64,000 nt of DNA. Origin: a bacterium (lineage in GTDB: Bacteria > Patescibacteriota > Andersenbacteria > UBA10190 > CAIZMI01). Position numbers and translations under genes: made by a program. The notes under the pieces were generated by a model. That model was not told the DNA's origin and made no database searches. It saw only the letters and a list, made by a program, of their open reading frames with translations. Positions 1-64,000 of this stretch are shown one piece after another (positions within the stretch are counted from its first letter, which is position 1; each line of letters starts with the position of its first letter). Location of the stretch: assembly GCA_030647555.1 (NCBI GenBank), contig JAUSJG010000007.1:36169-100168 (forward strand). The letters run 5' to 3'.

Positions 1-98
1 TAAGCGACATTGGCCAACATTTGCAGTTCATCGTAGCGCTGTTTCAGTGATTCGTATTCCTCCATTATTTCCGCTTTTTTCATTTTTTCGATAGGCAT
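1..98 (-). CDS. Hypothetical protein, partial; the N-terminus is in the window and the gene continues past position 1
   Basis: The reverse complement of 1..98 reads ATG CCT ATC... and encodes MPIEKMKKAEIMEEYESLKQRYDELQMLANVA. The ATG complement is at 96-98. Confidence 0.4.
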   Translation of the reverse strand, partial: MPIEKMKKAEIMEEYESLKQRYDELQMLANVA

Positions 99-249
99 AA
101 TTTTCACGAGAAGGATTAGTACTGTGAGCTTATAACTGGACTTTGCGGTTGTCCAGACTAACAGCACTAACCAACACCACTCCCGAAGAAGTGCCTCGGA
201 ACCACTTCGGGAGTGAACACGACGATGAAATCACTCAGTCAATTCTTGT

Positions 250-1122
250 TTACGCTTTTCCAGCACTGCCCAATAGTTGCACTTTTGACGCTACTACTAC
301 TTGGACGGCCTTACGGACTGGTGTAAGTATTTTGCGAGGATCGACCGATACAATTTTTGTTTTTTCTTCATCATTCATTCCTTTTTCAATAGAATCATGA
401 AAAGCCTCACGCAACTCTGTGTCTATATTTACTTTCGCGATACCCATTTTTACTGCTTGAGTAATTTCCATTGGAGGTAACCCAGATGCGCCGTGGAGGA
501 CCAGTGGTACTTTCACGACCTTATGAATTTCTCGCAATCGTTCGAAGCGAATTTTTTCTTCGCCGCGAAACGCGCCATGAATTGTACCAACCGACACGGC
601 CAATGCATCTACGCCTGTTGCAACAACGAAATTAACAGCTTCCGTTGGATCAGTAAGCATCGATTCATCCATTTTTATATCGGAAGCGACCATTCCTTCT
701 TTACCTTGAATTGCGCCAATTTCTCCTTCCACCCAGACGTCATTTTGATGTGCTAATTCTACGACTTTTTTTGTTAAAGCAACATTTTCGTCGAATGATA
801 ATTTGGAACCATCGATCATCACTGACTTATAGCCGACGTGAATACATTTTTGAACAATTTCGAACGAACGACCATGGTCGAGATGAATAAATATTGGAAC
901 AGAAACTGATTTTGCGACATCACTAATAATGTCGCGCAATGTTTCTAATCCGGCGTATTCAATCGCGCTTTCAGAGGTTTGAATAATTCCCGGGGAGTTT
1001 TTTTCCTGCAGACCCCAAGCAATTGCTTGGGTCATTTCCAAATTTGATGTATTAAACGCCCCGAGTGCCCAACCTTCACGGAAGGCTTGTTCATATAAGG
1101 AATGTGGGTTTTTGATGAGCAT
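250..1122 (-). CDS. fba: Class II fructose-bisphosphate aldolase
   Basis: 290 aa. Carries HLDHG and other class II FBA/tagatose-bisphosphate aldolase family motifs (GEIG, HGASG). Confidence 0.85.
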   Translation of the reverse strand: MLIKNPHSLYEQAFREGWALGAFNTSNLEMTQAIAWGLQEKNSPGIIQTSESAIEYAGLETLRDIISDVAKSVSVPIFIHLDHGRSFEIVQKCIHVGYKSVMIDGSKLSFDENVALTKKVVELAHQNDVWVEGEIGAIQGKEGMVASDIKMDESMLTDPTEAVNFVVATGVDALAVSVGTIHGAFRGEEKIRFERLREIHKVVKVPLVLHGASGLPPMEITQAVKMGIAKVNIDTELREAFHDSIEKGMNDEEKTKIVSVDPRKILTPVRKAVQVVVASKVQLLGSAGKA

Positions 1123-1276
1123 GGTATATAAAATATTATTTTTGAGATTGCTTCCACCCTTCGCCTCTTGGCTACGGAGTGGCAGGCGGCGCTGAAGTGC
1201 CTCGCAAAGACGGACGCTTACTCTTACTCACTAAAACCCACCCCCGCCCTCCTTTAACAAAGGAGGGAATCGCCGA

Positions 1277-2107
1277 CTACGCTAAACTCGCGACCTCGCG
1301 GATTATGGCTACTAACTCGGCTGGTTTAGTGGACGCGCCACCAACTAACGCTCCATCTACACCCGGTTCGGACACAAACTTCTTTACCGTTTTCGCGGTT
1401 ACGCTACCACCGTATAAAACGCGCATCTTGTCCATATATTTATTGCCACCCGCTTCGGAAATTATTTTGCGAATAAGATTAATAATTTCTGCCACTTCTT
1501 GTGCTTCGGGTTGCGGTGCTTCCAGTCCCGGCCCCGCACTGATTGCCCAAACCGGTTCGTAGGCAAAGGTGATCCGCGGAAAATCCAGCAGTGAAATATC
1601 AGCCAACACCCTTCTAACTTGTTCCCGAATTTTTTCGATCGTTTTCTCTGCTTCATGTTCTTCAAAAGATTCCCCGACGCAAATAATCGGATGAATACCA
1701 TTTTTAAGCGCCAGTTTAGTTTTTAGGGCAACAATTTCGTCTGTATCACCGTGGTATTTTCGTCTTTCGGAATGACCAACAATACAGTGACGAACATAGT
1801 CTTTTACCTCACTAACTGACACATCGCCCGTATATGCACCGGACTCCATGAAATGAATGTCTTGGGCTGCAATCTCCACCGTGCTTCCGTTACAAATTTC
1901 TTTTATCGCGGACAAAAGAGGATAGGAAGGGCTGATAATAACGTCCACTGGTTCATCGCGTAATATTTTTACTAAGCTCTGTGCGGCGGCGATGGACGCT
2001 TTCGCGTCTAAATACATTTTCCAGTTTGCGACTATTAGGGGTTTGCGTTGCATGTTGTTTGTTAAAACTAAATCATCTTTCTTTGACCAGGGACCGACCT
2101 TGGACAA
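1277..2107 (-). CDS. tpiA: Triosephosphate isomerase
   Basis: 276 aa. Motifs IVANWKMY, GHSERR, ICVGE and YEPVWAI are TIM signatures. Confidence 0.9.
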   Translation of the reverse strand: MSKVGPWSKKDDLVLTNNMQRKPLIVANWKMYLDAKASIAAAQSLVKILRDEPVDVIISPSYPLLSAIKEICNGSTVEIAAQDIHFMESGAYTGDVSVSEVKDYVRHCIVGHSERRKYHGDTDEIVALKTKLALKNGIHPIICVGESFEEHEAEKTIEKIREQVRRVLADISLLDFPRITFAYEPVWAISAGPGLEAPQPEAQEVAEIINLIRKIISEAGGNKYMDKMRVLYGGSVTAKTVKKFVSEPGVDGALVGGASTKPAELVAIIREVASLA

Positions 2108-2130
2108 ACCTGTCCAAGGTCGGTCCCTGG

Positions 2131-3171
2131 TCAGAATTGGCCCCGTAAATACTCGGCGTCATCTTCCGGCAGAGTTGTACTAATTTCCACTCCCGTGGCC
2201 ATTTCGAACCCGGCCGACATTTGCATTCTTGGCAAGATATGAATCTGCCAATGAAAGTGCGCGTATTGATCTCGCGGATAATATGAGCCGGTGTCATCAC
2301 ACGGCGAGGAATAAAGATACATATTATATGCCGGATTATCAAAACCCTTATTCAGTCCTCCCGTGGCCCGCTTGAGCACTTCAACTAGTTGAGGTAATTC
2401 CAAATCGGTTAATCTTTCAAAACCGGCATGATGCTCTTTGGGAAGAATCCATTGTTCATAACTAACACGCGGTGCAAAGGGGGCCAACAAAATAAATAAA
2501 TCATTTTCAAAAATAACCCGCGTTTTTTCACGGCGTTCAAATTGGACAATATCGCAATAACCACAATGTTTGTTTTTCTGAAAATATCTTTCCGCCCCGT
2601 CCAACAAATCCAAAACCTCATCAGTGGGAATAATCGGTAAAGCAAAAATTTGCCCATGAATGTGTTCCAAAGACGCGCCTGCACCCTGCAAATGATTCTC
2701 AATTACTTGCACGTAGTTTACCGTTGGTTTTTTTGTAAAATACAGATAACGATCGCGCAATGCTTTCAAAAAATACATTAGATCTGTTTCGGAAGACTTG
2801 TATGGATAACCGTTATGCTCACGGCCTACCACCACCTCGTGAAAACCAACCCCCTCCATGGCGCGATATAAACCTTCCTGCCTTTCCGCGACGGTGTCTT
2901 TTTCAATAAAAGCCGGATATTTATTGGGAAAAACACGGACCCGCCAGTCCTCTGTGTTTGGTAAATCCAATGTCGTCGGTTTCTGTGGAAATTTATCTTG
3001 ATTACAGAACGGACAATCCGGTTTATAGTTAGGAATTTCTTCCTTCATTTCGTGCCCCTTATTAAAATCCTCCGGTTTTTTCGTCCGCGCAGTCGCCAAA
3101 ACAACCCATTTCCCCGTTATTGGATCCTGCCGAAGTTCCGAATCTTTAAATGACTTGGTGGAATGGGTCAT
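2131..3171 (-). CDS. Galactose-1-phosphate uridylyltransferase-like protein (GalT/HIT superfamily)
   Basis: Has the CPFC zinc motif, EHIHGQIFALP (HxHxQ) and a second half-HIT motif HFHWQIHILP. The start is set at the internal ATG at 3171. The longest ORF would start at 3228 and overlap the GT2 gene by 83 nt. Confidence 0.65.
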   Translation of the reverse strand: MTHSTKSFKDSELRQDPITGKWVVLATARTKKPEDFNKGHEMKEEIPNYKPDCPFCNQDKFPQKPTTLDLPNTEDWRVRVFPNKYPAFIEKDTVAERQEGLYRAMEGVGFHEVVVGREHNGYPYKSSETDLMYFLKALRDRYLYFTKKPTVNYVQVIENHLQGAGASLEHIHGQIFALPIIPTDEVLDLLDGAERYFQKNKHCGYCDIVQFERREKTRVIFENDLFILLAPFAPRVSYEQWILPKEHHAGFERLTDLELPQLVEVLKRATGGLNKGFDNPAYNMYLYSSPCDDTGSYYPRDQYAHFHWQIHILPRMQMSAGFEMATGVEISTTLPEDDAEYLRGQF

Positions 3172-4015
3172 CGTATATTTTGCGCCAAATATTTCGTCGA
3201 ATCCGAAAAACTTCCCCCAATACTTCAATATATGCGCCAGCCGACACGCGACTATTTGGATCGTTTAGCCAAACTACCGGTGCTTCTTTCATCTTAAAAC
3301 CAAGCCGTTGTGCCACCGCCAAAATTTCAACGTCAAATCCCCAGCGATCGATAGTTAGACGAGGACAAATTTTTTCCACTGATGCGCCCGTAAACATCTT
3401 AAACCCACACTGCGTATCATGAATACCTCGTACGGCCATTATCTGAATCAAGAGGTTCCCCATCTGTCCCGCTAACTCCTTATACCAAGCTTGATGAATT
3501 TCTACATCCGAATCACTCAAGTGACGCGAGCCAATCACAATATCATATCCCTGTTCCTTAAAATATGGGAAAAAACGGTCAACATGATCGATGGAAGTAG
3601 AATTATCCGCATCCATAAAGACTCGATATTTACCAACAGCTTGCATTAAGCCATATCGAACGGCGTAGCCCTTGCCGTGATTCTTCGCGTCAGGATACTG
3701 GACAGCCTCAAATTTCTGAATTCCTTTTATCGCACCGGCCTGCACTTGCGTCTTGGTGGCAAAATCACGCACCACATCACTTGTTTTGTCTTTTGAACCA
3801 TCGTCTACCACCAATATCTCGGATGAATAATTCTGCTTTTGCAAAAACGCAACAACACTCTTTAGTGTTTCCGGGAGTCGTTTTTCCTCGTTATAAGCGG
3901 GAATGATGACGGAGAGGTAGGTGGTAGCTTGTTTTTCCACCGGGTTTGATGTTTCAGACATGGCTAGATTATAACATGACTTTCGATTGACATAAAATGC
4001 CGAAAAAATTATCAA
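3146..4015 (-). CDS. Family 2 glycosyltransferase (dolichol-P-sugar/polyprenol-P glycosyltransferase-like)
   Basis: 289 aa. The N-terminal VIIPAYNEE...VVDDGSKD motifs are typical of GT2. Confidence 0.8.
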   Translation of the reverse strand: MIIFSAFYVNRKSCYNLAMSETSNPVEKQATTYLSVIIPAYNEEKRLPETLKSVVAFLQKQNYSSEILVVDDGSKDKTSDVVRDFATKTQVQAGAIKGIQKFEAVQYPDAKNHGKGYAVRYGLMQAVGKYRVFMDADNSTSIDHVDRFFPYFKEQGYDIVIGSRHLSDSDVEIHQAWYKELAGQMGNLLIQIMAVRGIHDTQCGFKMFTGASVEKICPRLTIDRWGFDVEILAVAQRLGFKMKEAPVVWLNDPNSRVSAGAYIEVLGEVFRIRRNIWRKIYDDPFHQVI

Positions 4016-4133
4016 TTTTCAATGGCCAATTTTCAATTAATGTTCAAACTCCAATTTTCAAACAACGACGTCGTAATTGATAATTGAGCCATTGATAATT
4101 AATTGAAAATTGGGAATTGATAATTGAAAATTA
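3998..4133. repeat. Family B long imperfect palindrome. Arms are built from TCAATT/TTGATAATT units around a central CAAACAACGACGTCG.
   Basis: The left arm is the approximate reverse complement of the right arm around the centre near 4068. The same architecture and central motif recur at 12442, 15770, 17748, 18862, 34030, 36683 and 42233. Confidence 0.8.
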
Positions 4134-4532
4134 TCTTTTCCTGTTTTTCTCCAACCAAGTCTCCAGCAACAACCGCGCCGCTTCCGCGTCCGGACTCTTC
4201 ATCCCTTTCATTCGTGCCGCCATCGCGCTGGATTTGGTGGAAAAACGTTCGTCCACAAATTCTAATGGCAACCCGAGGTTATTCGTTAACTCATTGCCAA
4301 AAGACCGCACAATCGATGCCTGCGGGCCCTCTTGGCCGTCTAAAGACAACGGTAAACCCAGCAAAATTCTTTCCACGCGTTCATTGTTTGCAACCCGCCG
4401 GATTGCCTCAAAACATTCATTACGCGGTTCGGCCGGAACGGTTTTTAATGCCAACGCAAATTTTTGGTCGGTATCGGTAATCGCCAACCCCACCCGCACC
4501 GACCCGTAATCAATTGCCAGTACTGTACCCAT
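4131..4532 (-). CDS. ruvX: Putative Holliday junction resolvase / pre-16S rRNA nuclease YqgF (RuvX)
   Basis: 133 aa. N-terminal LAIDYGSVRVGLAI with a conserved acidic residue, and the length, match YqgF. Confidence 0.75.
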   Translation of the reverse strand: MGTVLAIDYGSVRVGLAITDTDQKFALALKTVPAEPRNECFEAIRRVANNERVERILLGLPLSLDGQEGPQASIVRSFGNELTNNLGLPLEFVDERFSTKSSAMAARMKGMKSPDAEAARLLLETWLEKNRKR

Positions 4533-5314
4533 TATTTTGTCGTTGTGAGCACGCGCGTTCCGTCTTTCGTAATCGCGACAGTTACCTCTTCATGCGCGGA
4601 AAACTTCCCGTCTTCAGTCAATACTGTCCAACCGTCATCGGCCGTTACAATTTCTTTTTTACCCATATTCACCATTGGTTCAATGGCGATAACCGTACCG
4701 ATTGGCAATGAAACGCCTTGTCCTTTTCGGCCATAATTTGGCACGTTCGGCGCTTCATGAAGCGCAAAACCCACGCCGTGACCGACCATCTCGCGCACCA
4801 CCGAATAACCGGCTTTTTCCGCCACTTTCTGCACCGACGCGCCAATTTCACCCGTTGTAACATTTGGTTTAACCACGTCGATTGCGGCTTGAAGTGATTG
4901 CTTTGTCGTAGCAATTAAACTTTTCGACGCCGATGAAATTTTTCCCACCCCAACCGTCATTGCCGTATCCGTATAAAGTCCGTCGTAAAGACAACCAATA
5001 TCCAAACTGACAATGTCACCTTCTTCCAAAGGTTGATCATTAGGAATCCCGTGAACCACCGCGCTGTTTACCGAAACACACAAAGTTGCCGGGAAGGCTT
5101 CTACCGCTTCTCCCGACGGAGAATAATTTTTAAAAGCCGGTTGTGCGCCTTTTTCCAAAAGTTTCTTTTCGGCCGTTTGATCTAATTCAATACCTGTGAT
5201 CCCAGGCTTTACCATTCCCGCCACTTCTTCCAAAACAGTACGCAAAATTTTTCCACCTTTAGCCATTCGCTCGATTTCTTCGGTGGTTTTTAATTTTATT
5301 TCTAATTTGTTCAT
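4532..5314 (-). CDS. map: Methionine aminopeptidase type I
   Basis: 260 aa. VVHGIP, the DIGC...YDGLY region and GHGVG are MAP1 motifs. It sits downstream of adk as in spc/alpha operons. Confidence 0.9.
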   Translation of the reverse strand: MNKLEIKLKTTEEIERMAKGGKILRTVLEEVAGMVKPGITGIELDQTAEKKLLEKGAQPAFKNYSPSGEAVEAFPATLCVSVNSAVVHGIPNDQPLEEGDIVSLDIGCLYDGLYTDTAMTVGVGKISSASKSLIATTKQSLQAAIDVVKPNVTTGEIGASVQKVAEKAGYSVVREMVGHGVGFALHEAPNVPNYGRKGQGVSLPIGTVIAIEPMVNMGKKEIVTADDGWTVLTEDGKFSAHEEVTVAITKDGTRVLTTTK

Positions 5315-5985
5315 AATCCCAGTCTTTTTCTTATCACTTTTTCCACATCTTCAGCAACTTCCGTGATTGGGCGAGCACCATCAATATGCTCACTTAAACC
5401 AAGACTATCAAGATAATTGATTACCGGCTGAGTGCGATATTTGAATTCCTCCCAGCGATTTTCCATTGCTTCCGGAACATCGTCGACACGCTTCACCAAC
5501 TGAGCACCGCATTTTTGACATTTTTCTGTTCCAACTATCGCGGGCGTATTACATTTTTCACAAACCATTCTTACCAACAGACGCTCGCGCGCATTCATAA
5601 TCGGTATATCCAAACAAATTGCCAAAATTTTTCCAACATGGTCTTTACCCAATTCAGCCAAAAGCGCTTCTACTTCATACAAAGTCCTGGGCGATCCATC
5701 AAACACAACCCCGTTTCCGCGAGCAAGAATCTCCTTCGTTTTTCCAACAACAATTTCAACCACAATTGGCGGAGGGGCCAAGGTGCCGGCATCAATTATT
5801 GCCGTGATCATTTTAGCAACCTCGGTCGACTCTGTTCGCATCGAACGCAAAATTTTCCCGGTTTCAATTCTTTCAAAACCGAGGCGTTCCTGAACAAAAC
5901 GCGCCTGGGTTCCCTTTCCGGACCCCGGTGCGCCCATGAACATAATTACTCCTTTACCTTTTTTGGAATTTTCCATCGCGCCCAT
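5311..5985 (-). CDS. adk: Adenylate kinase (long form with zinc-binding lid)
   Basis: GAPGSGKGTQA P-loop. The CEKC...CQKCG lid has four cysteines. Confidence 0.9.
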   Translation of the reverse strand: MGAMENSKKGKGVIMFMGAPGSGKGTQARFVQERLGFERIETGKILRSMRTESTEVAKMITAIIDAGTLAPPPIVVEIVVGKTKEILARGNGVVFDGSPRTLYEVEALLAELGKDHVGKILAICLDIPIMNARERLLVRMVCEKCNTPAIVGTEKCQKCGAQLVKRVDDVPEAMENRWEEFKYRTQPVINYLDSLGLSEHIDGARPITEVAEDVEKVIRKRLGL

Positions 5986-6029
5986 AGAATAACTTGATTT
6001 TTATTTTTGAGCAAGAAACACTACTTTTA

Positions 6030-6155
6030 AACCCCAAATCCCAATGTCCAATGTCCAACAAAATCACAAATCCAAAAACCCAAAACGACGTGTTTTTGGG
6101 ATTTAGATAATTTAGGATTTTGTTGAGGTTTGGGGTTTGAAAATTGGGATTTTCA
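6030..6155. repeat. Family C long imperfect palindrome. Arms are built from CCCAAA/TTTGGG units around a centre AAAACGACGTGTTTT.
   Basis: Left arm CCCCAAATCCCAATGTCCAA..., right arm ...TTGGGGTTTGAAAATTGGGATTTT. Related copies are at 9526 and 16676. Confidence 0.75.
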
Positions 6156-6158
6156 GCC

Positions 6159-7460
6159 TCAGCTGTTCTCGTACTCGCGCATCGTCAACTGCGCGTCGAT
6201 TTGTTTCATTGTTTCAAGAATAACGGACACGACGATGAGCAAGCCTGTGCCACCAACCGTCAAAGTGCTCATTTTTGTAAAACCCTGTGCGACTAATGGC
6301 AAGACCGCGATTATCCCTAGGAAAAGCGCGCCGGCTAATGTAATTCTGTTTGTAACGGCCTTCAGGTAAAGCATGGTCGCGTGACCAGGACGAATCCCCG
6401 GCACGAACCCGCCCTGTTTCTGCAAGTGTTCGGCAATACGTTTCGGATCAAATGTAACGGCGGTATAAAAATAAGTAAACACAACAACAAGCAAGAAGTA
6501 GAAAATGCCATAGAAGGCACTGTTATTAAACAAACCCACAACACTGCGAGAAATTTCCGCGATTATGGTAATTGAGGATGTTGCGAAAAATTGTGCGATC
6601 ACTCCTGGAAATAAAAGAAGTGACAAAGCGAAAATAATTGGAATGACGCCGGCCTGATTAACACGCAACGGCAAGTGAGTTGATACCCCACCCATTAATT
6701 TTCCACCACGAACGCGTTTGGCATAACTGACCGGAATATTACGCTGGGCTTCTGTCACAAAAACGACACCGGCCGTAACTACAACGGCAATCAGCAAAAA
6801 CACCAAATAAACCGGAATTTTGGTCGGATCATACAATGAAACGGTTTGCTGTAACGATTGTGGAAGTTGCGCGATAATACCGACAAAAATAATCAACGAA
6901 GCACCATTGCCCAGTCCTTGTTCGGTAATAATTTCACCAAGCCACATCAGCAATATTGACCCAGCCGTGACGGTAATAATTGTGATGGCCATTTCGAGTG
7001 GCGTGAAAGTGAGTTGTGCGCCAACACCGCCGGAAGCGGACCCACGCTGTAAAATTGTCAGGAAACCAAAAGCCTGCACGATACCAAGCGGTACCGCCAT
7101 AAGCCTAGTATACATTTGAATTTTTTGACGACCGGCTTCCCCTTCTTCCCGTTGTAACTGTTCAAACTTTGGAATAATAACAGTGAGCAACTGCATTACA
7201 ATCGAAGCCGTGATGTACGGACCAACTCCAAGCATTGCCAAAGATAGTCTCGACAAACCGCCTCCGGAAAAGATGTTCAAGAGACCGATAAGATTATTTC
7301 CTTCAAAGAAACGCCTTAAGCTTTCCGCCTCAATCCCGGGAACTGGGATATGAGAAGCGATACGAAAAACCACTAACAGCCCAATCATGATTAAAAGTTT
7401 TTTTCTAAGATCGGGAGCCTTGAATAAGGCACTAAAACGGGCAAATGGTTGCATACCCAA
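6159..7460 (-). CDS. secY: Preprotein translocase subunit SecY
   Basis: 433 aa. Polytopic and shows SecY family similarity across its whole length. It sits between rplO and adk. Confidence 0.95.
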   Translation of the reverse strand: MGMQPFARFSALFKAPDLRKKLLIMIGLLVVFRIASHIPVPGIEAESLRRFFEGNNLIGLLNIFSGGGLSRLSLAMLGVGPYITASIVMQLLTVIIPKFEQLQREEGEAGRQKIQMYTRLMAVPLGIVQAFGFLTILQRGSASGGVGAQLTFTPLEMAITIITVTAGSILLMWLGEIITEQGLGNGASLIIFVGIIAQLPQSLQQTVSLYDPTKIPVYLVFLLIAVVVTAGVVFVTEAQRNIPVSYAKRVRGGKLMGGVSTHLPLRVNQAGVIPIIFALSLLLFPGVIAQFFATSSITIIAEISRSVVGLFNNSAFYGIFYFLLVVVFTYFYTAVTFDPKRIAEHLQKQGGFVPGIRPGHATMLYLKAVTNRITLAGALFLGIIAVLPLVAQGFTKMSTLTVGGTGLLIVVSVILETMKQIDAQLTMREYENS

Positions 7461-7496
7461 ACATGATAGGATATTTATGACTTTTTTGCCAGTGTA

Positions 7497-7600
7497 TTGA
7501 GGTCGGACATCGCGCTAGGGTCGGACTTTGTGAAAGGTCCGACCCTCATTGGTAGCGCCGTAGACCAATCAAGGTCGGACCCCTTCGCGGAGTCCGACCT
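7497..7600. repeat. REP-like hairpin cluster of the form RGGTCGGAC-N9-11-GTCCGACCY; at least three hairpins
   Basis: Example hairpins are AGGGTCGGACtttgtgaaaGGTCCGACCCT and AAGGTCGGACcccttcgcggaGTCCGACCTT, both with perfect 10-bp stems. The same motif recurs at 40805-40900, 50745-50960, 60596-60700 and 61722-61800. Confidence 0.7.
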
Positions 7601-7603
7601 TGA

Positions 7604-7640
7604 ACAAAAAAATCGGGTGCTCGCAAATTGCGAACACCCG
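7604..7640 (-). terminator. Rho-independent terminator after the 266-aa membrane protein gene
   Basis: Hairpin CGGGTGCTCGCAAATTGCGAACACCCG. On the minus strand it is followed by a run of seven U. Confidence 0.6.
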
Positions 7641-7660
7641 TTGACTCGACTCTCGAAAAG

Positions 7661-8461
7661 CTACACTTGCACGACCGCCTGCTCGCGACGCTCCTTGTCG
7701 GCGATGACGGCCTCGAGCGCCCCGAGGCTTAAACTCCCAGGACACTTTGTGTGAAACCGTACATCTTCCGGACCGACCTGCATCGGATTGGGATCAGAAC
7801 CGGTATTGAACACAAACAGCATATAGCGATCGTCAGCCAACCTATATGTTTTGTGCACCTCCGGGTTTTTTCGGTCACCACGGACTTCACTGAAAATCAG
7901 CTCTCCTTCATCCATGGCACGAGACCGATCCTCGACGATGTACTCGACAACTAATCCCTCGACAGTAGTTCTCGTTTTGACAATTTCCTTTTGGCGCTTT
8001 TCTTCCGCTTCGAACTTCACCGAGGCTTCATCGGAGATGCGTCGCGCCAAACGCGCACGCAATTCGGATTCGTGAGACCCATCGGATTCGGGAACCACAG
8101 CCTTCTTTTCCCGCCAATCATCTCCCAGTTCCTTCAGGCAAGCGGCAAATTCCTCATTCTGCCTCATGTGTCGCACAAACATCCTGTTGGCCTCTTCGAT
8201 GACCTCGGGCAGTGTTTCCGGGTGAATAAACGACAGAGTCTCGAAATGGCGACGACCATACTTCTGAATAAATAGGGTTGAATCATTCGGATCGTTCGGA
8301 TTCCACACGGAGGATGAAACCAACTCCCTCCGATTTTCTTCATCATCTAGTACGTTCATAACCCACCTCCAGATGAAGCCGATCAAAACAGCCGTCCCCC
8401 AAAAACCGAACCACACAAAAGCAAACCACCAGCCCACATTCGGATTCTCTAGACTAAACAT
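7661..8461 (-). CDS. Hypothetical protein with an N-terminal transmembrane anchor
   Basis: 266 aa. The N-terminal WWFAFVWFGFWGTAVLIGFIW is hydrophobic and the rest is charged and soluble. No family is recognisable. It interrupts the rplO-secY junction. Confidence 0.55.
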   Translation of the reverse strand: MFSLENPNVGWWFAFVWFGFWGTAVLIGFIWRWVMNVLDDEENRRELVSSSVWNPNDPNDSTLFIQKYGRRHFETLSFIHPETLPEVIEEANRMFVRHMRQNEEFAACLKELGDDWREKKAVVPESDGSHESELRARLARRISDEASVKFEAEEKRQKEIVKTRTTVEGLVVEYIVEDRSRAMDEGELIFSEVRGDRKNPEVHKTYRLADDRYMLFVFNTGSDPNPMQVGPEDVRFHTKCPGSLSLGALEAVIADKERREQAVVQV

Positions 8462-8799
8462 AACCCCCTACCCTTTTACCGAGACCCGCTCGGCACGGTT
8501 CCGTCATATAGGCGGAAAACTTGCTCCCGTTTACGTATCCGCGTATAGCGAACTTTGGGAGCGACCAAACAAACCCACCGGCATTAAACGCCAGCGAGTA
8601 ACTACTCTCAATTTATGCAATTTGGGAAAATACAGACAGATAAATCAGCCCCTAATTATACTCCCAAACAGAGTTTTTGTAAATAGTGTGGGATTTTTAG
8701 GGATTTTATTAGCTTGGGTTGGCTGATTTTTACGAACATTGACGAACGACGACACATTAAGGAGTATCCTGCGAAAGGATACTCCTTAAACGGACGTGA

Positions 8800-8832
8800 C
8801 AACCAAAACGAGAGCGCGTGAGCGCTCTCGTT
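8800..8832 (-). terminator. Rho-independent terminator after the thermonuclease gene
   Basis: Perfect hairpin AACGAGAGCGCgtgaGCGCTCTCGTT, flanked by T/A runs on both sides, so it may act in both directions. A second perfect hairpin, AAGGAGTATCCtgcgaaAGGATACTCCTT, lies at 8758-8787. Confidence 0.55.
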
Positions 8833-8916
8833 TCTATTATTACTTGAGATTGCCCGCCCCTTCAGGGGCGAGGCTCGCCCAGATGGGCGGCTTCGGCCTC
8901 GCAAAGACTACGCTGA

Positions 8917-9444
8917 CTATTTCGTCTTAGTGTAAAATCCGTCGCACTTGTTGGCGGCCCAGAATCCACGCTTTGCGGCTTTTGCTTCTTTTTCAAATTT
9001 CATAAATGTTTTTTGGTAGAACGATGGCTTCTTGGCATTAACGGCTTTTGCGTAACCGTCGCGAATCATCATTGTGCCAAAAACGCGCCCGTCTTCCATC
9101 ACGACATTGCGAAGCAAGTTGCCGTTCTTGTCTTCATTGCCCTGTGTTTCGTCCTCAATTAATGTCACAAACGCGCTTTCGGCGATTTTCTTGGCGCGTA
9201 CCCACGAGTCTTTGCTGTAGCACTGCGCTTTCGTCGTTGCCGTCAGGCGATCCGGCGCGTCCATCCCGATTACCTTCACGAATTTGGAATCGCCATTTAT
9301 GGAAACCTGCAGCCAATCACCGCTCAACACCGACAACACTTTGACATGTTCGTCCTTGTGCGGTGCCGCCACAACCGGCATAATTGGAAAAAGGCTCGCC
9401 ACAAATGAGAGTGAAACGACACTTGCTGCTAGCTTCTTAAACAT
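8917..9444 (-). CDS. Secreted thermonuclease (staphylococcal nuclease/SNase-like)
   Basis: A signal-peptide-like N-terminus, MFKKLAASVVSLSFVASLFPIMPVVAA, is followed by an SNase fold whose segments are VIGMDAPD, GNLLRNVV and KRGFWA. The start is set at the ATG at 9444. Confidence 0.7.
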   Translation of the reverse strand: MFKKLAASVVSLSFVASLFPIMPVVAAPHKDEHVKVLSVLSGDWLQVSINGDSKFVKVIGMDAPDRLTATTKAQCYSKDSWVRAKKIAESAFVTLIEDETQGNEDKNGNLLRNVVMEDGRVFGTMMIRDGYAKAVNAKKPSFYQKTFMKFEKEAKAAKRGFWAANKCDGFYTKTK

Positions 9445-9525
9445 AGTTTGTGTTTGATTAATAATATTACCTGTAAATTGTAGCACAAACCGAAAGACGG
9501 TACCTGTTGATAAAGCAGTACTTTT

Positions 9526-9680
9526 AAATTCCAAACCCCAATGACCCAGCCGTCGCTAAAGCTATGGCCGGCAGGCCAATGTCCAACAAAATCCTAAACA
9601 CACTAAAACCCAAAGACGCGTTTTGGGATTTAGGAAATTATGGTTTTGTTGGGATTTGGGGTTTGGACATTGGGATTTTT
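9526..9680. repeat. Family C long imperfect palindrome
   Basis: Arms are CCAAACCCCAATGACCCAG...CCAATGTCCAACAAAATCCTAAACAC and ...GGGATTTAGGAAATTATGGTTTTGTTGGGATTTGGGGTTTGGACATTGGG, around CAAAGACGCGTTTTGGG. Confidence 0.75.
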
Positions 9681-9740
9681 GAGGCCATTTGTCCCCGTCC
9701 AAATCTCCCCTCGCCCCTCTTTGAAAAAGAGGGGAACACT

Positions 9741-10181
9741 TTATTTTTTTATGCCTACCGACCCGCCGGCTTTTTCGATTTTTTCCTTCGCGGATTTGGA
9801 AATTGGCAAGTTGATTTTTAATGCTTTGGTAATTTCGCCATCTCCCAAAACTTTGACAGGATATTCACCCGGATTAATGAGACCATTGGCAGTAAGAGAT
9901 TTCAAATCGACAGTTGCACCGGCCGGAAAAACGCGCTCCAAATCCATAATATTGATGGCTTTGGTTGGCGGTTTTTGCTTGCGAGAAATACCGCGAGTTT
10001 TTGGTAAACGTTGATAGATTGGTGTTTGACCACCTTCGAAACCGGCACGAATACGGGCTCCGGCACGGGATTTTTGACCTTTTGTACCGCGACCACTGGT
10101 CTTACCGGTACCAGAAGAAATACCGCGTCCTAGACGCTTTTTTCGGATCTTCTTCCCTATTCTTAATGAATCATGTCGCAT
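9741..10181 (-). CDS. rplO: 50S ribosomal protein L15
   Basis: Starts MRHDSLRIGKKIRKKRLGRGISSGTGKTSGRGTKGQKSRAG, a typical L15 N-terminus. Sits after rpsE. Confidence 0.9.
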   Translation of the reverse strand: MRHDSLRIGKKIRKKRLGRGISSGTGKTSGRGTKGQKSRAGARIRAGFEGGQTPIYQRLPKTRGISRKQKPPTKAINIMDLERVFPAGATVDLKSLTANGLINPGEYPVKVLGDGEITKALKINLPISKSAKEKIEKAGGSVGIKK

Positions 10182-10182
10182 T

Positions 10183-10707
10183 TTATTCTCCTTTCTTTAC
10201 TTCCGGTTGAGCTTCTACTACTTCGGTTACTTTAGCTTTTTTCAACGGTCGAGCTTGCATCGCGGTAAGGGCCATTATTGTCGCTTTTACGACATTCAAG
10301 CTGTTGTGGGAACCCATCATTTTGCTGGACAAATCACGTAAACCGCCAAGCAAGGCAACCGAACGAATAGGGCCACCGGCAATAATACCGGAACCTTGCG
10401 GAGCCGGTTTTAAGAAAACTGTGGCGCCACGAAAGGTGCGAGTAATTTCATGCGGGATTGTTCCGCCTTCAATAATGAAGCGAACGACGTTTTTCTTAGC
10501 CGATTCTTGCGCTTTGCTAATTGCGTTTTGCACATCCGCGCCCTTGGAAACACCCAAACCGACATTACCGCGCTTGTCGCCAATAATTACCGTGGCGCGA
10601 AAACGGAAACGACGTCCACCTTTAACCACGCGCGTCACACGACGTAATTCAACTACGCGATGGTCAAATTGGTCGTCACTTTGTCCTGGAAATTTTTGGA
10701 ATGCCAT
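10183..10707 (-). CDS. rpsE: 30S ribosomal protein S5
   Basis: Starts MAFQKF... and contains RVVKGGRRFRFRATVIIGD. The start is set at the ATG at 10705-10707. The longer TTG-initiated ORF reads into the repeat element. Confidence 0.9.
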   Translation of the reverse strand: MAFQKFPGQSDDQFDHRVVELRRVTRVVKGGRRFRFRATVIIGDKRGNVGLGVSKGADVQNAISKAQESAKKNVVRFIIEGGTIPHEITRTFRGATVFLKPAPQGSGIIAGGPIRSVALLGGLRDLSSKMMGSHNSLNVVKATIMALTAMQARPLKKAKVTEVVEAQPEVKKGE

Positions 10708-10864
10708 ACCCAGTATATCAACTTCCAATTTGAACAAACTTTGTTTGTTCAAAACTGGCAAGCATTAAGGTTAATTTATTTCGCTTAGTCATATGTTTGA
10801 TTGATGAATAATCTATTTTCATGAAATTGGAAGTTGTATTACTGGGCATGGTAATTAGTTTATA
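10708..10864. repeat. Family A MITE-like element. Termini CATACCCAGTATATCAAC / GTTGTATTACTGGGCAT; internal hairpin TTGAACAAACtttGTTTGTTCAA.
   Basis: 157 bp lying exactly between the rplR stop and the rpsE start codon. It has imperfect 18-bp TIRs and is flanked by CAT triplets. It is near-identical to the copy at 14688-14834. Confidence 0.8.
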
Positions 10865-11245
10865 TTAGAATTCAAGTCCGCCACTTCGAGCGCCATCGGC
10901 TACAGCCTTCACTACGCCGTGATACAAATAACCACCGCGATCAAAAACAACTTTCTTAATACCGGCCTTTTTGGCCTTTTCCGCCAAATTTTCACCTAGC
11001 GCAAAACCTTTTGCAACACGCGCGGTACGCTCTTTAGTTGCTTTGATTTTCTTATCTAATTCTTGATCGCGCGCCGAAACAAGTGTTTTGCTGTTGGCAT
11101 CATCGATCAGTTGCAAAATCAAATGTTTGTTACTGCGATAAACAGACAAACGAGGAAGTTCCGCAACACCGGAAACACGGCTACGAATGCGGTTGTGGCG
11201 CTTTAAGCGATTAACTTTTCTTGTGATAGATGGAGATTTAAACAT
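10865..11245 (-). CDS. rplR: 50S ribosomal protein L18
   Basis: 126 aa. L18 family similarity; ends ...FDRGGYLYHG. Confidence 0.9.
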   Translation of the reverse strand: MFKSPSITRKVNRLKRHNRIRSRVSGVAELPRLSVYRSNKHLILQLIDDANSKTLVSARDQELDKKIKATKERTARVAKGFALGENLAEKAKKAGIKKVVFDRGGYLYHGVVKAVADGARSGGLEF

Positions 11246-11265
11246 ATATTTGAATACTAGTTAAC

Positions 11266-11823
11266 TTATTTGCTATCGGTACCGCCAACAACCTTACCAA
11301 CCTTACGGCGAACATATTCGCCAACATAGCGGATACCCTTTCCTTTATATGGTTCCGGTTTGCGGGTCTTGCGGATAATTGCCGCTGTTTCACCAACCAA
11401 ATACTTATCAATACCGGTAATAGTGATAATACCTTTTTCAACGGCGAAACTGATGCCAGCCGGCGCAGGAATTTCCACTGGATGCGAATAACCAACCAGC
11501 AAAACAAGCGTACTGCCTTTCACTTCCGCGCGGTAACCGACACCTTGCACTTCCAATTTCTTTTCAAAACCAGCCGTAACGCCGGTGACAAGGTTTTGAA
11601 CTAACGCGCGAGACATTCCCCACAAGGCACCGATACCACCGATTTTTTCATCAGAAGTCTTCGGACGAACGACAATCGTTTCGTTTTCCAAAACGGCTTC
11701 AACGGCCGGATGCAAAGTCAAAGAAAGCGTGCCCTTAGGACCGGCAACAGAAACAGCACTACCATTAATTGTGACGGTGACGCCAGCAGTTACTTTGATA
11801 GGATTTTTACCAATTCTTGACAT
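11266..11823 (-). CDS. rplF: 50S ribosomal protein L6
   Basis: Starts MSRIGKNPIKV and has two L6 repeats. The start is set at the ATG at 11823. Confidence 0.9.
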   Translation of the reverse strand: MSRIGKNPIKVTAGVTVTINGSAVSVAGPKGTLSLTLHPAVEAVLENETIVVRPKTSDEKIGGIGALWGMSRALVQNLVTGVTAGFEKKLEVQGVGYRAEVKGSTLVLLVGYSHPVEIPAPAGISFAVEKGIITITGIDKYLVGETAAIIRKTRKPEPYKGKGIRYVGEYVRRKVGKVVGGTDSK

Positions 11824-11978
11824 ACCCAGTATATCAACCGCCAATGCAAGCGTTGAAACGCTTGCAAAAATCGGCCGAGATGAAGAATAAAGATGACATT
11901 TGAGTGATTCTAGAGTTTAATATAATTCTATTAACTTTGCAATAATTGGCGGTTGTATTACTGGGCATAATATTATAA
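11824..11978. repeat. Family A MITE-like element; internal hairpin CAAGCGTTgaaaCGCTTG
   Basis: 155 bp between the rpsH stop and the rplF ATG. Same termini as the other copies. About 95 % identical to the copy at 13515-13663. Confidence 0.8.
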
Positions 11979-12365
11979 TTACCAAACTTTACAAATAACT
12001 TCTCCACCAATTTTCTGACGGCGCGCTTCTTTGTCGGTCATCAAACCTTTTGAGGTGGAGATAACCGCGATACCGATACCGGACAAAACATGAGGAATTT
12101 CATCTTGACGCACATACCAACGACGGGACGGTTTGCTGACGCGCTGGATATCATTAATCACCGGGACAGTATCTTGATACAAAAGTGTCATTTCTAAAAC
12201 ACGCTGTGGGCCTTCTTCCATCGTTGTAACCGGACCAATCATGCCTTCTTTGCGAAGCACATCGGCAATTTGATGCTTAAGTTTAGAGTATGGAACACGT
12301 ACAACAGTAAGCCTTGCCGCCGAAGCGTTCTTGATACTCGTTACCATGTTTGCAATTTGATCCAT
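11979..12365 (-). CDS. rpsH: 30S ribosomal protein S8
   Basis: 128 aa. S8 family, in the conserved operon position. Confidence 0.9.
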   Translation of the reverse strand: MDQIANMVTSIKNASAARLTVVRVPYSKLKHQIADVLRKEGMIGPVTTMEEGPQRVLEMTLLYQDTVPVINDIQRVSKPSRRWYVRQDEIPHVLSGIGIAVISTSKGLMTDKEARRQKIGGEVICKVW

Positions 12366-12441
12366 AATATAGAATATTGTTAGATTAAACTATTTTTATC
12401 AGCAAATCCTTCACCGGACACATTTGGGGTTTTTATCAACT

Positions 12442-12612
12442 CCCTAATTTTCAATTTACAATTATCAATTTTCAATGAATTATCAATGCTTCCAGCCTTC
12501 GCCAAGGCTTCGGCCGGCAAGAAATTTTCAAACAACGACGCTACGCTCCGTTTTGATAATTTAAATAATTGAAAATTAATTGCAAAATTGATCATTGATA
12601 ATTGATAATTTG
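12442..12612. repeat. Family B long imperfect palindrome with an extra GC-rich insert (GCTTCCAGCCTTCGCCAAGGCTTCGGCCGG)
   Basis: Left arm CCCTAATTTTCAATTTACAATTATCAATTTTCAATGAATTATCAAT; centre CAAACAACGACGCTACG; right arm TTTGATAATTTAAATAATTGAAAATTAATTGCAAAATTGATCATTGATAATTGATAATT. Confidence 0.8.
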
Positions 12613-12689
12613 CAAACGTTAATTTACGAATTTCCCCCGTTGCTTTGTTTGAGATTAATGATTTCATAAGAGTATATAAGTATGTTCTA

Positions 12690-12875
12690 TTACCAAGACG
12701 CTTTTTTCACTCCGGGGATTTCACCACGACTGGCAAGCTCTCTGAAGCAAATACGACACATATCGAAATCACGCATATACCCACGACGACGACCACAACG
12801 GAAACATCTTCGAACAATTCGTGTAGAAAACTTCGGCTTCTTCTTTGCTTTCGCGATTTGTGAGGCTTTAGCCAT
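12690..12875 (-). CDS. rpsZ: 30S ribosomal protein S14 type Z (zinc-binding short form)
   Basis: 61 aa with CxxC...CxxC, in the S14 position between rplE and rpsH. Confidence 0.9.
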
Positions 12876-12899
12876 AAGTAAATATTAGATTCGTAATAA

Positions 12900-13514
12900 T
12901 TAAGCGTGCTTCTTGCTACTCGTCTTTTTTTGAACTCCGAAAACCTTCGTGTCTTCAATCGCCGCGTCTGTCAGCGGGAAACCAATACTTTCAAACAAAA
13001 CTTTCGCTTCTTCCTTATTCTTGGCAGTGGTAACAACCGTAACTTGCAAGCCGAAGATCGTTTCAATTTTCTGCGGATCTACTTCCGGAAAGGCAGCCGC
13101 TTCGCGAATCCCGACGGACATGTTGCCATTCTGATCGATACATTTGCTTTGAACACCACGGAAATCTCGAACACGAGGAAAAACAACATGAATCAGTTTC
13201 TTCAAAAAGTCGTCCATACGCTTACCACGCAATGTAACCATTAAACCGGCAACTTGATTTTCGCGAAGTTTAAAACCGGCAATGGATTTCTTGGATAATG
13301 TTTGGGCCGGTTTTTGGCCGGTGAGCAAAACCAAACCTTTTTCCACGTCTTCCAAAAACTTACCTTCTTTGGCGTGCTTACCAACACCCGACGCCACAAC
13401 AATGTGATCAACCCTTGGTAAGGACATCAAATTCTCACGTTTCAATTTTTCTTTCAAAATTGGCAACGCGTTTTGGAGATATGTTTCTTTGGAGTTGAGA
13501 CTAGACTTCGTCAT
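12900..13514 (-). CDS. rplE: 50S ribosomal protein L5
   Basis: Starts MTKSSLN... and shows L5 family similarity. The start is set at the ATG at 13514. Confidence 0.9.
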   Translation of the reverse strand: MTKSSLNSKETYLQNALPILKEKLKRENLMSLPRVDHIVVASGVGKHAKEGKFLEDVEKGLVLLTGQKPAQTLSKKSIAGFKLRENQVAGLMVTLRGKRMDDFLKKLIHVVFPRVRDFRGVQSKCIDQNGNMSVGIREAAAFPEVDPQKIETIFGLQVTVVTTAKNKEEAKVLFESIGFPLTDAAIEDTKVFGVQKKTSSKKHA

Positions 13515-13663
13515 ACCCCGTATATCAACCGCCAATGCAAGCGTTGAAACGCTTGCAAAAACCGGTCGAGATGAAAAATAAAGATAACATTTGAGTGATT
13601 CTAGAGTTTAATATATTTCTATTAACTTTGCAATAATTGGCGGTTGTATTACGGGGCATATAT
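13515..13663. repeat. Family A MITE-like element
   Basis: 149 bp between the rplX stop and the rplE ATG. Termini are CATACCCCGTATATCAAC / GTTGTATTACGGGGCAT. Confidence 0.8.
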
Positions 13664-14017
13664 TTAAGCAATAATAGCTGAACATTTTTTGCAAATTCGA
13701 TCACGGGTACTCTTGCCGTCCGTCGCAACCGTGCGTCTTAATCCGACGCGCGTGGCTTTTCCGCAAGACGGACAAATAAGCATTGTGCGAGAAACCGGAA
13801 CCTTTGACGGAATAGCAACCGTTTGTCCTTTTTCACCGGCTTTACGCGGACGAATGTGTTTCTTTACGATATTGGCGCCATCTACAACCAAACGACCTTC
13901 TTTAGGAAATACAACCAACACCTTTCCCGTCTTGTCACGATCTTTACCGGACAACATTTTTACGGTGTCGCCTTTCTTAATCTTTATCTTCAACACTTTT
14001 TCAAGTTTCTTTACCAT
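13664..14017 (-). CDS. rplX: 50S ribosomal protein L24 with a C-terminal zinc-ribbon extension
   Basis: KOW motif [22 protein letters not shown]-terminal CPSCGK...CKKC extension is absent from typical L24. Confidence 0.8.
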
Positions 14018-14382
14018 ACTTCTGGGGCTAATGAAATAATTTTTTGATAACCTTTATCACGCACTTCACGCGCGATGGGTCCAAAAATACGCGTTCCCAT
14101 CGGTTCCTTCGAATCTTTTTGCAAAACCACCGCCGCGTTCTCATCAAAACGAATATGGGAACCATCCGCGCGAGAAACTTCTTTGCGTTGACGAACAACA
14201 ACCGCTCTCACCACATCACCCTTTTTTACCAAGCCACGCGGTTGCGCCGATTTAACGGAACAAACAATCATATCACCCATATAAGAATAGCGACGACCGG
14301 TGTTACCGATAACTTTTATACACTGCAAAAGTGTCGCTCCGGAGTTGTCGGCAACCGAAAGCATTGTGCGCATCTGAATCAT
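14011..14382 (-). CDS. rplN: 50S ribosomal protein L14
   Basis: Starts [16 protein letters not shown], a canonical L14 start. Confidence 0.9.
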
Positions 14383-14687
14383 ACTGTTTCTCCTTTAATT
14401 ACGGCCGATGTAACAATACTCACTAAGCGAAAATTCTTACGGGCGGACATTGGACGACATTTTTCAATCGTCACCTTATCATTCATTTTCGCTTCCCCTT
14501 TTTCATCATGCACCAAATATTTCTTTGAACGACTATATTGCTTGTGTAATTTCAAATGCCATACCAAACGGTCCACTTTAACCGCAATTGTTTTGGTCAT
14601 CTTTCCTGCAGACACGACAATCCCAGTCAACCGTTGCGGGTGTTTTTCAGATACTACTTCTTCTGTTTTTTGAGTAACTTTAGTCAT
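14379..14687 (-). CDS. rpsQ: 30S ribosomal protein S17
   Basis: The S17 fold begins at MTKVTQ.... The start is set at the ATG at 14685-14687. Confidence 0.85.
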
Positions 14688-14834
14688 GGCCCCGTATATC
14701 AACTTCCAATTTGAACAAACTTTGTTTGTTCAAAACTGGCAAGCATTAAAATTAAAACTTTTTGCACGTTCATATTTTTTCTGATTAAGTAATTCATTAT
14801 TTTAAAATTGGAAGTTGTATTTCGGGGCATGACT
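14688..14834. repeat. Family A MITE-like element
   Basis: 147 bp between the rpmC stop and the rpsQ ATG. Termini CATGGCCCCGTATATCAAC / GTTGTATTTCGGGGCAT. Confidence 0.8.
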
Positions 14835-15116
14835 TTATTTCGTAGATGAATGAGAATTATTCTCATGTTCCGTAAGAATTGTCAACCCTTCGACGTTGCT
14901 CAGGGTTGACCCCTCGACTCGGCTCGGGGATAACCGTGACTCGTGTAGAACGGTCAAGCATCTCGCTAATTCATGACGGACCATCGATAATTTCTTAACA
15001 TTTTTTTCGCTTCCCTTCGCCGACCCAAAACGCATTTGTTCAATTTGGGCACGCAATTCTTCTACTTTGACTTTCAAAGTTTCCGGCGCAATTTGTCTTA
15101 ATTCTTTTGCTTTCAT
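14835..15116 (-). CDS. rpmC: 50S ribosomal protein L29 with a ~30 aa C-terminal extension
   Basis: Starts MKAKELRQ...KVKVEELRAQIEQMRF. The start is set at the ATG at 15116. Confidence 0.8.
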   Translation of the reverse strand: MKAKELRQIAPETLKVKVEELRAQIEQMRFGSAKGSEKNVKKLSMVRHELARCLTVLHESRLSPSRVEGSTLSNVEGLTILTEHENNSHSSTK

Positions 15117-15263
15117 ACCCAGTATATCAACTTCCAATATAAGCAATCGCGGATTGCTTATATTTAATTATAACTAAGCTTGCATTCTTCATATTATTCT
15201 GAATCAAATTTTGCTTGGAAATAAATTTCATAATATTGGAAGTTGTATTACTGGGCATAGGAT
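15117..15263. repeat. Family A MITE-like element; internal hairpin ATAAGCAATCgcgGATTGCTTAT
   Basis: 147 bp between the rplP stop and the rpmC ATG. Termini CATACCCAGTATATCAAC / GTTGTATTACTGGGCAT. Confidence 0.8.
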
Positions 15264-15686
15264 TTACAAAGATGATGTTTTACAAACAAAGGCGGTTTTT
15301 ACCGGCAATTTGTCGGAAGCCAAACGGATCGCGCGTTTTGTTGTTGCTTCATCCAATCCGTCAACTTCTAAAATAATACGCCCTCTGCGCACAACCGCCA
15401 CAAAGTGGTCGACCGCGCCCTTACCGGATCCCATTGGTACTTCCGCGCCCTTCTTCGTAATCGGCTTGTCCGGGAACACACGGATCCAAACTTTACCGGA
15501 ACGTTGCATAAAGCGTGTCATCGCGCGACGCGCCGCTTCCAGTTGACGCGCGGTAATCCAGCGACTTTCGAGCGCGCGCAAACCGTACTGGCCAAACGCT
15601 AACGTTGAACCGGCAACAGAGACTCCTCGCACCGAACCTTTTTGATGCTTACGGTGTTTGACTTTTTTGGGATTCAAAAGTGGCAT
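15264..15686 (-). CDS. rplP: 50S ribosomal protein L16
   Basis: 140 aa. L16 family; starts MPLLNPKKVKHRK. Confidence 0.9.
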   Translation of the reverse strand: MPLLNPKKVKHRKHQKGSVRGVSVAGSTLAFGQYGLRALESRWITARQLEAARRAMTRFMQRSGKVWIRVFPDKPITKKGAEVPMGSGKGAVDHFVAVVRRGRIILEVDGLDEATTKRAIRLASDKLPVKTAFVCKTSSL

Positions 15687-15769
15687 AATATTAGAAAATT
15701 TCAGCTAAATTGCGTTTATCAAACATTTCTGTAATCGAAGTTAAAATGTTTCGCAATATGCCACTAATT

Positions 15770-15905
15770 TTCAATTTACAATTATCAATTTTCAATGAAT
15801 TATCAATTCTTAAATTATCAAACAACGACGCGACGTTAATTTTTGAAAATTTAGATAATTGAAAATTAATTGCAAAATTGATAATTGATAATTGATAATT
15901 TACAA
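15770..15905. repeat. Family B long imperfect palindrome
   Basis: Arms AATTTTCAATTTACAATTATCAATTTTCAATGAATTATCAATTCTTAAATTATC and ATTGAAAATTAATTGCAAAATTGATAATTGATAATTGATAATT, around CAAACAACGACGCGACG. Confidence 0.8.
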
Positions 15906-15961
15906 AACTCATTTTCTTATCCGAATCATTTTGTGACATAAGCATCTTCATAAATTCATTA

Positions 15962-16603
15962 TTATTCGCTAACTTTGTCATCGGTATACATCCAAACTTT
16001 GACACCGATCGTACCAAAGGTTGTAAACGCGGTCGCTTCACCATAAGTAATGTTGGCACGCAAAGTGTGTAAAGGAAGATTTCCATCGCCCAACCATTCC
16101 GTGCGGGCAATATCCGCGCCATTCAAACGGCCCTTAACCTTGATACGCGCCCCTTTGGCACCGGATTGCATAATACGACCTATCGATTGCTTCAAGATTC
16201 TGCGGAAAGGCATGCGACGTTCCAGTTGATCGGCAATTGATAATGCGACAGTACCGGCATCGCGATCCGGACGCTTAACTTCTTGAACATTTACGCGAAT
16301 ATCTTTTTCACTGCCCAAGCGTATACGCAATTCTTTACGCATTTCCTCGATACCACTGCCACCGCGTCCGATTACGACTGCCGGACGCGCCGTCTTAATA
16401 TTGAAAGTAATGGCGCGCGGTGTGCGTTCAATATCAACAACATGCACCATACCCGTGCGAAACTTATCGCGGACTAATTTACGCAAGATAGTATCTTCTT
16501 TTAACTGGGTACGATATTCCAAAGGACGATCAGCAAACCACCTGGAAGCCCAAGTACCTGTAATACCGATACGTAAACCGCGGGGATGACAACGATGAGA
16601 CAT
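15962..16603 (-). CDS. rpsC: 30S ribosomal protein S3
   Basis: 213 aa. Starts MSHRCHPRGLRIG and has a KH domain. Confidence 0.9.
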   Translation of the reverse strand: MSHRCHPRGLRIGITGTWASRWFADRPLEYRTQLKEDTILRKLVRDKFRTGMVHVVDIERTPRAITFNIKTARPAVVIGRGGSGIEEMRKELRIRLGSEKDIRVNVQEVKRPDRDAGTVALSIADQLERRMPFRRILKQSIGRIMQSGAKGARIKVKGRLNGADIARTEWLGDGNLPLHTLRANITYGEATAFTTFGTIGVKVWMYTDDKVSE

Positions 16604-16675
16604 AAAGTATATTTTAAATAAAGCTATTTTCCAGAAATAAATTACTGCTATTTTCCTTTCCTGATTCAGTTACGC

Positions 16676-16810
16676 CCAAAAATCTCAAACTCCAAATCCC
16701 AAATCCCAAAAACTTACTCGACGCAAAACCCGCGACGCGATTCAATGCGTTTTTGGACATTTGGTCATTGAGATTTTTTTGGAAATTGGTCATTGGAAAT
16801 TGGAAATTAT
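16676..16810. repeat. Family C long imperfect palindrome
   Basis: Arms CTCAAACTCCAAATCCCAAATCCCAAAAAC and TTTTGGACATTTGGTCATTGAGATTTTTTTGGAAATTGGTCATTGGAAATTGG, around GACGCAAAACCCGCGACGCG. Confidence 0.75.
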
Positions 16811-16813
16811 CGT

Positions 16814-17344
16814 TTATCCTTCGCCTGCACGTCTTTGGAATGCTTGACGTGAACTCTTCGGCGAGGCGGCCTTTTTTACCGCGCCGGTTGAAGTCGCTTC
16901 TGTTTCCGTGCTCGTTTTCTCTTTCTTCACGGCAAGATCCTCCGCGGATAAATCTTCAATCTTTCGTCTTACAATTTCAGATTTCTTTCCTTCAATCTTC
17001 TTCTTACTTGGCTCACGTTCTGCTAAAAACATATCAATGTGGGAAGTCTTCTTTTCAATGCGGAAAGCGGCACCTTTGGATCTTGGCATAAAACGCTTAA
17101 GTTTCGTTCCACCACCAACTCGCACTTCCCTAACAAATAACTTCTCGGCATCCAATTCATAGTTATGTTTCGCGTTAGCAACCGCCGATTGCAAAAGTTT
17201 CAACAGAGGACCGGAACTGCGTTGTGGCAAAAACTGTAGAGTAGAAATCGCTTGCTTTATTGAAAGACCGCGTAGCTCTTTAGCTACCAAACGCACTTTG
17301 CGAGGGGCAATCCGTATAAAACCTAGTCGAGCGTGTATGTCCAT
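16814..17344 (-). CDS. rplV: 50S ribosomal protein L22 with a lysine/glutamate-rich C-terminal extension
   Basis: An L22 core followed by an ~60 aa charged tail. Confidence 0.85.
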   Translation of the reverse strand: MDIHARLGFIRIAPRKVRLVAKELRGLSIKQAISTLQFLPQRSSGPLLKLLQSAVANAKHNYELDAEKLFVREVRVGGGTKLKRFMPRSKGAAFRIEKKTSHIDMFLAEREPSKKKIEGKKSEIVRRKIEDLSAEDLAVKKEKTSTETEATSTGAVKKAASPKSSRQAFQRRAGEG

Positions 17345-17676
17345 TACTTTCCTTTCTCTTCCGGCGCCTTCAGAGCGGAGGACGCGGCTAACGCAACTTT
17401 TTGCGCTTCTTCCTTGGCCATCTGACCACCGTGACGAATAAACTTACGCGTCGGAGAAAATTCACCAAGCTTGTGCCCAACCATATCTTCCGTGCAATTT
17501 ACGGTAATAAAATCTTTTCCGTTATGCACCTGAAATTGAACGCCAACCATTTCCGGTGTAATCGAGCAAGCTCGGGACCAGGTCTTAATTGGCGTACGAT
17601 CGCCCGGGCGCTTATTTTGCACCTTCTTAATTACCCGTTCGTCCACGTAGGGACCCTTCTTGAGAGATCGAGACAT
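17344..17676 (-). CDS. rpsS: 30S ribosomal protein S19
   Basis: Starts [12 protein letters not shown] and contains GHKLGEF. Confidence 0.9.
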
Positions 17677-17747
17677 GTTAGGAAACCTTTAACGAAAAAT
17701 TAAGCAACTTACAACCATCTTCATTCAAACGATTATTCTCCTTAACA

Positions 17748-17900
17748 AGCCCCCAAATGTTCAATTTCCAATTACCAATTTTCAATAAATTATCAATGAT
17801 TAAATTATCAAATAACGCGCTCACGTCGTAGTATTTTGAAAATTCGAACTTTTGAAAATTATTTGAAAATTGCAAAATTGATAATTGAAAATTACCAATT
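17748..17900. repeat. Family B long imperfect palindrome
   Basis: Arms CCCCAAATGTTCAATTTCCAATTACCAATTTTCAATAAATTATCAATG... and ...TTTGAAAATTATTTGAAAATTGCAAAATTGATAATTGAAAATTACCAATT. Confidence 0.8.
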
Positions 17901-17953
17901 CTTCTCAAGCTCTTCATTGTTTTATCCACAATAGATGGTTTCATAATTTACTT

Positions 17954-18790
17954 TTATTTCTTCTTCCTTCTTTGAATAATAAACTGATTGGAATACTTCT
18001 TCTTATTTCTTGTCTTCACACCAAAAGCATGTTTACCCCACGGGGTTTTTGGATGACGCAAACCGATTGGGTTATGACCCTCACCACCACCGTGCGGATG
18101 ATCACAGGGATTCATGGCTTTTCCGCGGACACTTGGACGAATCCCCAAGCGACGATTTCTACCGGCAGCACCAATGCGTTCAATACGATGATCGGAATTA
18201 CTGACTTTGCCAATTGTAGCCCAACAACCGGCCGGCACCAAACGGATTTCACTGCTTGGCATTTTCAAGTGGGCGGAACCGCCTTCAACTTCTTGTAAAA
18301 TAGCGGACGAGCCGGCAGAACGAACGATTTGACCACCTTGTCCCGGGCGCAATTCAATGTTGAAAATTTCCGTACCGGATGGAATCGCCGTAAGTGGCAT
18401 ACGACAACCTATGCTCGGTTCCGTCTTTTCACCGGTTATCATTTTGTCGCCAACCTTGGCGCCTTCCCAGGCCAAATGATAACGCTTTTCACCATCCATA
18501 TAAGCAACCAATACGATAAAGCTTGTACGAATTGGATCATATTCCAAAGATTGAATCACACCTGGGATATCCAGTTTGTCTTGATGAAAATCGATCATGC
18601 GGTACATTTGACGCATTCCACCACCGTGATGACGCGTCGTAATACGACCAAGGTTATTGCGACCACCGGTCTTGCGCACAGAACTTCGAAGACGCTTTGG
18701 CGGACGGGCATGTCTGCTTAAAACACCGTAATCAACAACGGATGTTTTTCGGCGGGCCGGACTGGTTGGTTTGTAAATCTTTACAGGCAT
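17954..18790 (-). CDS. rplB: 50S ribosomal protein L2
   Basis: 278 aa. Contains GGGQ and shows L2 family similarity along its length. Confidence 0.95.
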   Translation of the reverse strand: MPVKIYKPTSPARRKTSVVDYGVLSRHARPPKRLRSSVRKTGGRNNLGRITTRHHGGGMRQMYRMIDFHQDKLDIPGVIQSLEYDPIRTSFIVLVAYMDGEKRYHLAWEGAKVGDKMITGEKTEPSIGCRMPLTAIPSGTEIFNIELRPGQGGQIVRSAGSSAILQEVEGGSAHLKMPSSEIRLVPAGCWATIGKVSNSDHRIERIGAAGRNRRLGIRPSVRGKAMNPCDHPHGGGEGHNPIGLRHPKTPWGKHAFGVKTRNKKKYSNQFIIQRRKKK

Positions 18791-18861
18791 ATCAGGAAGC
18801 TTTTAGGTTACAACTTAACTTATTCACATTTAATTTATTGATAACAACTACTGAATCTACA

Positions 18862-18985
18862 AAATCCCTAATTACCAATTTCCAATTACCAATTTCCAAT
18901 GAATGCCCAATTCCAAAATTTCCAAAAGGGACTACGCCAACATGCTTTGAAAATTTAGACATTTGAAAATTTGCAGTGGTATCAA
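18862..18985. repeat. Family B-like long imperfect palindrome of the CCAATT/AATTGG type
   Basis: Arms CCTAATTACCAATTTCCAATTACCAATTTCCAATGAATGCCCAATTCCAAAATTTCC and GCTTTGAAAATTTAGACATTTGAAAATTTGCAGTGG. Confidence 0.65.
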
Positions 18986-19018
18986 TATTCATTTTTGGGC
19001 AAATATTTTTCATAAAAG

Positions 19019-19453
19019 TCATTTTGTAAAATCAATAACCTCACCCTTGCGCACAAACACCACTGCTTTTCTGTATCCCGAAATCCTGCCCTCAATCGCG
19101 CCACGCATGCGCTTTTTTGGATGCACTGTCACAACATTGACGCGCGTCACATGCACCTTAAAACGTTTTTCCACAATCTGGTGAATTTCTTGCTTAGTAG
19201 CGTAATCGGCAATTTGAAATGTATAACGACCATCCGCGGAAAGGATGGCGGATTTTTCCGTAACAATCGGACGAATCAAAACATTGGCCTTAATTCCCTT
19301 AAAAGACGAAAGGTCGACGGAAGTTTTTTCTTCCTTTACTTCCTTGACTTTTTTTGCAGGTTTCTCGACACCATTTTCTTTTTTGTCCAACGCTTCTGCC
19401 GCGACAATATCAGCCTTGGTTTCTTTTTTCTTGAATACGGAGAGAATACTCAT
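19019..19453 (-). CDS. rplW: 50S ribosomal protein L23 with an ~45 aa N-terminal extension
   Basis: The L23 core is the C-terminal ~95 aa; the N-terminus is lysine/glutamate-rich. Confidence 0.8.
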   Translation of the reverse strand: MSILSVFKKKETKADIVAAEALDKKENGVEKPAKKVKEVKEEKTSVDLSSFKGIKANVLIRPIVTEKSAILSADGRYTFQIADYATKQEIHQIVEKRFKVHVTRVNVVTVHPKKRMRGAIEGRISGYRKAVVFVRKGEVIDFTK

Positions 19454-19457
19454 AATG

Positions 19458-20114
19458 TTATACTTTATCGCTGATACGGGTTTCTAAAACAGCGATGCCG
19501 GCCTTATCGGTTACAATTGTGGTTGTACGAAGCAAATCGTTGGCCGTAATCACTTCCGGATTTTTCACAATCACATCTTGCAAATTTCGACTGGCGCGCA
19601 AGTAGGGCGCGCGGGTGACTTTATCGCCCGAAACCAAAAACAAAACGATCCCTTTTACCGGCAACTTACCAAACGCCGCGACCAACTCTTTGGTCTTACC
19701 TGTGATTTTTGGTAAATCATTTAAGACAACCATTTCTTCATCCTTAATTTTTCCAACCAAAACACCGGCCAGGGCCGTGCGATTCATACCTTTCGGGGTG
19801 TGTGACGTGTAGTTTCGTTCCGCGCGAGGACCAAAAGCGACACCACCCTTACGCCAAATTGGCGAACGACTGGAACCGGCACGCGCGCGACCAGTCCCTT
19901 TTTGTTTCCACGGCTTAATACCGCCACCACGACGTTCGGAACGATCTTTGGTGTGAGCGCGACTAACGCGCTTGTTGGTATCGAAATTAACGGCCACTTG
20001 ATGTAACAAAATCGGCGAAACGGTTTTATTGTCCCAAGCGGAAAAACTGTCTTGCGTCGCCACTTTCTTTCCTTCTAAGTTTAAAATATTAATTTCCATA
20101 TTACTCTCCCACAA
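19458..20114 (-). CDS. rplD: 50S ribosomal protein L4
   Basis: 218 aa. L4 family. Confidence 0.9.
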   Translation of the reverse strand: MWESNMEINILNLEGKKVATQDSFSAWDNKTVSPILLHQVAVNFDTNKRVSRAHTKDRSERRGGGIKPWKQKGTGRARAGSSRSPIWRKGGVAFGPRAERNYTSHTPKGMNRTALAGVLVGKIKDEEMVVLNDLPKITGKTKELVAAFGKLPVKGIVLFLVSGDKVTRAPYLRASRNLQDVIVKNPEVITANDLLRTTTIVTDKAGIAVLETRISDKV

Positions 20115-20706
20115 TACTTAAAAGCGAATTCTTCGGACCGGGAACGGCGCCACGCACAACCAAAATGTTCGTATTTGGCACAACATCAACAACTTGAAGA
20201 CCCTTGGTTGTAACCTTCGCGCCACCCATCCGACCAGCCATACGCATACCTTTCAAAACGTGTTGGGGCCAACCGGAACCGATGGAACCCGGGGCACGTT
20301 CGGCGTGCTTTGTACCGTGCGTCGCGTTGTGGCCATGAAAATGATGTCGTTTTACGACACCGGCAAAACCCATACCTCGAGATGTTCCTGTCACATTGAC
20401 GATATCACCGACCTTAAACGTATTGACGTCTACCACATCACCACGTTTTAAGTCAGTCTTTTCAAAATTATAGGCCTTCAATGTTCTAAAATGCGGAAGT
20501 TCTTTCAGGTGACCAAGTTCGGCTTTTGTCATATTCTTTTCTTTTTTCTCGCCAAAACCAAGTTGCACTTGCTTGCCTTTTTCACCCATTTCACGAACCA
20601 AGGTAACTTGGCAAGGACCGGCTTGCATTAACGTAACAGGAACGGACTTTCCGTCCGTTTCAAAAATCGTTGTCATGCCGATCTTTTTGGCTAAAATTGC
20701 TTTCAT
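20101..20706 (-). CDS. rplC: 50S ribosomal protein L3
   Basis: 201 aa. L3 family. This is the first gene of the interrupted S10 operon segment. Confidence 0.9.
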   Translation of the reverse strand: MKAILAKKIGMTTIFETDGKSVPVTLMQAGPCQVTLVREMGEKGKQVQLGFGEKKEKNMTKAELGHLKELPHFRTLKAYNFEKTDLKRGDVVDVNTFKVGDIVNVTGTSRGMGFAGVVKRHHFHGHNATHGTKHAERAPGSIGSGWPQHVLKGMRMAGRMGGAKVTTKGLQVVDVVPNTNILVVRGAVPGPKNSLLSIVGE

Positions 20707-20920
20707 TATTCTCTTAATATAAAAATTTTACCGGGGCCTTCACCGAAGAACCCGTTCTCACGAGCAGACCCGCCAGTTTCCTGTTTCAGGACTTGGCCGG
20801 GATGGGGACTAGTTTTAATGAGCTGTGCAATATGTATACAGGGGAACGGATATCACGTCAAGCCCTGCTGACAACGAAATCCTATTCGCTTATAGAAGCC
20901 ATATTTTAGACTTTTTCCTC

Positions 20921-21062
20921 ATGAATTTTTAATTTGAAATTTGAAATTTTTAATCAATTTGAAATAAACTAATATCTTAATTTGAAAAACGCGTTTTTAT
21001 TTATTTCAAATTTGTGTATTAAAAATTGATTTCAAATTAAAAATTTCAAATTTCAAATTCGC
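20921..21062. repeat. Family D long imperfect palindrome. Arms are TTTGAAAT/ATTTCAAA units around GAAAAACGCGTTTTT.
   Basis: Near-identical arms occur at 41308-41451 and 44813-44948; all three share AATTTTTAATTTGAAATTTGAAATTTTTAATCAATTTGAAATA. Confidence 0.8.
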
Positions 21063-21163
21063 GAACACGCGCCTATTGACTTTTTCCCCGTTTGGGAGTA
21101 CAAATATTTGTTACTGACTTCTGTTTTTGGATTTCACCTCCTGTTTTTTCAAAGGAATTTACA

Positions 21164-21793
21164 ATGGAAAAGGGACAACATTTTGCGCTTTTGGCCGTCG
21201 AGGACAATACTCTCCACCTCCGCGATCTCATGCAAGTGATCGGCGAGTTGCCCGACGACTTTCCACTGGACTTGGAAATCAAGTGCGTGCGTTCATTGCG
21301 GGAAGCTCTGAACAACCTCGAGTCCGCCGACGGTGTCATTACTGACGTCTTCTTTCCCGAAATCCCTGACGGAGACGCCACCCAGCCAAACGGCAAAAAA
21401 GTCGTCGAGGCCTGCATCGCGGCACAGAAACCGGTGGTGTGGATTACGTCTACATATCACCACGGCACGATGACGAACGCTGTGAGTGAGTGGGGTCGCG
21501 ATCGCGGTCTCGAGATGTTCGACTGCCCTAACGCCGGCCGTGGAAGCGAAGAAGCGCCACACAAGCCATGGAAGGAGGCGCTATACGGCCTGATCTACAC
21601 GGCAGTAGAGATCGAGATGAAATTACTACAGTTCAAGGACGGACAGATTCAGCGGAGAGTAAACTATAATAAAGATTTCAGCCTGGCGGCAGGAATCTAT
21701 CGCGAATTGATGCTCCTCTATCTTTCCGCCGAAAATATCAAACCATACCCAGTCATGAAAAAGATGCTCGATATGGGTTTTCCGCGGAAGTAG
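21164..21793 (+). CDS. Putative stand-alone receiver-domain (CheY-like) protein with a C-terminal extension
   Basis: ALLAVEDN, a candidate phospho-acceptor D in GVITDVFFPE, and KPVVWITS. A possible SD, AAGGA, lies upstream. The assignment is tentative. Confidence 0.4.
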   Translation: MEKGQHFALLAVEDNTLHLRDLMQVIGELPDDFPLDLEIKCVRSLREALNNLESADGVITDVFFPEIPDGDATQPNGKKVVEACIAAQKPVVWITSTYHHGTMTNAVSEWGRDRGLEMFDCPNAGRGSEEAPHKPWKEALYGLIYTAVEIEMKLLQFKDGQIQRRVNYNKDFSLAAGIYRELMLLYLSAENIKPYPVMKKMLDMGFPRK

Positions 21794-21860
21794 CGACGCC
21801 CGCTTGCAACTCCGGCAGAATCCCTCCCCACCTCCCTTTGAATAAAGGGAGGAATCGCAC

Positions 21861-21903
21861 ACCCCAGCCAGGTTTTCCAACCTCGCTGGGGATTTTTATT
21901 TTT
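21861..21903 (+). terminator. Rho-independent terminator after the receiver-like gene
   Basis: CCCCAGCCaggttttccaacctcGCTGGGG followed by ATTTTTATTTTT. Confidence 0.6.
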
Positions 21904-22060
21904 CTCTTCAGAGAAAAATACCCCCCAAAGCTTTAGCGACGGGGGGTAAAGCCAGCTATCCCCCTCCGCTCCGCGTGTTCGCGGAGCTACGGGGGATTAT
22001 TATAATATAATTTTCCTTCAGAAAATATATATTATAATAAAAAACGGCTCGTGAGAACCG

Positions 22061-22381
22061 TTACTGCCCTACTACCGCTGGCTGGTGCAAAAAGTCAACC
22101 ATCTGTCGCCAACGAACGTACCGCGCACGGAGACTGGTCGGAACTATGCCCAATGTTTCCTCCATTGCCACTTTTTGTTTCATTTCTTCGATAGGAGGCA
22201 ACGCCTTAACATACACCGGCAATCTACCAATCATTTCCTGCAAAAATTTGACCGTCTTCGCGTTGTCCCCCGCGCGTAGAGCTGTATCGTGGCGCACCAA
22301 CGCTTCAGTCGACAACCATCTGTGCAACTCCCGAAACAACTCATCTACCGTGAAAGTGATTTCCGTGGCCATACAACCCAT
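22061..22381 (-). CDS. Hypothetical protein
   Basis: 106-aa ORF with no recognisable motif. Confidence 0.35.
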   Translation of the reverse strand: MGCMATEITFTVDELFRELHRWLSTEALVRHDTALRAGDNAKTVKFLQEMIGRLPVYVKALPPIEEMKQKVAMEETLGIVPTSLRARYVRWRQMVDFLHQPAVVGQ

Positions 22382-22619
22382 CCTTTTCTGTTGTTGGTTG
22401 ACTACCGATCTGAATGAACATTTTCTACTTAAATTAATCTATGACCAATTGTTTTTTTCGGCAAGCATGTATTTACAAAAGACCGCCCTTCGGGGCGGTC
22501 TTAATATTTTATTTGGATCCCGCTCTTCAGAGCGAGGCTCGCCCAGATGGGCGGCCCCGATGTCCACCCTCCGCTAAAGCTACTGGGTGGCAGGCGCTCG
22601 GGGATGACCCCTGAAGGGG

Positions 22620-22814
22620 TCACTTCATCGAGACGTCGACACCCGCCGGGATTTGCAAGCTTTGCAACGCGTCTACCGTCTTGGGTGTAAAGTTTTGAAT
22701 GTCGATGAGGCGCTTATGCACCCGAATTTCATACTGATCACGCGCGTCTTTGTGCACAAACGTTGAGCTGTTCACCGTGTAACGCTTCCGTTCTGTTGTT
22801 TCATCGGCGTGCAA
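22620..22814 (-). pseudogene. Duplicated 3' fragment of rpsJ (the last ~60 codons of S10) plus a copy of its terminator hairpin (22478-22504)
   Basis: Nucleotides 22478-22799 are ~95 % identical to 29472-29698. The two copies differ by an extra ~95 nt at 22505-22620. The encoded peptide [57 protein letters not shown] is identical to the S10 C-terminus. Confidence 0.85.
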
Positions 22815-22893
22815 AACAAGATGAAAGTGTTAAAAAGTCTTTCTCAACAATAAATGATAAGAAACACCCACAAAAAAAATCTGACTAGTGAAG

Positions 22894-24606
22894 TCAGATG
22901 CTATTAAAAAGTTTTCCATTAAATTTGCTCATCCATTTCTGAAACGGATGCAGAACCGCTTGTTTCACGTCCCCGATCCGCTGTCCTAACTCACCACACG
23001 TCTGCAAATACGTATTGTTTGCATCCTGTCCGTGGTCAATCAGGAAGAGCGCGCAATGCTCGAGTTGTCCGAGACGCCGACAGTAATCGTAGTGAAAGTT
23101 TTCCCTAAGACGACCATCGAGCCTTTGACAGAAGAGCACTGCAGAGTGGCCGTCAAGGACATGCCGATCACAAAACTGCAGAAACAACACATAGCGCACT
23201 ACTTCGCCTTGAAGGGTGTCAGGTGCTATCATGGCAAATTTTGCTACGATACCGCTCTCTGCCATCAACTGTCCTAGCACTTTGCCCACAAACACCTCGT
23301 TCATCTTTTCTCCGCAAACATCAACAACCTTGTCCTTTCGACCAACAAAGCAGATAAGAGGACAACTTCGTTTGAAACCGACAACTTCCACAACATCATT
23401 TAGTCGGTAGCGATAGAATCCACCCCCTGTTGTAACTATTACTGAATACCTTTTCCCCACGTTTAACTGATGTGCCAAACACACACTTTCGCTATCATCC
23501 TCCTCGAACTCAAAAAAATGCGAGTTAACAGACAGCGCCGAACCACTATTTCTTAGAGGAAAAGATACGAAAGCCTCCGTCGCCATCAAACCCTTGGGCT
23601 GAACAACACAGTTTGAAAAATCACGCTGAAGCCGACTTGCTGCCACCTGCGCATTTCCATCCGCCCAACAACTAATAAGTCGAAGATTGGGCCAGATTGC
23701 CTCGTAAATATTCGCTTGTTTCCCCGGAGACAATATCTGCCCCAATTCCTCGGCTCGCGCTGGAAGCCTTTGGAGACGTTTTCGAATGCGACCAGCTACC
23801 TCTTTTTCAACATTGAGTTCAACTGACAGCGCACCCTTACGAATGTCCCAAATCAACCTATCAGCCCAACTGTATAATGGCGAAAGAAGCAGACTTAGAA
23901 ATGAGGGGTTCCAAACGGAAATCCATGTTAATCCTCTCTCCTGTAGCAAAAACCTCAGCGTGGCGTACCTAAACGAATCCATGTCTGAGACCAACGCTAA
24001 TTCTGACGGTGCAGCCATCACGTGTTCAAAAACCGATTGCCCCACCACTCCAAGATAGTTTTTTTCATCATCAAAACCAATTGGAATTCCACCCTGCGTA
24101 TGGCGAACCTTGACCCCAACCGGCGTCACCGACCAGTAAGCTTTGCCGCCAATGATACTGGGGTATTCTGTCATAAGCGAAAAAATCCACGGCGCTATTC
24201 CCTCCTGAAACTGCGCGATCAATGACTTGGTGTATGGCACGAGTTTGGATGCCATTGTTGATCCGCTTGTCACACCAAATCTCTGAACCCTCTCGCTGGT
24301 CAAAACACCATTCTCCCCCCCTTCTATGCGTTTCACATACGGAACTAAATCTTCATAAGAACGAATTGGCACTAGTTGTTGGAAATTGGAAATTGAATGA
24401 ATTTCACGGAATTGATGTTCTTGTCCAAACGCTGTTTCCCTGTTCCCGACAACAATAGCCTTGAGACACTTTGTTTGAGCGATTTCCACTTCGTTAATTG
24501 AGTTATACCACCTTCTCGCCCCAAAACTGACACTAGCCAACCAAACACTGTTACAAATGGTGGTTGTGAAGTTCATCTTCTCTCCTTTGCTTCCGACATG
24601 AACCAA
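22894..24606 (-). CDS. GH3-family acyl-adenylate-forming amido synthetase
   Basis: GVTSGSTMASKLVPYT matches the GH3 SSGT-type P-loop. YRYRLNDVVEVVGF matches the GH3 YRxGD motif. About 560 aa. The start may instead be MNFTT at 24576. Confidence 0.7.
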   Translation of the reverse strand: MVHVGSKGEKMNFTTTICNSVWLASVSFGARRWYNSINEVEIAQTKCLKAIVVGNRETAFGQEHQFREIHSISNFQQLVPIRSYEDLVPYVKRIEGGENGVLTSERVQRFGVTSGSTMASKLVPYTKSLIAQFQEGIAPWIFSLMTEYPSIIGGKAYWSVTPVGVKVRHTQGGIPIGFDDEKNYLGVVGQSVFEHVMAAPSELALVSDMDSFRYATLRFLLQERGLTWISVWNPSFLSLLLSPLYSWADRLIWDIRKGALSVELNVEKEVAGRIRKRLQRLPARAEELGQILSPGKQANIYEAIWPNLRLISCWADGNAQVAASRLQRDFSNCVVQPKGLMATEAFVSFPLRNSGSALSVNSHFFEFEEDDSESVCLAHQLNVGKRYSVIVTTGGGFYRYRLNDVVEVVGFKRSCPLICFVGRKDKVVDVCGEKMNEVFVGKVLGQLMAESGIVAKFAMIAPDTLQGEVVRYVLFLQFCDRHVLDGHSAVLFCQRLDGRLRENFHYDYCRRLGQLEHCALFLIDHGQDANNTYLQTCGELGQRIGDVKQAVLHPFQKWMSKFNGKLFNSI

Positions 24607-25312
24607 GTAAGCGAATCGCCGTAGCCGTAAAATTTGCTCGGGCTATCGGTGCCACACAAACAAGTTCCGTGCCCGTTAGATATGTAGGGTTTTTCTCAAA
24701 AAAGAAACGTGTGTAAGTATCGAGTTTTTGAGGCGGTTCTGCATCAATACTCCCCGGCACCAGACGTTGGGTTTCTCTTGAAAATAATACTCGACCGCTA
24801 CCAGGATCATATTCTTCAGGATATTTCAACAAACCGAAAGCATCTCTCACGACAAGATCTTGAGCCTGATCTTCCCCATCAGGCCTTGGTAAGAAATGCC
24901 GAAAAAAGAACGGCAAGACCCGGTAAGTGCGCCACCCCTTAGACATTAAAATATAGTAGACCTCGCGTGCAGGATGAGACTCCAATACATGCACGAAATA
25001 GCGCATAATTTCGACACCGAAACCGGCACTACAGCGGCAAGCGTCGACTACAACTGTGTCCCCAGAGAATACCCCCATCACACTTCTCCCAAAGACCTGA
25101 AGGTCTAAAACCATGAGCGTCGAAAATCCGACGATTTCTCCATTTGGCAAATCGCGCCGAAGTAGCATGACCACTTCTTTTTCACGCAGATCGTGTGCAA
25201 ACACTTCTTTGTCTACACCCAAAAATACGCGTGTTAGAAGCCAAAACATCCGTTCTGTTTCTTGAACCGTCAGATCCTCAACTGTTTTCGTAAATCCTAA
25301 TATTTTGGACAT
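24551..25312 (-). CDS. Hypothetical protein, possibly a GNAT-fold N-acyltransferase
   Basis: 253 aa. Size and secondary-structure pattern are compatible with N-acyl amino acid synthase-like GNAT proteins. There is no decisive motif. Confidence 0.35.
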   Translation of the reverse strand: MSKILGFTKTVEDLTVQETERMFWLLTRVFLGVDKEVFAHDLREKEVVMLLRRDLPNGEIVGFSTLMVLDLQVFGRSVMGVFSGDTVVVDACRCSAGFGVEIMRYFVHVLESHPAREVYYILMSKGWRTYRVLPFFFRHFLPRPDGEDQAQDLVVRDAFGLLKYPEEYDPGSGRVLFSRETQRLVPGSIDAEPPQKLDTYTRFFFEKNPTYLTGTELVCVAPIARANFTATAIRLLGSCRKQRREDELHNHHL

Positions 25313-25458
25313 GATTATCCCCTCCAGGAAAAGTTGTCAAAAAAACACTACGTACGTTAGTACTAGCACAAATGCTTGCATTAGCAAATATTAGTTGCTA
25401 CCTTGAGCCAGCAGAAGTTTTTTCCCAATGAAATAAGCTAAACAAGGAGTACTTTGAC

Positions 25459-26784
25459 ATGACAAGAATACTGTTCATTATGCCCGACGCGCACATGCAC
25501 AAGTTGAAATTGTTTGGATTCACAAAGTCTTTGCGTGAAGCACCACTAACCCTCACCACTCTCGCCTCGATGGTTCCTAGTGGCCACCACATAACGATTG
25601 TCGACGGCAGTATTGACCCAATCCCCATGGACTACAAAGCGGACATAGTAGCGATAAGTTGTATAACGGGCACATGTCGACAAGGCTACGTATTGGCAGA
25701 TCATTTCAGACACAAGGGTTCATACGTGGTTATTGGCGGAGTGCATGCTTCAATCCTGCCTGACGAGGCACAGGAACATGCAGATACTGTAATAGTGGGA
25801 CCAGCGGAATTCTCCTGGCCGACATTTCTTACCGACTATTCTTCTGAAAAACAAAAGAAGCGTTATGGAAGTATCGACTGCTACCACGACGACGTTCTCA
25901 GGGATGTGCCTTTACCAAGAAGAGATCTCCAAAGAAATAGCGGTTACACACTGCCGGCAACAGTCCAAGCAACAAGGGGTTGTAAACATCGATGCGATTT
26001 CTGTTGCGTCAATGCAGTGTGGCCGAGATTTGTTAAACGACCCATAGCAGACGTGATCAGAGACATTTCGTCATTGCCTGGCAAGAGGATGGTTTTCAAC
26101 GATGTGAGTCTTGTCGACGATGTCGAATACGCAAAAGAACTCTTTAGGGCAATGATCCCTCTCAGAAAACATTGGGGTGGATTAGCGACTGTGCTTGTGG
26201 TCAAAGACGATGAACTCGTTGATTTAATGATGCGGAGCGGTTGTAAGTATCTTCTGCTTGGGTTTGAATCGGGAAATCAAGGTGTGCTAAAAGACATTGC
26301 CAAAGGGTTCAACCACGCAATCAACTACCACGAAGTTGTCGATAAACTACACGCGCATGACATAACAATCCAGGGCTGCTTCGTTTTTGGTTTCGATCAC
26401 GACACAGAAGATGTCTTTGAAAGTACGGTGGCAACAGTAGACGATCTTGGAATCGACATCCCTCGCTATTCCATTTACACACCATACCCGGGAACACCAC
26501 TTTTTGAACGATTGCAATCCGAGGGAAGAATCATCAGTCTTAACTGGAATAATTACGACACAATGCATGTAGTATTCCAGCCAAAGCTAATGACACCAGA
26601 ACGCTTGTATGACGGCTTCAAGTGGTCCTACAAACAAACGTTTAAAATACCGCGCATCGCAAGACGAACAATGTGGAACGGAAGGCACCCATCGGTAATC
26701 AATTTCGTCGGCAATCTCGCATACAGAATCTTCGTAAGAAGATTATATCGAGAAGAAAGATTCGCCCGTCCATTTATGCCCTAG
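25459..26784 (+). CDS. B12-binding-domain radical SAM protein
   Basis: An N-terminal cobalamin-binding-like domain, then CKHRCDFCC (CxxxCxxC). Confidence 0.8.
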   Translation: MTRILFIMPDAHMHKLKLFGFTKSLREAPLTLTTLASMVPSGHHITIVDGSIDPIPMDYKADIVAISCITGTCRQGYVLADHFRHKGSYVVIGGVHASILPDEAQEHADTVIVGPAEFSWPTFLTDYSSEKQKKRYGSIDCYHDDVLRDVPLPRRDLQRNSGYTLPATVQATRGCKHRCDFCCVNAVWPRFVKRPIADVIRDISSLPGKRMVFNDVSLVDDVEYAKELFRAMIPLRKHWGGLATVLVVKDDELVDLMMRSGCKYLLLGFESGNQGVLKDIAKGFNHAINYHEVVDKLHAHDITIQGCFVFGFDHDTEDVFESTVATVDDLGIDIPRYSIYTPYPGTPLFERLQSEGRIISLNWNNYDTMHVVFQPKLMTPERLYDGFKWSYKQTFKIPRIARRTMWNGRHPSVINFVGNLAYRIFVRRLYREERFARPFMP

Positions 26785-26850
26785 TCAAACGTCACTCCGA
26801 AGTGTGACGTTTTTTTAAAAACCTTGCTATGTGCAATAGCAAGGTAATTT

Positions 26851-27957
26851 CTACAAAGTCGCCAATTCGAGATGCGACGTCTTGAGACATGGAAGATCTA
26901 CTCCGCTATCTGCCCAATACACCAAGTATATATTACTCCGAAGCTGCCTACAGGCATACTTGGAAGCAATCCCTGACAATCCATTTCCTACACAAAGAGC
27001 AACGCAGAGGTAGTCATGCCCTCTGCCCGACCAGATTTGACATGCGCGACTCAAAAGAGATTCGAACACTCCGCGATCATCATCTTCTGAACTCATAAAA
27101 CAAGCACTCAATGTTTTAACTTCACCTCCGATCTTAGGAATAATTGGTTTGCCAAGTAGACGAGAATTGCAGTTTAAGAATGGTCGCAACAAACTCAACC
27201 TACAGGACAGACCAGTAACCACGGTTTGCTTAAATGATTGCTGATTCCACACACCAAATGTCCCCAAAATACGACCCCTTGATTCGCAAACAAGCAAGTC
27301 ATCACTACTGAAACCAAGAGAAAAGTCGTTTTTTACAAAAATTTCTTCAAACCGATAAGTGGGCGCAAATTGATAACGCTGATTCCACCGCTCAAGACAT
27401 TTATGGGCTAAGGGCAATTGATGATAAGGACATTTCTGTACATCAACATCAACTTTTCCACACATATTTCTTTTTTTGATTGGTATTAAATACGTTACAA
27501 GTGTGCCGATTTGGTGGTAAACAGGATGACCCGCCCGTGGCCTTTGCAAAACACTCTGAAATCGACCGTTCTCCTCCAAAATTGTTGTTAAGTAATATGG
27601 GACCTCTCCGTCTTCATGCAGTGTTCGCAAGTGGCGATGAGCTTTCGCTAGTGTCATACCCCCGCGAAATTCTGGTAAAAGACGGAGCATATTCAAGTAA
27701 CCAATCGCCTTCTTTTCACCATCAACGTATAAGTTTCGCACACTTCGACAGGCAAAACCCACAACATCACCCGCAACTCCCGCTCGACAAACAATCGTCT
27801 GATTCTTTTCATTTCCAATTTTTCCAACTGCAAAAAAACTTGGCTCTCGCAAGAACGCAAGAGATATATCGCCGGGCATTGGTGTCCGACGCAGGATGTT
27901 CCTCATTGCCTCATCATCTGCCGTGTTGGCGAAATCAATCACAGATCTGGTGTTCAC
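26851..27957 (-). CDS. Hypothetical protein, possibly a tandem acyltransferase fold
   Basis: 368-aa ORF with no clear motif. It sits inside the rSAM/GH3 cluster. Confidence 0.35.
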   Translation of the reverse strand: MNTRSVIDFANTADDEAMRNILRRTPMPGDISLAFLREPSFFAVGKIGNEKNQTIVCRAGVAGDVVGFACRSVRNLYVDGEKKAIGYLNMLRLLPEFRGGMTLAKAHRHLRTLHEDGEVPYYLTTILEENGRFQSVLQRPRAGHPVYHQIGTLVTYLIPIKKRNMCGKVDVDVQKCPYHQLPLAHKCLERWNQRYQFAPTYRFEEIFVKNDFSLGFSSDDLLVCESRGRILGTFGVWNQQSFKQTVVTGLSCRLSLLRPFLNCNSRLLGKPIIPKIGGEVKTLSACFMSSEDDDRGVFESLLSRACQIWSGRGHDYLCVALCVGNGLSGIASKYACRQLRSNIYLVYWADSGVDLPCLKTSHLELATL

Positions 27958-27970
27958 TTTTTTGTCCTCT

Positions 27971-29317
27971 CTAGTAGATTGGTTCGGGAAGTGTTGGTTT
28001 TTCCCCTAACGGCAGGCCATCACGTTGAGTTATCTCCCTGCGCAAAAGCCAATTGACATATGCAAACACTCCGGCCTTTTTGACTGAACTGCAGTTTCCT
28101 CGAATATTACTTGCCCTCCTGACAATACTTCGGAAACTATAGAATTTGCGACGAGCTTCAATACACGCTTTGTGCAACTCCTCGGCGGATATTCCATTTG
28201 GTCTGAAAACAATATCGCCAAACCGAAACGATGGTGACAACCACCACTCATCATCCGTCAACTGACCACCACTCTGGAATTGCTCGTAAAGTGGCGTGCC
28301 AGGAAACGGAACAAGATGGTTAAATGCCCCAATAAAGAGTCCAAAATCGATAGCCGCCTCCGTTGTTCTTTGGATATCCTCCTTGGTCTCATTGCCATAA
28401 CCGAAAACAAATGTCCCATAAAGCGCTATTCCATAACCATGAATGATGTCGATGAGTCTTTTGTAATCTCCCAATTTGATGTTTACCTTCTTGCCCATGC
28501 TAGCTAGTGTGTCACGCCGGAGAGACTCAAAGCCTATGAGTATTCCAACGCAACCACTCCTAGCCATCAATTCAAGCAGTTCGCAATCATTGGCCATCGT
28601 TAACGTGCCCTGACCCACCCACTTGATCTTATGTGGGATTAGCTCCCGACAAAGGTCTTTTGCGTGCGCCGGATTACCCACAAAGTTATCTTCGACGAAA
28701 AAAACTTCTCTGTTTTGAAGCAACGCAATCTCTTCAACAACACTGTCAATAGAACGCGCCGTATACGTTGAAGAAGTGACTGCGGCAATCGAACAGAAAT
28801 TGCATCCAAATGGGCATCCGCGCCCGGTTTCAACGCATGATAATGGAAAATACGATCTTGTTCCGAAAATTTCCCTCCTTGGGAGAACAAAATTGTATGA
28901 CACGGATCGATCTTGCGAATATCGTCGCTTCAGGCACCCTGCTTGCGCATCACGCATCACTTGTCCCCAAATTAGTTCTGCGTAACCAATAACAATACTA
29001 TCGGCATACCTTTGCGCTTCTTCGGGTCTCAGTGTTACATGATATCCACCAAGAACAGTTTTCACGCCTCTTTGGTGATATTCCCTAACAATCTCGTATG
29101 CTCTTTTTGCCGTGTAAGCCTCAACCGTAATCGCAACAAGATCTGTTGACAAATCAAAGTTGATATTCTCAAAACGGTCATCAAAAAAAGATACTTCCAC
29201 ATCAACTGGTGTGAGGCCAGCCAGTGTAGCAATCGGAAGCGGTTCCATTTGCCAAGTACGCACATACTTTCCACCAGGCCTCTTCCCAACACTTGGCATA
29301 ATAAACGTAACCTTCAT
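27971..29317 (-). CDS. B12-binding-domain radical SAM protein
   Basis: An N-terminal B12-binding-like domain, then GRGCPFGCNFCSI (CxxxCxxC). It is a paralog of the 25459 gene. Confidence 0.8.
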   Translation of the reverse strand: MKVTFIMPSVGKRPGGKYVRTWQMEPLPIATLAGLTPVDVEVSFFDDRFENINFDLSTDLVAITVEAYTAKRAYEIVREYHQRGVKTVLGGYHVTLRPEEAQRYADSIVIGYAELIWGQVMRDAQAGCLKRRYSQDRSVSYNFVLPRREIFGTRSYFPLSCVETGRGCPFGCNFCSIAAVTSSTYTARSIDSVVEEIALLQNREVFFVEDNFVGNPAHAKDLCRELIPHKIKWVGQGTLTMANDCELLELMARSGCVGILIGFESLRRDTLASMGKKVNIKLGDYKRLIDIIHGYGIALYGTFVFGYGNETKEDIQRTTEAAIDFGLFIGAFNHLVPFPGTPLYEQFQSGGQLTDDEWWLSPSFRFGDIVFRPNGISAEELHKACIEARRKFYSFRSIVRRASNIRGNCSSVKKAGVFAYVNWLLRREITQRDGLPLGEKPTLPEPIY

Positions 29318-29459
29318 CTTTGAATCCTTATGTTCGAATTGTGAATGAACTCAATACTAGATCCGTGCGACAACACTATCACAACCAAATATTTTAACAA
29401 ATACAATTCCTGACCAACGAATCCCTCGATCGCTACGCGCGTGGTATTAGGGAAAGGAG

Positions 29460-29497
29460 CAAATCAAACATAAGACCGCCCTTGCGGGCGGTCTTAT
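29460..29497 (-). terminator. Hairpin terminator downstream of rpsJ
   Basis: AAGACCGCCCttgcGGGCGGTCTT. T-rich flanks on both strands suggest it may act in both directions. It is duplicated at 22478-22504. Confidence 0.55.
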
Positions 29498-29512
29498 CTA
29501 TAGTATATTTTA

Positions 29513-29899
29513 TTATTTCATAGACACATCTACACCTGCCGGGATTTGCAGGCTCTGCAACGCGTCTACCGTCTTGGGTGTAAAGTTTTGAATATCGATG
29601 AGGCGCTTGTGGACGCGAATCTCATACTGATCACGCGCGTCTTTGTGCACAAACGTTGAGCTGTTCACCGTGTAACGCTTCCGTTCTGTTGGAAGCGGTA
29701 CCGGACCAAAAACGCGGGCTCCGGTTCTGATCACCGTATCGGCAATTTGCTTTGCCGATTGATCCACGAGCTTGTAATCATAAGCCTTGATCTTGATGCG
29801 AATTCTCGGCCCCGTTTGTTCCGGAGTGACAGCCACGGCTTCCGCCACAACCTCATCCGTAACATCTTTGGCGTCGTCAATTATTTCGTCCGTAGGCAT
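29513..29899 (-). CDS. rpsJ: 30S ribosomal protein S10 with an ~25 aa acidic N-terminal extension
   Basis: The C-terminal 100 aa are canonical S10: [10 protein letters not shown]...RLIDI. Confidence 0.9.
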
Positions 29900-29925
29900 G
29901 ATATTAAGGTGCAGTAATTAACAAA

Positions 29926-31131
29926 TTATTTGAGAATCTTGGTAACGATACCGGCACCGACTGTGCGACCACCTTCACGGATAGCAAAACGCATTTGTTG
30001 TTCCATGGCTACTTCCTTAATCAATGTTACAACACCCTTCACTGTGTCACCCGGCATAACCATTTCCGTACCTTCCGGTAAAGCGACTTCTCCTGTTACA
30101 TCCGTTGTGCGGATATAAAATTGCGGTTTGTAGCCCTTGAAGAACGGCGTGTGACGTCCGCCTTCATCTTTTGTCAAAACGTAGATTTCACATTCAAATT
30201 GAGAGTGAGGCGTGATGGATCCCGGCTTGGCCAAAACTTGACCACGCTCGACATCTTCTTTCTTTGTGCCACGGAGCAAGACACCGGCGTTATCTCCGGC
30301 CAAACCTTCGTCCAAAGTTTTGTTGAACATTTCAATACCGGTAACAATCGACTTGGCGGTTGGACGCAAACCAACGATTTCTACTTCATCGTTTGTGTGC
30401 ACCTTTCCTCTTTCAATACGACCGGTAACAACTGTTCCGCGACCTTCAATGGAGAAAATATCTTCAATGGAGAGCAAAAACGGTTGATCAATGGCGCGAA
30501 CGGGTTCCGGAATGGCTTCGTCCAAAGCAGCAACCAAATCGTAAACGGATTTTGCACCCGGATCTTCCGCGGAAGTGGCCTTCAACGCTTGCAAGGCGGA
30601 TCCGCGAATGACTCTGGCCTTTTCGCCATCATAATGATACTTGGAAAGAATTTCGCGCACTTCGGCTTCCACCAAATCAACCAATTCCGGATCATCCACC
30701 GCGTCAACTTTGTTTAAGAAAACGACAATTTCCGGAACACCAATTTGGTACGCAAGCAAAACGTGTTCACGAGTTTGTGGCATTGGACCGTCAATAGCCG
30801 ATACGACCAAAATTGCGCCGTCCATTTGCGCGGCACCGGTGATCATGTTCTTGACATAATCAGCGTGGCCAGGACAGTCAACGTGGGCATAATGACGCTT
30901 TTCCGAGGAATATTCGGTGTGCGCGGTAGCGATTGTTAAAATTTTAGTCGGATCACGACGACCTTCTTTTTCAGAAGCTTTTGCGATATCATCGTAACTT
31001 CGATCTGTCGCCAAACCCTTAAGGGACATAACGTGCGTCAACGCTGCGGTTAAGGTTGTCTTTCCGTGATCAACGTGACCAATGGTCCCGACGTTAATGT
31101 GCGGCTTATTTCTCTCAAACTTTTCTGCCAT
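29926..31131 (-). CDS. tuf: Elongation factor Tu
   Basis: 401 aa. [15 protein letters not shown] and NKVD GTPase motifs. Confidence 0.97.
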
Positions 31132-31284
31132 AATGTTTTTCTCCTTGAAAATTAAGATTATTTAGACTTGTACCGCTACAACCTTACAATTTCCGAACTA
31201 CCAGGAATTATATAAGTTGACGCGATAGTAGTGACAGCACGACTGTAACAAAAAGCAACGATTTATGCAAATTTTTCGTTAATT

Positions 31285-33405
31285 TTAGTTTCCGACGCGA
31301 TGCTTTTTGCCCGACCGACCCTCGGTTACCTCTTTTGCTACGTTCGTGGGCACTGCTTCGTAGCGATTAAACTCCATTGTATAACTTGCGCGACCTTGTG
31401 TCATTGAACGCAACGACGTCGCGTAACCAAACATCGTCGCCAACGGCACAAAGGCATCAATCACCTTAACATTCATACGGTCGTTCATCCCTACAACTTG
31501 ACCGCGACGCGCGTTAAGATCTCCCACAACGTCACCCATATAATCTTCCGGCGTAGTGACTTCAACTTTCATAATCGGTTCGAGAAGGACCGGGTTAGCA
31601 GCCTTAACGGCTTCTTGAAAAGCTTTGCTACCGGCAATTTTGAAAGCGGCTTCGGAAGAATCGACATCGTGGTAAGAACCATCAAAAAGCGTCACAACAA
31701 CATCGATTGTCGGATAACCCGCCAACACGCCGGAATCGGAAGCTTCTTTTACGCCCTTTTCAATGGCCGGCACAAACTCTTGCGGAATAACGCCACCTTT
31801 AATTTCACTGACAAACTCCACGCCCTTCCCGCGTTCGAGTGGCGCGACGCGCAACCAACAGTGACCATATTGACCACGTCCACCGGACTGACGAATATAT
31901 TTTCCTTCCGCTTCCGCCGAACCGAGAATTGTTTCTTTGTAGGCCACTTGCGGGGCGCCAACATTGGCTTCCACGCCGAATTCGCGACGCATCCGATCAA
32001 CGATAATTTCCAAGTGCAATTCACCCATACCGGCAATAATCAACTGCGATGTTTCAATGTCGGTACTGATACGGAAAGTTGGATCTTCATCAGACAATTT
32101 CTTAAGCGCCATACCCATCTTTTCCTGATCGGCCTTGGTTTTTGGTTCGATGGCAATCCGAATAACCGGTTCCGGAAATGTAATGCGTTCCAACATAATC
32201 GGGTTTTCCTCGTCACACAAAGTGTCACCGGTTGTGGTGTGTTTCATTCCAATCAACGCGCCAATATTTCCCGCGGAAAGACTTTGCACTTCTTCACGCT
32301 TATCGGCATGAATCCGCAAAATTCGACTAATACGTTCCTTTTCGTTGGCATTTGCATTCAAAACGTATGTTCCGGTATTGATATTTCCGGAATAAACACG
32401 GAAAAAAGTAAGCTGACCGACATAGGGATCGGTGGCCACTTTAAAAGCCAGGGCCGTAAACGGTTCGGTGACATCGGGATGACGTTCAATTTTTACTTCC
32501 GGATCATCAATGTCGGTACCCATAATTGCCGGAACATCCATCGGTGATGGCAGAAGTTCGATCACCGCGTCCAAAGCAAATTGCACGCCTTTGTTTTTTA
32601 AAGCAGAACCGCATAAAACGGGAACCACTTTATAGGCAATCACGGCACGACGCAACGCGGAATGCAATTCTTCATAGTTCATTGTTTCACCGGCCAGATA
32701 TTTTTCGGTTAATGCATCATCGCTTTCGGCGATTTTTTCCACAAACTTATTGCGCCATTCTTCGGCTTGCGCTTTTTGGTTTTCCGGAATGGGAATTTCG
32801 ACGATTGTTTCACCGTGCGGACCATCAAAACGAAATGCTTTTAGTTTTAACAAATCGATGACACCGGAAAAATCTCCCTCACTGCCAATTGGCAAAAAGG
32901 CCGGTATCGCGTTTGGCGTTAAACGAAGAAGAATACTTTCGTAAGAACGGAAAAAATCCGCGCCTGTGCGGTCTAACTTATTGATGAAACAAACGCGCGG
33001 TACTTTGTATTTATCGGCTTGACGCCAAACTGTTTCACTCTGTGGTTCCACGCCGGCAACACCATCAAACACAACAACCGCGCCGTCCAAAACACGCAAA
33101 CTACGTTCCACTTCCGCGGTAAAATCAACGTGCCCGGGAGTATCGATCAAATTCAGACGAAAACCTTTCCAAAAACAAGTGGTGGCGGCCGAAGTGATTG
33201 TAATACCGCGCTCGCGTTCTTGTTCCATCCAATCCATTACCGTTTCACCTTCGTGCACTTCCCCGATTTTGTGAGAAATACCGGTATAAAAAAGCACACG
33301 TTCCGACATCGTGGTTTTACCGGCATCAATGTGCGCTACAATGCCGAAATTTCTAATCTTTTCGATTGGAATCGCGACGGAAAATTGATCGTCTTTTTCG
33401 GGCAT
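31285..33405 (-). CDS. fusA: Elongation factor G
   Basis: 706 aa. [17 protein letters not shown] and NKLD motifs. Confidence 0.97.
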
Positions 33406-33486
33406 TTGATGTTGTTTGCGCTAATAATTAAATTTTGTTCTTCTTTTTGATGCATTCCGAGTTTTTCTCGGAAACATTTTATCTTC

Positions 33487-33957
33487 TTAGAAGTTGAAAT
33501 GCGAGAACGCCTTGTTTGCTTCGGCCATTCTGTGCACTTCGTCGCGCTTCTTAATCGCGCCACCCTCTTTTTTCGCGGCATCCAAAAGCTCGGCCGCCAA
33601 TTTATCAAAAAACTTAATTCCATTTCGGTCGCGTGTGGCTTGAATAATCCAACGCATTGCCAAGGTGAGTCGACGTTCCGCGCGCACTTCCATCGCGATT
33701 TGGTAGTTCGCACCACCAACGCGCTTGGCTCGCACCTCCAAAACGGGAGAAACGTTGCGAATCGCATTATCAAAAATACTCAATGGATCTTGTTTGGTTG
33801 TTTCGCTGATGACGTCAAAGGCATCATAAACAATCGATCTGGCCAAAGTTTTTTTGCCACCCTTCATTAGATGGTTGGCAAAACGCTCAATCATAACGTT
33901 TCCAAACTTTGGGTCTGGGAGAATTTCGCGACGGGTTTTAATAGCTCTTCGTGGCAT
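33487..33957 (-). CDS. rpsG: 30S ribosomal protein S7
   Basis: 156 aa. Starts MPRRAIKTRREILPDPKF. Confidence 0.95.
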   Translation of the reverse strand: MPRRAIKTRREILPDPKFGNVMIERFANHLMKGGKKTLARSIVYDAFDVISETTKQDPLSIFDNAIRNVSPVLEVRAKRVGGANYQIAMEVRAERRLTLAMRWIIQATRDRNGIKFFDKLAAELLDAAKKEGGAIKKRDEVHRMAEANKAFSHFNF

Positions 33958-34029
33958 GGGGGGAGTATATTTAAATTAAACTATTTTCACAAGTTAATTT
34001 TACGCCGGATGGTAATGTGTTTTTAAGAA

Positions 34030-34122
34030 GCCCCCAAATTTTCAATTTCCAATTACCAATTTTCAAATAATTATCAATTCCAAAATTTTCAAACAACGAC
34101 GCGACGTTCCGTTTTGATAATT
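34030..34122. repeat. Family B element, partial: left arm and centre only; the right arm is replaced by a GC-rich hairpin GCCCGCCACATCGGCGGG
   Basis: CCCCAAATTTTCAATTTCCAATTACCAATTTTCAAATAATTATCAATTCCAAAATTTTCAAACAACGACGCGACGTTCCGTTTTGATAATT. Confidence 0.7.
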
Positions 34123-34226
34123 GCCCGCCACATCGGCGGGTCCGCCTGCTGGCGGAATAATTAGCAAGCTTGCTGATACCGGCCGAAATTCTATTTTTTA
34201 GAAATAATTTCATAGGTAAGAAATAT

Positions 34227-34664
34227 CTACTTCTTTTTGTCTGATGGTTTTTTTGTTCCATAAATGGAACGACCGCGACGACGCGTTTCCACACCTTGCG
34301 TATCGAGGACGCCACGGACAACACGATAACGGACGCCGTTCAAATCTTTGACGCGACCACCACGAACCAAAACAACAGAATGTTCTTGCAAGTTATGCCC
34401 TTCACCCGGGATGTGAGCGGTAATTTCCATCCCATTGGTCAAACGCACGCGGGCAATTTTACGCAAAGCGGAATTTGGTTTGCGAGGAGTTTGCGTTCTT
34501 ACCTGAATACAAACGCCCCGCTTAAACGGGCTACCCTTAGAAAGATAGACCGGACGATTTTTCAAAACATTGAACATTTTTCCCAAAGCTGGGACACGAG
34601 ATTTTTTTACGGCTTGCTTGCGGGGTTTTCTGATTAACTGATTAATTGTTGGCATTGATGGCAA
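34227..34664 (-). CDS. rpsL: 30S ribosomal protein S12
   Basis: Starts [13 protein letters not shown] and contains [10 protein letters not shown]. Confidence 0.95.
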
Positions 34665-34865
34665 TATAAATAGAGGATTCTTCGCAAAATCAAAAAGAAA
34701 TTGCGTGTCATAGGAACTTTACGGAAAGAACGAATTGCCGTCAAGAGGCCATTAACGTGAATGCTGAATAACGAATGATGAATGATGATGCGACGTGGAC
34801 AAAACATGCTTATTGGCCACCTGTCATCCTTTCCTCACAACAACTATCGATCAGAAACTCCGTCC

Positions 34866-34893
34866 GCAGGAATTTGCCTTTTTTCTATCTTTT
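34866..34893 (+). promoter_or_regulatory. Candidate sigma70-type promoter (TTGCCT-N16-TATAAT) for the 325-aa gene
   Basis: TTGCCT is at 34866-34871 and TATAAT at 34888-34893. A GAGGAG SD lies 6 nt before the ATG at 34964. Confidence 0.35.
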
Positions 34894-34963
34894 ATTATAA
34901 TCATCCCGCGTTCGTTACACAATTTCGCCAAATTTGGCAATCGCAACTTGAGGAGCCTGAACC

Positions 34964-35941
34964 ATGTCGACCGATTCAACAACAACAGAAACGATCACCC
35001 CTCCGCCAGTAGCAGATCCCACCAAAGAAACCGACCCGCGTTTCCCGCTTGAGCAAATTATCGGCACCGAACCGATGAAAGTTTGCAAAAATTGGGCAGA
35101 CTGGTTAGACGAGTGGCAAAGCGCGGGCTTCTTCCAACGACTTGGCCTGCTTGAAGTGGGCCTTTTGATGCCCAGGACTACACGCGAAGTGGTTTGTCAG
35201 CAATTTCGATTTTTCGTTACCCTCTCCGATTACAAAACAAGCAAAGAACCTTGTATACACAACGTAAGGGAGTGGGGGGCATTAAGCGCGAAAGCCTCGG
35301 AAATGCTGGTCCGAGAAGTATTCACCAACAACGCCGACAAATATTCCCAGCCATCATGGTCTTGGCTTTTGGACACTCCAGAGTTGTTCGAAACCGTGTT
35401 GTGGTACTTCCGACCAAGGTTTTCTACCAGACAAATCAATCTTGTGGCAATCGACTACACTGACTCCGACGAATCCAAAGCCATTATGCGTAAATTTTTG
35501 CGCGATTTTTGCCGGCTGGCTTGGACCGAAGAAAAATGTGAAAAGCGACCATGGCTCGCAGAAAAACGCCCACAGATGGTTCCCATCCTTTGCGGACTAG
35601 GCGGACCGGCAATTTGGGAAGCGACGGACCAGCACGGCGTAATCAGCTTCGATGACGAATGTCTGAAAGCGCTTGAGCAAACAGTTCTTTCCGTCAAGGT
35701 CACTTTGCCACGCGACTCGGTCTATCGGTTTCCCAAAAACGTCCAGGATTCCGTGAATTGTGGCGTCGAATGTGCCCGTGTCCTTCTTGTTCTTCAGGCG
35801 ATGGCCACAGAAGAACTTCGGTACACACAGATCGATGCCCACGAAGAACGAATTGCCGAATTGCGCGGACAAATGGGCCAACTACAAATGGAGCTCGCCG
35901 CTCTCGGAGGCGATCTGCCCGACGAAAAGCCAGGACAGTAA
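34964..35941 (+). CDS. Hypothetical protein
   Basis: 325 aa with good SD support. The N-terminus is T/P-rich. No recognisable family. Confidence 0.5.
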   Translation: MSTDSTTTETITPPPVADPTKETDPRFPLEQIIGTEPMKVCKNWADWLDEWQSAGFFQRLGLLEVGLLMPRTTREVVCQQFRFFVTLSDYKTSKEPCIHNVREWGALSAKASEMLVREVFTNNADKYSQPSWSWLLDTPELFETVLWYFRPRFSTRQINLVAIDYTDSDESKAIMRKFLRDFCRLAWTEEKCEKRPWLAEKRPQMVPILCGLGGPAIWEATDQHGVISFDDECLKALEQTVLSVKVTLPRDSVYRFPKNVQDSVNCGVECARVLLVLQAMATEELRYTQIDAHEERIAELRGQMGQLQMELAALGGDLPDEKPGQ

Positions 35942-35981
35942 TAACGACAACCGGAAGGTTAATCCTCTCCGGTTTTTTTAT

Positions 35982-36623
35982 TTACCCCAGGAAAATATGT
36001 AGGAAAAATTCTACAGGTAACCGCACGATTACATCCAAAATCAAACCGTTGGTTAAACTATCGATAATTAATAACCCAAGAAGATACATATAGCCCTGAC
36101 GTTCCATACTATAAAGCAAGCCGGCGTTGTTTTTAAAAATATAAGGCAAAATCGCCGAACCATCGAGCGGTGGTATGGGAATTAAATTAAACATCATTAA
36201 TACTAAATTAATGGTAATAATCGCAATAAATAATGTTTGCAAATTTGTGCCCGCCGGCAAAAAACGAAAAATTAACGCAAAAATACAAGCCGTGAGAAAA
36301 TTGGAAACCGGACCGGCCAAAGCAACCAGCAAGCGGTCACGAATCGGTTTTTTAAAATTATAAGGATTTATCGGCACCGGTTTGGCCCAACCAAAGATAA
36401 AGCCTGTCCCCGTCATTAAAAGAAGGCCCGGAATAAGAATAGAACCCACCGGATCGATATGTTTTAGCGGATTAAGACTAATTCGCCCTTCGATTCTAGC
36501 CGTAGGATCACCCAACTGATCCGCCACATAAGCGTGCGCGGACTCGTGAATGACGATGGCGAGGATAAAACCAATGATGGTGGCGAGGATAGTGAGGGTG
36601 ATCATGGATGGATTATAGCACAA
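35982..36623 (-). CDS. Site-2 protease-family (M50) zinc metalloprotease, membrane-embedded
   Basis: HESAHAY is an HExxH inside a TM helix. The LDGS-like PPLDGSAIL motif is present, with multiple TM segments. Confidence 0.75.
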   Translation of the reverse strand: MCYNPSMITLTILATIIGFILAIVIHESAHAYVADQLGDPTARIEGRISLNPLKHIDPVGSILIPGLLLMTGTGFIFGWAKPVPINPYNFKKPIRDRLLVALAGPVSNFLTACIFALIFRFLPAGTNLQTLFIAIITINLVLMMFNLIPIPPLDGSAILPYIFKNNAGLLYSMERQGYMYLLGLLIIDSLTNGLILDVIVRLPVEFFLHIFLG

Positions 36624-36682
36624 AGTTTGATAAAAACTTGTGTTTTAAATTTTCAATCTCGTTCCAATGATTTTAACAACTA

Positions 36683-36810
36683 AATTATCAATTTTCAATG
36701 ACCAATTTTCAATTAATGATCAATTCTTAAATTATCAAAAGACGGCGTCATAATTGATAATTGAGCCCTTGATAATTAATTGAAAATTGGTCATTGAAAA
36801 TTGATAATTT
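36683..36810. repeat. Family B long imperfect palindrome
   Basis: Arms TAAATTATCAATTTTCAATGACCAATTTTCAATTAATGATCAATTCTTAAATTATC and ATTGATAATTGAGCCCTTGATAATTAATTGAAAATTGGTCATTGAAAATTGATAATTT, around AAAAGACGGCGTCAT. Confidence 0.8.
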
Positions 36811-36889
36811 TGTCGTGGGACTACTTTTCTTGCCTAAATCACGTCTCCGTGTTAAATTCCTTCAGTATTTAATTCTATTCCCCATCCCT

Positions 36890-37069
36890 ATGATGAAAGT
36901 TTGCCAGCGTTGCGAGAAGAAAACCCAATCTTCTTTTAGCCGAAGCCACTCGAATATCGCTTCCAAGCGTCGCCAATACCCAAACTTGCAAAAGTGCAAA
37001 ATCGCCGGAATCCGGATGCTTTTGTGCGCGTCTTGTATCAAGATCGCCACAAAAGAAATGACGAAGTAA
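36890..37069 (+). CDS. rpmB: 50S ribosomal protein L28
   Basis: MMKVCQRCEKK...SHSN...KRRQYPNLQK matches the L28 consensus. The longer ORF starting at 36794 begins inside the repeat, so the ATG at 36890 is used. Confidence 0.75.
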   Translation: MMKVCQRCEKKTQSSFSRSHSNIASKRRQYPNLQKCKIAGIRMLLCASCIKIATKEMTK

Positions 37070-37136
37070 AAATCTATTTTTTAAAGAAAACCATCCCCGC
37101 GTCCGCCAACTGACAGAGCGAGGATCTTGGTAAAAA

Positions 37137-37904
37137 TCATGCCGGACTAACTTCCGACGACTTTGTTATTTTCTTTTCAATTAATTCCGGAAATCGATTG
37201 TTTGTAATATCAAAAACTGTAATCTCAAGGAAATTAAGCTTAAGATGATTAACAATATCGTACTTACGCTTGACGTTATTGTCATATTTTTTGTTTGCCC
37301 CCTTCAAGCCAAAATATTCAATGAACAACCCATGATCTGGCAAATAAAAATCTGTATTAAGCTTTGATGACGGATAGTTTATATTTCGTTCATGTTTAAT
37401 TTTGCGATCATATAACCAGTCATCGATAATTTTTTCAGTAAAAGAATCACACCAGTGCCCATCTTTTGCAAGCATACGCTTCGTAAACTTTTCCGGATTT
37501 GGAACAAACCCTGCGGCAACAATTGCGTTATTCCAACTACCGAAAAACTTCTTACAAATTCTAAATTTGTTGAGTTCATATTTCAGCGGAATACATCCAT
37601 TTTTCTCATGAAATTCCTTGATCAGGCGCAAGATATCAGTCTTGTTGAATTTAATTTTGAACTGGTATTTTCTCAAACGAATTCTTGCTTTTCTTTTTTC
37701 TTCCAGTGTCCACTTATGAGCCTTTAATTTATGCCGTTCTTCAATCGCGATTTTCTGATCAAATGAAACATTAATTCCCTTTGTCCACAAAAATGCAGAA
37801 CCATTGCTGATTTTTAGCTTATGAGCAATTTCACGGTGCGTGTAACCTTCTGTTCGCAACCGCCTGGCACTATCTTTGGTGATAATTGTGTACATTTGCC
37901 CCAA
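37137..37904 (-). CDS. HTH plus homing-endonuclease-associated repeat (HARE) plus DUF559/Vsr-like PD-(D/E)XK endonuclease domain protein
   Basis: An N-terminal HTH, LRTEGYTHREIAHKLKIS. A HARE motif in the middle, GCIPLKYELNKF...FGSWNNAIVAAGF. A C-terminal DFYLPDHGLFIEYFG...YD, like DUF559 restriction-endonuclease-fold proteins. Confidence 0.6.
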   Translation of the reverse strand: MGQMYTIITKDSARRLRTEGYTHREIAHKLKISNGSAFLWTKGINVSFDQKIAIEERHKLKAHKWTLEEKRKARIRLRKYQFKIKFNKTDILRLIKEFHEKNGCIPLKYELNKFRICKKFFGSWNNAIVAAGFVPNPEKFTKRMLAKDGHWCDSFTEKIIDDWLYDRKIKHERNINYPSSKLNTDFYLPDHGLFIEYFGLKGANKKYDNNVKRKYDIVNHLKLNFLEITVFDITNNRFPELIEKKITKSSEVSPA

Positions 37905-37957
37905 TTAAATATTTTTTTATTGCAATAGAGTTCATTAGCCCTGATACTATTATAGTT

Positions 37958-38028
37958 CGGGGTGTCGTATAGTGGTAGTACATGCCCATGGGGTGGGTAG
38001 AGCCCGGTTTCGATTACCGGCGTCCCGA
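37958..38028 (+). tRNA. tRNA-Pro (anticodon GGG); CCA not encoded
   Basis: Acceptor stem CGGGGTG/CGTCCCG, with two G-U pairs. D-arm GTAT-AGTGGTA-GTAC. Anticodon stem TGCCC/GGGTA with loop ATGGGGT: U33, G37, anticodon GGG. T-arm CCGGT-TTCGATT-ACCGG. Discriminator A. Confidence 0.75.
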
Positions 38029-38038
38029 CGATAAAAAA

Positions 38039-38067
38039 AGAACAGCCTGTGGCTGTTCTTTTTTTGA
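38039..38067 (+). terminator. Rho-independent terminator after the tRNA-Pro
   Basis: GAACAGCCtgtGGCTGTTC followed by TTTTTTT. Confidence 0.7.
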
Positions 38068-38151
38068 GTCCGGCGCTGAAAGCGCCGTTACATCTGTCTA
38101 ACCTCATAAACCAACAAAAAAATACCCCGCCGTTGCTACGTGGGGCTTTGC

Positions 38152-38496
38152 TTATTGCTCTTCACTTTCTTCATTGCTCAGTGCGTCACGCATGCAAACA
38201 CGGAAAGGAGTAATCCAAAACCGATTAGGTGAACTAGCATACTCTTTTTCCGTACAATAACCCCGACGACCGTGAAGCTCCATCGTCCCGTCAATTTCGA
38301 GCGCGTCTCCGAGTTTAACTCGTTTGAGTAGTTCGCCAGCACCAACTGGCCGGCCGTCCGACAGATGCCAACTGGTCGCGTTTGAATCAACAATCATTCG
38401 CGCCAGCAAAGGTGGTTCACCGTCAATAGGAAGCACCAAAAATAATCCGCTAGGGTTCGCTTCCCTAACAACGGCTCTAACGTTTCTTAATTGCAT
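38152..38496 (-). CDS. Hypothetical protein
   Basis: 114-aa ORF with no recognised motif. Confidence 0.35.
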   Translation of the reverse strand: MQLRNVRAVVREANPSGLFLVLPIDGEPPLLARMIVDSNATSWHLSDGRPVGAGELLKRVKLGDALEIDGTMELHGRRGYCTEKEYASSPNRFWITPFRVCMRDALSNEESEEQ

Positions 38497-38678
38497 AACA
38501 GTGCTCCGAAAAAGTGTTGGGTAACGAACTAAAACATGATCGTATTAGCATATTTGTTTATTACTCGTCAATAATCAGCACCATTGTAAAAAAATATAAA
38601 ACCCGTTATGTTACCAAATAGTTATCAGAAAACGTTTTCTGATAGTTTTGTACGTTACCCAACTCTGGAGATCGAACC

Positions 38679-39791
38679 ATGAAAAAGACTGGACTGACTT
38701 ACGGTGGTGACGCCGGCATCAACTACGAAGACATGGATCCGTTCAAAATTGAGGCGCAAGAAGAAGGCCTGAAAGTCGCGCTCGCGTTGAACTTCCCGGA
38801 AATCACAAGAACGCGCGGAGAAAGTGCTTACGTTTCCGTGACACCCAAGGGGGAATTGCTAGCGCAAGTCGTCGAGGGTCTCGGTTCGGAAAATCAGGTA
38901 GCGGATTGGCTTTACGACAATCGTAGCCTCAACTTCTTCCGTGAGATCGGTTGGAGCAATACCGCCACGGCGCTCAACGACCTCATCACGACCGGTGCCG
39001 CACCATGGACTTACATGATGTTTCTCGCCGTCGGTGCCTCAAGTTGATTCCAAAACGAACGACGGCGACGCGCCATAATCGAAGGATGCAAACTTGCCTG
39101 TCTAAAAGCCGGATGTTCATATGGCGGTGGTGAATCGCAAACACTTACCGACGGACAAGTCAGCGAAAATTCCTTCGTCATGGCCGGCTCGGCAACCGGA
39201 GTGTTTGCGCGCGAAGACGACTTAATCGATCCAGACCGCATCACGGCGGGCGACTCAATCATCTTGGTCGATAGTTCCGGCGTCCACGATAACGGCATTT
39301 CTCTTCTACGGACAATCGCCAAACAGTTGCCTCAAGGATATGACACGCGACTTCCCGACGGTTTCCGGTTCGGACCGACAATTCTGAAAGCGACGTGCAT
39401 TTACGCGCCCTACATGGCCCGACTTCTCAACAATGGGATTGTTCCGCACTACGCTGTGTACATTTCCGGTCATGGCTGGTGCAAGCTGATGCGCGCGAAT
39501 CAGCCGTTTGAGTACGAAATCGACACGTTGCCTCAAGAACAACCCATATTCCCGTTTATTCAGACCGCCGGTCCGGTGACGACTCGCGACATGTATAAAA
39601 CCTTCAACATGGGTGCGGGATTGGCCCTGTACATCGCCCCCAAAGACGAAGAACTGGCGATCAGCCTGGCCGAACCCAGCGGTTGTACTGCTTTTCGTGG
39701 CGGTACAGTTCGCCAAAGCGACAAAAAACGGGTTTCAATTTTGCCGCTCGACATTCGGTTCGACGAATCAGATCTCCAAATCCGTTGCTAG
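38679..39791 (+). pseudogene. purM: Phosphoribosylformylglycinamidine cyclo-ligase (PurM/AIR synthase) interrupted by one in-frame TGA at 39045-39047
   Basis: The N-terminal half has SLTYGGDAGINYED. The C-terminal half has GDSIILVDSSGVHDNGISL, FNMGAGLAL and GCKLACLKAGCSYGGGE. Both halves are in the same frame, split only by the TGA. The two ORFs are 38679..39047 and 39180..39791. Confidence 0.7.
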
Positions 39792-39844
39792 TCCAAAGAC
39801 GACAGCAACAATAAGTCACGAATCGGTCCGCCGGTTCGTTTTTT

Positions 39845-40783
39845 TTATATTATTCCCCTGAAATACCCAATCGTCTTTTTCAAACCTTCTTCAAGCTCCA
39901 CTTTTGGTTCCCACTTTAGGAATTTTTTGGCGAGGGTGATATCAGGCTGGCGTTTCTTGGGATCGTCATCGGGAATTGTTTTGTACACTATTTCCGATTT
40001 GGAACCAATTAATTTTACAATCCGGTTTGCCAGTTCTCCAACGGTTATTTCCACCGGATTCCCCAAATTTACCGGACCAATCATTTCCGTGTTCTCCATC
40101 ATGCGCACTAACCCGTCAACCAAATCATCGACGTAACAAAAACTACGCGTATGGGTTCCGTCGCCATAAATAGTAATCGGTTCGTTCTTCAACGCCTGAA
40201 TAATAAAATTAGAGACCACCCGCCCATCGTTTGGATGCATCCTTGGACCATAGGTATTAAATATCCGCACAATGCGAATATCTACATTATTTTGACGGTG
40301 ATAACTCATAAACAAAGATTCCGCGACACGTTTTCCTTCATCATAACAACTGCGCAAGCCAAGTGGATTAACGTTACCCCAATAAGTTTCTTTTTGCGGA
40401 TGTTCGTTAGGATCGCCATACACTTCCGACGTCGATGTTTGCAAAATTCGCGCTTTCACGCGCTTGGCGAGACCCAACATATTCACTACTCCAACAGTAG
40501 AGGTTTTAATCGTTTTAATCGGATTGTATTGATAGTGCACTGGACTGGCCGGACAAGCGAGATTATAAATCTGATCCACTTCTACCGTTAACGGATCCGT
40601 CACATCGTGCCGAATCATTTCGAAATGTTTATTATCCAGAAGATGACGAACATTTTCTTTAGAACCGGTAAAAAAATTATCGGCACAAATTACCTCGTGA
40701 CCATCATTCAAAAGACGCTCGCACAAGTGACTACCAATGAATCCCGCCCCACCGGTTACTAATACCGTTTTTTGGTTTTTCAT
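39845..40783 (-). CDS. UDP-glucuronate decarboxylase / UDP-xylose synthase-like NAD-dependent epimerase/dehydratase
   Basis: [13 protein letters not shown] Rossmann motif, a YDEGKR catalytic Y..K, and ~310 aa similar to UXS/ArnA-decarboxylase. Confidence 0.75.
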
Positions 40784-40804
40784 CTATAAAAAGTAGCAAG
40801 ATTT

Positions 40805-40900
40805 TACCAATATTGACAAGTAGTATACGGGTCGGACTGCTGTAGCGGTCCGACCCGCACTGGTTCGTCGCCACCAACCAAGAGGTCGGACCGCTCGGCA
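40805..40900. repeat. REP-like GGTCGGAC/GTCCGACC hairpin pair
   Basis: GGGTCGGACtgctgtagcgGTCCGACCC and AGGTCGGACcgctcggcaGTCCGACCT. Confidence 0.7.
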
Positions 40901-41140
40901 GTCCGACCTTATAATAGCGTTTTCATTGACAAAATAAGTAGAATAATATATACTTTTTCCTCATTGGTTGAGACCTGGTACATTTCAAAACTCATATCAT
41001 AATCTTGACAATCGTTTTCACGATTGTTCTCCCGCATGGGGGTACCCAATATTCTTTGTATTGTTCGTTTATAAATTTGGTGCCTCCATGCGGGGGGTTC
41101 TTTTTTTGCGGGGGGCTACCTGCAACAGAGGAGCCTGAAT

Positions 41141-41239
41141 ATGTGGCGTAATTTTTCTGCCCGAAATATGGTCGGTTACTCGCTTTTTCTCGTAACACTC
41201 GTGTTGCTTGAACAAGTGATGATCTGGCTGGAACACTAA
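41141..41239 (+). CDS. Putative 32-aa hydrophobic small protein
   Basis: A GGAG SD lies 8 nt upstream. The ORF MWRNFSARNMVGYSLFLVTLVLLEQVMIWLEH is followed by a strong terminator at 41267-41299. It is not in the supplied ORF track because it is under 60 aa. Confidence 0.3.
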   Translation: MWRNFSARNMVGYSLFLVTLVLLEQVMIWLEH

Positions 41240-41266
41240 CTTAAAGGATTTCATTCAGAGGTAGCT

Positions 41267-41299
41267 AGGACTGTTCTCAACAAACAGTCCTTTTTTTAT
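41267..41299 (+). terminator. Rho-independent terminator
   Basis: AGGACTGTTctcaacaaACAGTCCT followed by TTTTTTT. Confidence 0.65.
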
Positions 41300-41307
41300 G
41301 TTCAAGC

Positions 41308-41451
41308 TCTAAATTTTTAATTTGAAATTTGAAATTTTTAATCAATTTGAAATAAATAAATATTTTAATAACGAATTACGTCCATCGCGGTATTTCAAAT
41401 TTTTATATTTCAAATTGATTTCAAATTTCAAATTAAAAATTTCAAATTCGA
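41308..41451. repeat. Family D long imperfect palindrome
   Basis: AATTTTTAATTTGAAATTTGAAATTTTTAATCAATTTGAAATAAATAAA ... TTTCAAATTGATTTCAAATTTCAAATTAAAAATTTCAAATTCG. Confidence 0.8.
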
Positions 41452-41511
41452 AGCCCCTAATACCAAATTTCCCACACAAGCGGGAAATGGTTTTTTGTCT
41501 GATAAAAAGTC

Positions 41512-42114
41512 CTATTTCTTTTTGGGCGTATCCCACTCCGCGTCATGCAAAACTTTATCCATGACGTTTTCGTAATCATAGATTTCAGCTTTCGTGAACC
41601 AAAGCGCGATTTCACGTTTCGCTTCATCCGGTTCCGATGACGCGTGAATCAGATTGCGAACCGAACGGCCTTCCATATTAGCCATTTCAATCGTGTCAAT
41701 TGTTAAATCACCACGGATACTGCCAACATCCGCCGAAATAGGATTAGTACTGCCGACCAACTGGCGCACATTACTAATCGCGTGAGTTCCCTGCCAAACC
41801 ATCGCGACGACAGGACCGATTGCCAAATAGCGACCAAGCTGATTACGAATCCACTGACCGATTTGAATCGGTGTGCGACTATCCGACAAACCATTTTTCT
41901 CCATTCCGGCTTTGGCTTTTTCACCCAACGCCGTTAAATACGCAACATCGTTTGTGTAATGCTTTTCCAAAATTTCTTTACTCGGCCAAACCATCTTCAT
42001 TCCCACAAGCTTGAGACCGGCTTTTTCAAAGCGACCGATGACATCTCCAATCAAGCCACGCTGTACTCCATCCGGCTTAATCAAAACCAACGTCTGCTGA
42101 CGCTTGATCTCCAT
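41512..42114 (-). CDS. ndk: Nucleoside diphosphate kinase, with an internal insertion
   Basis: Starts MEIKRQQTLVLIKPDGVQRGLIGDVIGRFE. The catalytic His lies in the NLIHASS segment. The start is set at the ATG at 42114. Confidence 0.8.
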   Translation of the reverse strand: MEIKRQQTLVLIKPDGVQRGLIGDVIGRFEKAGLKLVGMKMVWPSKEILEKHYTNDVAYLTALGEKAKAGMEKNGLSDSRTPIQIGQWIRNQLGRYLAIGPVVAMVWQGTHAISNVRQLVGSTNPISADVGSIRGDLTIDTIEMANMEGRSVRNLIHASSEPDEAKREIALWFTKAEIYDYENVMDKVLHDAEWDTPKKK

Positions 42115-42232
42115 TATTCTCGAATCAACCTCCGACTTTTTTTGAGATTTAGGCATATGAGTAACAATATAGGGGAAAACCCATTTATTGACAAATGAGT
42201 AATACTTGAAACCAAATGTTTATAAATACCTC

Positions 42233-42360
42233 CAAAATTACCAATTATCAATGACCAATTATCAATTAATTTTCAAGATTCAATTTTCAATTTGATACCG
42301 TAATTGATAATTTATGAATTGATAATTAATTGAAAATTGGGGATTGATAATTGAAAATTA
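42233..42360. repeat. Family B long imperfect palindrome
   Basis: CCAAAATTACCAATTATCAATGACCAATTATCAATTAATTTTCAAGATTCAATTTTCAATTTGATACCG TAATTGATAATTTATGAATTGATAATTAATTGAAAATTGGGGATTGATAATTGAAAATT. Confidence 0.8.
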
Positions 42361-43221
42361 GAGTTCGCATTCTTTCTCGCACCTCAATTTTACAGACCCA
42401 GACCCCACATTACTTTCCAGAGTGATCGTTCCCATCCGGTCTGTTCTCTCAACTTTTACTCCGCCAAGTCTTTTTAATGTTAATGGATTCGGATGCCCAT
42501 ACATATTTTTTACCCCCACTGAAATAATCGCCATCTTGGGTTTTACAAAATCCAAAAACGTGGTGCTTGAAGATGTTTTACTGCCGTGATGTCCAACCTT
42601 CAAAATATCAGCAGTCAAAACACTGCCATATTTTTTCGCTAAATAATTTTCCGTTGGTGCTTCTATGTCTCCGGTGAGTAATAACGAAACCCCCGGAACA
42701 ATTAATCTTGCAACTACCGAGGCATTATTGATGTTTGTTTTGCTCCATGTGAGTAATTTTTCATCCGGCGAAAGAATGTCTAATTTAATATCATTATAAA
42801 TAATAGTTTGCCCCGCCTCGGCGAAAACTATCGGAATTTTTTTATCCATAACGCTCTGGAGAAATATCCGATAATTTTTTTTATTCTCGATAATTTTTGG
42901 CAATACAACTGTTCCAACCTCATATTTTTTTACAACATATAATAATCCACCGAGATGATCTTGATCCGGGTGCGTTAGAACAACCACGTCAATTTTACGG
43001 TCCCACGCCGGACGATTTTCACCAAGACGTTGCAAAACGGTTAAGTCGGGTCCACCATCTACTAAAACATCAAAATTCCCCTGACGCATAAGAATCGCGT
43101 CACCTTGACCAACATTCATAAAACTCACAAAAACTTTGCCATCGCGAGAATTTTGCAACCACAGAGCCATACCAAGAACCAACGTCCCCACTATTATCAA
43201 AAATATCGCTCTGCGCTTCAT
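42358..43221 (-). CDS. ComEC/Rec2 C-terminal metallo-beta-lactamase domain protein
   Basis: HPDQDHLGG is an MBL HxHxDH motif. There is an N-terminal TM/signal segment. Overlaps the upstream ComEC TM ORF by 4 nt. Confidence 0.75.
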   Translation of the reverse strand: MKRRAIFLIIVGTLVLGMALWLQNSRDGKVFVSFMNVGQGDAILMRQGNFDVLVDGGPDLTVLQRLGENRPAWDRKIDVVVLTHPDQDHLGGLLYVVKKYEVGTVVLPKIIENKKNYRIFLQSVMDKKIPIVFAEAGQTIIYNDIKLDILSPDEKLLTWSKTNINNASVVARLIVPGVSLLLTGDIEAPTENYLAKKYGSVLTADILKVGHHGSKTSSSTTFLDFVKPKMAIISVGVKNMYGHPNPLTLKRLGGVKVERTDRMGTITLESNVGSGSVKLRCEKECEL

Positions 43222-44798
43222 TTTTTCGCCATATCACTTAGTTGTTCAGTGCGGACACTATTTTTGTTCACACTGAACAATTCCCGTATCGGCCAAAATT
43301 GACGCCTTGTTGAACGAGACAAAATAATCGATAGAACAAATAAAAGAAAATAAAAGAGCACAAGATATCCGGCCTTAAATTCTACCAATTGAATATTGGC
43401 ACCGGGGAGTTTTGCCGAAAACTCGACTAGCCCTAAAAATATATCAGTAAGCGCGTGAGTGATAAAAAACAGAAAACCTTGAAGGAACGGTATCCAGCCA
43501 AAAATTAAAACCGCTACCCCCAAAAGCATCAAGGGTGGATAAAGCGGTGCCGCAAATACATTAGCAAGCAACCCAATAAGCGAAACCCGGCCAAATGAAT
43601 AGGCGATAATCGGTGTTGTTGTAAACATCGCGCACGCGGTCATTAAAAAAATATTTTGCAAACCAAAAGATTTCGCGCGAAAAGTAAAACGTTGGCCAAT
43701 GGGATAAAAAACAATTAATCCCCACATTGCCAGCGCGGATAATTGAAAACCCAAATCGGCCAACAAAATTCGCGGATTCGCCATTAGCATTAACACGACA
43801 GTCACTAAAAGAATCCGAACGCCATGGGATTTTCTTCCAGATGCCATCGCAATATAAACCGCCGCAACCATAATAACCGACCGAATACCGCTCGGAGGAA
43901 AATCAACAAGCGCGATAAATAGCGTGGCCAAAACCGCGGTAACAATCATCGCGTAAATTCGCGGTACGCCAATCATGGTTGTAATAAAAAATATCGCGAT
44001 GGCCAACATACTCACGTGTTGCCCGGAAATAGCCACCAAGTGCGCTAAACCGGAATTGGAAAAGTCTGTACGCAAACTTTTTGGAACATCCCGCATATAT
44101 CCCAACAATGTCGCCGAAAAAAGCCCCGCGTCCGGTTCCGGCAACAAAACAAAAAACTTCTCTCGTAAATCATTCCTTATCGTTGTAAGTTTATTTTCCG
44201 CGCCACTTTGCATCACTTGTATTCGCGGATTAAGCATCGTGGCAAAAATGCCATAACGGGCGTAATACCGACGCGGGTCAAAGTGTCCCGCGCTTAAAGA
44301 AAAATTGTCCGGTATGGCAATTTTTCCGATAAATTGAATATCATCTCCCGTTTGGATACTCTCCGAGACCGCTGTTTTTATTTCAAGCACGCCGGGCAAT
44401 ACATTACTTGTATTTTGAATTTTTACATTTTCAACTTGTACTTTTAGTGATAATCCGTCTTCTTCCACACTCTGAACACGGCCTTCATATTTTGAGATAT
44501 TTCCGGCAACATTTTTCCAACTTGCCATGTTTTGCACATCACTCCTGACAGCCAAATCACTAAACACCAAACCCATAAGCAAAGAACCGCTAAAAATTAA
44601 GCCATATCGTACCGCCTGATACCGTCCAAAAACACAGAAAATAAAACATACAGAAAATAACAAATAGAAAACATTCGCCACAACAGGAGAAAAAGTGCTT
44701 CCAAGTATTACCCCCGCGATATACCCAACGCAGAAATACGGAATTATTTGAGGATACATAGTTTTATGATAGTACGTTTTTTGGAACAGGGTGAACAC
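43218..44798 (-). CDS. ComEC/Rec2 transmembrane competence-channel domain protein
   Basis: 526 aa, polytopic. Has the ComEC competence domain (LSGQHVSML-type region) with DUF4131-like N-terminal TM helices. Confidence 0.7.
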   Translation of the reverse strand: MFTLFQKTYYHKTMYPQIIPYFCVGYIAGVILGSTFSPVVANVFYLLFSVCFIFCVFGRYQAVRYGLIFSGSLLMGLVFSDLAVRSDVQNMASWKNVAGNISKYEGRVQSVEEDGLSLKVQVENVKIQNTSNVLPGVLEIKTAVSESIQTGDDIQFIGKIAIPDNFSLSAGHFDPRRYYARYGIFATMLNPRIQVMQSGAENKLTTIRNDLREKFFVLLPEPDAGLFSATLLGYMRDVPKSLRTDFSNSGLAHLVAISGQHVSMLAIAIFFITTMIGVPRIYAMIVTAVLATLFIALVDFPPSGIRSVIMVAAVYIAMASGRKSHGVRILLVTVVLMLMANPRILLADLGFQLSALAMWGLIVFYPIGQRFTFRAKSFGLQNIFLMTACAMFTTTPIIAYSFGRVSLIGLLANVFAAPLYPPLMLLGVAVLIFGWIPFLQGFLFFITHALTDIFLGLVEFSAKLPGANIQLVEFKAGYLVLFYFLLFVLSIILSRSTRRQFWPIRELFSVNKNSVRTEQLSDMAKK

Positions 44799-44812
44799 AG
44801 AACTGCCATAGC

Positions 44813-44948
44813 TAATTTTTAATTTGAAATTTGAAATTTTTAATCAATTTGAAATATCGTAATAGCTTAATTGAAAAACGCGCGATTATTTCAAATTTAA
44901 ATATTAAAAATTGATTTCAAATTGTAAATTTCAAATTTCAAATTCGAG
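44813..44948. repeat. Family D long imperfect palindrome
   Basis: AATTTTTAATTTGAAATTTGAAATTTTTAATCAATTTGAAATATCG ... ATTTCAAATTTAAATATTAAAAATTGATTTCAAATTGTAAATTTCAAATTTCAAATTCG. Confidence 0.8.
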
Positions 44949-44954
44949 AGACCT

Positions 44955-44991
44955 TAAGAAACAAAAGCCCCGCCTTTCTTAGCGGGACTTT
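44955..44991 (-). terminator. Rho-independent terminator after ftsZ
   Basis: On the minus strand, AAAGTCCCGCtaagaaagGCGGGGCTTT is followed by TGTTTCTT. Confidence 0.55.
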
Positions 44992-45019
44992 GTTAGTATT
45001 ATCGTTTTATATCTCTACC

Positions 45020-46225
45020 CTAGCTTTTCATTTTTCGACGAATGAAAGTTGGTATATCCAAATCTTCTTGCGTACTCGGTTGCTGGATCGTCTTTTGCGG
45101 TGGTGGCACAACCGGGTGCGGTTGCGGTGGAGACATCGGATGTTCAACTGGTCGTGAATAAGACGGAACAGAGCTTACCGGACGTTTTGTAATCAAGGTT
45201 CGCGGTTGATCACGACGCTGTAATGGTTCTTTCTTCGCGGAATCAAAACCGGTCGCCACAACGGTGATACGCACCTCATCATTAGCTTGCGTCTCATCAA
45301 TCACGGCGCCGAAAATAACGCGTGCGTTTGGATCGGCATTCTCGGTAATAATACGAGCGGCTTCTTCCACTTCATACATTCCCAAATCAGATCCACCGCT
45401 AATGTTGAACAAAATACCTTTCGCGCCATCAATGGAAACCTCCAAAAGCGGGCTATCGATGGCCGCCCTGGCGGCCTCAACGGCACGATTCTCACCCGTC
45501 GCTCGACCTATCCCCATTAAAGCAGAACCTGCGTCGGACATAATTGCCCTGACGTCGGCAAAATCGACATTAACCATACCGTGTTCTGTAATCAAATCCG
45601 TAATACCCTGAACACCTTGGCGCAACACATCGTCCACAATTCGGAACGCATCCAAAAGTGAGGTTTTTTTGTCGATTACTTGAAGTAAACGGTCGTTTGG
45701 AATTACGACGGCCGCGTCCACACGTTCACATAATTCCGCCAATCCTTCATCGGCGATAATACGGCGTGCCTGTCCTTCAAACGAAAACGGTTTGGTAACA
45801 ATCGCGATTGTTAAAGCACCGCTTTCTTTGGCGATCTCCGCCACAATCGGCATCGCTCCTGTTCCGGTTCCACCACCTTCACCACCGGCAACAAAAACCA
45901 TATCGCTCCCTTTTAGCGCTTCATGAATTTCCTCGCGACTTTCTTCCGCGGCTTGCTGACCGACAGACGGATCCATACCGGCACCTAAACCCCTTGTAAG
46001 AGTTTGACCGATGTGAATCTTTTGATCCGCGCCGGAATGATGCAAAGCCTGCGCGTCCGTATTGACCGCAATAAATTCCACTCCTTTTATTTTTGCCTCA
46101 ACCATTCTATTCAATGCCGCGTTGCCGGATCCGCCGACACCAACGACTTTTATTTTTGGAAGTGTTTCTATTTTTGGTTTGACTTCTGCCATAAATCTTT
46201 GTTTCAATTCCTTAGTGGGTAACAC
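45020..46225 (-). CDS. ftsZ: Cell division protein FtsZ
   Basis: GGGTGTG tubulin signature. 401 aa. Confidence 0.95.
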   Translation of the reverse strand: MLPTKELKQRFMAEVKPKIETLPKIKVVGVGGSGNAALNRMVEAKIKGVEFIAVNTDAQALHHSGADQKIHIGQTLTRGLGAGMDPSVGQQAAEESREEIHEALKGSDMVFVAGGEGGGTGTGAMPIVAEIAKESGALTIAIVTKPFSFEGQARRIIADEGLAELCERVDAAVVIPNDRLLQVIDKKTSLLDAFRIVDDVLRQGVQGITDLITEHGMVNVDFADVRAIMSDAGSALMGIGRATGENRAVEAARAAIDSPLLEVSIDGAKGILFNISGGSDLGMYEVEEAARIITENADPNARVIFGAVIDETQANDEVRITVVATGFDSAKKEPLQRRDQPRTLITKRPVSSVPSYSRPVEHPMSPPQPHPVVPPPQKTIQQPSTQEDLDIPTFIRRKMKS

Positions 46226-46508
46226 GGCCAGAATAACACTTCAAAAAACCTTGTCAAACAAGCATTTGTTAAACCTGAACACTATTATTGTTCACGATGA
46301 ACAATAAATGTATATATTTGCCATCTACGCATATGAAGAACGCATTAATTTAAAAGATGTATTTGGTATTTTGTATATGGTATATGGAGCGTAGAAAGCT
46401 TGCTGGTTTTCATATACTATATACCAAATACTATATACTTTTTCTAAACCAATTTTAAATAAAAAGACCCACCATGGTGGGTTAGCAAATTCAAAACAGC
46501 ACCTATTA

Positions 46509-47753
46509 CTAAGGCATCAACGACCGAAACCACCCGCGAATTTTTGTTACTGTTGGGCCAACGGACGATAAATTCGGCATCTTTGAACTCGGTTTTGATT
46601 GATGCGTGTCCATGGTATGAAAAATCAATCCAACCGCCGTGGCCCATGCCGGATCATATATTTCATCAACAATTCCCGGCAATGGTTGCGGATAACCCAA
46701 CTGCGCCGGTAACCGTAATTCTTTTTTTGCCAGTTCAACAACGCCGTGCATTTTTGCGCCCCCGCCGGTAAGAACCACACCGGCCGGCAACAACCCTGAA
46801 CGTTGCACCATTTTTAATTCTTTATTAACCATTAAAAATATCTCCGCCAATCTTGCCTCAATAATTTCCGCGACATGACGACGCGGAATTTCAGTCTCTT
46901 CTTCCTGTTCATCCATATGTTTCAAATTGATAATTTGCGTTTTCTTTACTTCGTCCGGTATGGCTGTGCCCAATTCGACCTTAATTTTTTCCGCCACGTC
47001 AATTGAAGACCTTAAACCGATCGCGATGTCATTGGTAATATGCATCGATCCAATCGGCAATGTTGCCGTTTGAAGCAAACGGTTTTCTTCAAAAACGGCA
47101 ATATTTGTCGTGCCACCGCCCAAATCTATTAAAATTACACCAAGTTCTCTTTGTCTCTTGGAAAGAACCGCCTTCGCGGCAGATAACGGCGCGTAAACCA
47201 AATCTTCCACGGTCACACCCGCCTGATAAACACACTTCGTTAAATTTTTTATAAATGGCGCGGACCCCTCAATAATATGGGCGTCCACTTCCAATCTAAC
47301 ACCCGTCATCCCCAACGGATCGGTAATGCCATCCTGACTATCCACAACAAACTGTTGTGGAACAACATGAAGTATTTCTCGATTTGATGGAATAGAAATT
47401 GCTTGCGCCGCATTAATCACGCGCGTGATATCGTCTTCACTGATTTCTCCATCGGCGCGAGACACCGCAATTACACCGCGACTGTTTTGAGAAGAAATAT
47501 GCGCCCCCCCAATACTAACCGTGGCATGCTCAATCGGCGAACCGGCCATTTGTTCCGCCCGATCCAAAGCACTACTCACAGATTGAATCGTTTCTTCCAC
47601 GTCGGTAACGACCCCTTTTTGAATACCGGAAGATGGAACTACGCCAATCCCCACCACCGAAGGTTTTTCATTTTCCGGCGATCGAACCGCCACCACAACT
47701 CGCGTTGTGGTAGTGCCGACGTCTAAACCTACGATTAAATCTTCTTTAGCCAT
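46509..47753 (-). CDS. ftsA: Cell division protein FtsA
   Basis: 414 aa. Actin-like ATPase with VGLDVGTT at the N-terminus. Located upstream of ftsZ. Confidence 0.9.
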   Translation of the reverse strand: MAKEDLIVGLDVGTTTTRVVVAVRSPENEKPSVVGIGVVPSSGIQKGVVTDVEETIQSVSSALDRAEQMAGSPIEHATVSIGGAHISSQNSRGVIAVSRADGEISEDDITRVINAAQAISIPSNREILHVVPQQFVVDSQDGITDPLGMTGVRLEVDAHIIEGSAPFIKNLTKCVYQAGVTVEDLVYAPLSAAKAVLSKRQRELGVILIDLGGGTTNIAVFEENRLLQTATLPIGSMHITNDIAIGLRSSIDVAEKIKVELGTAIPDEVKKTQIINLKHMDEQEEETEIPRRHVAEIIEARLAEIFLMVNKELKMVQRSGLLPAGVVLTGGGAKMHGVVELAKKELRLPAQLGYPQPLPGIVDEIYDPAWATAVGLIFHTMDTHQSKPSSKMPNLSSVGPTVTKIRGWFRSLMP

Positions 47754-47803
47754 AATTCTTATACGTTATCATACCACGATAAACAACAAACAATTTACTC
47801 CCT

Positions 47804-48187
47804 CTAATTGCCATCACTTAAATTCGTTAAGCAATACCCCGCTGTTTTGTTTAACAGAGGTGGAATGAAAATAAATAGTCCCACCAATACCGCGCAAATA
47901 GACGCCAAAAGCACGGCGGCGGCGGCCAAATCCTTTGTTTTTTTAATGGCTAAATGTTGCTCCGGATGCACCCGATCCGCGAACGATTCTATTGCCGAAT
48001 TAACATATTCCATCGCTATTACAAAAAAGATCGTCAAAATAAGCACCGCCCAATCAAGCGACGACAAACAAACAAAAAAACTGGCAATAAAAACCACCAC
48101 ACCAACAATGATATGTAGACGAATCGAACGATCGTGTTTTATCCCCACCATAAGGCCATGGAGTGCATATTTAAGGCGTCGAATCAT
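47804..48187 (-). CDS. dgkA: Diacylglycerol/undecaprenol kinase (DgkA family)
   Basis: 127 aa, three TM helices, an AIESF...D motif. Confidence 0.75.
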   Translation of the reverse strand: MIRRLKYALHGLMVGIKHDRSIRLHIIVGVVVFIASFFVCLSSLDWAVLILTIFFVIAMEYVNSAIESFADRVHPEQHLAIKKTKDLAAAAVLLASICAVLVGLFIFIPPLLNKTAGYCLTNLSDGN

Positions 48188-48630
48188 ATCTTTTCAAAAA
48201 AATTAATAATTTTGTTCGAAACTTTTTCCATCTCGTCCTGTTTCAGATCGGTATCATGATCATATCCGCACAAATGCAATAAACCATGTACCACCAAAAA
48301 ATTCAATTCTTTTTTTTCTTCCCTGCCTTTGTTTATTGAATTTTTTAGCGCAAATTTTGGGTTTATTACGATATCACCCAAAGAAACATTCCCCTCGGGA
48401 TCTTTATCAAAAATACTGTCGTCCTGAAGTGGAAAAGACAAAACATCCGTTATTTTATTAATTTTTCTAGTGATTCTATTCAGTTTACGAATTTCCGCAT
48501 CATCCACAAAAAAAATGTTTACCTTTGATTCTTTTGGTAAATTTAAAACTTTCCCCGCGCATCGCATTAATTCTTCAATAACATCCGCGGAGACGCGCAT
48601 CTTAGTATTATTTTCAAACTCAACCTTCAT
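48184..48630 (-). CDS. ybeY: rRNA maturation endoribonuclease YbeY
   Basis: HGLLHLCGYDH zinc-binding motif. Confidence 0.9.
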   Translation of the reverse strand: MKVEFENNTKMRVSADVIEELMRCAGKVLNLPKESKVNIFFVDDAEIRKLNRITRKINKITDVLSFPLQDDSIFDKDPEGNVSLGDIVINPKFALKNSINKGREEKKELNFLVVHGLLHLCGYDHDTDLKQDEMEKVSNKIINFFEKI

Positions 48631-48648
48631 GTTTCTTTCCGGAAAATA

Positions 48649-49809
48649 CTAGATACTACAACGCGCCGGACCGGAAAGTTTGTCGTTGGGAGACGCAATG
48701 AACGGATTATACCCATTAACAACTTCTTGACCATCCAAATACCCATCTCCATCCGTATCCGGATTATTTACATCCGTCCCCCAACATTTTTCATCGGGAT
48801 CCGCCAAACCATCACGATCGGTATCAAGTTTTCCACCACTCACTAACGGGTCGTAACCGGCATCAATTTCTTGCTTATCGGTGTATCCATCCCCATCCGT
48901 GTCGGCTTTAAATGGGTCCGTGCCCAACTTGGTTTCTTGCGCGTCAGTTAGCCCATCACCATCCGAATCGGTCAATAAAAGCGTATCCGCGCTTGGCGTC
49001 GGTGAAGCAACGACAATATCGGATGAAGGATTTGGCGTAAATAATGATGAGTCTGTTGGTGACGTAGGTGGTGGTGTACTACCGGAACGAGTCAAAAAAT
49101 ACCAAAGCGACATAAAAATTACCGCGATAAATAACAGCAACACAATGACAACAATCGCCAATCGTCGCGGGCGAATATTTCGATCAACACTGGCCTCCGG
49201 TGGCGCGGTGGGCGGTGGGACACTTTTTCCCGATGCCTTAATATCATCATCACCGGATTTATTTAGAAGTTCCTCGATATCGTTTTCAACAGCACTTTCC
49301 GGAGCCACGGGCGCCCTCGGCACTCCAATTTTTGACCTCACCGATACGGTGTCAACAATTTCTTTAGCGGACGGTTCTTCTTTTACCTTATCAATCAACG
49401 CGTCTTTCTCTTTAATAACTTCAGGGATATTTTTTGGCCCTCTGCTTATAGACGAACCTTTTAACGCGGTACCTATGCCAAATTTAGCGGTAGAACTCTT
49501 CATCGGACTCGTGGGTGCGGACGGTAACGGACCCCTCACACCAGGCACAATCTTTGGTATCGATCTCGGGACGGCTGGAATTTCTTTAACGAGTTTTTCG
49601 TCGATAAATTTTACTTCATTAGGCAAATCATCCGAAACATCATCCACAAACGGTAAATCGGCAGGAGGTTCAACTCCGCCCCGCTTTGGCAAACTAGGTA
49701 TCCCCATTGATGAACTCTTTGGTAAAGCGGGTTTTGCCCCGGCACCCAAAATATCATCGGATGAATTTGTTCCCTGATTATCCCCTGAATTTGTTGTTTG
49801 TGTGTCCAT
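48649..49809 (-). CDS. Membrane-anchored protein with C-terminal thrombospondin type-3-like Asp-rich calcium-binding repeats
   Basis: A single TM helix at LAIVVIVLLLFIAVIFMSLWYFL. The C-terminus has DSDGDGLTDAQE, DTDGDGYTDKQE, DTDRDGLADPDE and DTDGDGYLDGQE repeats. Confidence 0.6.
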   Translation of the reverse strand: MDTQTTNSGDNQGTNSSDDILGAGAKPALPKSSSMGIPSLPKRGGVEPPADLPFVDDVSDDLPNEVKFIDEKLVKEIPAVPRSIPKIVPGVRGPLPSAPTSPMKSSTAKFGIGTALKGSSISRGPKNIPEVIKEKDALIDKVKEEPSAKEIVDTVSVRSKIGVPRAPVAPESAVENDIEELLNKSGDDDIKASGKSVPPPTAPPEASVDRNIRPRRLAIVVIVLLLFIAVIFMSLWYFLTRSGSTPPPTSPTDSSLFTPNPSSDIVVASPTPSADTLLLTDSDGDGLTDAQETKLGTDPFKADTDGDGYTDKQEIDAGYDPLVSGGKLDTDRDGLADPDEKCWGTDVNNPDTDGDGYLDGQEVVNGYNPFIASPNDKLSGPARCSI

Positions 49810-49945
49810 AATGTTAATTTATGCTTTATTACGATTTATTAAGTATGATGCATAACCTCACTTTTATTCAAGGCCATTAAATGAATGATGATATATGATT
49901 TATGAATGTTGGATGACATATTCATCGTTCGCGTTTCATAAATCA

Positions 49946-50389
49946 TTATTCATTAATCATTCTTTCAACAACCGCTTTCACCCGTCCCCCATCCACTTGT
50001 CCTTTTAATTTCCCAAGAATCGCGCCGGTAATCTTGCCAATGTTTTTTTCACCGGTAATTTGGCCGATAAAATCCACCACAAATTTTTCCAGATCGGCAT
50101 CGGAAATTTGTGCCGGCAAATATGCCTCCAAAATTTTCTGCTCCGCGAGCTCTTTTTCAGAATCGGCCATACGTCCCCCTTTCGCAAAAGCTTCCGACGC
50201 TTCGCGCCGTTTTTTAATCTCTCGCTGAACAATCTTTTGAAGTTCCTCATTTGGAAGTTCTTCCAGCCTTAACGCAATCTTTTGATTTGTTATTTGAGAC
50301 TGAAGCAGGCGCAAGGTGGAAAGACGCAGAACATCGCCAGCCTTCAAGCTCAAGCGCAAGTCTGCCGTTATTTGTTCAGCGAGCGTCAT
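49946..50389 (-). CDS. GatB/YqeY domain protein
   Basis: 147 aa. The MTLAEQITADLRLSLKAGD... YqeY family pattern. Confidence 0.75.
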   Translation of the reverse strand: MTLAEQITADLRLSLKAGDVLRLSTLRLLQSQITNQKIALRLEELPNEELQKIVQREIKKRREASEAFAKGGRMADSEKELAEQKILEAYLPAQISDADLEKFVVDFIGQITGEKNIGKITGAILGKLKGQVDGGRVKAVVERMINE

Positions 50390-50402
50390 TTATTATATAG
50401 TT

Positions 50403-50648
50403 TTAAAAACCGCCGGAACGTTCGTGAGTACGTTCTTCCAATTTGCCCAATTTCTTTAACGTATCTCTTTCATCCTTAAGTTCGGTTTTGCGAATCGCTT
50501 CTTTTCTCTGGCGTTGCTTGCTTTTCGGACGTTCGTAATAACGGACCTTTTTGGCCTGAATAATCACTCCGCTTTGTTGCACCTTACGGTGAAAGCGACG
50601 CAAAAGACTATCGAGCGATTCGTGCTCTTTTTTCTTCACTTCAAACAT
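50403..50648 (-). CDS. rpsU: 30S ribosomal protein S21
   Basis: LRRFHRKVQQSG...KR(Q)R basic tail. Confidence 0.85.
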   Translation of the reverse strand: MFEVKKKEHESLDSLLRRFHRKVQQSGVIIQAKKVRYYERPKSKQRQRKEAIRKTELKDERDTLKKLGKLEERTHERSGGF

Positions 50649-50744
50649 GAATAAAACTCACCTCTTTCTTTAAATTTGAATGCCTAAATAGTAACAGGGC
50701 AACCAAAAAGTGTCAAAATTCTGTAGACAACCGTCAAACAGGGT

Positions 50745-50960
50745 CCGTCCCTGCACGCCAGGGTCGGACCCTGATCGGCGTAGTAAAAAGTTTTCGTCGT
50801 CGCATACCCCTCTTTCCACACCACACGTAACTTTAGTAAAATGTGGTTTCAAAGAGAGCCACCCATTTGGGCGAGTCGCTCTGATGAGCGGGAATCAGCG
50901 TCGTCGAGAGGGTGCGTCCCTGCCGAGCAGGGTCGGACCCTGATTTGCGTCAAAAAAGTT
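50745..50960. repeat. Two ~70-bp direct repeats, each containing CAGGGTCGGACCCTG-type REP-like hairpins
   Basis: 50745-50815 and 50905-50975 share GGGT(C/G)CGTCCCTGC...CAGGGTCGGACCCTGAT..GCGT..AAAAAGTTTTC. Confidence 0.7.
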
Positions 50961-50969
50961 TTCATCGCG

Positions 50970-52796
50970 TCACCGTAACGTCGCACCAAGCAACCGCCGT
51001 TTCATCTCCAATAGGACTTCAATCGTCTGCTGACTGATTTTCTCTTTCCCGATAATTTTATCAACTTCATATGCAAACTTGTTGCGAAGATCGTCTACTT
51101 TATCCATGTAATTAACAGGCTTATTCTTCTTTTCTTTTAGTAATCCCTCTTCAAAGTCGCTCAAGAAATTTCGCAAATCACTTAACGGTTTGTCTAGCTT
51201 TTCATAATCACCCTTGATTATCGAAGGGTCATTAGCTTTTTTCTTATCCAAAAGTGTTACCAATATTTTTTGAATCGCGACAACCGCATCACCAATCTTC
51301 TCGCCGATTTTTACACCATCCGTTTCCGATACCGTCTCATCAACGGTCTTGACTTCATTCATACCAATCACTCCTTCTTTGCTTTCATCGAAAACACCGT
51401 TGTTATTAACATAAGTTGAATCAACGTAGTAATCTCCGGCGGTGTTACCGCTTATTTTGAGCGTATACTTCCCTACTTTTGGATTACGAATGGTAACAAG
51501 GATAATATCGTCAGGGTCGGAAGGGTCATCGTCAAAATTGGCATTGTCTTCACCGAGTTGGTTTTCAGTCCGTGAAAGTAGCTTCCCGTCGGGATCGGTC
51601 ACTTCGAAAGCGACGTTGGGAGAGACGGTAAAGGAGAGCATACTGTCGGGAGCGACATATTCATCGCCATCCGCTCTGGCAAACGGTGTAATCAGGAGAT
51701 TTTGTGCCAACGCGCGAAACGGCTGGGGTAAATACCACATGATTGGTGGATTAATAAACCACGGAATTGTAAAACGTGCGTCATCGGGAATTTTGATATG
51801 CGAAGTACCCTCCAACTGGAAATCATCAATTTCGGAAATACCGGCACTGGCTACTAAAACGGTTTCATCTCCCTGCGTTGAGTTTGCCACTGGCGGATCT
51901 GGAATCGGATGGCCATCGCGCCAACGCGCGAGTGTTGCGTCCGCCTGTTCATCAACGGGGTTCACGGTAATTTCTCCCATTGTTTTTCCGGTCAAACCAT
52001 AATAAATTCGCGTGTTATCACCGACGTGTGATTTCAGAACAGCGATATTGTTGTTCAGGTTGATAAGGAAATCGTTTTTGTCTTTCATCTCACTCAACGT
52101 CACCATTCCCGCTCCGTCTCTGACAAAGGGCACGGTGGGCAACAAGTCCTTAATTGACGGGAAGAATTCGCGGAAAGAGAGAGGGGGAAGGATGTCTTTT
52201 TTGTTACGTGTTCTTTTTAATGACCACTGAATATTATTAAAAAATGATTTATAAAAATAGTTCCAACTCTGCGGATATAGCCCTCCCTCCCAGACAACAT
52301 ATGCATCCGACGCCCCATAATTTGGCGTTCCCATCATTACCAATTTATTAACATCGTGCCCGTAACTATCGTTTTGAATATACGCACGCGAAAGCAAACC
52401 GCCCATACTGTGTGCTACCAAATCAACGTGGTCTTGCCCGCTGATGCGTTTCGCTTCATCAATCTTCGGTTTTAGATATTTCGACCAATTTTCTGAAACG
52501 GGTTTCCGCCAATCGTAATGGGCGATAAAAAGTGTTTTTCCTTCTTCAAAACCCCTTGCCTTCAACTCATTTATTAACGCTTTGTAAACGTTTCCACCCC
52601 ACACAAAACCCCATTTGTTATCTTCTTTGTCCTGGTACATCAGTTTTTTATCGAACGATGCCAACATTCCCGGAACAATCACGACGGGGCAAACAGGATC
52701 ACATCCGGCGTGAACAGCGAGTGCAGGACTAAAAAGAACAAGAACAGAAAGAACGATGTTGAATAATTGTCTATATTTGTCCGCCATAAATTCCAC
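50970..52796 (-). CDS. Secreted alpha/beta-hydrolase (LCAT/PGAP1-like lipase/esterase) with a C-terminal beta-rich domain
   Basis: A signal peptide, then a GxSxG nucleophile elbow, AHSMGG. 608 aa. Confidence 0.65.
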   Translation of the reverse strand: MEFMADKYRQLFNIVLSVLVLFSPALAVHAGCDPVCPVVIVPGMLASFDKKLMYQDKEDNKWGFVWGGNVYKALINELKARGFEEGKTLFIAHYDWRKPVSENWSKYLKPKIDEAKRISGQDHVDLVAHSMGGLLSRAYIQNDSYGHDVNKLVMMGTPNYGASDAYVVWEGGLYPQSWNYFYKSFFNNIQWSLKRTRNKKDILPPLSFREFFPSIKDLLPTVPFVRDGAGMVTLSEMKDKNDFLINLNNNIAVLKSHVGDNTRIYYGLTGKTMGEITVNPVDEQADATLARWRDGHPIPDPPVANSTQGDETVLVASAGISEIDDFQLEGTSHIKIPDDARFTIPWFINPPIMWYLPQPFRALAQNLLITPFARADGDEYVAPDSMLSFTVSPNVAFEVTDPDGKLLSRTENQLGEDNANFDDDPSDPDDIILVTIRNPKVGKYTLKISGNTAGDYYVDSTYVNNNGVFDESKEGVIGMNEVKTVDETVSETDGVKIGEKIGDAVVAIQKILVTLLDKKKANDPSIIKGDYEKLDKPLSDLRNFLSDFEEGLLKEKKNKPVNYMDKVDDLRNKFAYEVDKIIGKEKISQQTIEVLLEMKRRLLGATLR

Positions 52797-53085
52797 GGAC
52801 AGTTATCCCGCCCATTATTTCAATAATCCACCACGGCAAATTATATCCAAGCCAAAAAAGTATAGCACTAACAATAATTACTATAATAATCATCTTTTTT
52901 GTAATTTCCCTTTTTTTCTTTTTTTGCCACAGAAGCCAAGCCCAGGGAAGTATGACAAGTACATATGAAAGATAAATTGTTGAATATCCCAACAAAGCAG
53001 CAGTTATTCCAGCCATTTTATCTGAAAAAGTCGGATACCCCGCAGGATTCTCCCCCAACAACTTCAATAACATATCCACAATCAT
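52771..53085 (-). CDS. Putative small membrane protein
   Basis: 104-aa ORF with two or three hydrophobic segments. It overlaps the lipase start by 26 nt. Weak support. Confidence 0.3.
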   Translation of the reverse strand: MIVDMLLKLLGENPAGYPTFSDKMAGITAALLGYSTIYLSYVLVILPWAWLLWQKKKKREITKKMIIIVIIVSAILFWLGYNLPWWIIEIMGGITVRGIYGGQI

Positions 53086-53255
53086 ATTTATATTTTAGCA
53101 CTCCGCAGCTTTAATACAAATATATGGCGATACAAGAAACATCCGGCTCCCCTTTCCGTGTTTGGCCACCATGAGCAGTAGTAGCAAAACGAGTTGCTTT
53201 TTGAAGATTAACAAAAGTACCTGACATTTTTAGATTATCCTTCATACATATTTAA

Positions 53256-53879
53256 TCAAATAATTACAGAGCGTACCGCCATTCGATCTAATGAATTATT
53301 ATATTTCTGAAGTAATTCAGGGTTTTTTTCGATAATTAATAAGTTGTAATATTTTTGCCATGCTTTCTTAAAATCACGAAAATATGCGTTATTATGAAAC
53401 CTTAATCTTTTATCAACAATTTGCACGCCAGCATCTTTATCAATACATCCTTCACAATAAAAAATACCTTCTCCGTCAGTATATCCATCTGATTGATTTT
53501 GAACCAATGAATCTGCTTTTATAAAATATTCGTGTGCTAAACCACAACGAAATAGCGTATAAATATTTCCTTCCTTGTCTATGAAATCTACATCCTTAAA
53601 TTTCTGCTTAAATTCTTTGTAGTGATTCTTATCACTATTCCACTCAAAAAACTCCAGCGCCTTATTAAACTGTTCTTGACTTTTTCCCTGTAAACCAAGC
53701 GTTCCATTTGCAAGTCCACCAAGAAATTCTGTGTTAGATAACAGAGCCAAAGCCACAGTATAATTTGCTTTCGCCTTGATACAATTTTGAATATCGTTAA
53801 AGATAAAACCAAAAATATATTTCTTAAAGTATTCTTTTATTAACTCTTCATTTCTTTCCATATTTTTTATTTCTCCCAA
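53256..53879 (-). CDS. Hypothetical protein; the last gene of the R-M operon
   Basis: 207 aa. It overlaps the hsdMS stop by 13 nt, so it is probably co-transcribed. No recognisable domain. Confidence 0.45.
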   Translation of the reverse strand: MGEIKNMERNEELIKEYFKKYIFGFIFNDIQNCIKAKANYTVALALLSNTEFLGGLANGTLGLQGKSQEQFNKALEFFEWNSDKNHYKEFKQKFKDVDFIDKEGNIYTLFRCGLAHEYFIKADSLVQNQSDGYTDGEGIFYCEGCIDKDAGVQIVDKRLRFHNNAYFRDFKKAWQKYYNLLIIEKNPELLQKYNNSLDRMAVRSVII

Positions 53880-56401
53880 AGTTTAGCGATAGCTTCTTTG
53901 GTTTTTTGTTCGTAGATTTCGATCAGTTTTTTGGCGGATTCTACCAATGCGCGCTCGGCTTCGATTTTTTCCACTATTTGTTTTTGTATGGCGAGAGATG
54001 GAAGAGGAATTTCTATCTCAAGAAGATTTCCTTTACTAATTCTTTGTCTTGTGGCCCCCGATAAATCAGAGTTGATTCTCTTCTGATATTCATCGGTTTG
54101 GGTTATTGATACAAAATATTTTGCATTAATTGGATTATCAAACCGAAAAATTGTACAGTCTACAGCTGTTATTGTTCTTTTGTTTATTTCTGGAAGTATA
54201 CAGGCTCGTCCGACAGGATCTGGTAATCTTGATAGTAATACATCTCCAACAAAAATTTCTGTGCATTTTAATCTCTTAAATGTCTCATTAGAAATATATC
54301 TTTCTTTGCCGGCCTTATCTATGTATTCACCAATACCAACATTACCCGTCTGAATTAACCTAATCCCACTATCAGATTGGTCTTTTGATTCTATCCAATC
54401 GCCATCATCAATAAATTTTGCAATCCTGCCCAACTTCACCTTTTTCCACTCGGGGTCGATGTCGATTTTGGGTTTCCAGTTTTGGACTATTTGTTTGGCT
54501 CCGGCGATTATACTCGCGTAGCCGTCCAACTCCGCCACAATTTGTTCTTGAATTTCGAGAGGCGGAAGAGGGATTTGAAGTCTTTCAAAATTTGATTTTG
54601 AAATTTCAGCAAAAGTGCCTCCACTCGACATTGCTTTCATTTCATCAACCAACTCTGTAAGTGCCCACGCTATGTACATATAGTCGGTTAATTTTTTATC
54701 ACGGATGACTACATTTTTGAAGCCTTGATTAGTGGCCAACTCAATAGAATTTGTAGCTATTCTTCCAATAGTAGCCCGTGAGGATACAAGTACAGAATGT
54801 CTGGGTAGTAGTTTGGCGGATGAATTTTTCAGCCCATCCTTTGTTATTTTTCTCTGCGTTTCTTTTATGTCATTCAACAAATTACTTGCAGGTAAATCTA
54901 CTAACGTCGCCCAATTTACATCTCCATTCCAATATTTTTCATTTTTCGAGTCTGGAGTACCACCTGATTCAATATTAAAATATTTTTCATTTCCCAACTT
55001 CACCATTGGCCACTTGGCATTGGTGTAGTCGGTGGCGATGCGGTAGCGATCGCCGGAGAGGTTATAGTCGCCATTTTCGGCAATTTTTTCTTTTAATACG
55101 GCGACAGCCAGAGATTGCTTCCCCACTTCGCCAAGGCTTCGAGAGGCAGGCGCAATGACGGGCGACGCTTGCCATTTTTTTAGGATTTCCAAAGCTATCG
55201 GCAAATCGTTTTTGCTGATTGGTCGCTTGGTCGCGCCGAGGTCAAAGCCGTCTTGTTCTATTTTTACAAACAGAATTTCTTTGCTTTGTTTTGCCAGCTC
55301 ATTATTGAAAAGCAAAATACTCGTTTTCACTCCGCTGTATGGCGCAAATACGCCAGACGGCAAACTAACTACTGCATAAAGTCCGTCCTCTACGAGATTT
55401 TTGCGAAGCTGTTTGTGCGCTGTGCCTGATTGAAAGATAATTCCTTCCGGCACAATGATACCGGCGCGTCCCTTTGGTCGCAGGTGGTTCATAATGTAAT
55501 CAACAAACAAAACTTCTGAACGACTTGATTGAACACTGAATTTGCTGTGCGGTTTGATCCCGCCTTTTGGTGACATAAACGGTGGATTGGCGAGAATCAC
55601 ATCAAACTTATCATTCCAGCGTTCTTCACTGGAAAGTGAGTCGTATTGGAAAATCTTAGGATTTTTGAACTGATGCAAATACATATTGACCTGCGCAATA
55701 CGCACCATCGTCGGGTCTATATCATAACCCTCAAAATTGTTCATTATTTTCTTTCGCTCATCTGGCGTTAGTGATTTTTCTTTCTTGTCCGGATCATCTT
55801 TACCGTCATGTTGTTCCAGAATATGTTGGTACGACTTCATCAAAAACCCGCCCGTGCCACAAGCGGGATCAAGCACTTTGTCATCTTTCGTTGGATTTAC
55901 AACATCGACAATAAAATCAATGATGTGGCGAGGCGTGCGAAATTGCCCAGCGTCCCCCTGGCTCGACATAACGGAAAGCAGATATTCGTAAGCGTTACCG
56001 AGTTCCTCCGGATGAGAGTAGTCAAAGTAATCAATCTCTTTCAAAAATAGTCCGAGCGTTTCGGGTGAGCGATACGGCAAAAAAGCGGATTTAAAAATTC
56101 CACGGAAAAGTTCCGGCAATTGTTTGGCTTCGGAAAACTTCAACAGCGCATCGGAATATAAATTCATGCGCTCCTGATTTCCCATCCGCGCGTCCATTAA
56201 TCGTGTCCAGGCATAACGCTCTAAATTACCAACGAAAAAAGATGGTTCGCCACCCGCCTTGATAGCCGCTTGATCCATATCATCCATAAATTTGTAAATC
56301 AGCGCGTTGGTAATTTGATCGATTTGCGATGTGGGATTTGGCACGACGCCAACCAATACTTGGCGAGCCGCGTCGATATGACGTTTTGTGTCTGCGTTCA
56401 T
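53867..56401 (-). CDS. Type I R-M fused methyltransferase-specificity protein (HsdM-HsdS fusion)
   Basis: The N-terminal ~440 aa are an N6-adenine MTase, with DPACGTGGFL (motif I) and NPPF (motif IV). The C-terminal ~400 aa hold two target-recognition domains and the conserved HsdS central and distal helices (LPPLEIQEQIV, LPSLAIQKQIV). Confidence 0.8.
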   Translation of the reverse strand: MNADTKRHIDAARQVLVGVVPNPTSQIDQITNALIYKFMDDMDQAAIKAGGEPSFFVGNLERYAWTRLMDARMGNQERMNLYSDALLKFSEAKQLPELFRGIFKSAFLPYRSPETLGLFLKEIDYFDYSHPEELGNAYEYLLSVMSSQGDAGQFRTPRHIIDFIVDVVNPTKDDKVLDPACGTGGFLMKSYQHILEQHDGKDDPDKKEKSLTPDERKKIMNNFEGYDIDPTMVRIAQVNMYLHQFKNPKIFQYDSLSSEERWNDKFDVILANPPFMSPKGGIKPHSKFSVQSSRSEVLFVDYIMNHLRPKGRAGIIVPEGIIFQSGTAHKQLRKNLVEDGLYAVVSLPSGVFAPYSGVKTSILLFNNELAKQSKEILFVKIEQDGFDLGATKRPISKNDLPIALEILKKWQASPVIAPASRSLGEVGKQSLAVAVLKEKIAENGDYNLSGDRYRIATDYTNAKWPMVKLGNEKYFNIESGGTPDSKNEKYWNGDVNWATLVDLPASNLLNDIKETQRKITKDGLKNSSAKLLPRHSVLVSSRATIGRIATNSIELATNQGFKNVVIRDKKLTDYMYIAWALTELVDEMKAMSSGGTFAEISKSNFERLQIPLPPLEIQEQIVAELDGYASIIAGAKQIVQNWKPKIDIDPEWKKVKLGRIAKFIDDGDWIESKDQSDSGIRLIQTGNVGIGEYIDKAGKERYISNETFKRLKCTEIFVGDVLLSRLPDPVGRACILPEINKRTITAVDCTIFRFDNPINAKYFVSITQTDEYQKRINSDLSGATRQRISKGNLLEIEIPLPSLAIQKQIVEKIEAERALVESAKKLIEIYEQKTKEAIAKLWEK

Positions 56402-56522
56402 ATTATTTCAATTTTTTAAGATTAACCGCCTTTCTACTACATTCTCACTACATGATTTTTTGGCTAAGATAGGCCATTTTTATGAATTTTATCAACAATA
56501 TTCATAAAACCACTACATGCTT

Positions 56523-57962
56523 TTATGCCCAATTTGGTACATATTCTTTCTGTTTTTCAGATTCCTTAATGAAACCTTTTTCTATTGTTGCCTTAATAAT
56601 TATTGAAGCAGTTGGATAGTTTTTTTCTCCGATACTAAGTCTCTCTCTAAGAGTTGCATTTGTCATTCTTGATTTTTCTATATATTTCAAAACACAATGC
56701 TGAAAACACGCACGTACTTTATCATCCAAAGTCATCTCCTTTAAATCTTTATGTGCATATAGAGTGACTTTCGTAAAATCATCATATTTTTCAAAACTAG
56801 GTGCTGGCAATTGGTATAAAGCCACGTTAACTAATGCTCGATCAATACCAGTCCCTCCCTCTTCACAAACACCAATTTGCCTCATAAACGAAGCTAAGTC
56901 TTCATTTCTAGACCGTGGAGGGTGATCAATAAATCTATCCGTTTCAATTAATGGTTCCCCCGTATTGGTTATTTCAATTCTATTATCAAATATTTCTATC
57001 ATTGGTCCAGCGCCTGATATTGAAAGATCTTGATGAATAAGTGCATTGGCAACAAATTCACGAATTGCAACTTCTGGATACATCTTTGCTTCTTTTCTCA
57101 ATGCTTTGGAGATTACTTCATTGTGGGGAAGCTTGTCGTTTACATAATCAAGTAAATTCTCAAATGCAATTGCATATCCAAGTGCTCCCACTTGCTCTTT
57201 TACCCTTTCGACCTTTGTATTGCCTTTGTAGAGTACAACTCTTACAGATTTTCTCCTGACCGTTGGAAAATCATTCAAATTTTTAGCAAACAAAATAGCT
57301 CCAAGATTTGTAATATCGTAGTTGTTATTAAAAACCTTTTTTACTAATCCATGCTGAGCCATTTTTTCAACAAATTGGTTCGTTTCACTTGGAATCTCTT
57401 GCTTTGTAAGAGAAAAATATTTTGAATAGTCTAATAAGCCCAATACATCTGCAATAGTCAAATTTTCCTGCGCTATTCCTTTTTCAAAACTTTTTTTATT
57501 AATATTATCCCAAATCTTTCTTTCTTTCTCAGGATAGTCATTTAGTTTTGGAGTAGCTGATCCAACCCTGATATAAGCTATGTTATTAAACTTTACTGGT
57601 TGGTTTGTAGCGGGTGGAATCTCAAAAATGACAACATTTTTTTCTTCGTGCTGGAATTCGTGAATAGTGAAATTAATCCTCGGATTTAAATGTTGTGACA
57701 GCCAAAATTCTAACTGATCATTGCCAATCTTTTCTCTGCTGGGAAAAAAATTTGTACCAACAATTTCATGATTATCATCCTTGATACCGAACACAATGTA
57801 AGCGAATTTTTTATCCTTCAGATTTGCAGAGTTTGATAACGCTGATATCCTTTTGCCAATATCGTCTTTATTATAGTTATTTTCCTTGAATTCAACTGTT
57901 TCATCTTCAATTGGAAGTAAAACTAAATTTTTTAATAATAACCTTAATTGCTCTTTATCCAT
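56523..57962 (-). CDS. Schlafen/AlbA_2-domain plus HATPase_c_4 (RecG-C-terminal-like) putative regulator
   Basis: N-terminal ETVEFKE...ISALSNS is an AlbA_2 DNA-binding fold. The C-terminal segment is a GHKL-type ATPase-like domain. Sits between hsdMS and hsdR. Confidence 0.6.
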   Translation of the reverse strand: MDKEQLRLLLKNLVLLPIEDETVEFKENNYNKDDIGKRISALSNSANLKDKKFAYIVFGIKDDNHEIVGTNFFPSREKIGNDQLEFWLSQHLNPRINFTIHEFQHEEKNVVIFEIPPATNQPVKFNNIAYIRVGSATPKLNDYPEKERKIWDNINKKSFEKGIAQENLTIADVLGLLDYSKYFSLTKQEIPSETNQFVEKMAQHGLVKKVFNNNYDITNLGAILFAKNLNDFPTVRRKSVRVVLYKGNTKVERVKEQVGALGYAIAFENLLDYVNDKLPHNEVISKALRKEAKMYPEVAIREFVANALIHQDLSISGAGPMIEIFDNRIEITNTGEPLIETDRFIDHPPRSRNEDLASFMRQIGVCEEGGTGIDRALVNVALYQLPAPSFEKYDDFTKVTLYAHKDLKEMTLDDKVRACFQHCVLKYIEKSRMTNATLRERLSIGEKNYPTASIIIKATIEKGFIKESEKQKEYVPNWA

Positions 57963-57964
57963 AT

Positions 57965-60544
57965 CTATAAATTTGTTAAATGATAGGCATAATCACGGAC
58001 ATATTGCGGGACGACTGACTTGAATCCGTTGAGTTGTTGATATTCGTCAAAATGAAATGATGACTCCGTATTAAAACGACCGATTTGACGGCTCGTGACG
58101 ATTTCACGGACTTTTTCATCCGTCACATACGCTTTAAAAAACATTTTGACTGGCGCGTAGTGCGTTTGATCCACCGGATTCACTTCCATAAACTTTTCCC
58201 ATTCTGATTCGAGCAGGTCATCTTTCATCTCAAAAGTTTCTTTGTCGCCAAAAGCTACCTGCAAAAATTCTTTGACGGTAATACGGCGATCAACGCCAAA
58301 AATCTTTTTGATCTTGTCGAGGTTGAGGAAATATTTTGGCTTATCAAAAACCTGCTTTTGGGCAAAATTTTCGGCTTCTTCGGTGTCGCCGTTTTCCCAC
58401 ATATTTTTGAGTTTTTCGTTGCCAAGCACATCTTCTTCCACGGCACGCTTGAAGCCCTCACGGTCAATGCGCATAATCACGCCCTCGGGAGTTTCGGAAA
58501 GCGTAGCGAGTTCGTCGCTGGTCGCCAGGTCTATCGGGCCTTTTGCCCCAATAGGCTCGTCGCCCACAACACCAGCGCCATCTGCACCTAAGCCAGTGCC
58601 GTCAGAGCCAGTTGATGGTGTGATAAAAGGATAAGTAAGTTTTATTTTTTCATCATAATCAAATTCATTTTCAAAATATTCGCAGGTAGCAAAGAAATCA
58701 AAAAACTTGAATTTTTCTTTTGGTTCTATAACTGGATCGTTTTGATAATCGTTATATTCAAACTGCCATTTCCTTGTGCCTCGTCCTTTGATCTGCACAA
58801 AATCAGTCGGACTAAAAACCGGACGCATCAGCGCGATATTGAGTAAATCTTGGCAATCGTAGCCGGTTGTCATCATTCCTACAGTCACGGCAACACGAGT
58901 TTTACTCGAGTCGTAGCCTTCGGGGTGGTTTGTTTGTCCACCAAGACGATTATTGGCAAAATTGATGGTCATTTGCTGGGCACTCGCTACTTGCGAAGAA
59001 ACTTGCATCGCGAAATTGGATTCGCTGTATTGTTCCGGCCATTTTTCAAAAGCAATTTTGTTCAAGACATTGGTTAATCGAGAGGCATGTTTTTGAGATA
59101 CGGCAAAAACTATCGTTTTCCCAAACAAATCCACGCCAAGTTGTTTGGCAACGGGATCAAAAAGTCCGTTATCAATGAGCGCCTTACACATAGCAATATT
59201 GGTTTCTTCGTTGAAAATTTTGCGCTCGTAGTGGCGTTCGTTGAAAGTCTCATCAATTGTTTCGCCACTTTCGGTGAGAGTGTGGACGGCATAGCCTTCT
59301 TCCGAAAGAAGTTCCGTCGTTATGTTTGTGCGAGCGTCCACGAGAGTCGGCTTGATGAGATAGCCCTCCTCCGCGCCTTTTTCCAGATCATATGAAAAAG
59401 TCGGGTTGCCGGCTTCACAGCCAAATGTTTTATAGGTGTCAATCAAAAGTCGGCGCTCATATTCTCTTTGACTATCTGCGCCTTCAGCATCAAAACCTCT
59501 TAGATAATTTTTTGGCGTCGCGGTAAGACCAAGTTTGTAGCCGACAAAATATTCAAAAACCGCACGGCTGTTGCCACCAATGGAACGATGAGCTTCGTCG
59601 GAAATAACCAGTTCAAAATCGGTTGGTGAAAATTCTTTTTTGTAACGATCACCGGCAAGAAAGGTTTGGATCGTGGAAACGACAATGCTGGCCTTTGCCC
59701 ACGAATCTTTGTTTTCTTTGTAGATAACGCTTCGATAATCCTTGCCAAGATATTGAACGAACGCTTTTTGCGCTTGAACTTCGAGCTCAAGGCGATCAAC
59801 GAGAAAAAGTATTCGGCGAGCATTGCCGGATTTGAGAAATAGTTTTATGACCGCGGCAGAAATAAGCGTTTTTCCTGTTCCCGTTGCCATTTCAAACAAA
59901 AATCTTTGGCTTCCATTCTTTGCGCATTCTTGAAGCGCTTTGATTGCTTGCACTTGGTATGGACGAAGTTGCTTGAGTTTATTGGTTTTCAAAAACTCTG
60001 TGCGAGTAGATTCATCTTGAAAAGCAGGGTCTGTCGCGAAGGTTGGAATTTGTGTCGAGACGATATAATTTTCATCAACAACCGTTTGCGCAAGCTCGAC
60101 AGGATTCGGCGTATACTTTTCATATTGAGTTATCGAATCTTGTGTTGGAAAACGAGAAATTGTGTCGGGATTACCGTGTTTGGTATCCCAAAAATAATGA
60201 ATATTGCCGTTTGAGAGGATAACAAAACGAGCACCGGCGTTGCGAGCGTAGTTTCGCGCTTGCTCTTTCGCTGACAGCGGATCAATCGCTTCTTTTTTGG
60301 CCTCTACAACAACGAGGGGACGCTTATCTTTATCTAATAAAAGAAAGTCAATAAAACCGTGAGTTTCATTTTCAAAATCATCACCCAGTTCGGCATATTT
60401 TACGCCCGGCTCAAGGTGGATATTGGCTTTGCCGTTTTTATCATCTTCAAAACGCCAACCTGATTCTTCGAGTAGTTTATTTATTTTAATTCGTGCCTTT
60501 GCTTCTTTTGACATAATGTATTTAAAGTAACGCCGAACGACCAA
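57965..60544 (-). CDS. hsdR: Type I restriction enzyme R subunit (HsdR)
   Basis: An N-terminal PD-(D/E)xK nuclease motif, LLLDKDKRPLVVVEAKK. A helicase Walker A, MATGTGKT, with a DEAH box in VISDEAHRS. 859 aa. Confidence 0.85.
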   Translation of the reverse strand: MVVRRYFKYIMSKEAKARIKINKLLEESGWRFEDDKNGKANIHLEPGVKYAELGDDFENETHGFIDFLLLDKDKRPLVVVEAKKEAIDPLSAKEQARNYARNAGARFVILSNGNIHYFWDTKHGNPDTISRFPTQDSITQYEKYTPNPVELAQTVVDENYIVSTQIPTFATDPAFQDESTRTEFLKTNKLKQLRPYQVQAIKALQECAKNGSQRFLFEMATGTGKTLISAAVIKLFLKSGNARRILFLVDRLELEVQAQKAFVQYLGKDYRSVIYKENKDSWAKASIVVSTIQTFLAGDRYKKEFSPTDFELVISDEAHRSIGGNSRAVFEYFVGYKLGLTATPKNYLRGFDAEGADSQREYERRLLIDTYKTFGCEAGNPTFSYDLEKGAEEGYLIKPTLVDARTNITTELLSEEGYAVHTLTESGETIDETFNERHYERKIFNEETNIAMCKALIDNGLFDPVAKQLGVDLFGKTIVFAVSQKHASRLTNVLNKIAFEKWPEQYSESNFAMQVSSQVASAQQMTINFANNRLGGQTNHPEGYDSSKTRVAVTVGMMTTGYDCQDLLNIALMRPVFSPTDFVQIKGRGTRKWQFEYNDYQNDPVIEPKEKFKFFDFFATCEYFENEFDYDEKIKLTYPFITPSTGSDGTGLGADGAGVVGDEPIGAKGPIDLATSDELATLSETPEGVIMRIDREGFKRAVEEDVLGNEKLKNMWENGDTEEAENFAQKQVFDKPKYFLNLDKIKKIFGVDRRITVKEFLQVAFGDKETFEMKDDLLESEWEKFMEVNPVDQTHYAPVKMFFKAYVTDEKVREIVTSRQIGRFNTESSFHFDEYQQLNGFKSVVPQYVRDYAYHLTNL

Positions 60545-60595
60545 TAAATCAACGCTTAGTTGATATGGATCAAGTACAGGATTATTGCTCGCCGA

Positions 60596-60700
60596 CTAAC
60601 CACTTTTTTGGGGACAACGAGCGACAAACGCCAATCAGGGTCCGGCCCATGAACCACGCTACGGTTCAGGGCCGGACCCTCTACTGCGACGACGAAATCC
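60596..60700. repeat. Repeat block containing CAGGGTCCGGCCC/GGGCCGGACCCT REP-like hairpins. Direct-repeat partner of 61722-61800.
   Basis: GGGACAACGAGCGACAAACGCCAATCAGGGTCCGGCCC versus GGGGACGACGAGCGACGAACGCCAATCAGGGTCCGACCC at 61726. Confidence 0.7.
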
Positions 60701-60870
60701 CTCCCAACCTTTGCCCATCAAGGCAACACCGTCGACACGTGTGCAACCGTACCGACAAACAAACAACTTGACAACCTTATTTAATTACGATAGGATGAAA
60801 TCACATTTGGCAGTAGTGTCAAATGACATCAACTGCAGGATCCCGCGGCAACGCGGGATTCTTTGCGTTT

Positions 60871-61051
60871 AGGCCTCGTCCGTAAATAAATTCCCAATCT
60901 TATACTCACTGCATCTTTAACTGCAAGCACTTCTCAATCGTAAAACCTTTCACCGTACTGCTAGTACGCCGTAAGGTTATACTCAATCAAAGTACTCACA
61001 TTTAAAGCGCATTGAGCATAATCTTGGGGAATTTATTTACGGACGAGGCCT
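60871..61051. repeat. 27/28-bp inverted repeat pair (AGGCCTCGTCCGTAAATAAATTCCCAA ... TTGGGGAATTTATTTACGGACGAGGCCT) enclosing ~125 bp
   Basis: Left copy 60871-60897, right copy 61024-61051. The right copy overlaps the stop codon of the NYN gene. Confidence 0.75.
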
Positions 61052-61642
61052 TATTTTTACCGATAATATCTCACTTCTAAAATCCGTAATATCGAAATAA
61101 TGATGACAGGCTGGCGGGAGTTCTTTGGCTACATGTCCGCTTCTTGAGAAAACGATCGTCATCTTTCCTTTCCCTCTTAAAACTTTCAGCAAATATTCAA
61201 AATCACAATCGCCGGAAAACAAAATAAACGTATCGTATTTTTCTATTTTATCTATCGCGTCTACGGCGATTTCAACGTCAAAATTCGCTTTGCGGTGCGG
61301 ATGTTCCGGCGCATGATCAAAATATTTCTTCATCTGCTTGGTGGAAAGCTTATACCCCGCTTTCTTCAGCATATACATAAAATTTCGATGGGACTCACTT
61401 TCAAAATCGGCAGAATAATAACTGATAGCGGTCAACTCCCCCATTTTTTCGAAAAACATTTTAAGCTGCCGATAATCTACCGTCCATTTTAATTTTCCCG
61501 GTTCAAAATGCTTAAGATTGTCCGGAATATCTTTTGGATTAACCCACATACTGCGTACCGATTGCTCAAGATTCGCCGCATCAATGAAAACACTAATTCT
61601 GCCGCGAAGGACGTCTTTTAGCTTGATATGATATTCATTCAT
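61037..61642 (-). CDS. NYN-domain (LabA-like) predicted RNase
   Basis: SVFIDAANL, DVEIAVDAID and FILFSGDCDF are the NYN/LabA acidic motifs. Confidence 0.7.
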   Translation of the reverse strand: MNEYHIKLKDVLRGRISVFIDAANLEQSVRSMWVNPKDIPDNLKHFEPGKLKWTVDYRQLKMFFEKMGELTAISYYSADFESESHRNFMYMLKKAGYKLSTKQMKKYFDHAPEHPHRKANFDVEIAVDAIDKIEKYDTFILFSGDCDFEYLLKVLRGKGKMTIVFSRSGHVAKELPPACHHYFDITDFRSEILSVKIRPRP

Positions 61643-61721
61643 ATTGGATTATTTATTTAGAGTTTTACACAACTGTGACAATTTTACCACGTTCGTGTTT
61701 TGTTTGCAATAGCGTGTTTTG

Positions 61722-61800
61722 GACGTTTTTTAAGGGGGACGACGAGCGACGAACGCCAATCAGGGTCCGACCCTGCGCCTCAGGGACGGACCCTATATCT
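61722..61800. repeat. Repeat block, partner of 60596-60700
   Basis: See 60596. Confidence 0.7.
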
Positions 61801-61831
61801 ATCGGACCCTATTCTACTTTCAAAAACAAAT

Positions 61832-62170
61832 TTAGAGCGGACGCAGTTTTTCGCCACCTAAAAGATGGATATGTAAATGCTGTACGGTTTGTCCGGCATT
61901 GACGCCGATATTGGTTAATAATCTGTAGCCACCATTTTCCAATCCTCTTTCTCGCGCAATTTTCGCGCCGATGCGCATCAATTTTCCAACCAACTCATCA
62001 TCGGCTTCTTGCATTTCCGCAACCGAAACCAAATGTTTCACGGGAATAATAATTACGTGTGTTTTATATTTTGGATAGAGATCGTTAAACGCAACAACGC
62101 CGTCCTGCTCATAAACAATATCGGCCTTTATTTGTTTCGCGATAATTTTGCAGAAAACGCAGTCAGACAT
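61832..62170 (-). CDS. HIT-family (histidine triad) protein
   Basis: HLHIHLLGG is a HxHxHxx HIT motif. 112 aa. Confidence 0.85.
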   Translation of the reverse strand: MSDCVFCKIIAKQIKADIVYEQDGVVAFNDLYPKYKTHVIIIPVKHLVSVAEMQEADDELVGKLMRIGAKIARERGLENGGYRLLTNIGVNAGQTVQHLHIHLLGGEKLRPL

Positions 62171-62257
62171 AATGTGACGTGAATTAAGATTTATGATTTA
62201 TGAATGATGATGACGACGACGCTTCATTAATCATATATCATCAATCATTATTCACGT

Positions 62258-63721
62258 TCACGTATGGCTCGTCAGAATTTCTTTGTGCAATCTCTTTTTC
62301 AAGGCAGGTACAAGTGAGTCTAGATTCAAGTCTAATGTTTCTTGCATCCCGCTTTCCATATTGCGCAAAATAATGGTGCTGTCTAAGGCTTCTTTTTGCC
62401 CCAAAATCAAAGTCCATTGCACCTTTAGGCGATCGGCATTGCGCAGTTGCGCTTTGATACCGTCTTTGTGAAACGCTTCGGCAACTTTAAAGCCGGAACG
62501 ACGCAAATCATCCAGAAGTTTTACGGCGCGACGGCGTCCAAGATCACCCAGATGCGCCAAAAATACATCCGGCATATCGGTATTTTTTACTTCAACACCT
62601 TCCGCTTTCATTTGCATAATTACTCGCTCTACCCCACCGGAAAAACCAACGGCGGGAGTAGCCGGACCACCAAGAAGTTCAACCAATCCGTCGTATCGAC
62701 CGCCACCACCCAACGCCATACCGCTCAATGGATCCCCGGCCGGTAACGTTGAGATTATTTCAAAAGCAGTTCGGGTGTAATAATCCAAACCGCGCACCAA
62801 ACGTGCGTTTTCCCTAAATGGAATGCCCAAATCTTGCAAATAACGAAGAACGTTTTGATAATGTGCTTTACAATCTTCACAAAGATTTTCGGTAACTTTA
62901 GGAGCGGTATTGCCAACCATTTGGCATTTTTCTTCTTTACAATCAAAAATACGGAGTGGATTTACCTTTGCTCGGCGTTTGCAATCGACACAAAGTTTTC
63001 GCGTATTATCCTGCACGTGTTTTTTCAATGCGTTAAGATATGATGGACGACAATTTTTGTTAAGACAGCCAACAGAATTGATATCAATTCTAAAAGCATC
63101 GAGTTGCAAAGCCTTATAAGCTTCATAGGCTAAATGAATTACTTGCACATCGATTATTGGATGGCCTTCCCCGATTACTTCCACGCCAAACTGTGTCAAT
63201 TGACGATAACGACCGGCCTGCGGACGGTCATGACGAAAAACCGGACCTTGATACCACATCCGCACCGGTTGTGGCTTACTACTCATTCCATGTTCCAGAT
63301 AAGCGCGGGCAACACCGGCCGTAAATTCCGGACGTAATGCCAAACGTGTTGTTCCACTGCGATCCTTCACAAAAAACATTTCCTTTTCCACGACATCCGT
63401 GGTTTCACCGATACTTCGCTCAAAAAGCGCCGCTTCTTCCACAACTGGAACAGAAACTTTTTTCATATTAAAACTAATGGCGACCTGTTTAAAGGTGTCA
63501 TTCACAATATCCCAATAACGCATATCATCCCACAAAACATCTTGCATCCCCCGCGGAGAACGGACGACCAACGCGATTGGCGCGCGCGCGCGAATATCTT
63601 CTTCCTCTTCTTCCGGCGGACGTTGCATTCCACGACGTTGCTCGGTGCGCGCCGGCACGCCTGGTTTTACTTCTTCTTTCTTCTTGTCATTTTTGGCGTT
63701 TTCTTGGGCCGTTTGAACCAT
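62258..63721 (-). CDS. hisS: Histidine--tRNA ligase with a lysine/glutamate-rich N-terminal extension
   Basis: Class II motifs RPEFTAGVARAY and GGGRYDGL, plus the anticodon-binding domain. The first ~40 aa are charged and low-complexity; the true start may be internal. Confidence 0.85.
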   Translation of the reverse strand: MVQTAQENAKNDKKKEEVKPGVPARTEQRRGMQRPPEEEEEDIRARAPIALVVRSPRGMQDVLWDDMRYWDIVNDTFKQVAISFNMKKVSVPVVEEAALFERSIGETTDVVEKEMFFVKDRSGTTRLALRPEFTAGVARAYLEHGMSSKPQPVRMWYQGPVFRHDRPQAGRYRQLTQFGVEVIGEGHPIIDVQVIHLAYEAYKALQLDAFRIDINSVGCLNKNCRPSYLNALKKHVQDNTRKLCVDCKRRAKVNPLRIFDCKEEKCQMVGNTAPKVTENLCEDCKAHYQNVLRYLQDLGIPFRENARLVRGLDYYTRTAFEIISTLPAGDPLSGMALGGGGRYDGLVELLGGPATPAVGFSGGVERVIMQMKAEGVEVKNTDMPDVFLAHLGDLGRRRAVKLLDDLRRSGFKVAEAFHKDGIKAQLRNADRLKVQWTLILGQKEALDSTIILRNMESGMQETLDLNLDSLVPALKKRLHKEILTSHT

Positions 63722-63744
63722 AATAATATTGATGAAAAATAATT

Positions 63745-64000
63745 TTAGGATTGAGGCGACACGGTCGCTTGCGACGGAACAATACCACCATATTGCGGAG
63801 TTGCGAAGGCCGACGCTTCGTTTATAGGAAAAAGACGCAACCAGGCGCGACCGACGATCAAATTACGCGGAACAGCCCCCCAAAAACGCGAATCGGAGCT
63901 GTGCTCACGATTGTCACCCAGTACGAAATATTCATCCTTACCAAGCATAGAATCAATGTTTCCGACCGTGATATCGGTAGTTGGAAGATATTGTCCCTCA
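63745..64000 (-). CDS. lepB: Signal peptidase I, C-terminal part; the gene continues past the window end
   Basis: [18 protein letters not shown] is box E of SPase I. The frame stays open to position 64000. Confidence 0.7.

Follow-up and report, generated by a model that had tools for sequence, protein, structure and literature searches.

A GH3, GNAT and radical-SAM gene cassette inserted at rpsJ of an Andersenbacteria genome that may well direct synthesis of an acylated amide

The stretch of 64,000 nucleotides analysed here, part of an Andersenbacteria contig (JAUSJG010000007.1) and referred to below as the window, raises the question of how a set of biosynthetic genes came to lie inside a ribosomal protein operon and what these genes could be making. 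The cargo, about 6.7 kb at positions 22799-29467, consists of five biosynthetic genes only, coding for one GH3 enzyme, two GNAT-fold proteins and two B12-type radical-SAM enzymes. All five ORFs of the preliminary description were found in place, and they agree with the NCBI gene calls of the MAG, in which locus tags of the form Q7S57_015xx were seen on the GNAT genes; proteins 100% identical to products of the cassette were found as P0001, P0121 and P0174. Our analysis gives a somewhat better than even chance that the genes form a horizontally acquired, self-contained cassette for an acylated amide, most likely of the N-acyl amino acid or lipo-amino-acid type.

The segment had been described earlier as an insert within the ribosomal protein operon and as a probable horizontal acquisition. 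Both views are supported, as the segment is bounded by a 175-nt direct repeat and an empty site exists in a close relative. Intact rpsJ, coding for S10, lies at 29513-29899 on the minus strand; the right copy of the repeat coincides with its last 175 nt (29517-29691). The left copy is an orphan 3' fragment of rpsJ (22620-22796, minus strand) of 58 codons and a stop; it is 175 nt long and 93% identical to the right one, its peptide is identical to the C-terminus of RpsJ, and all 12 of the 12 coding differences between the copies are synonymous. The rpsJ terminator hairpin is likewise present twice, at the proximal edge of the cargo (29468-29500, minus strand) and at the distal end of the duplicated attachment region (22474-22503, minus strand, 90% identical to 29468-29496). 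The left hairpin was scored as terminator-like, and the scan detected it on the plus strand. A GC-rich insertion of ~100 nt (22511-22615), which by pairwise alignment occurs in the left repeat copy only, separates this hairpin from the rpsJ fragment and has a partial inverted match at 21929-21946. At the empty site (locus L045) rpsJ and its terminator are followed by about 300 bp and then by rplC, and the region corresponding to 20806-29468 of the window is absent. Two further loci (L041 and L044) carry different cargo at the same position; the rpsJ site is a hotspot for unrelated cargo.

Direct repeats that differ by synonymous changes only, taken together with the empty site, indicate horizontal acquisition by a single-crossover (Campbell-type) event. 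The incoming DNA would have carried about 225 bp of homology, made up of the rpsJ 3' end and the terminator, and a single crossover would have taken place inside it, a mechanism that we infer from the architecture alone. The length of the repeat (about 175-225 bp, 93% identical) fits such homologous insertion. Genomic islands at gene 3' ends show the same direct repeats of the target 3' end, intact target, empty sites and hotspot behaviour, but the present island differs from them in that no integrase or recombinase gene was found in its cargo and in that its target is rpsJ and not a tRNA or tmRNA gene. Seven relatives were found by a degenerate codon pattern. The two repeat copies are 87.6% and 86.1% identical to L041, and comparison with the relatives does not single out the native copy; an exact 36-mer of the repeat had no match among metagenome contigs. 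A 401-aa second ORF, considered as a duplicate of tuf, was rejected as it is FtsZ. The locus clearly exemplifies the insertion of a biosynthetic island into the S10 ribosomal operon, here in a bacterium with a reduced genome.

The five genes had been treated as one cluster, and this grouping holds elsewhere: clusters of these families occur at 30 genome loci, which represent about 15 phyla. All five lie within 10 kb in 21 of the 30, and these loci span CPR lineages, Chloroflexota, Acidobacteriota, Actinomycetes, Omnitrophota, Thermotogaceae, Peptococcaceae, WOR-3 and Gammaproteobacteria. Co-location of the five families is far beyond chance. The single-domain GNAT gene (GNAT253) is adjacent to the GH3 gene in every one of the 30 loci where the contig permits, with the genes overlapping or abutting, and the tandem-GNAT gene (tGNAT) is present in nearly all of them. 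Radical-SAM copies range from 0 to 5 per locus; orthogroups A and B are each single-copy in about 24 loci, and the triad occurs with no radical-SAM gene in L026, L028 and L029. The conserved core, overlooked in the preliminary description, is the triad GNAT253-GH3-tGNAT, and the radical-SAM enzymes are a variable tailoring set. In some loci that have no radical-SAM gene (one of Acidobacteria, several of Ktedonobacteria type), the core has Rieske, P450 or fatty-acid-desaturase-type oxygenases as neighbours, and these may assume the tailoring role there.

Other genes near the cluster include an AMP-binding ligase (L031), fatty acid desaturases (L004 and L029), a Rieske protein with a P450 (L029 and L036), MFS exporters (L003, L004, L006, L008 and L013), a TonB receptor with an outer-membrane efflux protein (L028) and, in 8 loci, a class-I methyltransferase. 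These accessory genes hint at a hydrophobic or exported product; each of the lipid-hinting genes is confined to a few loci and none of them occurs in the window. In other CPR loci the cluster is flanked by recombinase or integrase genes and surrounded by defence and restriction-modification genes.

The GH3 gene was earlier placed at 22894-24606 on the minus strand. The gene is present, but its start is ATG at 24576 and not TTG at 24606, so that it occupies 22894-24576 and codes for a GH3-family acyl-acid amido synthetase of 560 aa; a terminator-like hairpin with a T-run lies at its stop codon (22879-22899, minus strand). The family assignment stands, as the N-terminal, middle and C-terminal domains (GH3, GH3_M and GH3_C; PF03321, PF23571 and PF23572) are all above gathering scores, with 173.8, 63.8 and 24.2 bits against a cutoff of 23.6 and E-values of 6e-51, 1.5e-17 and 5.7e-05. 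It was found that GVTSGSTMASK, read earlier as a P-loop, aligns with the plant motif TSSGTSGGERK, and that YRYRLND aligns with YRYRVGD of AtGH3.5 and GH3.6; motif 2 was located by eye as GLMATEAF. Plant GH3 structures match the protein at E 3e-20. With plant enzymes such as JAR1, GH3.5, GH3.6 and GH3.12 it shares the three-domain family and the P-loop-like and YRxGD-type motifs, but identity is about 20%, and the plant enzymes are stand-alone hormone-conjugating proteins that are not encoded in operons.

The function of a bacterial GH3 protein was first assigned in 2025, for OlsH of ornithine lipid synthesis (PMC12493201). OlsH, the sole characterised bacterial GH3, joins a free fatty acid to ornithine with ATP to give N-acyl ornithine, with no use of CoA or ACP, and in the OlsH/OlsI system of Singulisphaera acidiphila this ATP-dependent amide formation opens the acyl-amide lipid pathway (PMC12493201). 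The cassette enzyme resembles OlsH in family and in the conserved nucleotide-binding motifs, but scores only 61.8 bits with the OlsH equivalog model NF052613, for which the cutoff is 620. The partners also differ: OlsH works with OlsI, an alpha/beta-hydrolase, whereas the GH3 of the cassette is accompanied by two GNAT-fold proteins and B12 radical-SAM enzymes, and neither the island nor any of the 30 related loci examined was found to carry a gene for an OlsI-type alpha/beta-hydrolase O-acyltransferase. The taxa differ as well, being Planctomycetes and the FCB group for OlsH and CPR, Chloroflexota and Acidobacteriota among others for the cassette.

Two proteins had been guessed to be GNAT-like acyltransferases. 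The fold is borne out by AlphaFold models, in which both show a GNAT fold (pLDDT 91.9 and 92.4), but the proposed families PF13444 and PF13480 were matched by no member of either family. GNAT253 (24551-25312, minus strand) is a single-domain GNAT fold with a C-terminal extension; its ORF overlaps the GH3 start, so that the two genes are translationally coupled. Upstream of it a divergent intergenic region (25313-25458) carries promoter-like sites on both strands, matching the consensus at 10 of 12 positions each at 25340 (minus) and 25454 (plus), which is weak evidence as site counts are not above those in shuffled sequence. The second protein, tGNAT368 (26851-27957, minus strand), is a tandem GNAT with an invariant C-terminal Leu. 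Neither protein gave a Pfam match or anything usable in NCBIfam, while among members of the families PF13527 was found in 28 of 43 and PF00583 in 7 of 37. In searches of PDB sequences the 368-aa family profile had no match, and the 253-aa family profile had only marginal ones, to AAC(2') enzymes. In its tandem architecture tGNAT368 is like the acyltransferases N-myristoyltransferase (NMT), MshD (mycothiol synthase) and MAB_4324, but no sequence-level match was found to Pfam or PDB profiles of N-myristoyltransferase or MshD. By analogy the protein could act like N-myristoyltransferase, with the invariant C-terminal carboxylate as catalytic base, and might thus represent a bacterial counterpart of that mechanism. 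The tandem-GNAT marker forms ~1,850 clusters at 50% identity in metagenomes.

Both remaining genes code for class-B radical-SAM proteins, in keeping with the earlier assignment. rSAM-A (orthogroup A, 441 aa) lies at 25459-26784 on the plus strand and rSAM-B (orthogroup B, 448 aa) at 27971-29317 on the minus strand, with 13 bp separating it from the tandem-GNAT gene downstream; an inverted repeat (26806-26860) lies where rSAM-A and the tandem-GNAT gene converge. PF04055 was matched with 41.4 and, for rSAM-B, 55 bits (cutoff 29.5), and both proteins carry CxxxCxxC (CKHRCDFC and CPFGCNFC). For B12 binding (PF02310, cutoff 32.1) rSAM-B scored 34.4 and rSAM-A 31.9, marginally under the cutoff; rSAM-A also matches DUF4070. 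That the two are paralogous is confirmed by 29% identity over the full length (E 3e-70). rSAM-B is 61-66% identical across CPR and Ktedonobacteria and adjoins tGNAT in most loci; the two genes overlap, and in P0318 they are fused. rSAM-A, on the other hand, runs opposite to the other four genes, and a different, mosaic origin is indicated by its identities, 72% to L013 but just 41% to the loci in which the other four genes have their best matches.

With MgmA, TsrM, CysS, TokK, HpnJ and BchE the two enzymes have in common the CxxxCxxC core and, ahead of it, an N-terminal B12-binding domain (putative in rSAM-A), but their scores are far under every curated equivalog cutoff. Within class B they group with the BchE/HpnJ/DUF4070-like enzymes. 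Among solved structures the C-methyltransferase MgmA (9ccb; E 7e-12 with rSAM-A) comes nearest, but at only 38-48 bits, whereas the best NCBIfam matches are the non-methylating HpnJ (95 of 578 bits) and BchE. C-methylation by the cassette enzymes is plausible, and other chemistries, such as cyclisation or rearrangement, are possible.

On these grounds a pathway can be proposed in which GH3 would adenylate a carboxylic acid with ATP and link it to an amine or amino acid. By analogy with OlsH, a free fatty acid or another hydrophobic acid is a plausible acid substrate. The coupled GNAT253 and the tandem GNAT could then add one or two more acyl groups from acyl-CoA or acyl-ACP. Finally the two B12-type radical-SAM enzymes, one of orthogroup A and one of orthogroup B, the latter physically coupled to the tandem GNAT, would modify unactivated carbons of the scaffold, most likely by C-methylation. 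The preliminary description had proposed that an N-acyl amide or an amino-acid conjugate is formed first and C-methylated afterwards; the evidence agrees with this chemistry but does not prove it. Nothing relevant on GH3 clusters with radical-SAM or GNAT genes was found in the library searched and the gene set occurs in about 15 phyla; the product is thus probably an unknown acylated amide compound or lipid. The distance of the GH3 from OlsH and the lack of an OlsI-type O-acyltransferase speak against this explanation, as does the fact that BchE/HpnJ-type class-B enzymes carry out chemistry other than methylation. The lack of Pfam matches for the two GNAT proteins and the confinement of each lipid-hinting accessory gene to a few loci outside the window count against it as well. 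In addition, in a host that, judged by relatives and gene content, resembles a reduced CPR bacterium the supply of CoA, ACP and cobalamin may be missing.

The cassette would be a second and far more elaborate GH3-centred pathway, spanning CPR bacteria to Chloroflexota, Acidobacteriota and Thermotogaceae, and, being compact (five genes, about 6.7 kb), it lends itself to expression in the search for a new family of acyl amides or membrane lipids. A bolder proposal, which we consider rather unlikely, is that GH3, an NMT-like tandem GNAT and cobalamin radical-SAM tailoring together make new and widespread bacterial acyl-amide lipids or lipopeptides. GH3 would then use free scavenged fatty acids, which would suit CPR bacteria that have no fatty acid synthase; tGNAT would employ its C-terminal carboxylate as base, a mechanism so far deemed unique to eukaryotic NMT; and the radical-SAM enzymes would methylate or cross-link the product at several positions.

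The enzymes could also be modifying the cell envelope by acylating and alkylating a membrane-anchored or wall precursor (a lipoprotein N-terminus, the peptidoglycan stem or a scavenged host lipid), with tGNAT acting in an NMT-like way on an N-terminal amine. CPR bacteria rely on scavenged lipids, small multi-TM proteins lie beside the cluster in 6 loci, and in 2 CPR loci the cluster adjoins proteins with an Lnb_N domain, which we take to be linked to lipoprotein N-acylation. However, the tandem GNATs MAB_4324, MshD and glucosamine N-acetyltransferase, which act on small molecules, score equally well, and MFS exporters and a TonB receptor suit a released compound better; we regard an envelope role as unlikely. 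It appears quite unlikely that the cassette serves conjugation, detoxification or resistance, with GH3 and the GNATs amidating and acetylating, and so inactivating, an acid or amine from outside (an antibiotic or a host signal, for instance). Plant GH3 enzymes do inactivate hormones by conjugation, many GNAT matches are to aminoglycoside or xenobiotic acetyltransferases, and the cassette is mobile and found amid defence genes in other CPR loci, but such a purpose hardly accounts for 2 to 5 B12 radical-SAM enzymes, and the fact that three amide-forming enzymes are strictly coupled in an operon suggests scaffold assembly.

It is very unlikely that a ribosomal peptide or protein is the substrate, C-methylated by the radical-SAM enzymes and acylated by the GNATs at its N-terminus or side chains. 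Several B12 radical-SAM paralogues are typical of heavily methylated RiPPs, weak matches to ApyD and to RiPP methyltransferase models were seen, and MgmA methylates a protein residue. Against this, across phyla no conserved small ORF was found in the clusters or within 1.5 kb of them, the intergenic gaps of the island are at most 150 bp and contain nothing that could credibly be a peptide gene, genes for a protease, an RRE-type protein or leader processing are absent, no role of GH3 in RiPPs is known, and the triad persists where radical-SAM genes are absent. Small-ORF families considered as precursor peptides were rejected, being antisense shadows of neighbour genes in closely related Ktedonobacteria. 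Least probable of all is that the island is decaying hitch-hiker DNA with no current function in the genome. Its lack of an integrase, the inverted rSAM-A of mosaic origin and an insertion site that accepts unrelated cargo would agree with decay, but the five ORFs are full length when compared with their orthologues and their catalytic motifs are intact. Moreover, an identical copy was assembled independently from a read archive.

The five genes of the cassette represent a conserved and widespread pathway, hitherto uncharacterised. All five ORFs named in the preliminary description are intact in the window and match the deposited gene calls (locus tags Q7S57_015xx, on a contig of 172 kb). For the GH3 gene the most likely start is the ATG at 24576 (560 aa) rather than the TTG at 24606. 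Its assignment was borne out by the N-terminal, middle and C-terminal Pfam domains, all over threshold (E 6e-51, 1.5e-17 and 5.7e-05), by 10 matches to sequences of plant GH3 crystal structures (E 3e-20 to 2e-14) and by the two motifs named earlier, both of which align with plant nucleotide-binding motifs. The sole NCBIfam match is the model of OlsH, the characterised bacterial GH3 of ornithine lipid synthesis, at 61.8 bits where 620 are required; the cassette ligase is a member of the GH3 family and not an OlsH orthologue. The radical-SAM proteins, rSAM-A (441 aa, 25459-26784, + strand) and rSAM-B (448 aa, 27971-29317, - strand), both carry CxxxCxxC and PF04055 and are paralogous as proposed, with 29% identity end to end. 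The B12-binding domain ascribed to both is recovered in rSAM-B (34.4 bits, cutoff 32.1) and falls just below the cutoff in rSAM-A (31.9 bits), in which Pfam also finds DUF4070. Their best curated-family matches (HpnJ, BchE, PhpK and a 'lipid biosynthesis B12/rSAM' model) are all far under the cutoffs. The closest solved structure is 9ccb, MgmA, which is the B12-dependent glutamine C-methyltransferase of methyl-CoM reductase.

The remaining two proteins, GNAT253 (253 aa, 24551-25312, - strand) and the tandem-GNAT protein tGNAT (368 aa, 26851-27957, - strand), have no match in Pfam or NCBIfam. For the pair, AlphaFold gave confident models (pLDDT 91.9 and 92.4) from alignments that comprised 37 homologues of tGNAT and 43 of GNAT253. 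PF13527 is matched by 28 of 43 homologues of GNAT253 and PF00583 by 7 of 37 homologues of tGNAT. The tGNAT family ends in the motif [HY][LIV]E[VIL][AG]xL-COOH, with the C-terminal Leu at an identical position in 185 of 197 members, and N-myristoyltransferase ranks second among the structural matches of the tGNAT model. N-myristoyltransferase employs its C-terminal carboxylate (L455) as catalytic base and is described as the only GNAT to do so (PMC4964394). It could be that the C-terminal carboxylate of tGNAT acts as a base in the same manner, which is offered as a lead from sequence and model and not as a result. A tGNAT profile run against 1.84 billion representatives retrieved 1,853 clusters (50% identity) with E<=1e-30, and the family, though unnamed, is common in metagenomes.

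Co-location of the five genes in other taxa was confirmed. On contigs with GH3 homologues of 48-56% identity the same families lie side by side, in the related genome loci L002 and L003 (CPR MAGs) and L004 and L006 (Ktedonobacteria-like Chloroflexota), and reciprocal BLAST gave one orthologue per locus for every cassette protein. The closest homologues of the island come from Paceibacteria, Tayloriibacteriota, Kaiserbacteria, Moraniibacteriota and Saccharibacteria, and the host, an uncultured bacterium, probably belongs to the CPR/Patescibacteria as well. A taxonomic scan with the GNAT253 family as query, one genome per species, gave 30 loci, every one from MAGs, of CPR, Ktedonobacteria/Chloroflexia, Dehalococcoidia, Terracidiphilus and Angelobacter (Acidobacteriota), Actinomycetes, Bacillota, Peptococcaceae, Campylobacteraceae, Sericytochromatia/Cyanobacteria, Planctomycetia, Omnitrophota, Thermotogaceae, WOR-3 and Gammaproteobacteria. 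GH3 immediately follows GNAT253 in each of these loci whose contig permits the check, tGNAT is found in nearly all of them, and in 21 of the 30 the five families occur together within 10 kb. Radical-SAM genes vary from none (L019, L026, L028 and L029) through two in most loci to four (Terracidiphilus, Omnitrophota and Thermotogaceae) and five (L033). They cluster into two main orthogroups, A and B, one each per locus in about 24 loci, plus lineage-specific extras; thus the window carries the canonical minimal radical-SAM set.

Two modules can be seen within the cassette. GNAT253 and GH3 genes overlap or abut, and rSAM-B lies 13 bp from tGNAT in the window and overlaps it elsewhere. The 817-aa metagenomic protein P0318 joins an rSAM-B orthologue (46% identical) to tGNAT, and this putative natural fusion would give Rosetta-stone-type support to a functional link between the two, although it is possible that it is an assembly or frameshift artefact. 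rSAM-A is inverted in the window. It is 72% identical to its counterpart in L013 (Paceibacteria), about 60% identical to that of Terracidiphilus and only 41% identical to those of the loci best matching the other four window genes, in a comparison that took in L013, L009, L017 and L018. The gene has a history different from that of the other four. Judged from these sequence comparisons the cassette is a mosaic, which suggests that tailoring genes are exchanged between cassettes. In two Chloroflexia MAGs with long-read-style assemblies (L012 and L016) GH3 is broken into several ORFs; the splitting extends to rSAM-B only in L012 and to GNAT253 in L016. The broken genes reflect either pseudogenisation or indel errors.

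The cassette interrupts a ribosomal operon. On the - strand rpsL (34227-34664), rpsG (33487-33957), fusA (31285-33405), tuf (29926-31131) and an intact rpsJ (29513-29899) are separated by about 8.8 kb of other sequence from rplC (20101-20706), which is followed by rplD and the remaining S10 operon. A 175-nt direct repeat with 93% identity (22624-22798 and 29517-29691) brackets the five genes. On the right it is formed by the intact rpsJ, at its 3' end, and on the left by an orphan fragment, the translation of which equals the final 58 RpsJ residues. A second repeat is the terminator hairpin downstream of rpsJ (22475-22503 and 29468-29496). The copies of the 175-nt repeat show 12 coding differences, every one synonymous, so they diverged within functional genes of different lineages and not through decay of a local duplicate. 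Along the operon, rpsJ is followed by a terminator, the cargo, the rpsJ-3' fragment and a second terminator. A circular DNA bearing an rpsJ-3'/terminator segment beside the cargo could have entered by a single crossover with the chromosomal rpsJ, which would give exactly this order. The cargo (22799-29467) holds only the five genes and its own terminator (22879-22899), and no integrase was found in it.

The repeats with their synonymous differences, together with an empty site in L045, uphold the horizontal acquisition suspected in the preliminary description. In L045, which belongs to the same 90%-identity EF-Tu cluster, rpsJ with its terminator is separated from rplC by about 300 bp (L045:11617-12015), with no counterpart of window 20806-29468. 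The GC content of the island is not distinct from its surroundings. Other relatives carry different genes between rpsJ and rplC: a 923-aa glycine-rich surface-type protein and a 337-aa acidic protein in L041 (3033-8150), a 1,322-aa protein and a DDE transposase in L044 (6280-10620) and sugar-metabolism genes in L038 (1-5096). This junction is an insertion hotspot in the lineage of the host. A further 1.8 kb between rplC and the island (20707-22474) is missing from the L045 empty site; it holds two orphan ORFs without Pfam or NCBIfam match, of 233 aa (21092-21793, + strand) and 106 aa (22061-22381, - strand), and an AT-rich 51-nt inverted repeat made of AATTTGAAATTT units (20923-21060). A GC-rich segment of about 100 nt (22511-22615), with an 18-nt inverted match 600 bp off (21929-21946), interrupts the rpsJ/terminator repeat in its left copy only; this insertion is possibly a small mobile or repetitive element.

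The chemistry proposed here is that of a cassette whose enzyme families, module structure and acquisition are demonstrated. Adenylation of a carboxylic acid and its transfer to an amine are established for plant GH3 enzymes and OlsH, and OlsH takes free fatty acids as substrate without CoA or ACP (PMC12493201). The cassette GH3 would adenylate a carboxylic acid and pass the acyl group to an amine, and each of the two GNAT-fold proteins could make a further amide or ester from an acyl-thioester. Thus, the GNAT253-GH3-tGNAT triad could build a small scaffold with two or three acyl links. For the radical-SAM step, C-methylation of unactivated carbons would be the most plausible reaction, and other class-B chemistry is possible.

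The accessory genes around the cluster vary by lineage. MFS exporters occur in CPR loci (L003, L008 and L013) and in Ktedonobacteria-type loci (L004 and L006), and the MFS family is clustered also in L010, L014 and L016. A class-I methyltransferase is present in 8 loci, a fatty-acid-desaturase-family protein in L004 and L029, and Lnb_N-domain proteins (PF13387) adjoin the cluster in two CPR loci (L003:1982-2824 and L013:10680-11519). Six loci from three phyla have small multi-TM proteins (about 140 aa, without family) beside the cluster. In L031 an AMP-binding ligase is directly upstream of four radical-SAM genes, and the L028 triad is surrounded by a TonB receptor, TonB, MarR and an outer-membrane efflux protein. 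Rieske oxygenases occur in L029 and L036 and a P450 in L029. Taken together, these genes, each hint coming from few loci and none from the window, suggest a product that is hydrophobic, membrane-associated or exported, and also that tailoring may fall to O2-dependent oxygenases at loci that lack radical-SAM genes. Envelope modification and detoxification or resistance are possible functions, but both are harder to reconcile with the exporters and with a radical-SAM set that varies. A RiPP system is disfavoured, since no small conserved ORF was found in or near the related clusters and the island is too tightly packed to hold a precursor gene. Pseudogenisation is unlikely because every gene is full length with its motifs intact.

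In the literature searched, no description was found of a cluster uniting GH3, GNAT and B12 radical-SAM genes. The component enzyme families are known and the mode of insertion is of a known kind. OlsH homologues are reported from Planctomycetes, the FCB group and some Proteobacteria in the 2025 OlsH paper (PMC12493201) and a 2026 review, and the taxa and gene context of the cassette are absent from the homologue lists of both.

Some other features of the region should be noted here. The operon of L045 passes from S5 directly to L15, without an L30 gene. In the window an orphan ORF of 325 aa without family (34964-35941, + strand) lies immediately upstream of rpsL on the opposite strand, and a 255-aa protein with a homing-endonuclease-associated repeat (37137-37904, - strand) adjoins tRNA-Pro (37958-38029). 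A 608-aa protein carrying an LCAT/lipase-type alpha/beta-hydrolase domain (50970-52796) could supply the host with free fatty acids from lipids that it scavenges. A type I restriction-modification locus (53867-60544) has its M and S subunits fused (844 aa) and an R subunit of 859 aa, with a Schlafen/AlbA_2-HATPase_c_4 gene (479 aa) between them.

Follow-up and report, generated by a model that had tools for sequence, protein, structure and literature searches.

Patescibacteria have tiny genomes, and few immune systems have been described from them.

Fusions of the modification (M) and specificity (S) subunits of Type I restriction-modification (R-M) enzymes have been both named and built. Roberts and colleagues defined 'Type IMS' systems (Roberts et al., 2012; PMC3510504), a term that within the searchable literature is confined to that paper, and engineered M-S fusions of EcoKI (PMC3510504) and of S. 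aureus CC398-1 (PMC6158711) restrict and modify in vivo together with HsdR, the EcoKI fusion having required added free HsdM in vitro (PMC3510504). The HsdM-S1/2 fusion that occurs naturally in V. vulnificus dimerizes to an M2S1-like complex (7EEW; Seo et al., 2022, in the account given by PMC12429846). For the enzymes AloI and CjeI, the ratio of one methyltransferase (MTase) to two target-recognition domains (TRDs) was called 'a mystery' in a review of Type I systems (PMC3874165). Beyond the core enzyme, a link to R-M is known for at least 16 HEPN clades (PMC3710099). Schlafen-ATPase proteins are described in the available text of PMC13462974 as tightly associated with R-M; the same text presents the characterized prokaryotic Schlafens as nucleases and describes Schlafen tRNA cleavage.

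Overview of the locus

The window (the whole 64 000 nt stretch of DNA analysed here) holds four open reading frames (ORFs) on the minus strand, at the coordinates claimed in an earlier note made from the sequence alone, apart from the start codons of two of them (Table 1 and below). We read the locus as probably a mosaic operon for defence, the core of which is a natural Type I R-M system with fused subunits and two cargo slots. The earlier note had proposed a Type I system with a true M-S fusion and accessory genes, together forming an augmented defence module. The fusion and the defence reading stand, but the arrangement is one of modular cargo rather than of one dedicated four-gene machine, and each of the components is of a kind recognized before.

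Table 1. Features of the locus (window positions; all on the minus strand).
Feature	Start	End	Strand	Description
p201	53256	53861	-	201 aa; cargo 3' of hsdMS; unannotated family
hsdMS, specificity part	53867	54889	-	Pfam Methylase_S twice
hsdMS, MTase part (~aa 1-504)	54890	56401	-	N6_Mtase, E = 5e-55
3' flank of conserved Schlafen cassette = hsdMS upstream region	56402	56522	-	121 nt; three direct ATGTAGT boxes
Schlafen (AlbA_2) + GHKL-type ATPase	56523	57962	-	479 aa; cargo of the R-MS slot; Pfam
hsdR, restriction/translocase subunit	57965	60514	-	849 aa; Pfam HSDR_N_2 + ResIII/DEAD

Base composition follows this modularity. The whole block had been described as AT-rich, but low G+C content is limited to the swappable modules (p201, 0.307; AlbA_2 gene, 0.332; TRD2, 0.366; TRD1, 0.398), the M domain (0.446) and hsdR (0.430) lying close to the window mean of 0.436. 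The REP-like palindrome noted upstream of the locus is genuine (10 matches versus 0.08 expected). Further members of its dispersed family lie at ~2.1, 50.7, 50.9 and 61.8 kb in the window, and the palindrome is therefore no marker of an island.

A natural fusion of HsdM and HsdS

The MTase motifs I and IV, the two TRDs and the repeats LPPLEIQEQIV and LPSLAIQKQIV that the earlier note had listed are all present in the translation of a single 844-aa ORF. Its MTase (Pfam N6_Mtase at aa 132-455; PADLOC MTase_I, 330 bits) is of the gamma-class N6-adenine type and terminates in a DYNLSGDRY motif, while the SAM motif I (DPACGTGGF) and motif IV (NPPF) are invariant across 52 homologues. The specificity part runs TRD1 (~aa 464-611), CR1 helix (615-641), TRD2 (654-799) and CR2 (803-843), an order with which the AF2 secondary structure agrees, and so has the two TRDs and two conserved helical regions expected of Type I; its best PDB sequence match is an S subunit (1YF2, E = 2e-45). 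Among the 52 homologues the TRDs are hypervariable and the CRs nearly invariant, and in two related loci (L011 and L132) the M part shares 71-78% identity with that of HsdMS, the TRDs only 24-47%. Compared with the unfused HsdM of another locus (L136), the usual C-terminal helical tail of HsdM is missing, and M is joined to TRD1 by ~10 residues. The AF2 model has a pTM of 0.49, with linker segments 416-429 and 455-458 at pLDDT below 50, so that it leaves the mutual placement of M and the TRDs undefined. Pfam reveals no nuclease domain in the chain.

A frameshift in sequencing or assembly could make two truly separate genes, hsdM and hsdS, look like one, and the earlier note had named this as the check to run. 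We consider such an error next to impossible: an independent Logan assembly is 100% identical over the 3' part of hsdMS and across its junction with p201, the frame is single and uninterrupted in hundreds of homologues of 43-77% identity, the junction (GDYNLSGDRYRxATDYxNAKWPMV) is nearly invariant in the 52 homologues compared, and the HsdM tail is absent rather than frameshifted. In all of the best 120 homologue clusters PF02384 and PF01420 occur in a single chain. About 115 of these are full-length fusions of 797-849 aa, three have lengths (638-648 aa) that would fit single-TRD forms, and one record is partial. Of 80 related metagenome loci, 73 have hsdR immediately upstream in the same orientation (the other seven offer at most 940 nt of upstream sequence), seven of the 80 have single-TRD forms of 630-696 aa, and neither these sister loci nor the window locus has an extra or free hsdM or hsdS. 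Thus the M-S fusion is genuine and is maintained by selection throughout a large family, a natural design that is common in tiny uncultured bacteria.

The restriction subunit and assembly of the complex

The earlier note had placed the start of hsdR at TTG 60544, to which the ORF indeed stays open, but the start is most likely ATG 60514, since an 82%-identical homologue aligns from residue 1; HsdR is 82-84% identical to the HsdR proteins of L132 and L011, with the alignment starting at MSKEAK. The translation contains a D...EAK nuclease motif, GTGKT and DEAH (PADLOC REase_I, E = 3e-57), that is, the PD-(D/E)xK nuclease and SF2 helicase-like motor of a Type I enzyme, and the closest solved relative is a V. 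vulnificus HsdR fragment (PDB 3H1T, E = 2e-27). Membership in Type IB (EcoAI/EcoEI) was considered and rejected: the best NCBIfam match, the EcoAI/FtnUII type R subunit, scores 212 bits against an equivalog cut-off of 550, and Pfam finds no EcoEI_R_C domain, unlike in the HsdR of L136. Judged by sequence, the system is IB-like at most.

The layout of this core is established from its architecture, and from that layout we infer its activity. HsdMS would use TRD1 and TRD2 to read a bipartite target and would modify that target with m6A, and together with the separate HsdR (PD-ExK nuclease, SF2 motor) would restrict unmodified DNA by ATP-driven translocation. Type I enzymes are built from three separate subunits (R2M2S1), but here M and S are one chain; the arrangement agrees with the definition of 'Type IMS', in which HsdM is fused to HsdS with one or two TRDs and HsdR is separate. 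Because there is one M per two TRDs, no tail helix and no free hsdM, the second M domain would most likely come from a second HsdMS chain, the S part of which would be redundant. The engineered EcoKI fusion needed free HsdM in vitro, so an (MS)2 model is unestablished even for that precedent. It is conceivable, though we hold it only tentatively, that the tail-less, two-TRD HsdM-S chains, an abundant family in Patescibacteria, assemble with HsdR otherwise than as R2M2S1, and that the 3' slot defines at least two undescribed effector families. Candidate forms may be R2(MS)2 with an idle specificity module, or a single-M complex with different rules of self-protection.

The Schlafen-ATPase cassette

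Both domains that had been proposed for the 479-aa protein between hsdR and hsdMS are assigned by Pfam (SLFN_AlbA_2 at aa 19-139, E = 3e-22; HATPase_c_4 at aa 317-401, E = 1e-19), and a putative DNA-binding region lies at its C-terminus. Its ATG is 2 nt past the hsdR stop. N-terminally, IEDETVEFK provides E19-x4-E24-x-K26, residues that match the E17/D22/K24 triad of the CbCash Schlafen (available text of PMC13462974) by motif, not by structural alignment. Both marks of the R-M-associated Schlafen-ATPases, an acidic-acidic-Lys triad and a fused ATPase in an R-M location, are found here. The best 120 clusters matching the protein are 72-100% identical to it and nearly all exactly 479 aa long, and the gene is, by sequence, a highly conserved Patescibacteria cassette (72-89% identity).

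In agreement with the earlier suggestion that the protein is of an R-M-associated type, its gene recurs inside Type I operons: the R-SLFN-MS order is repeated in L132-134, plus 16 further similar places, and in L136 the gene lies between unfused hsdM and hsdS. Elsewhere (L131 and L135) it sits inside Abi-rich islands. The gene is absent from the R-MS gap in all 80 sampled sister loci, which speaks against its being a dedicated partner, and in 54 of the 73 loci with hsdR the R-MS spacer is at most 29 nt. Because of these two observations, the Schlafen-ATPase is dispensable for the regulation of hsdMS.

The cassette brings its own candidate operator boxes and is thus a possible regulatory element. 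Of the three ATGTAGT boxes, box 1 occupies 56511-56518 and the other two form a tandem pair (56436-56453); all stay invariant across five different genomic contexts in which the downstream gene is not the same. These observations bear on whether the Schlafen-ATPase is mainly a transcription regulator that acts on the boxes to control the downstream gene, here hsdMS, with a timing or sensing role like that of a C protein. The direct repeats stand 3' of the gene in all seven places where it occurs (six loci and the window) and in none of 130 other loci. Two boxes are 11 nt apart, about one helical turn, the 5' flank of the gene is unconserved, and the spacer to hsdMS shows no significant RNA fold (z = -1.06). 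Further, homologues are named 'predicted HTH transcriptional regulator' or 'putative DNA binding domain-containing protein', and COG2865 itself is labelled 'predicted HTH regulator'. Nonetheless, the sequence has the catalytic-type residues E-x4-E-x-K, and nuclease activity is what the available text of PMC13462974 gives for the characterized prokaryotic Schlafens; we therefore regard a mainly regulatory role as rather unlikely. By analogy with those proteins, the Schlafen-ATPase would most likely be a regulated tRNA/RNA nuclease, and the boxes may be candidate operators recognized by the protein's DNA-binding tail. One role does not preclude the other, and the protein may have both.

p201 and the cargo slots

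The terminal gene had been described as a 207-aa gene overlapping the hsdMS stop. Its most likely start is instead ATG 53861, the start of the 201-aa NCBI product, which is preceded by a GGGAGA box; p201 therefore begins 5 nt past the hsdMS stop, with no overlap. That it has no known identity holds, as neither Pfam, NCBIfam, PADLOC nor PHROGs gave a match. The family comprises 86 clusters at 90% identity and 894 at 50% identity (E <= 1e-3), spread over CPR, Chloroflexi, Thaumarchaeota, Asgard and Proteobacteria.

Across 38 diverse members, R105, G107 and H110 in LFRCGLxHEYFIK are invariant, so that p201 has the Rx4-6H motif of HEPN proteins. HEPN proteins usually also have a polar residue (N, D or H) right after the Arg, where p201 has Cys106 in at least 90% of members and Asn only in one (P0026); a weak, motif-consistent relative in the same slot of L070 (FRHGIAH) has His there. 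The AF2 model (pLDDT 93, pTM 0.90) contains beta elements. Neither fold nor sequence matched significantly in the searches run, a PDB profile search included. The only recurring Foldseek matches are to the HEPN RNase AbiV, also of 201 aa, and are weak (TM 0.31-0.42, E-values 2.8 or worse, probability <= 0.14); the Pfam HEPN families did not match the 38 members at E <= 10. We suggest that p201 is most likely a small stand-alone effector of the abortive-infection type. The best single guess at its chemistry is a HEPN-like metal-independent RNase using R105 and H110, a guess that we would sooner see fail than hold.

The link of p201 to R-M is limited to its closest clade, of at least 69% identity. 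There, p201 is kept directly 3' of hsdMS in three flanking contexts (the window, L008-L010 and L011), at a distance of 4-5 nt in two cases. Homologues of 63-65% identity have no R-M neighbours, and no HsdM or HsdS gene is near a p201 relative in 36 tblastn-positive genome loci, where the sole R-M match is a distant HsdR ~5 kb away (L042). Neighbours in these 36 loci are inconsistent (148 Pfam families in 123 proteins), and in several MAGs copies of 44-45% identity occupy a stable housekeeping position between guaA and purD. In the 80 hsdMS sister loci p201 is absent throughout.

Both accessory genes sit in variable cargo slots in which such operons usually hold back-up anti-phage genes. In 19 loci the R-MS gap contains KilA-N, ORF6N, PIN_12, RhuM, Fic, DUF3800, 23S_rRNA_IVP or IS200. 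The 3' slot contains DUF4145, Abi_C, AbiH, AIPR, TIR_2, RVT_1, AAA_15/21, GmrSD_N and PycTM, described as HEPN, Abi, TIR, RT and OLD-like genes. Of the 64 loci that have a third ORF downstream, 15 fill the 3' slot with a member of an unannotated family that has an invariant RNxxAH motif; hhalign found no match between this family and p201 (probability 0.2).

The accessory genes might nevertheless be unrelated passengers, the slots being permissive insertion points in a mobile island and p201 a non-defence gene, perhaps a housekeeping one, that hitch-hiked with the R-M cassette. The inconsistent neighbourhoods of p201 relatives, the copies between guaA and purD and the lack of R-M near homologues of 63-65% identity all point this way, as does the finding that none of the 80 sister hsdMS loci has p201 or the Schlafen gene in its slots. 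On the other hand, p201 stays directly 3' of hsdMS in three loci although the flanking genes differ, the 3' slot elsewhere holds overwhelmingly recognized defence or Abi genes, the p201 family has the patchy phyletic spread that mobile defence genes or selfish genes typically show, and the Schlafen gene recurs in Type I operons of two different architectures. We thus think the passenger explanation a real but minority possibility. The positions of the cargo are established and its functions predicted: by analogy with PrrC and EcoPrrI, both genes would form a second line of defence when restriction fails. The two fixed slots offer a ready means of catching defence genes in Patescibacteria, and already indicate two unannotated families of small proteins with HEPN-like motifs, p201 and the RNxxAH family.

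Comparison with known systems

The locus does not overturn current understanding but extends known themes, namely the modularity of R-M and R-M-linked abortive infection. PrrC-EcoPrrI is likewise an R-M operon with an embedded second-line RNA-targeting effector, as we propose here, and the R-M companions RhuM, Fic/Doc, DUF4145 and Abi families (PMC3710099) also occur in the slots of the hsdMS family. PrrC, however, is an ABC-ATPase-HEPN protein, whereas Pfam, NCBIfam and PADLOC searches of the four locus proteins found no fusion of an ABC-type ATPase with a C-terminal HEPN nuclease, and p201 has no detectable homology with PrrC/RloC. An association with R-M has already been reported for the class of proteins to which the Schlafen-ATPase belongs. 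'Cluster 7' (PMC13462974), COG2865 and the solved relative 3LMM share its Schlafen/AlbA_2, ATPase and DNA-binding regions and occurrence in an R-M operon, the likeness to 'Cluster 7' being one of architecture and context, not of placement in those authors' tree. The conserved 3' ATGTAGT boxes are a difference, as the available text of PMC13462974 does not mention them for its Schlafen-ATPases.

Among fused enzymes, AloI and CjeI (single-chain Type IIB/IIG) have the same ratio of one MTase to two TRDs as HsdMS, but carry an N-terminal nuclease in the same chain and no ATP-dependent motor subunit, whereas the nuclease of the HsdMS system is on a separate SF2 translocase, HsdR. HsdMS itself has no nuclease domain and a separate motor-nuclease exists, so we rejected assignment to the single-chain Type IIB/IIG enzymes (AloI/CjeI, BpuSI); BpuSI is only a distant Foldseek match (TM 0.34). 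If the fused complex does depart from R2M2S1, the family would be a natural and tractable model for the problem that AloI and CjeI pose with their 1 MTase : 2 TRD ratio.

V. vulnificus YJ016 also has a natural HsdM-specificity fusion with a separately encoded HsdR. Its 7EEW is the top Foldseek match of the HsdMS model, and comes from the same strain as 3H1T, the closest solved HsdR. In sequence, HsdMS resembles 7EEW only over aa 109-381, in the MTase core (E = 5e-27). The single-TRD architecture of 7EEW is shared by seven of the 80 sister loci; the window protein, in contrast, carries in its one chain both conserved helices and two TRDs that differ from each other, so a homodimer would have four TRDs and would not recreate M2S1. 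A minimal MTase of the 7EEW type, with one TRD per chain, was rejected on this ground.

The engineered EcoKI and CC398-1 fusions likewise join M to a full two-TRD S with a separate HsdR, and raise the same question about the source of the second M. They differ in being joined end-to-end with the whole HsdM tail kept, whereas natural HsdMS is without the tail helix. In the searchable literature, fused two-TRD M-S Type I enzymes are laboratory constructs only; the HsdMS family, by comparison, is natural, abundant and stably fused, and so offers a system in which to study how one methylase domain serves a two-part recognition module.

Organization of the locus

The locus is a mosaic around a natural Type I core with fused subunits, which we are confident is a restriction-modification (R-M) system. 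The outline of four minus-strand ORFs drawn in the earlier note is real and correct: the ORFs are in place, Pfam, PADLOC and NCBIfam matched the domain content claimed for them (see table), and the quoted motifs DPACGTGGF, NPPF, LPPLEIQEQIV and LPSLAIQKQIV all occur in the translation of hsdMS, the 844-aa ORF in which HsdM and HsdS are joined. Two gene starts are revised. While hsdR is present, its most likely start is the ATG at 60514, from which an 82%-identical homologue aligns, and not 60544; its top NCBIfam model is the EcoAI-type R subunit, at 212 bits far under the cut-off of 550. The last gene, previously given as 207 aa overlapping the hsdMS stop, most likely begins at the ATG at 53861, which yields NCBI's recorded product of 201 aa (p201) and is preceded by a GGGAGA box; since this start falls 5 nt past the hsdMS stop, the two genes do not overlap. 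Nor is the whole block AT-rich, as had been stated. Instead, the AT-richness is confined to modules, with a GC content of 0.307 for p201, 0.332 for the AlbA_2 gene, 0.366 and 0.398 for the target-recognition domains TRD2 and TRD1, against 0.446 in the M domain, 0.430 in hsdR and 0.436 over the window.

Features of the locus, its flanks and comparison loci (L-numbers)
Feature	Coordinates	Content
hsdR (minus)		HSDR_N_2 + ResIII/DEAD (Pfam/PADLOC/NCBIfam)
Schlafen-ATPase gene (minus)	56523-57962	479 aa; SLFN_AlbA_2 aa 19-139; HATPase_c_4 aa 317-401
Schlafen 3' flank (minus)	56402-56522; also L131-L136 ~8440-8570	ATGTAGT boxes 56511-56518, 56436-56453
hsdMS (minus)	53867-56401	844 aa; N6_Mtase aa 132-455, then two Methylase_S stretches
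p201 gene (minus)	53256-53861	201 aa
Near-perfect palindrome	60871-61051	181 nt; between NYN-domain gene and hsdR upstream region
NYN-domain gene	61037-61642	
REP-like palindrome family	2086-2131, 50737-50775, 50926-50944, 60634-60650, 61759-61777	core CAGGGTCGGACCCTGAT
RNxxAHxxG family members	L069:10432-11094, L078:2728-3462, L055:8437-9222 + 12 more loci	alignment A3
guaA-purD p201 relatives	L001, L003, L004, L015, L017, at ~10.0 or 8.0 kb	Chloroflexi or delta-proteobacterium where labelled

Upstream, the REP-like repeats of the earlier note proved to be a real palindrome (10 matches versus 0.08 expected) but one belonging to a dispersed family, which does not delimit an island because only a single copy adjoins the R-M locus. 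The 181-nt palindrome occurs once in the window, has perfect 25-nt outer arms and folds at -104 kcal/mol (z = -14.5), and one of its arms takes in the final four codons of the NYN-domain ORF together with its stop; Rfam gave only sub-threshold, generic long-hairpin matches to it, and no match across the whole window. The NYN-domain gene itself lies just upstream of hsdR. As an NYN-PLD fusion (L132:11025-12041) fills the third-gene slot, 3' of hsdMS, in three comparison loci (L132-134), the NYN gene of the window might be part of the same defence island as the R-M genes.

The M-S fusion

The hsdM-hsdS fusion is real. A frameshift or assembly artefact, for which the earlier note had proposed a check, is ruled out as its source by an independent assembly and by uniformly fused homologues. 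In the Logan assembly (L130), obtained independently, the last 574 codons of hsdMS and all of the p201 gene are 100% identical to the window, and both Pfam domains lie in one chain in all 120 of the best homologue clusters (54-100% identity), many of them named as Patescibacteria, Roizmanbacteria, Paceibacterota or Azambacteria. About 115 of these clusters are full-length fusions of 797-849 aa, and three, of 638-648 aa, are consistent with single-TRD forms.

A metagenome scan yielded 578 relatives of hsdMS, of which we mapped the best 80 loci (hereafter sister loci). A same-strand hsdR lies directly upstream in 73, with a spacer of at most 29 nt in 54 of them, and the remaining seven each have 940 nt or less of upstream sequence. 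Single-TRD forms (630-696 aa) account for seven of the 80, and no separate hsdM or extra hsdS was found in any sister locus or near the window locus.

Across 52 homologues there is hardly any variation in the M domain, the junction GDYNLSGDRYRxATDYxNAKWPMV or the two conserved helices, whereas the TRDs are hypervariable, as is classic for Type I systems that swap specificity; the HsdMS of L011 and L132 share 71-78% identity with that of the window in the M part but only 24-47% in the TRDs. As for phase variation, we found no long homopolymers or significant tandem repeats between 52.5 and 62 kb, nor any recombinase or spare copy of hsdS there.

How the fusion is built can be gauged from L136, where an unfused HsdM has ~40 residues of C-terminal helix past its NWNLDFKNP motif. 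Because only ~10 residues separate DYNLSGDRY from the start of TRD1 in the window's hsdMS, the HsdM tail that normally packs on the S coiled coil is missing from the fusion, not merely joined to it in frame. In an AF2 model of the full HsdMS each domain is well folded (TRD1, helix 615-641, TRD2, helix 803-843). Since linker segments have pLDDT <50 and the overall pTM is 0.49, the docking of M relative to the TRDs is undefined in this model, from which nothing reliable can be read about that geometry.

Variable cargo slots

The accessory genes sit in variable slots, one in the gap between hsdR and hsdMS (slot 1) and the other 3' of hsdMS (slot 2), and we infer that this cargo is functionally coupled to the R-M core. 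The slot 1 spacer is enlarged to 219-1213 nt in 19 sister loci, and inserts among the loci scanned encode KilA-N, ORF6N, PIN_12, RhuM, Fic, DUF3800, 23S_rRNA_IVP or IS200 transposase. In 60 of the 80 sister loci, slot 2 holds an ORF of at least 60 aa on the same strand, starting -40 to +300 nt from the hsdMS stop. The Pfam matches that 52 of these gave include DUF4145 (3), Abi_C (2), AbiH (2), AAA_15/AAA_21 (2) and RVT_1 (2), as well as AIPR, GmrSD_N, TIR_2, PycTM, DUF4917, UvrD and RadC. Such a repertoire fits published accounts of HEPN, Abi, RhuM and Fic genes linked to R-M, and also the PrrC paradigm (PMC3710099). The largest slot 2 cluster, with 15 members the gene met most often immediately 3' of hsdMS in the sister loci, encodes unannotated proteins of ~220-260 aa, some with a zinc-ribbon C-terminal extension, in which R and H are invariant within RNxxAHxxG, a classic HEPN signature; three members scanned individually had no Pfam match even at E <= 1.

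The Schlafen-ATPase cassette

The occupant of slot 1 in the window is conserved more strongly than the R-M genes that surround it, as its 120 best-matching clusters, mostly from Patescibacteria, are 72-100% identical and nearly all exactly 479 aa long. This level of conservation suggests that, within Patescibacteria, the gene either spread recently or is strongly constrained. Over more than 100 clusters (P0351-P0470) identity is 72-89%, with HsdMS homologues reaching at most 73%. The order hsdR-SLFN-hsdMS followed by an NYN-PLD gene recurs in L132-134 and 16 further similar places, and elsewhere the gene lies between unfused hsdM and hsdS (L136), adjoins HEPN_AbiU2 (L135) or sits amid AbiEii genes and a PLD gene (L131). 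A 2026 paper (PMC13462974) describes Schlafen-ATPase(-DNA-binding) proteins as 'tightly associated' with R-M systems and demonstrates tRNA cleavage by a prokaryotic Schlafen via an E-D-K triad; the window protein contains E19-x4-E24-x-K26.

The 3' flank of the gene carries three direct ATGTAGT boxes, two of them tandem and 11 nt apart, which are invariant over five genomic contexts with differing downstream genes (hsdMS, hsdS, AbiU2, PLD). This pattern was present at all seven places with the Schlafen gene and at none of 130 other loci, and the 5' flank showed no conservation. An RNA element in the 3' spacer was rejected, its fold not being significant. Viral contigs gave five matches to the box pattern, none encoding the Schlafen protein, a number that by a rough estimate chance alone could produce in so large a collection. 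The boxes may serve as an operator to which the protein's DNA-binding tail binds, or as a cassette-borne promoter. The cassette itself probably encodes a regulated RNA nuclease, which possibly doubles as a regulator acting at the boxes.

The p201 family

In slot 2, p201 could be a HEPN-like abortive-infection RNase, a tentative and rather doubtful assignment. Its family comprises 86 clusters at 90% identity and 894 at 50%, almost all of stand-alone proteins of 150-220 aa, and its AF2 model is confident (pLDDT 93, pTM 0.90). Nothing was found in Pfam at E <= 10 (38 members), NCBIfam, PADLOC or PHROGs, among PDB sequences searched with the family profile, or at significance by Foldseek against PDB and BFVD. 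Domain fusions (P0207, P0288, P0269, P0293 and others) brought no informative Pfam domain, and a profile-profile comparison found no relationship to the RNxxAH family. The invariant residues include R105, G107 and H110 within LFRCGLxHEYFIK, an Rx4H motif in which Arg is followed not by a polar residue but by Cys (Asn in one archaeal member). The sole recurring Foldseek matches, at noise-level scores, were chains of AbiV, an HEPN RNase that is likewise 201 aa long, contains a beta-hairpin and has its Rx4-6H motif in mid-chain.

In L070, where hsdMS is 52% identical, the third gene (7219-7941) matches the p201 profile weakly, at a score that would fall short of significance in a large database. 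Its YxxFRHGIAH aligns on YxLFRCGLxH and its FEDF on YFRDF. This gene is possibly a remote member of the family, in the slot that p201 holds.

In L008-L010 and L011, homologues of ~70% identity immediately follow a fused hsdMS, amid flanking genes that differ. Those at 63-65% identity had no R-M nearby, as was also the case for more distant relatives at 36 tblastn-positive genome loci, where the sole R-M match was a distant HsdR ~5 kb off in L042, and a census of 123 neighbouring proteins revealed no conserved partner. Several MAGs have relatives at 44-45% identity in the same place, flanked by guaA (GMP synthase) and purD. For a gene whose occurrence is otherwise sporadic, this housekeeping setting is unusually stable.

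Comparison with known systems

The interest of the locus lies first in the stoichiometry of natural two-TRD M-S fusions, second in two unannotated small effector families, and third in the conserved box element carried by the Schlafen cassette. On the first point, the model that we favour, by inference, would supply the second methylase domain through an R2(MS)2 complex. The top Foldseek match of the HsdMS model was 7EEW ('intact MTase', Vibrio vulnificus YJ016), a natural HsdM-S1/2 fusion that on dimerising recreates M2S1, according to PMC12429846; that strain is also the source of 3H1T, the nearest solved HsdR. AloI and CjeI present an identical 'mystery' of one MTase to two TRDs (PMC3874165). 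A literature search, conducted outside REBASE, found no description of a natural two-TRD fused family. Roberts et al. (2012; PMC3510504) fused EcoKI hsdM and hsdS and coined 'Type IMS' for systems in which M and S are fused, whether the TRDs number one or two, and HsdR is separate; the search found no use of the term outside that paper. Their fusion restricted and modified in vivo without hsdM yet required added HsdM in vitro, which left the source of the second M open, a proteolytic M fragment being the explanation they offer, and a second engineered M-S fusion, from S. aureus CC398-1, was active too (PMC6158711). The locus is not a new kind of system but a variation on known kinds of parts, and like the engineered EcoKI 'Type IMS' it has M and S fused and HsdR separate.
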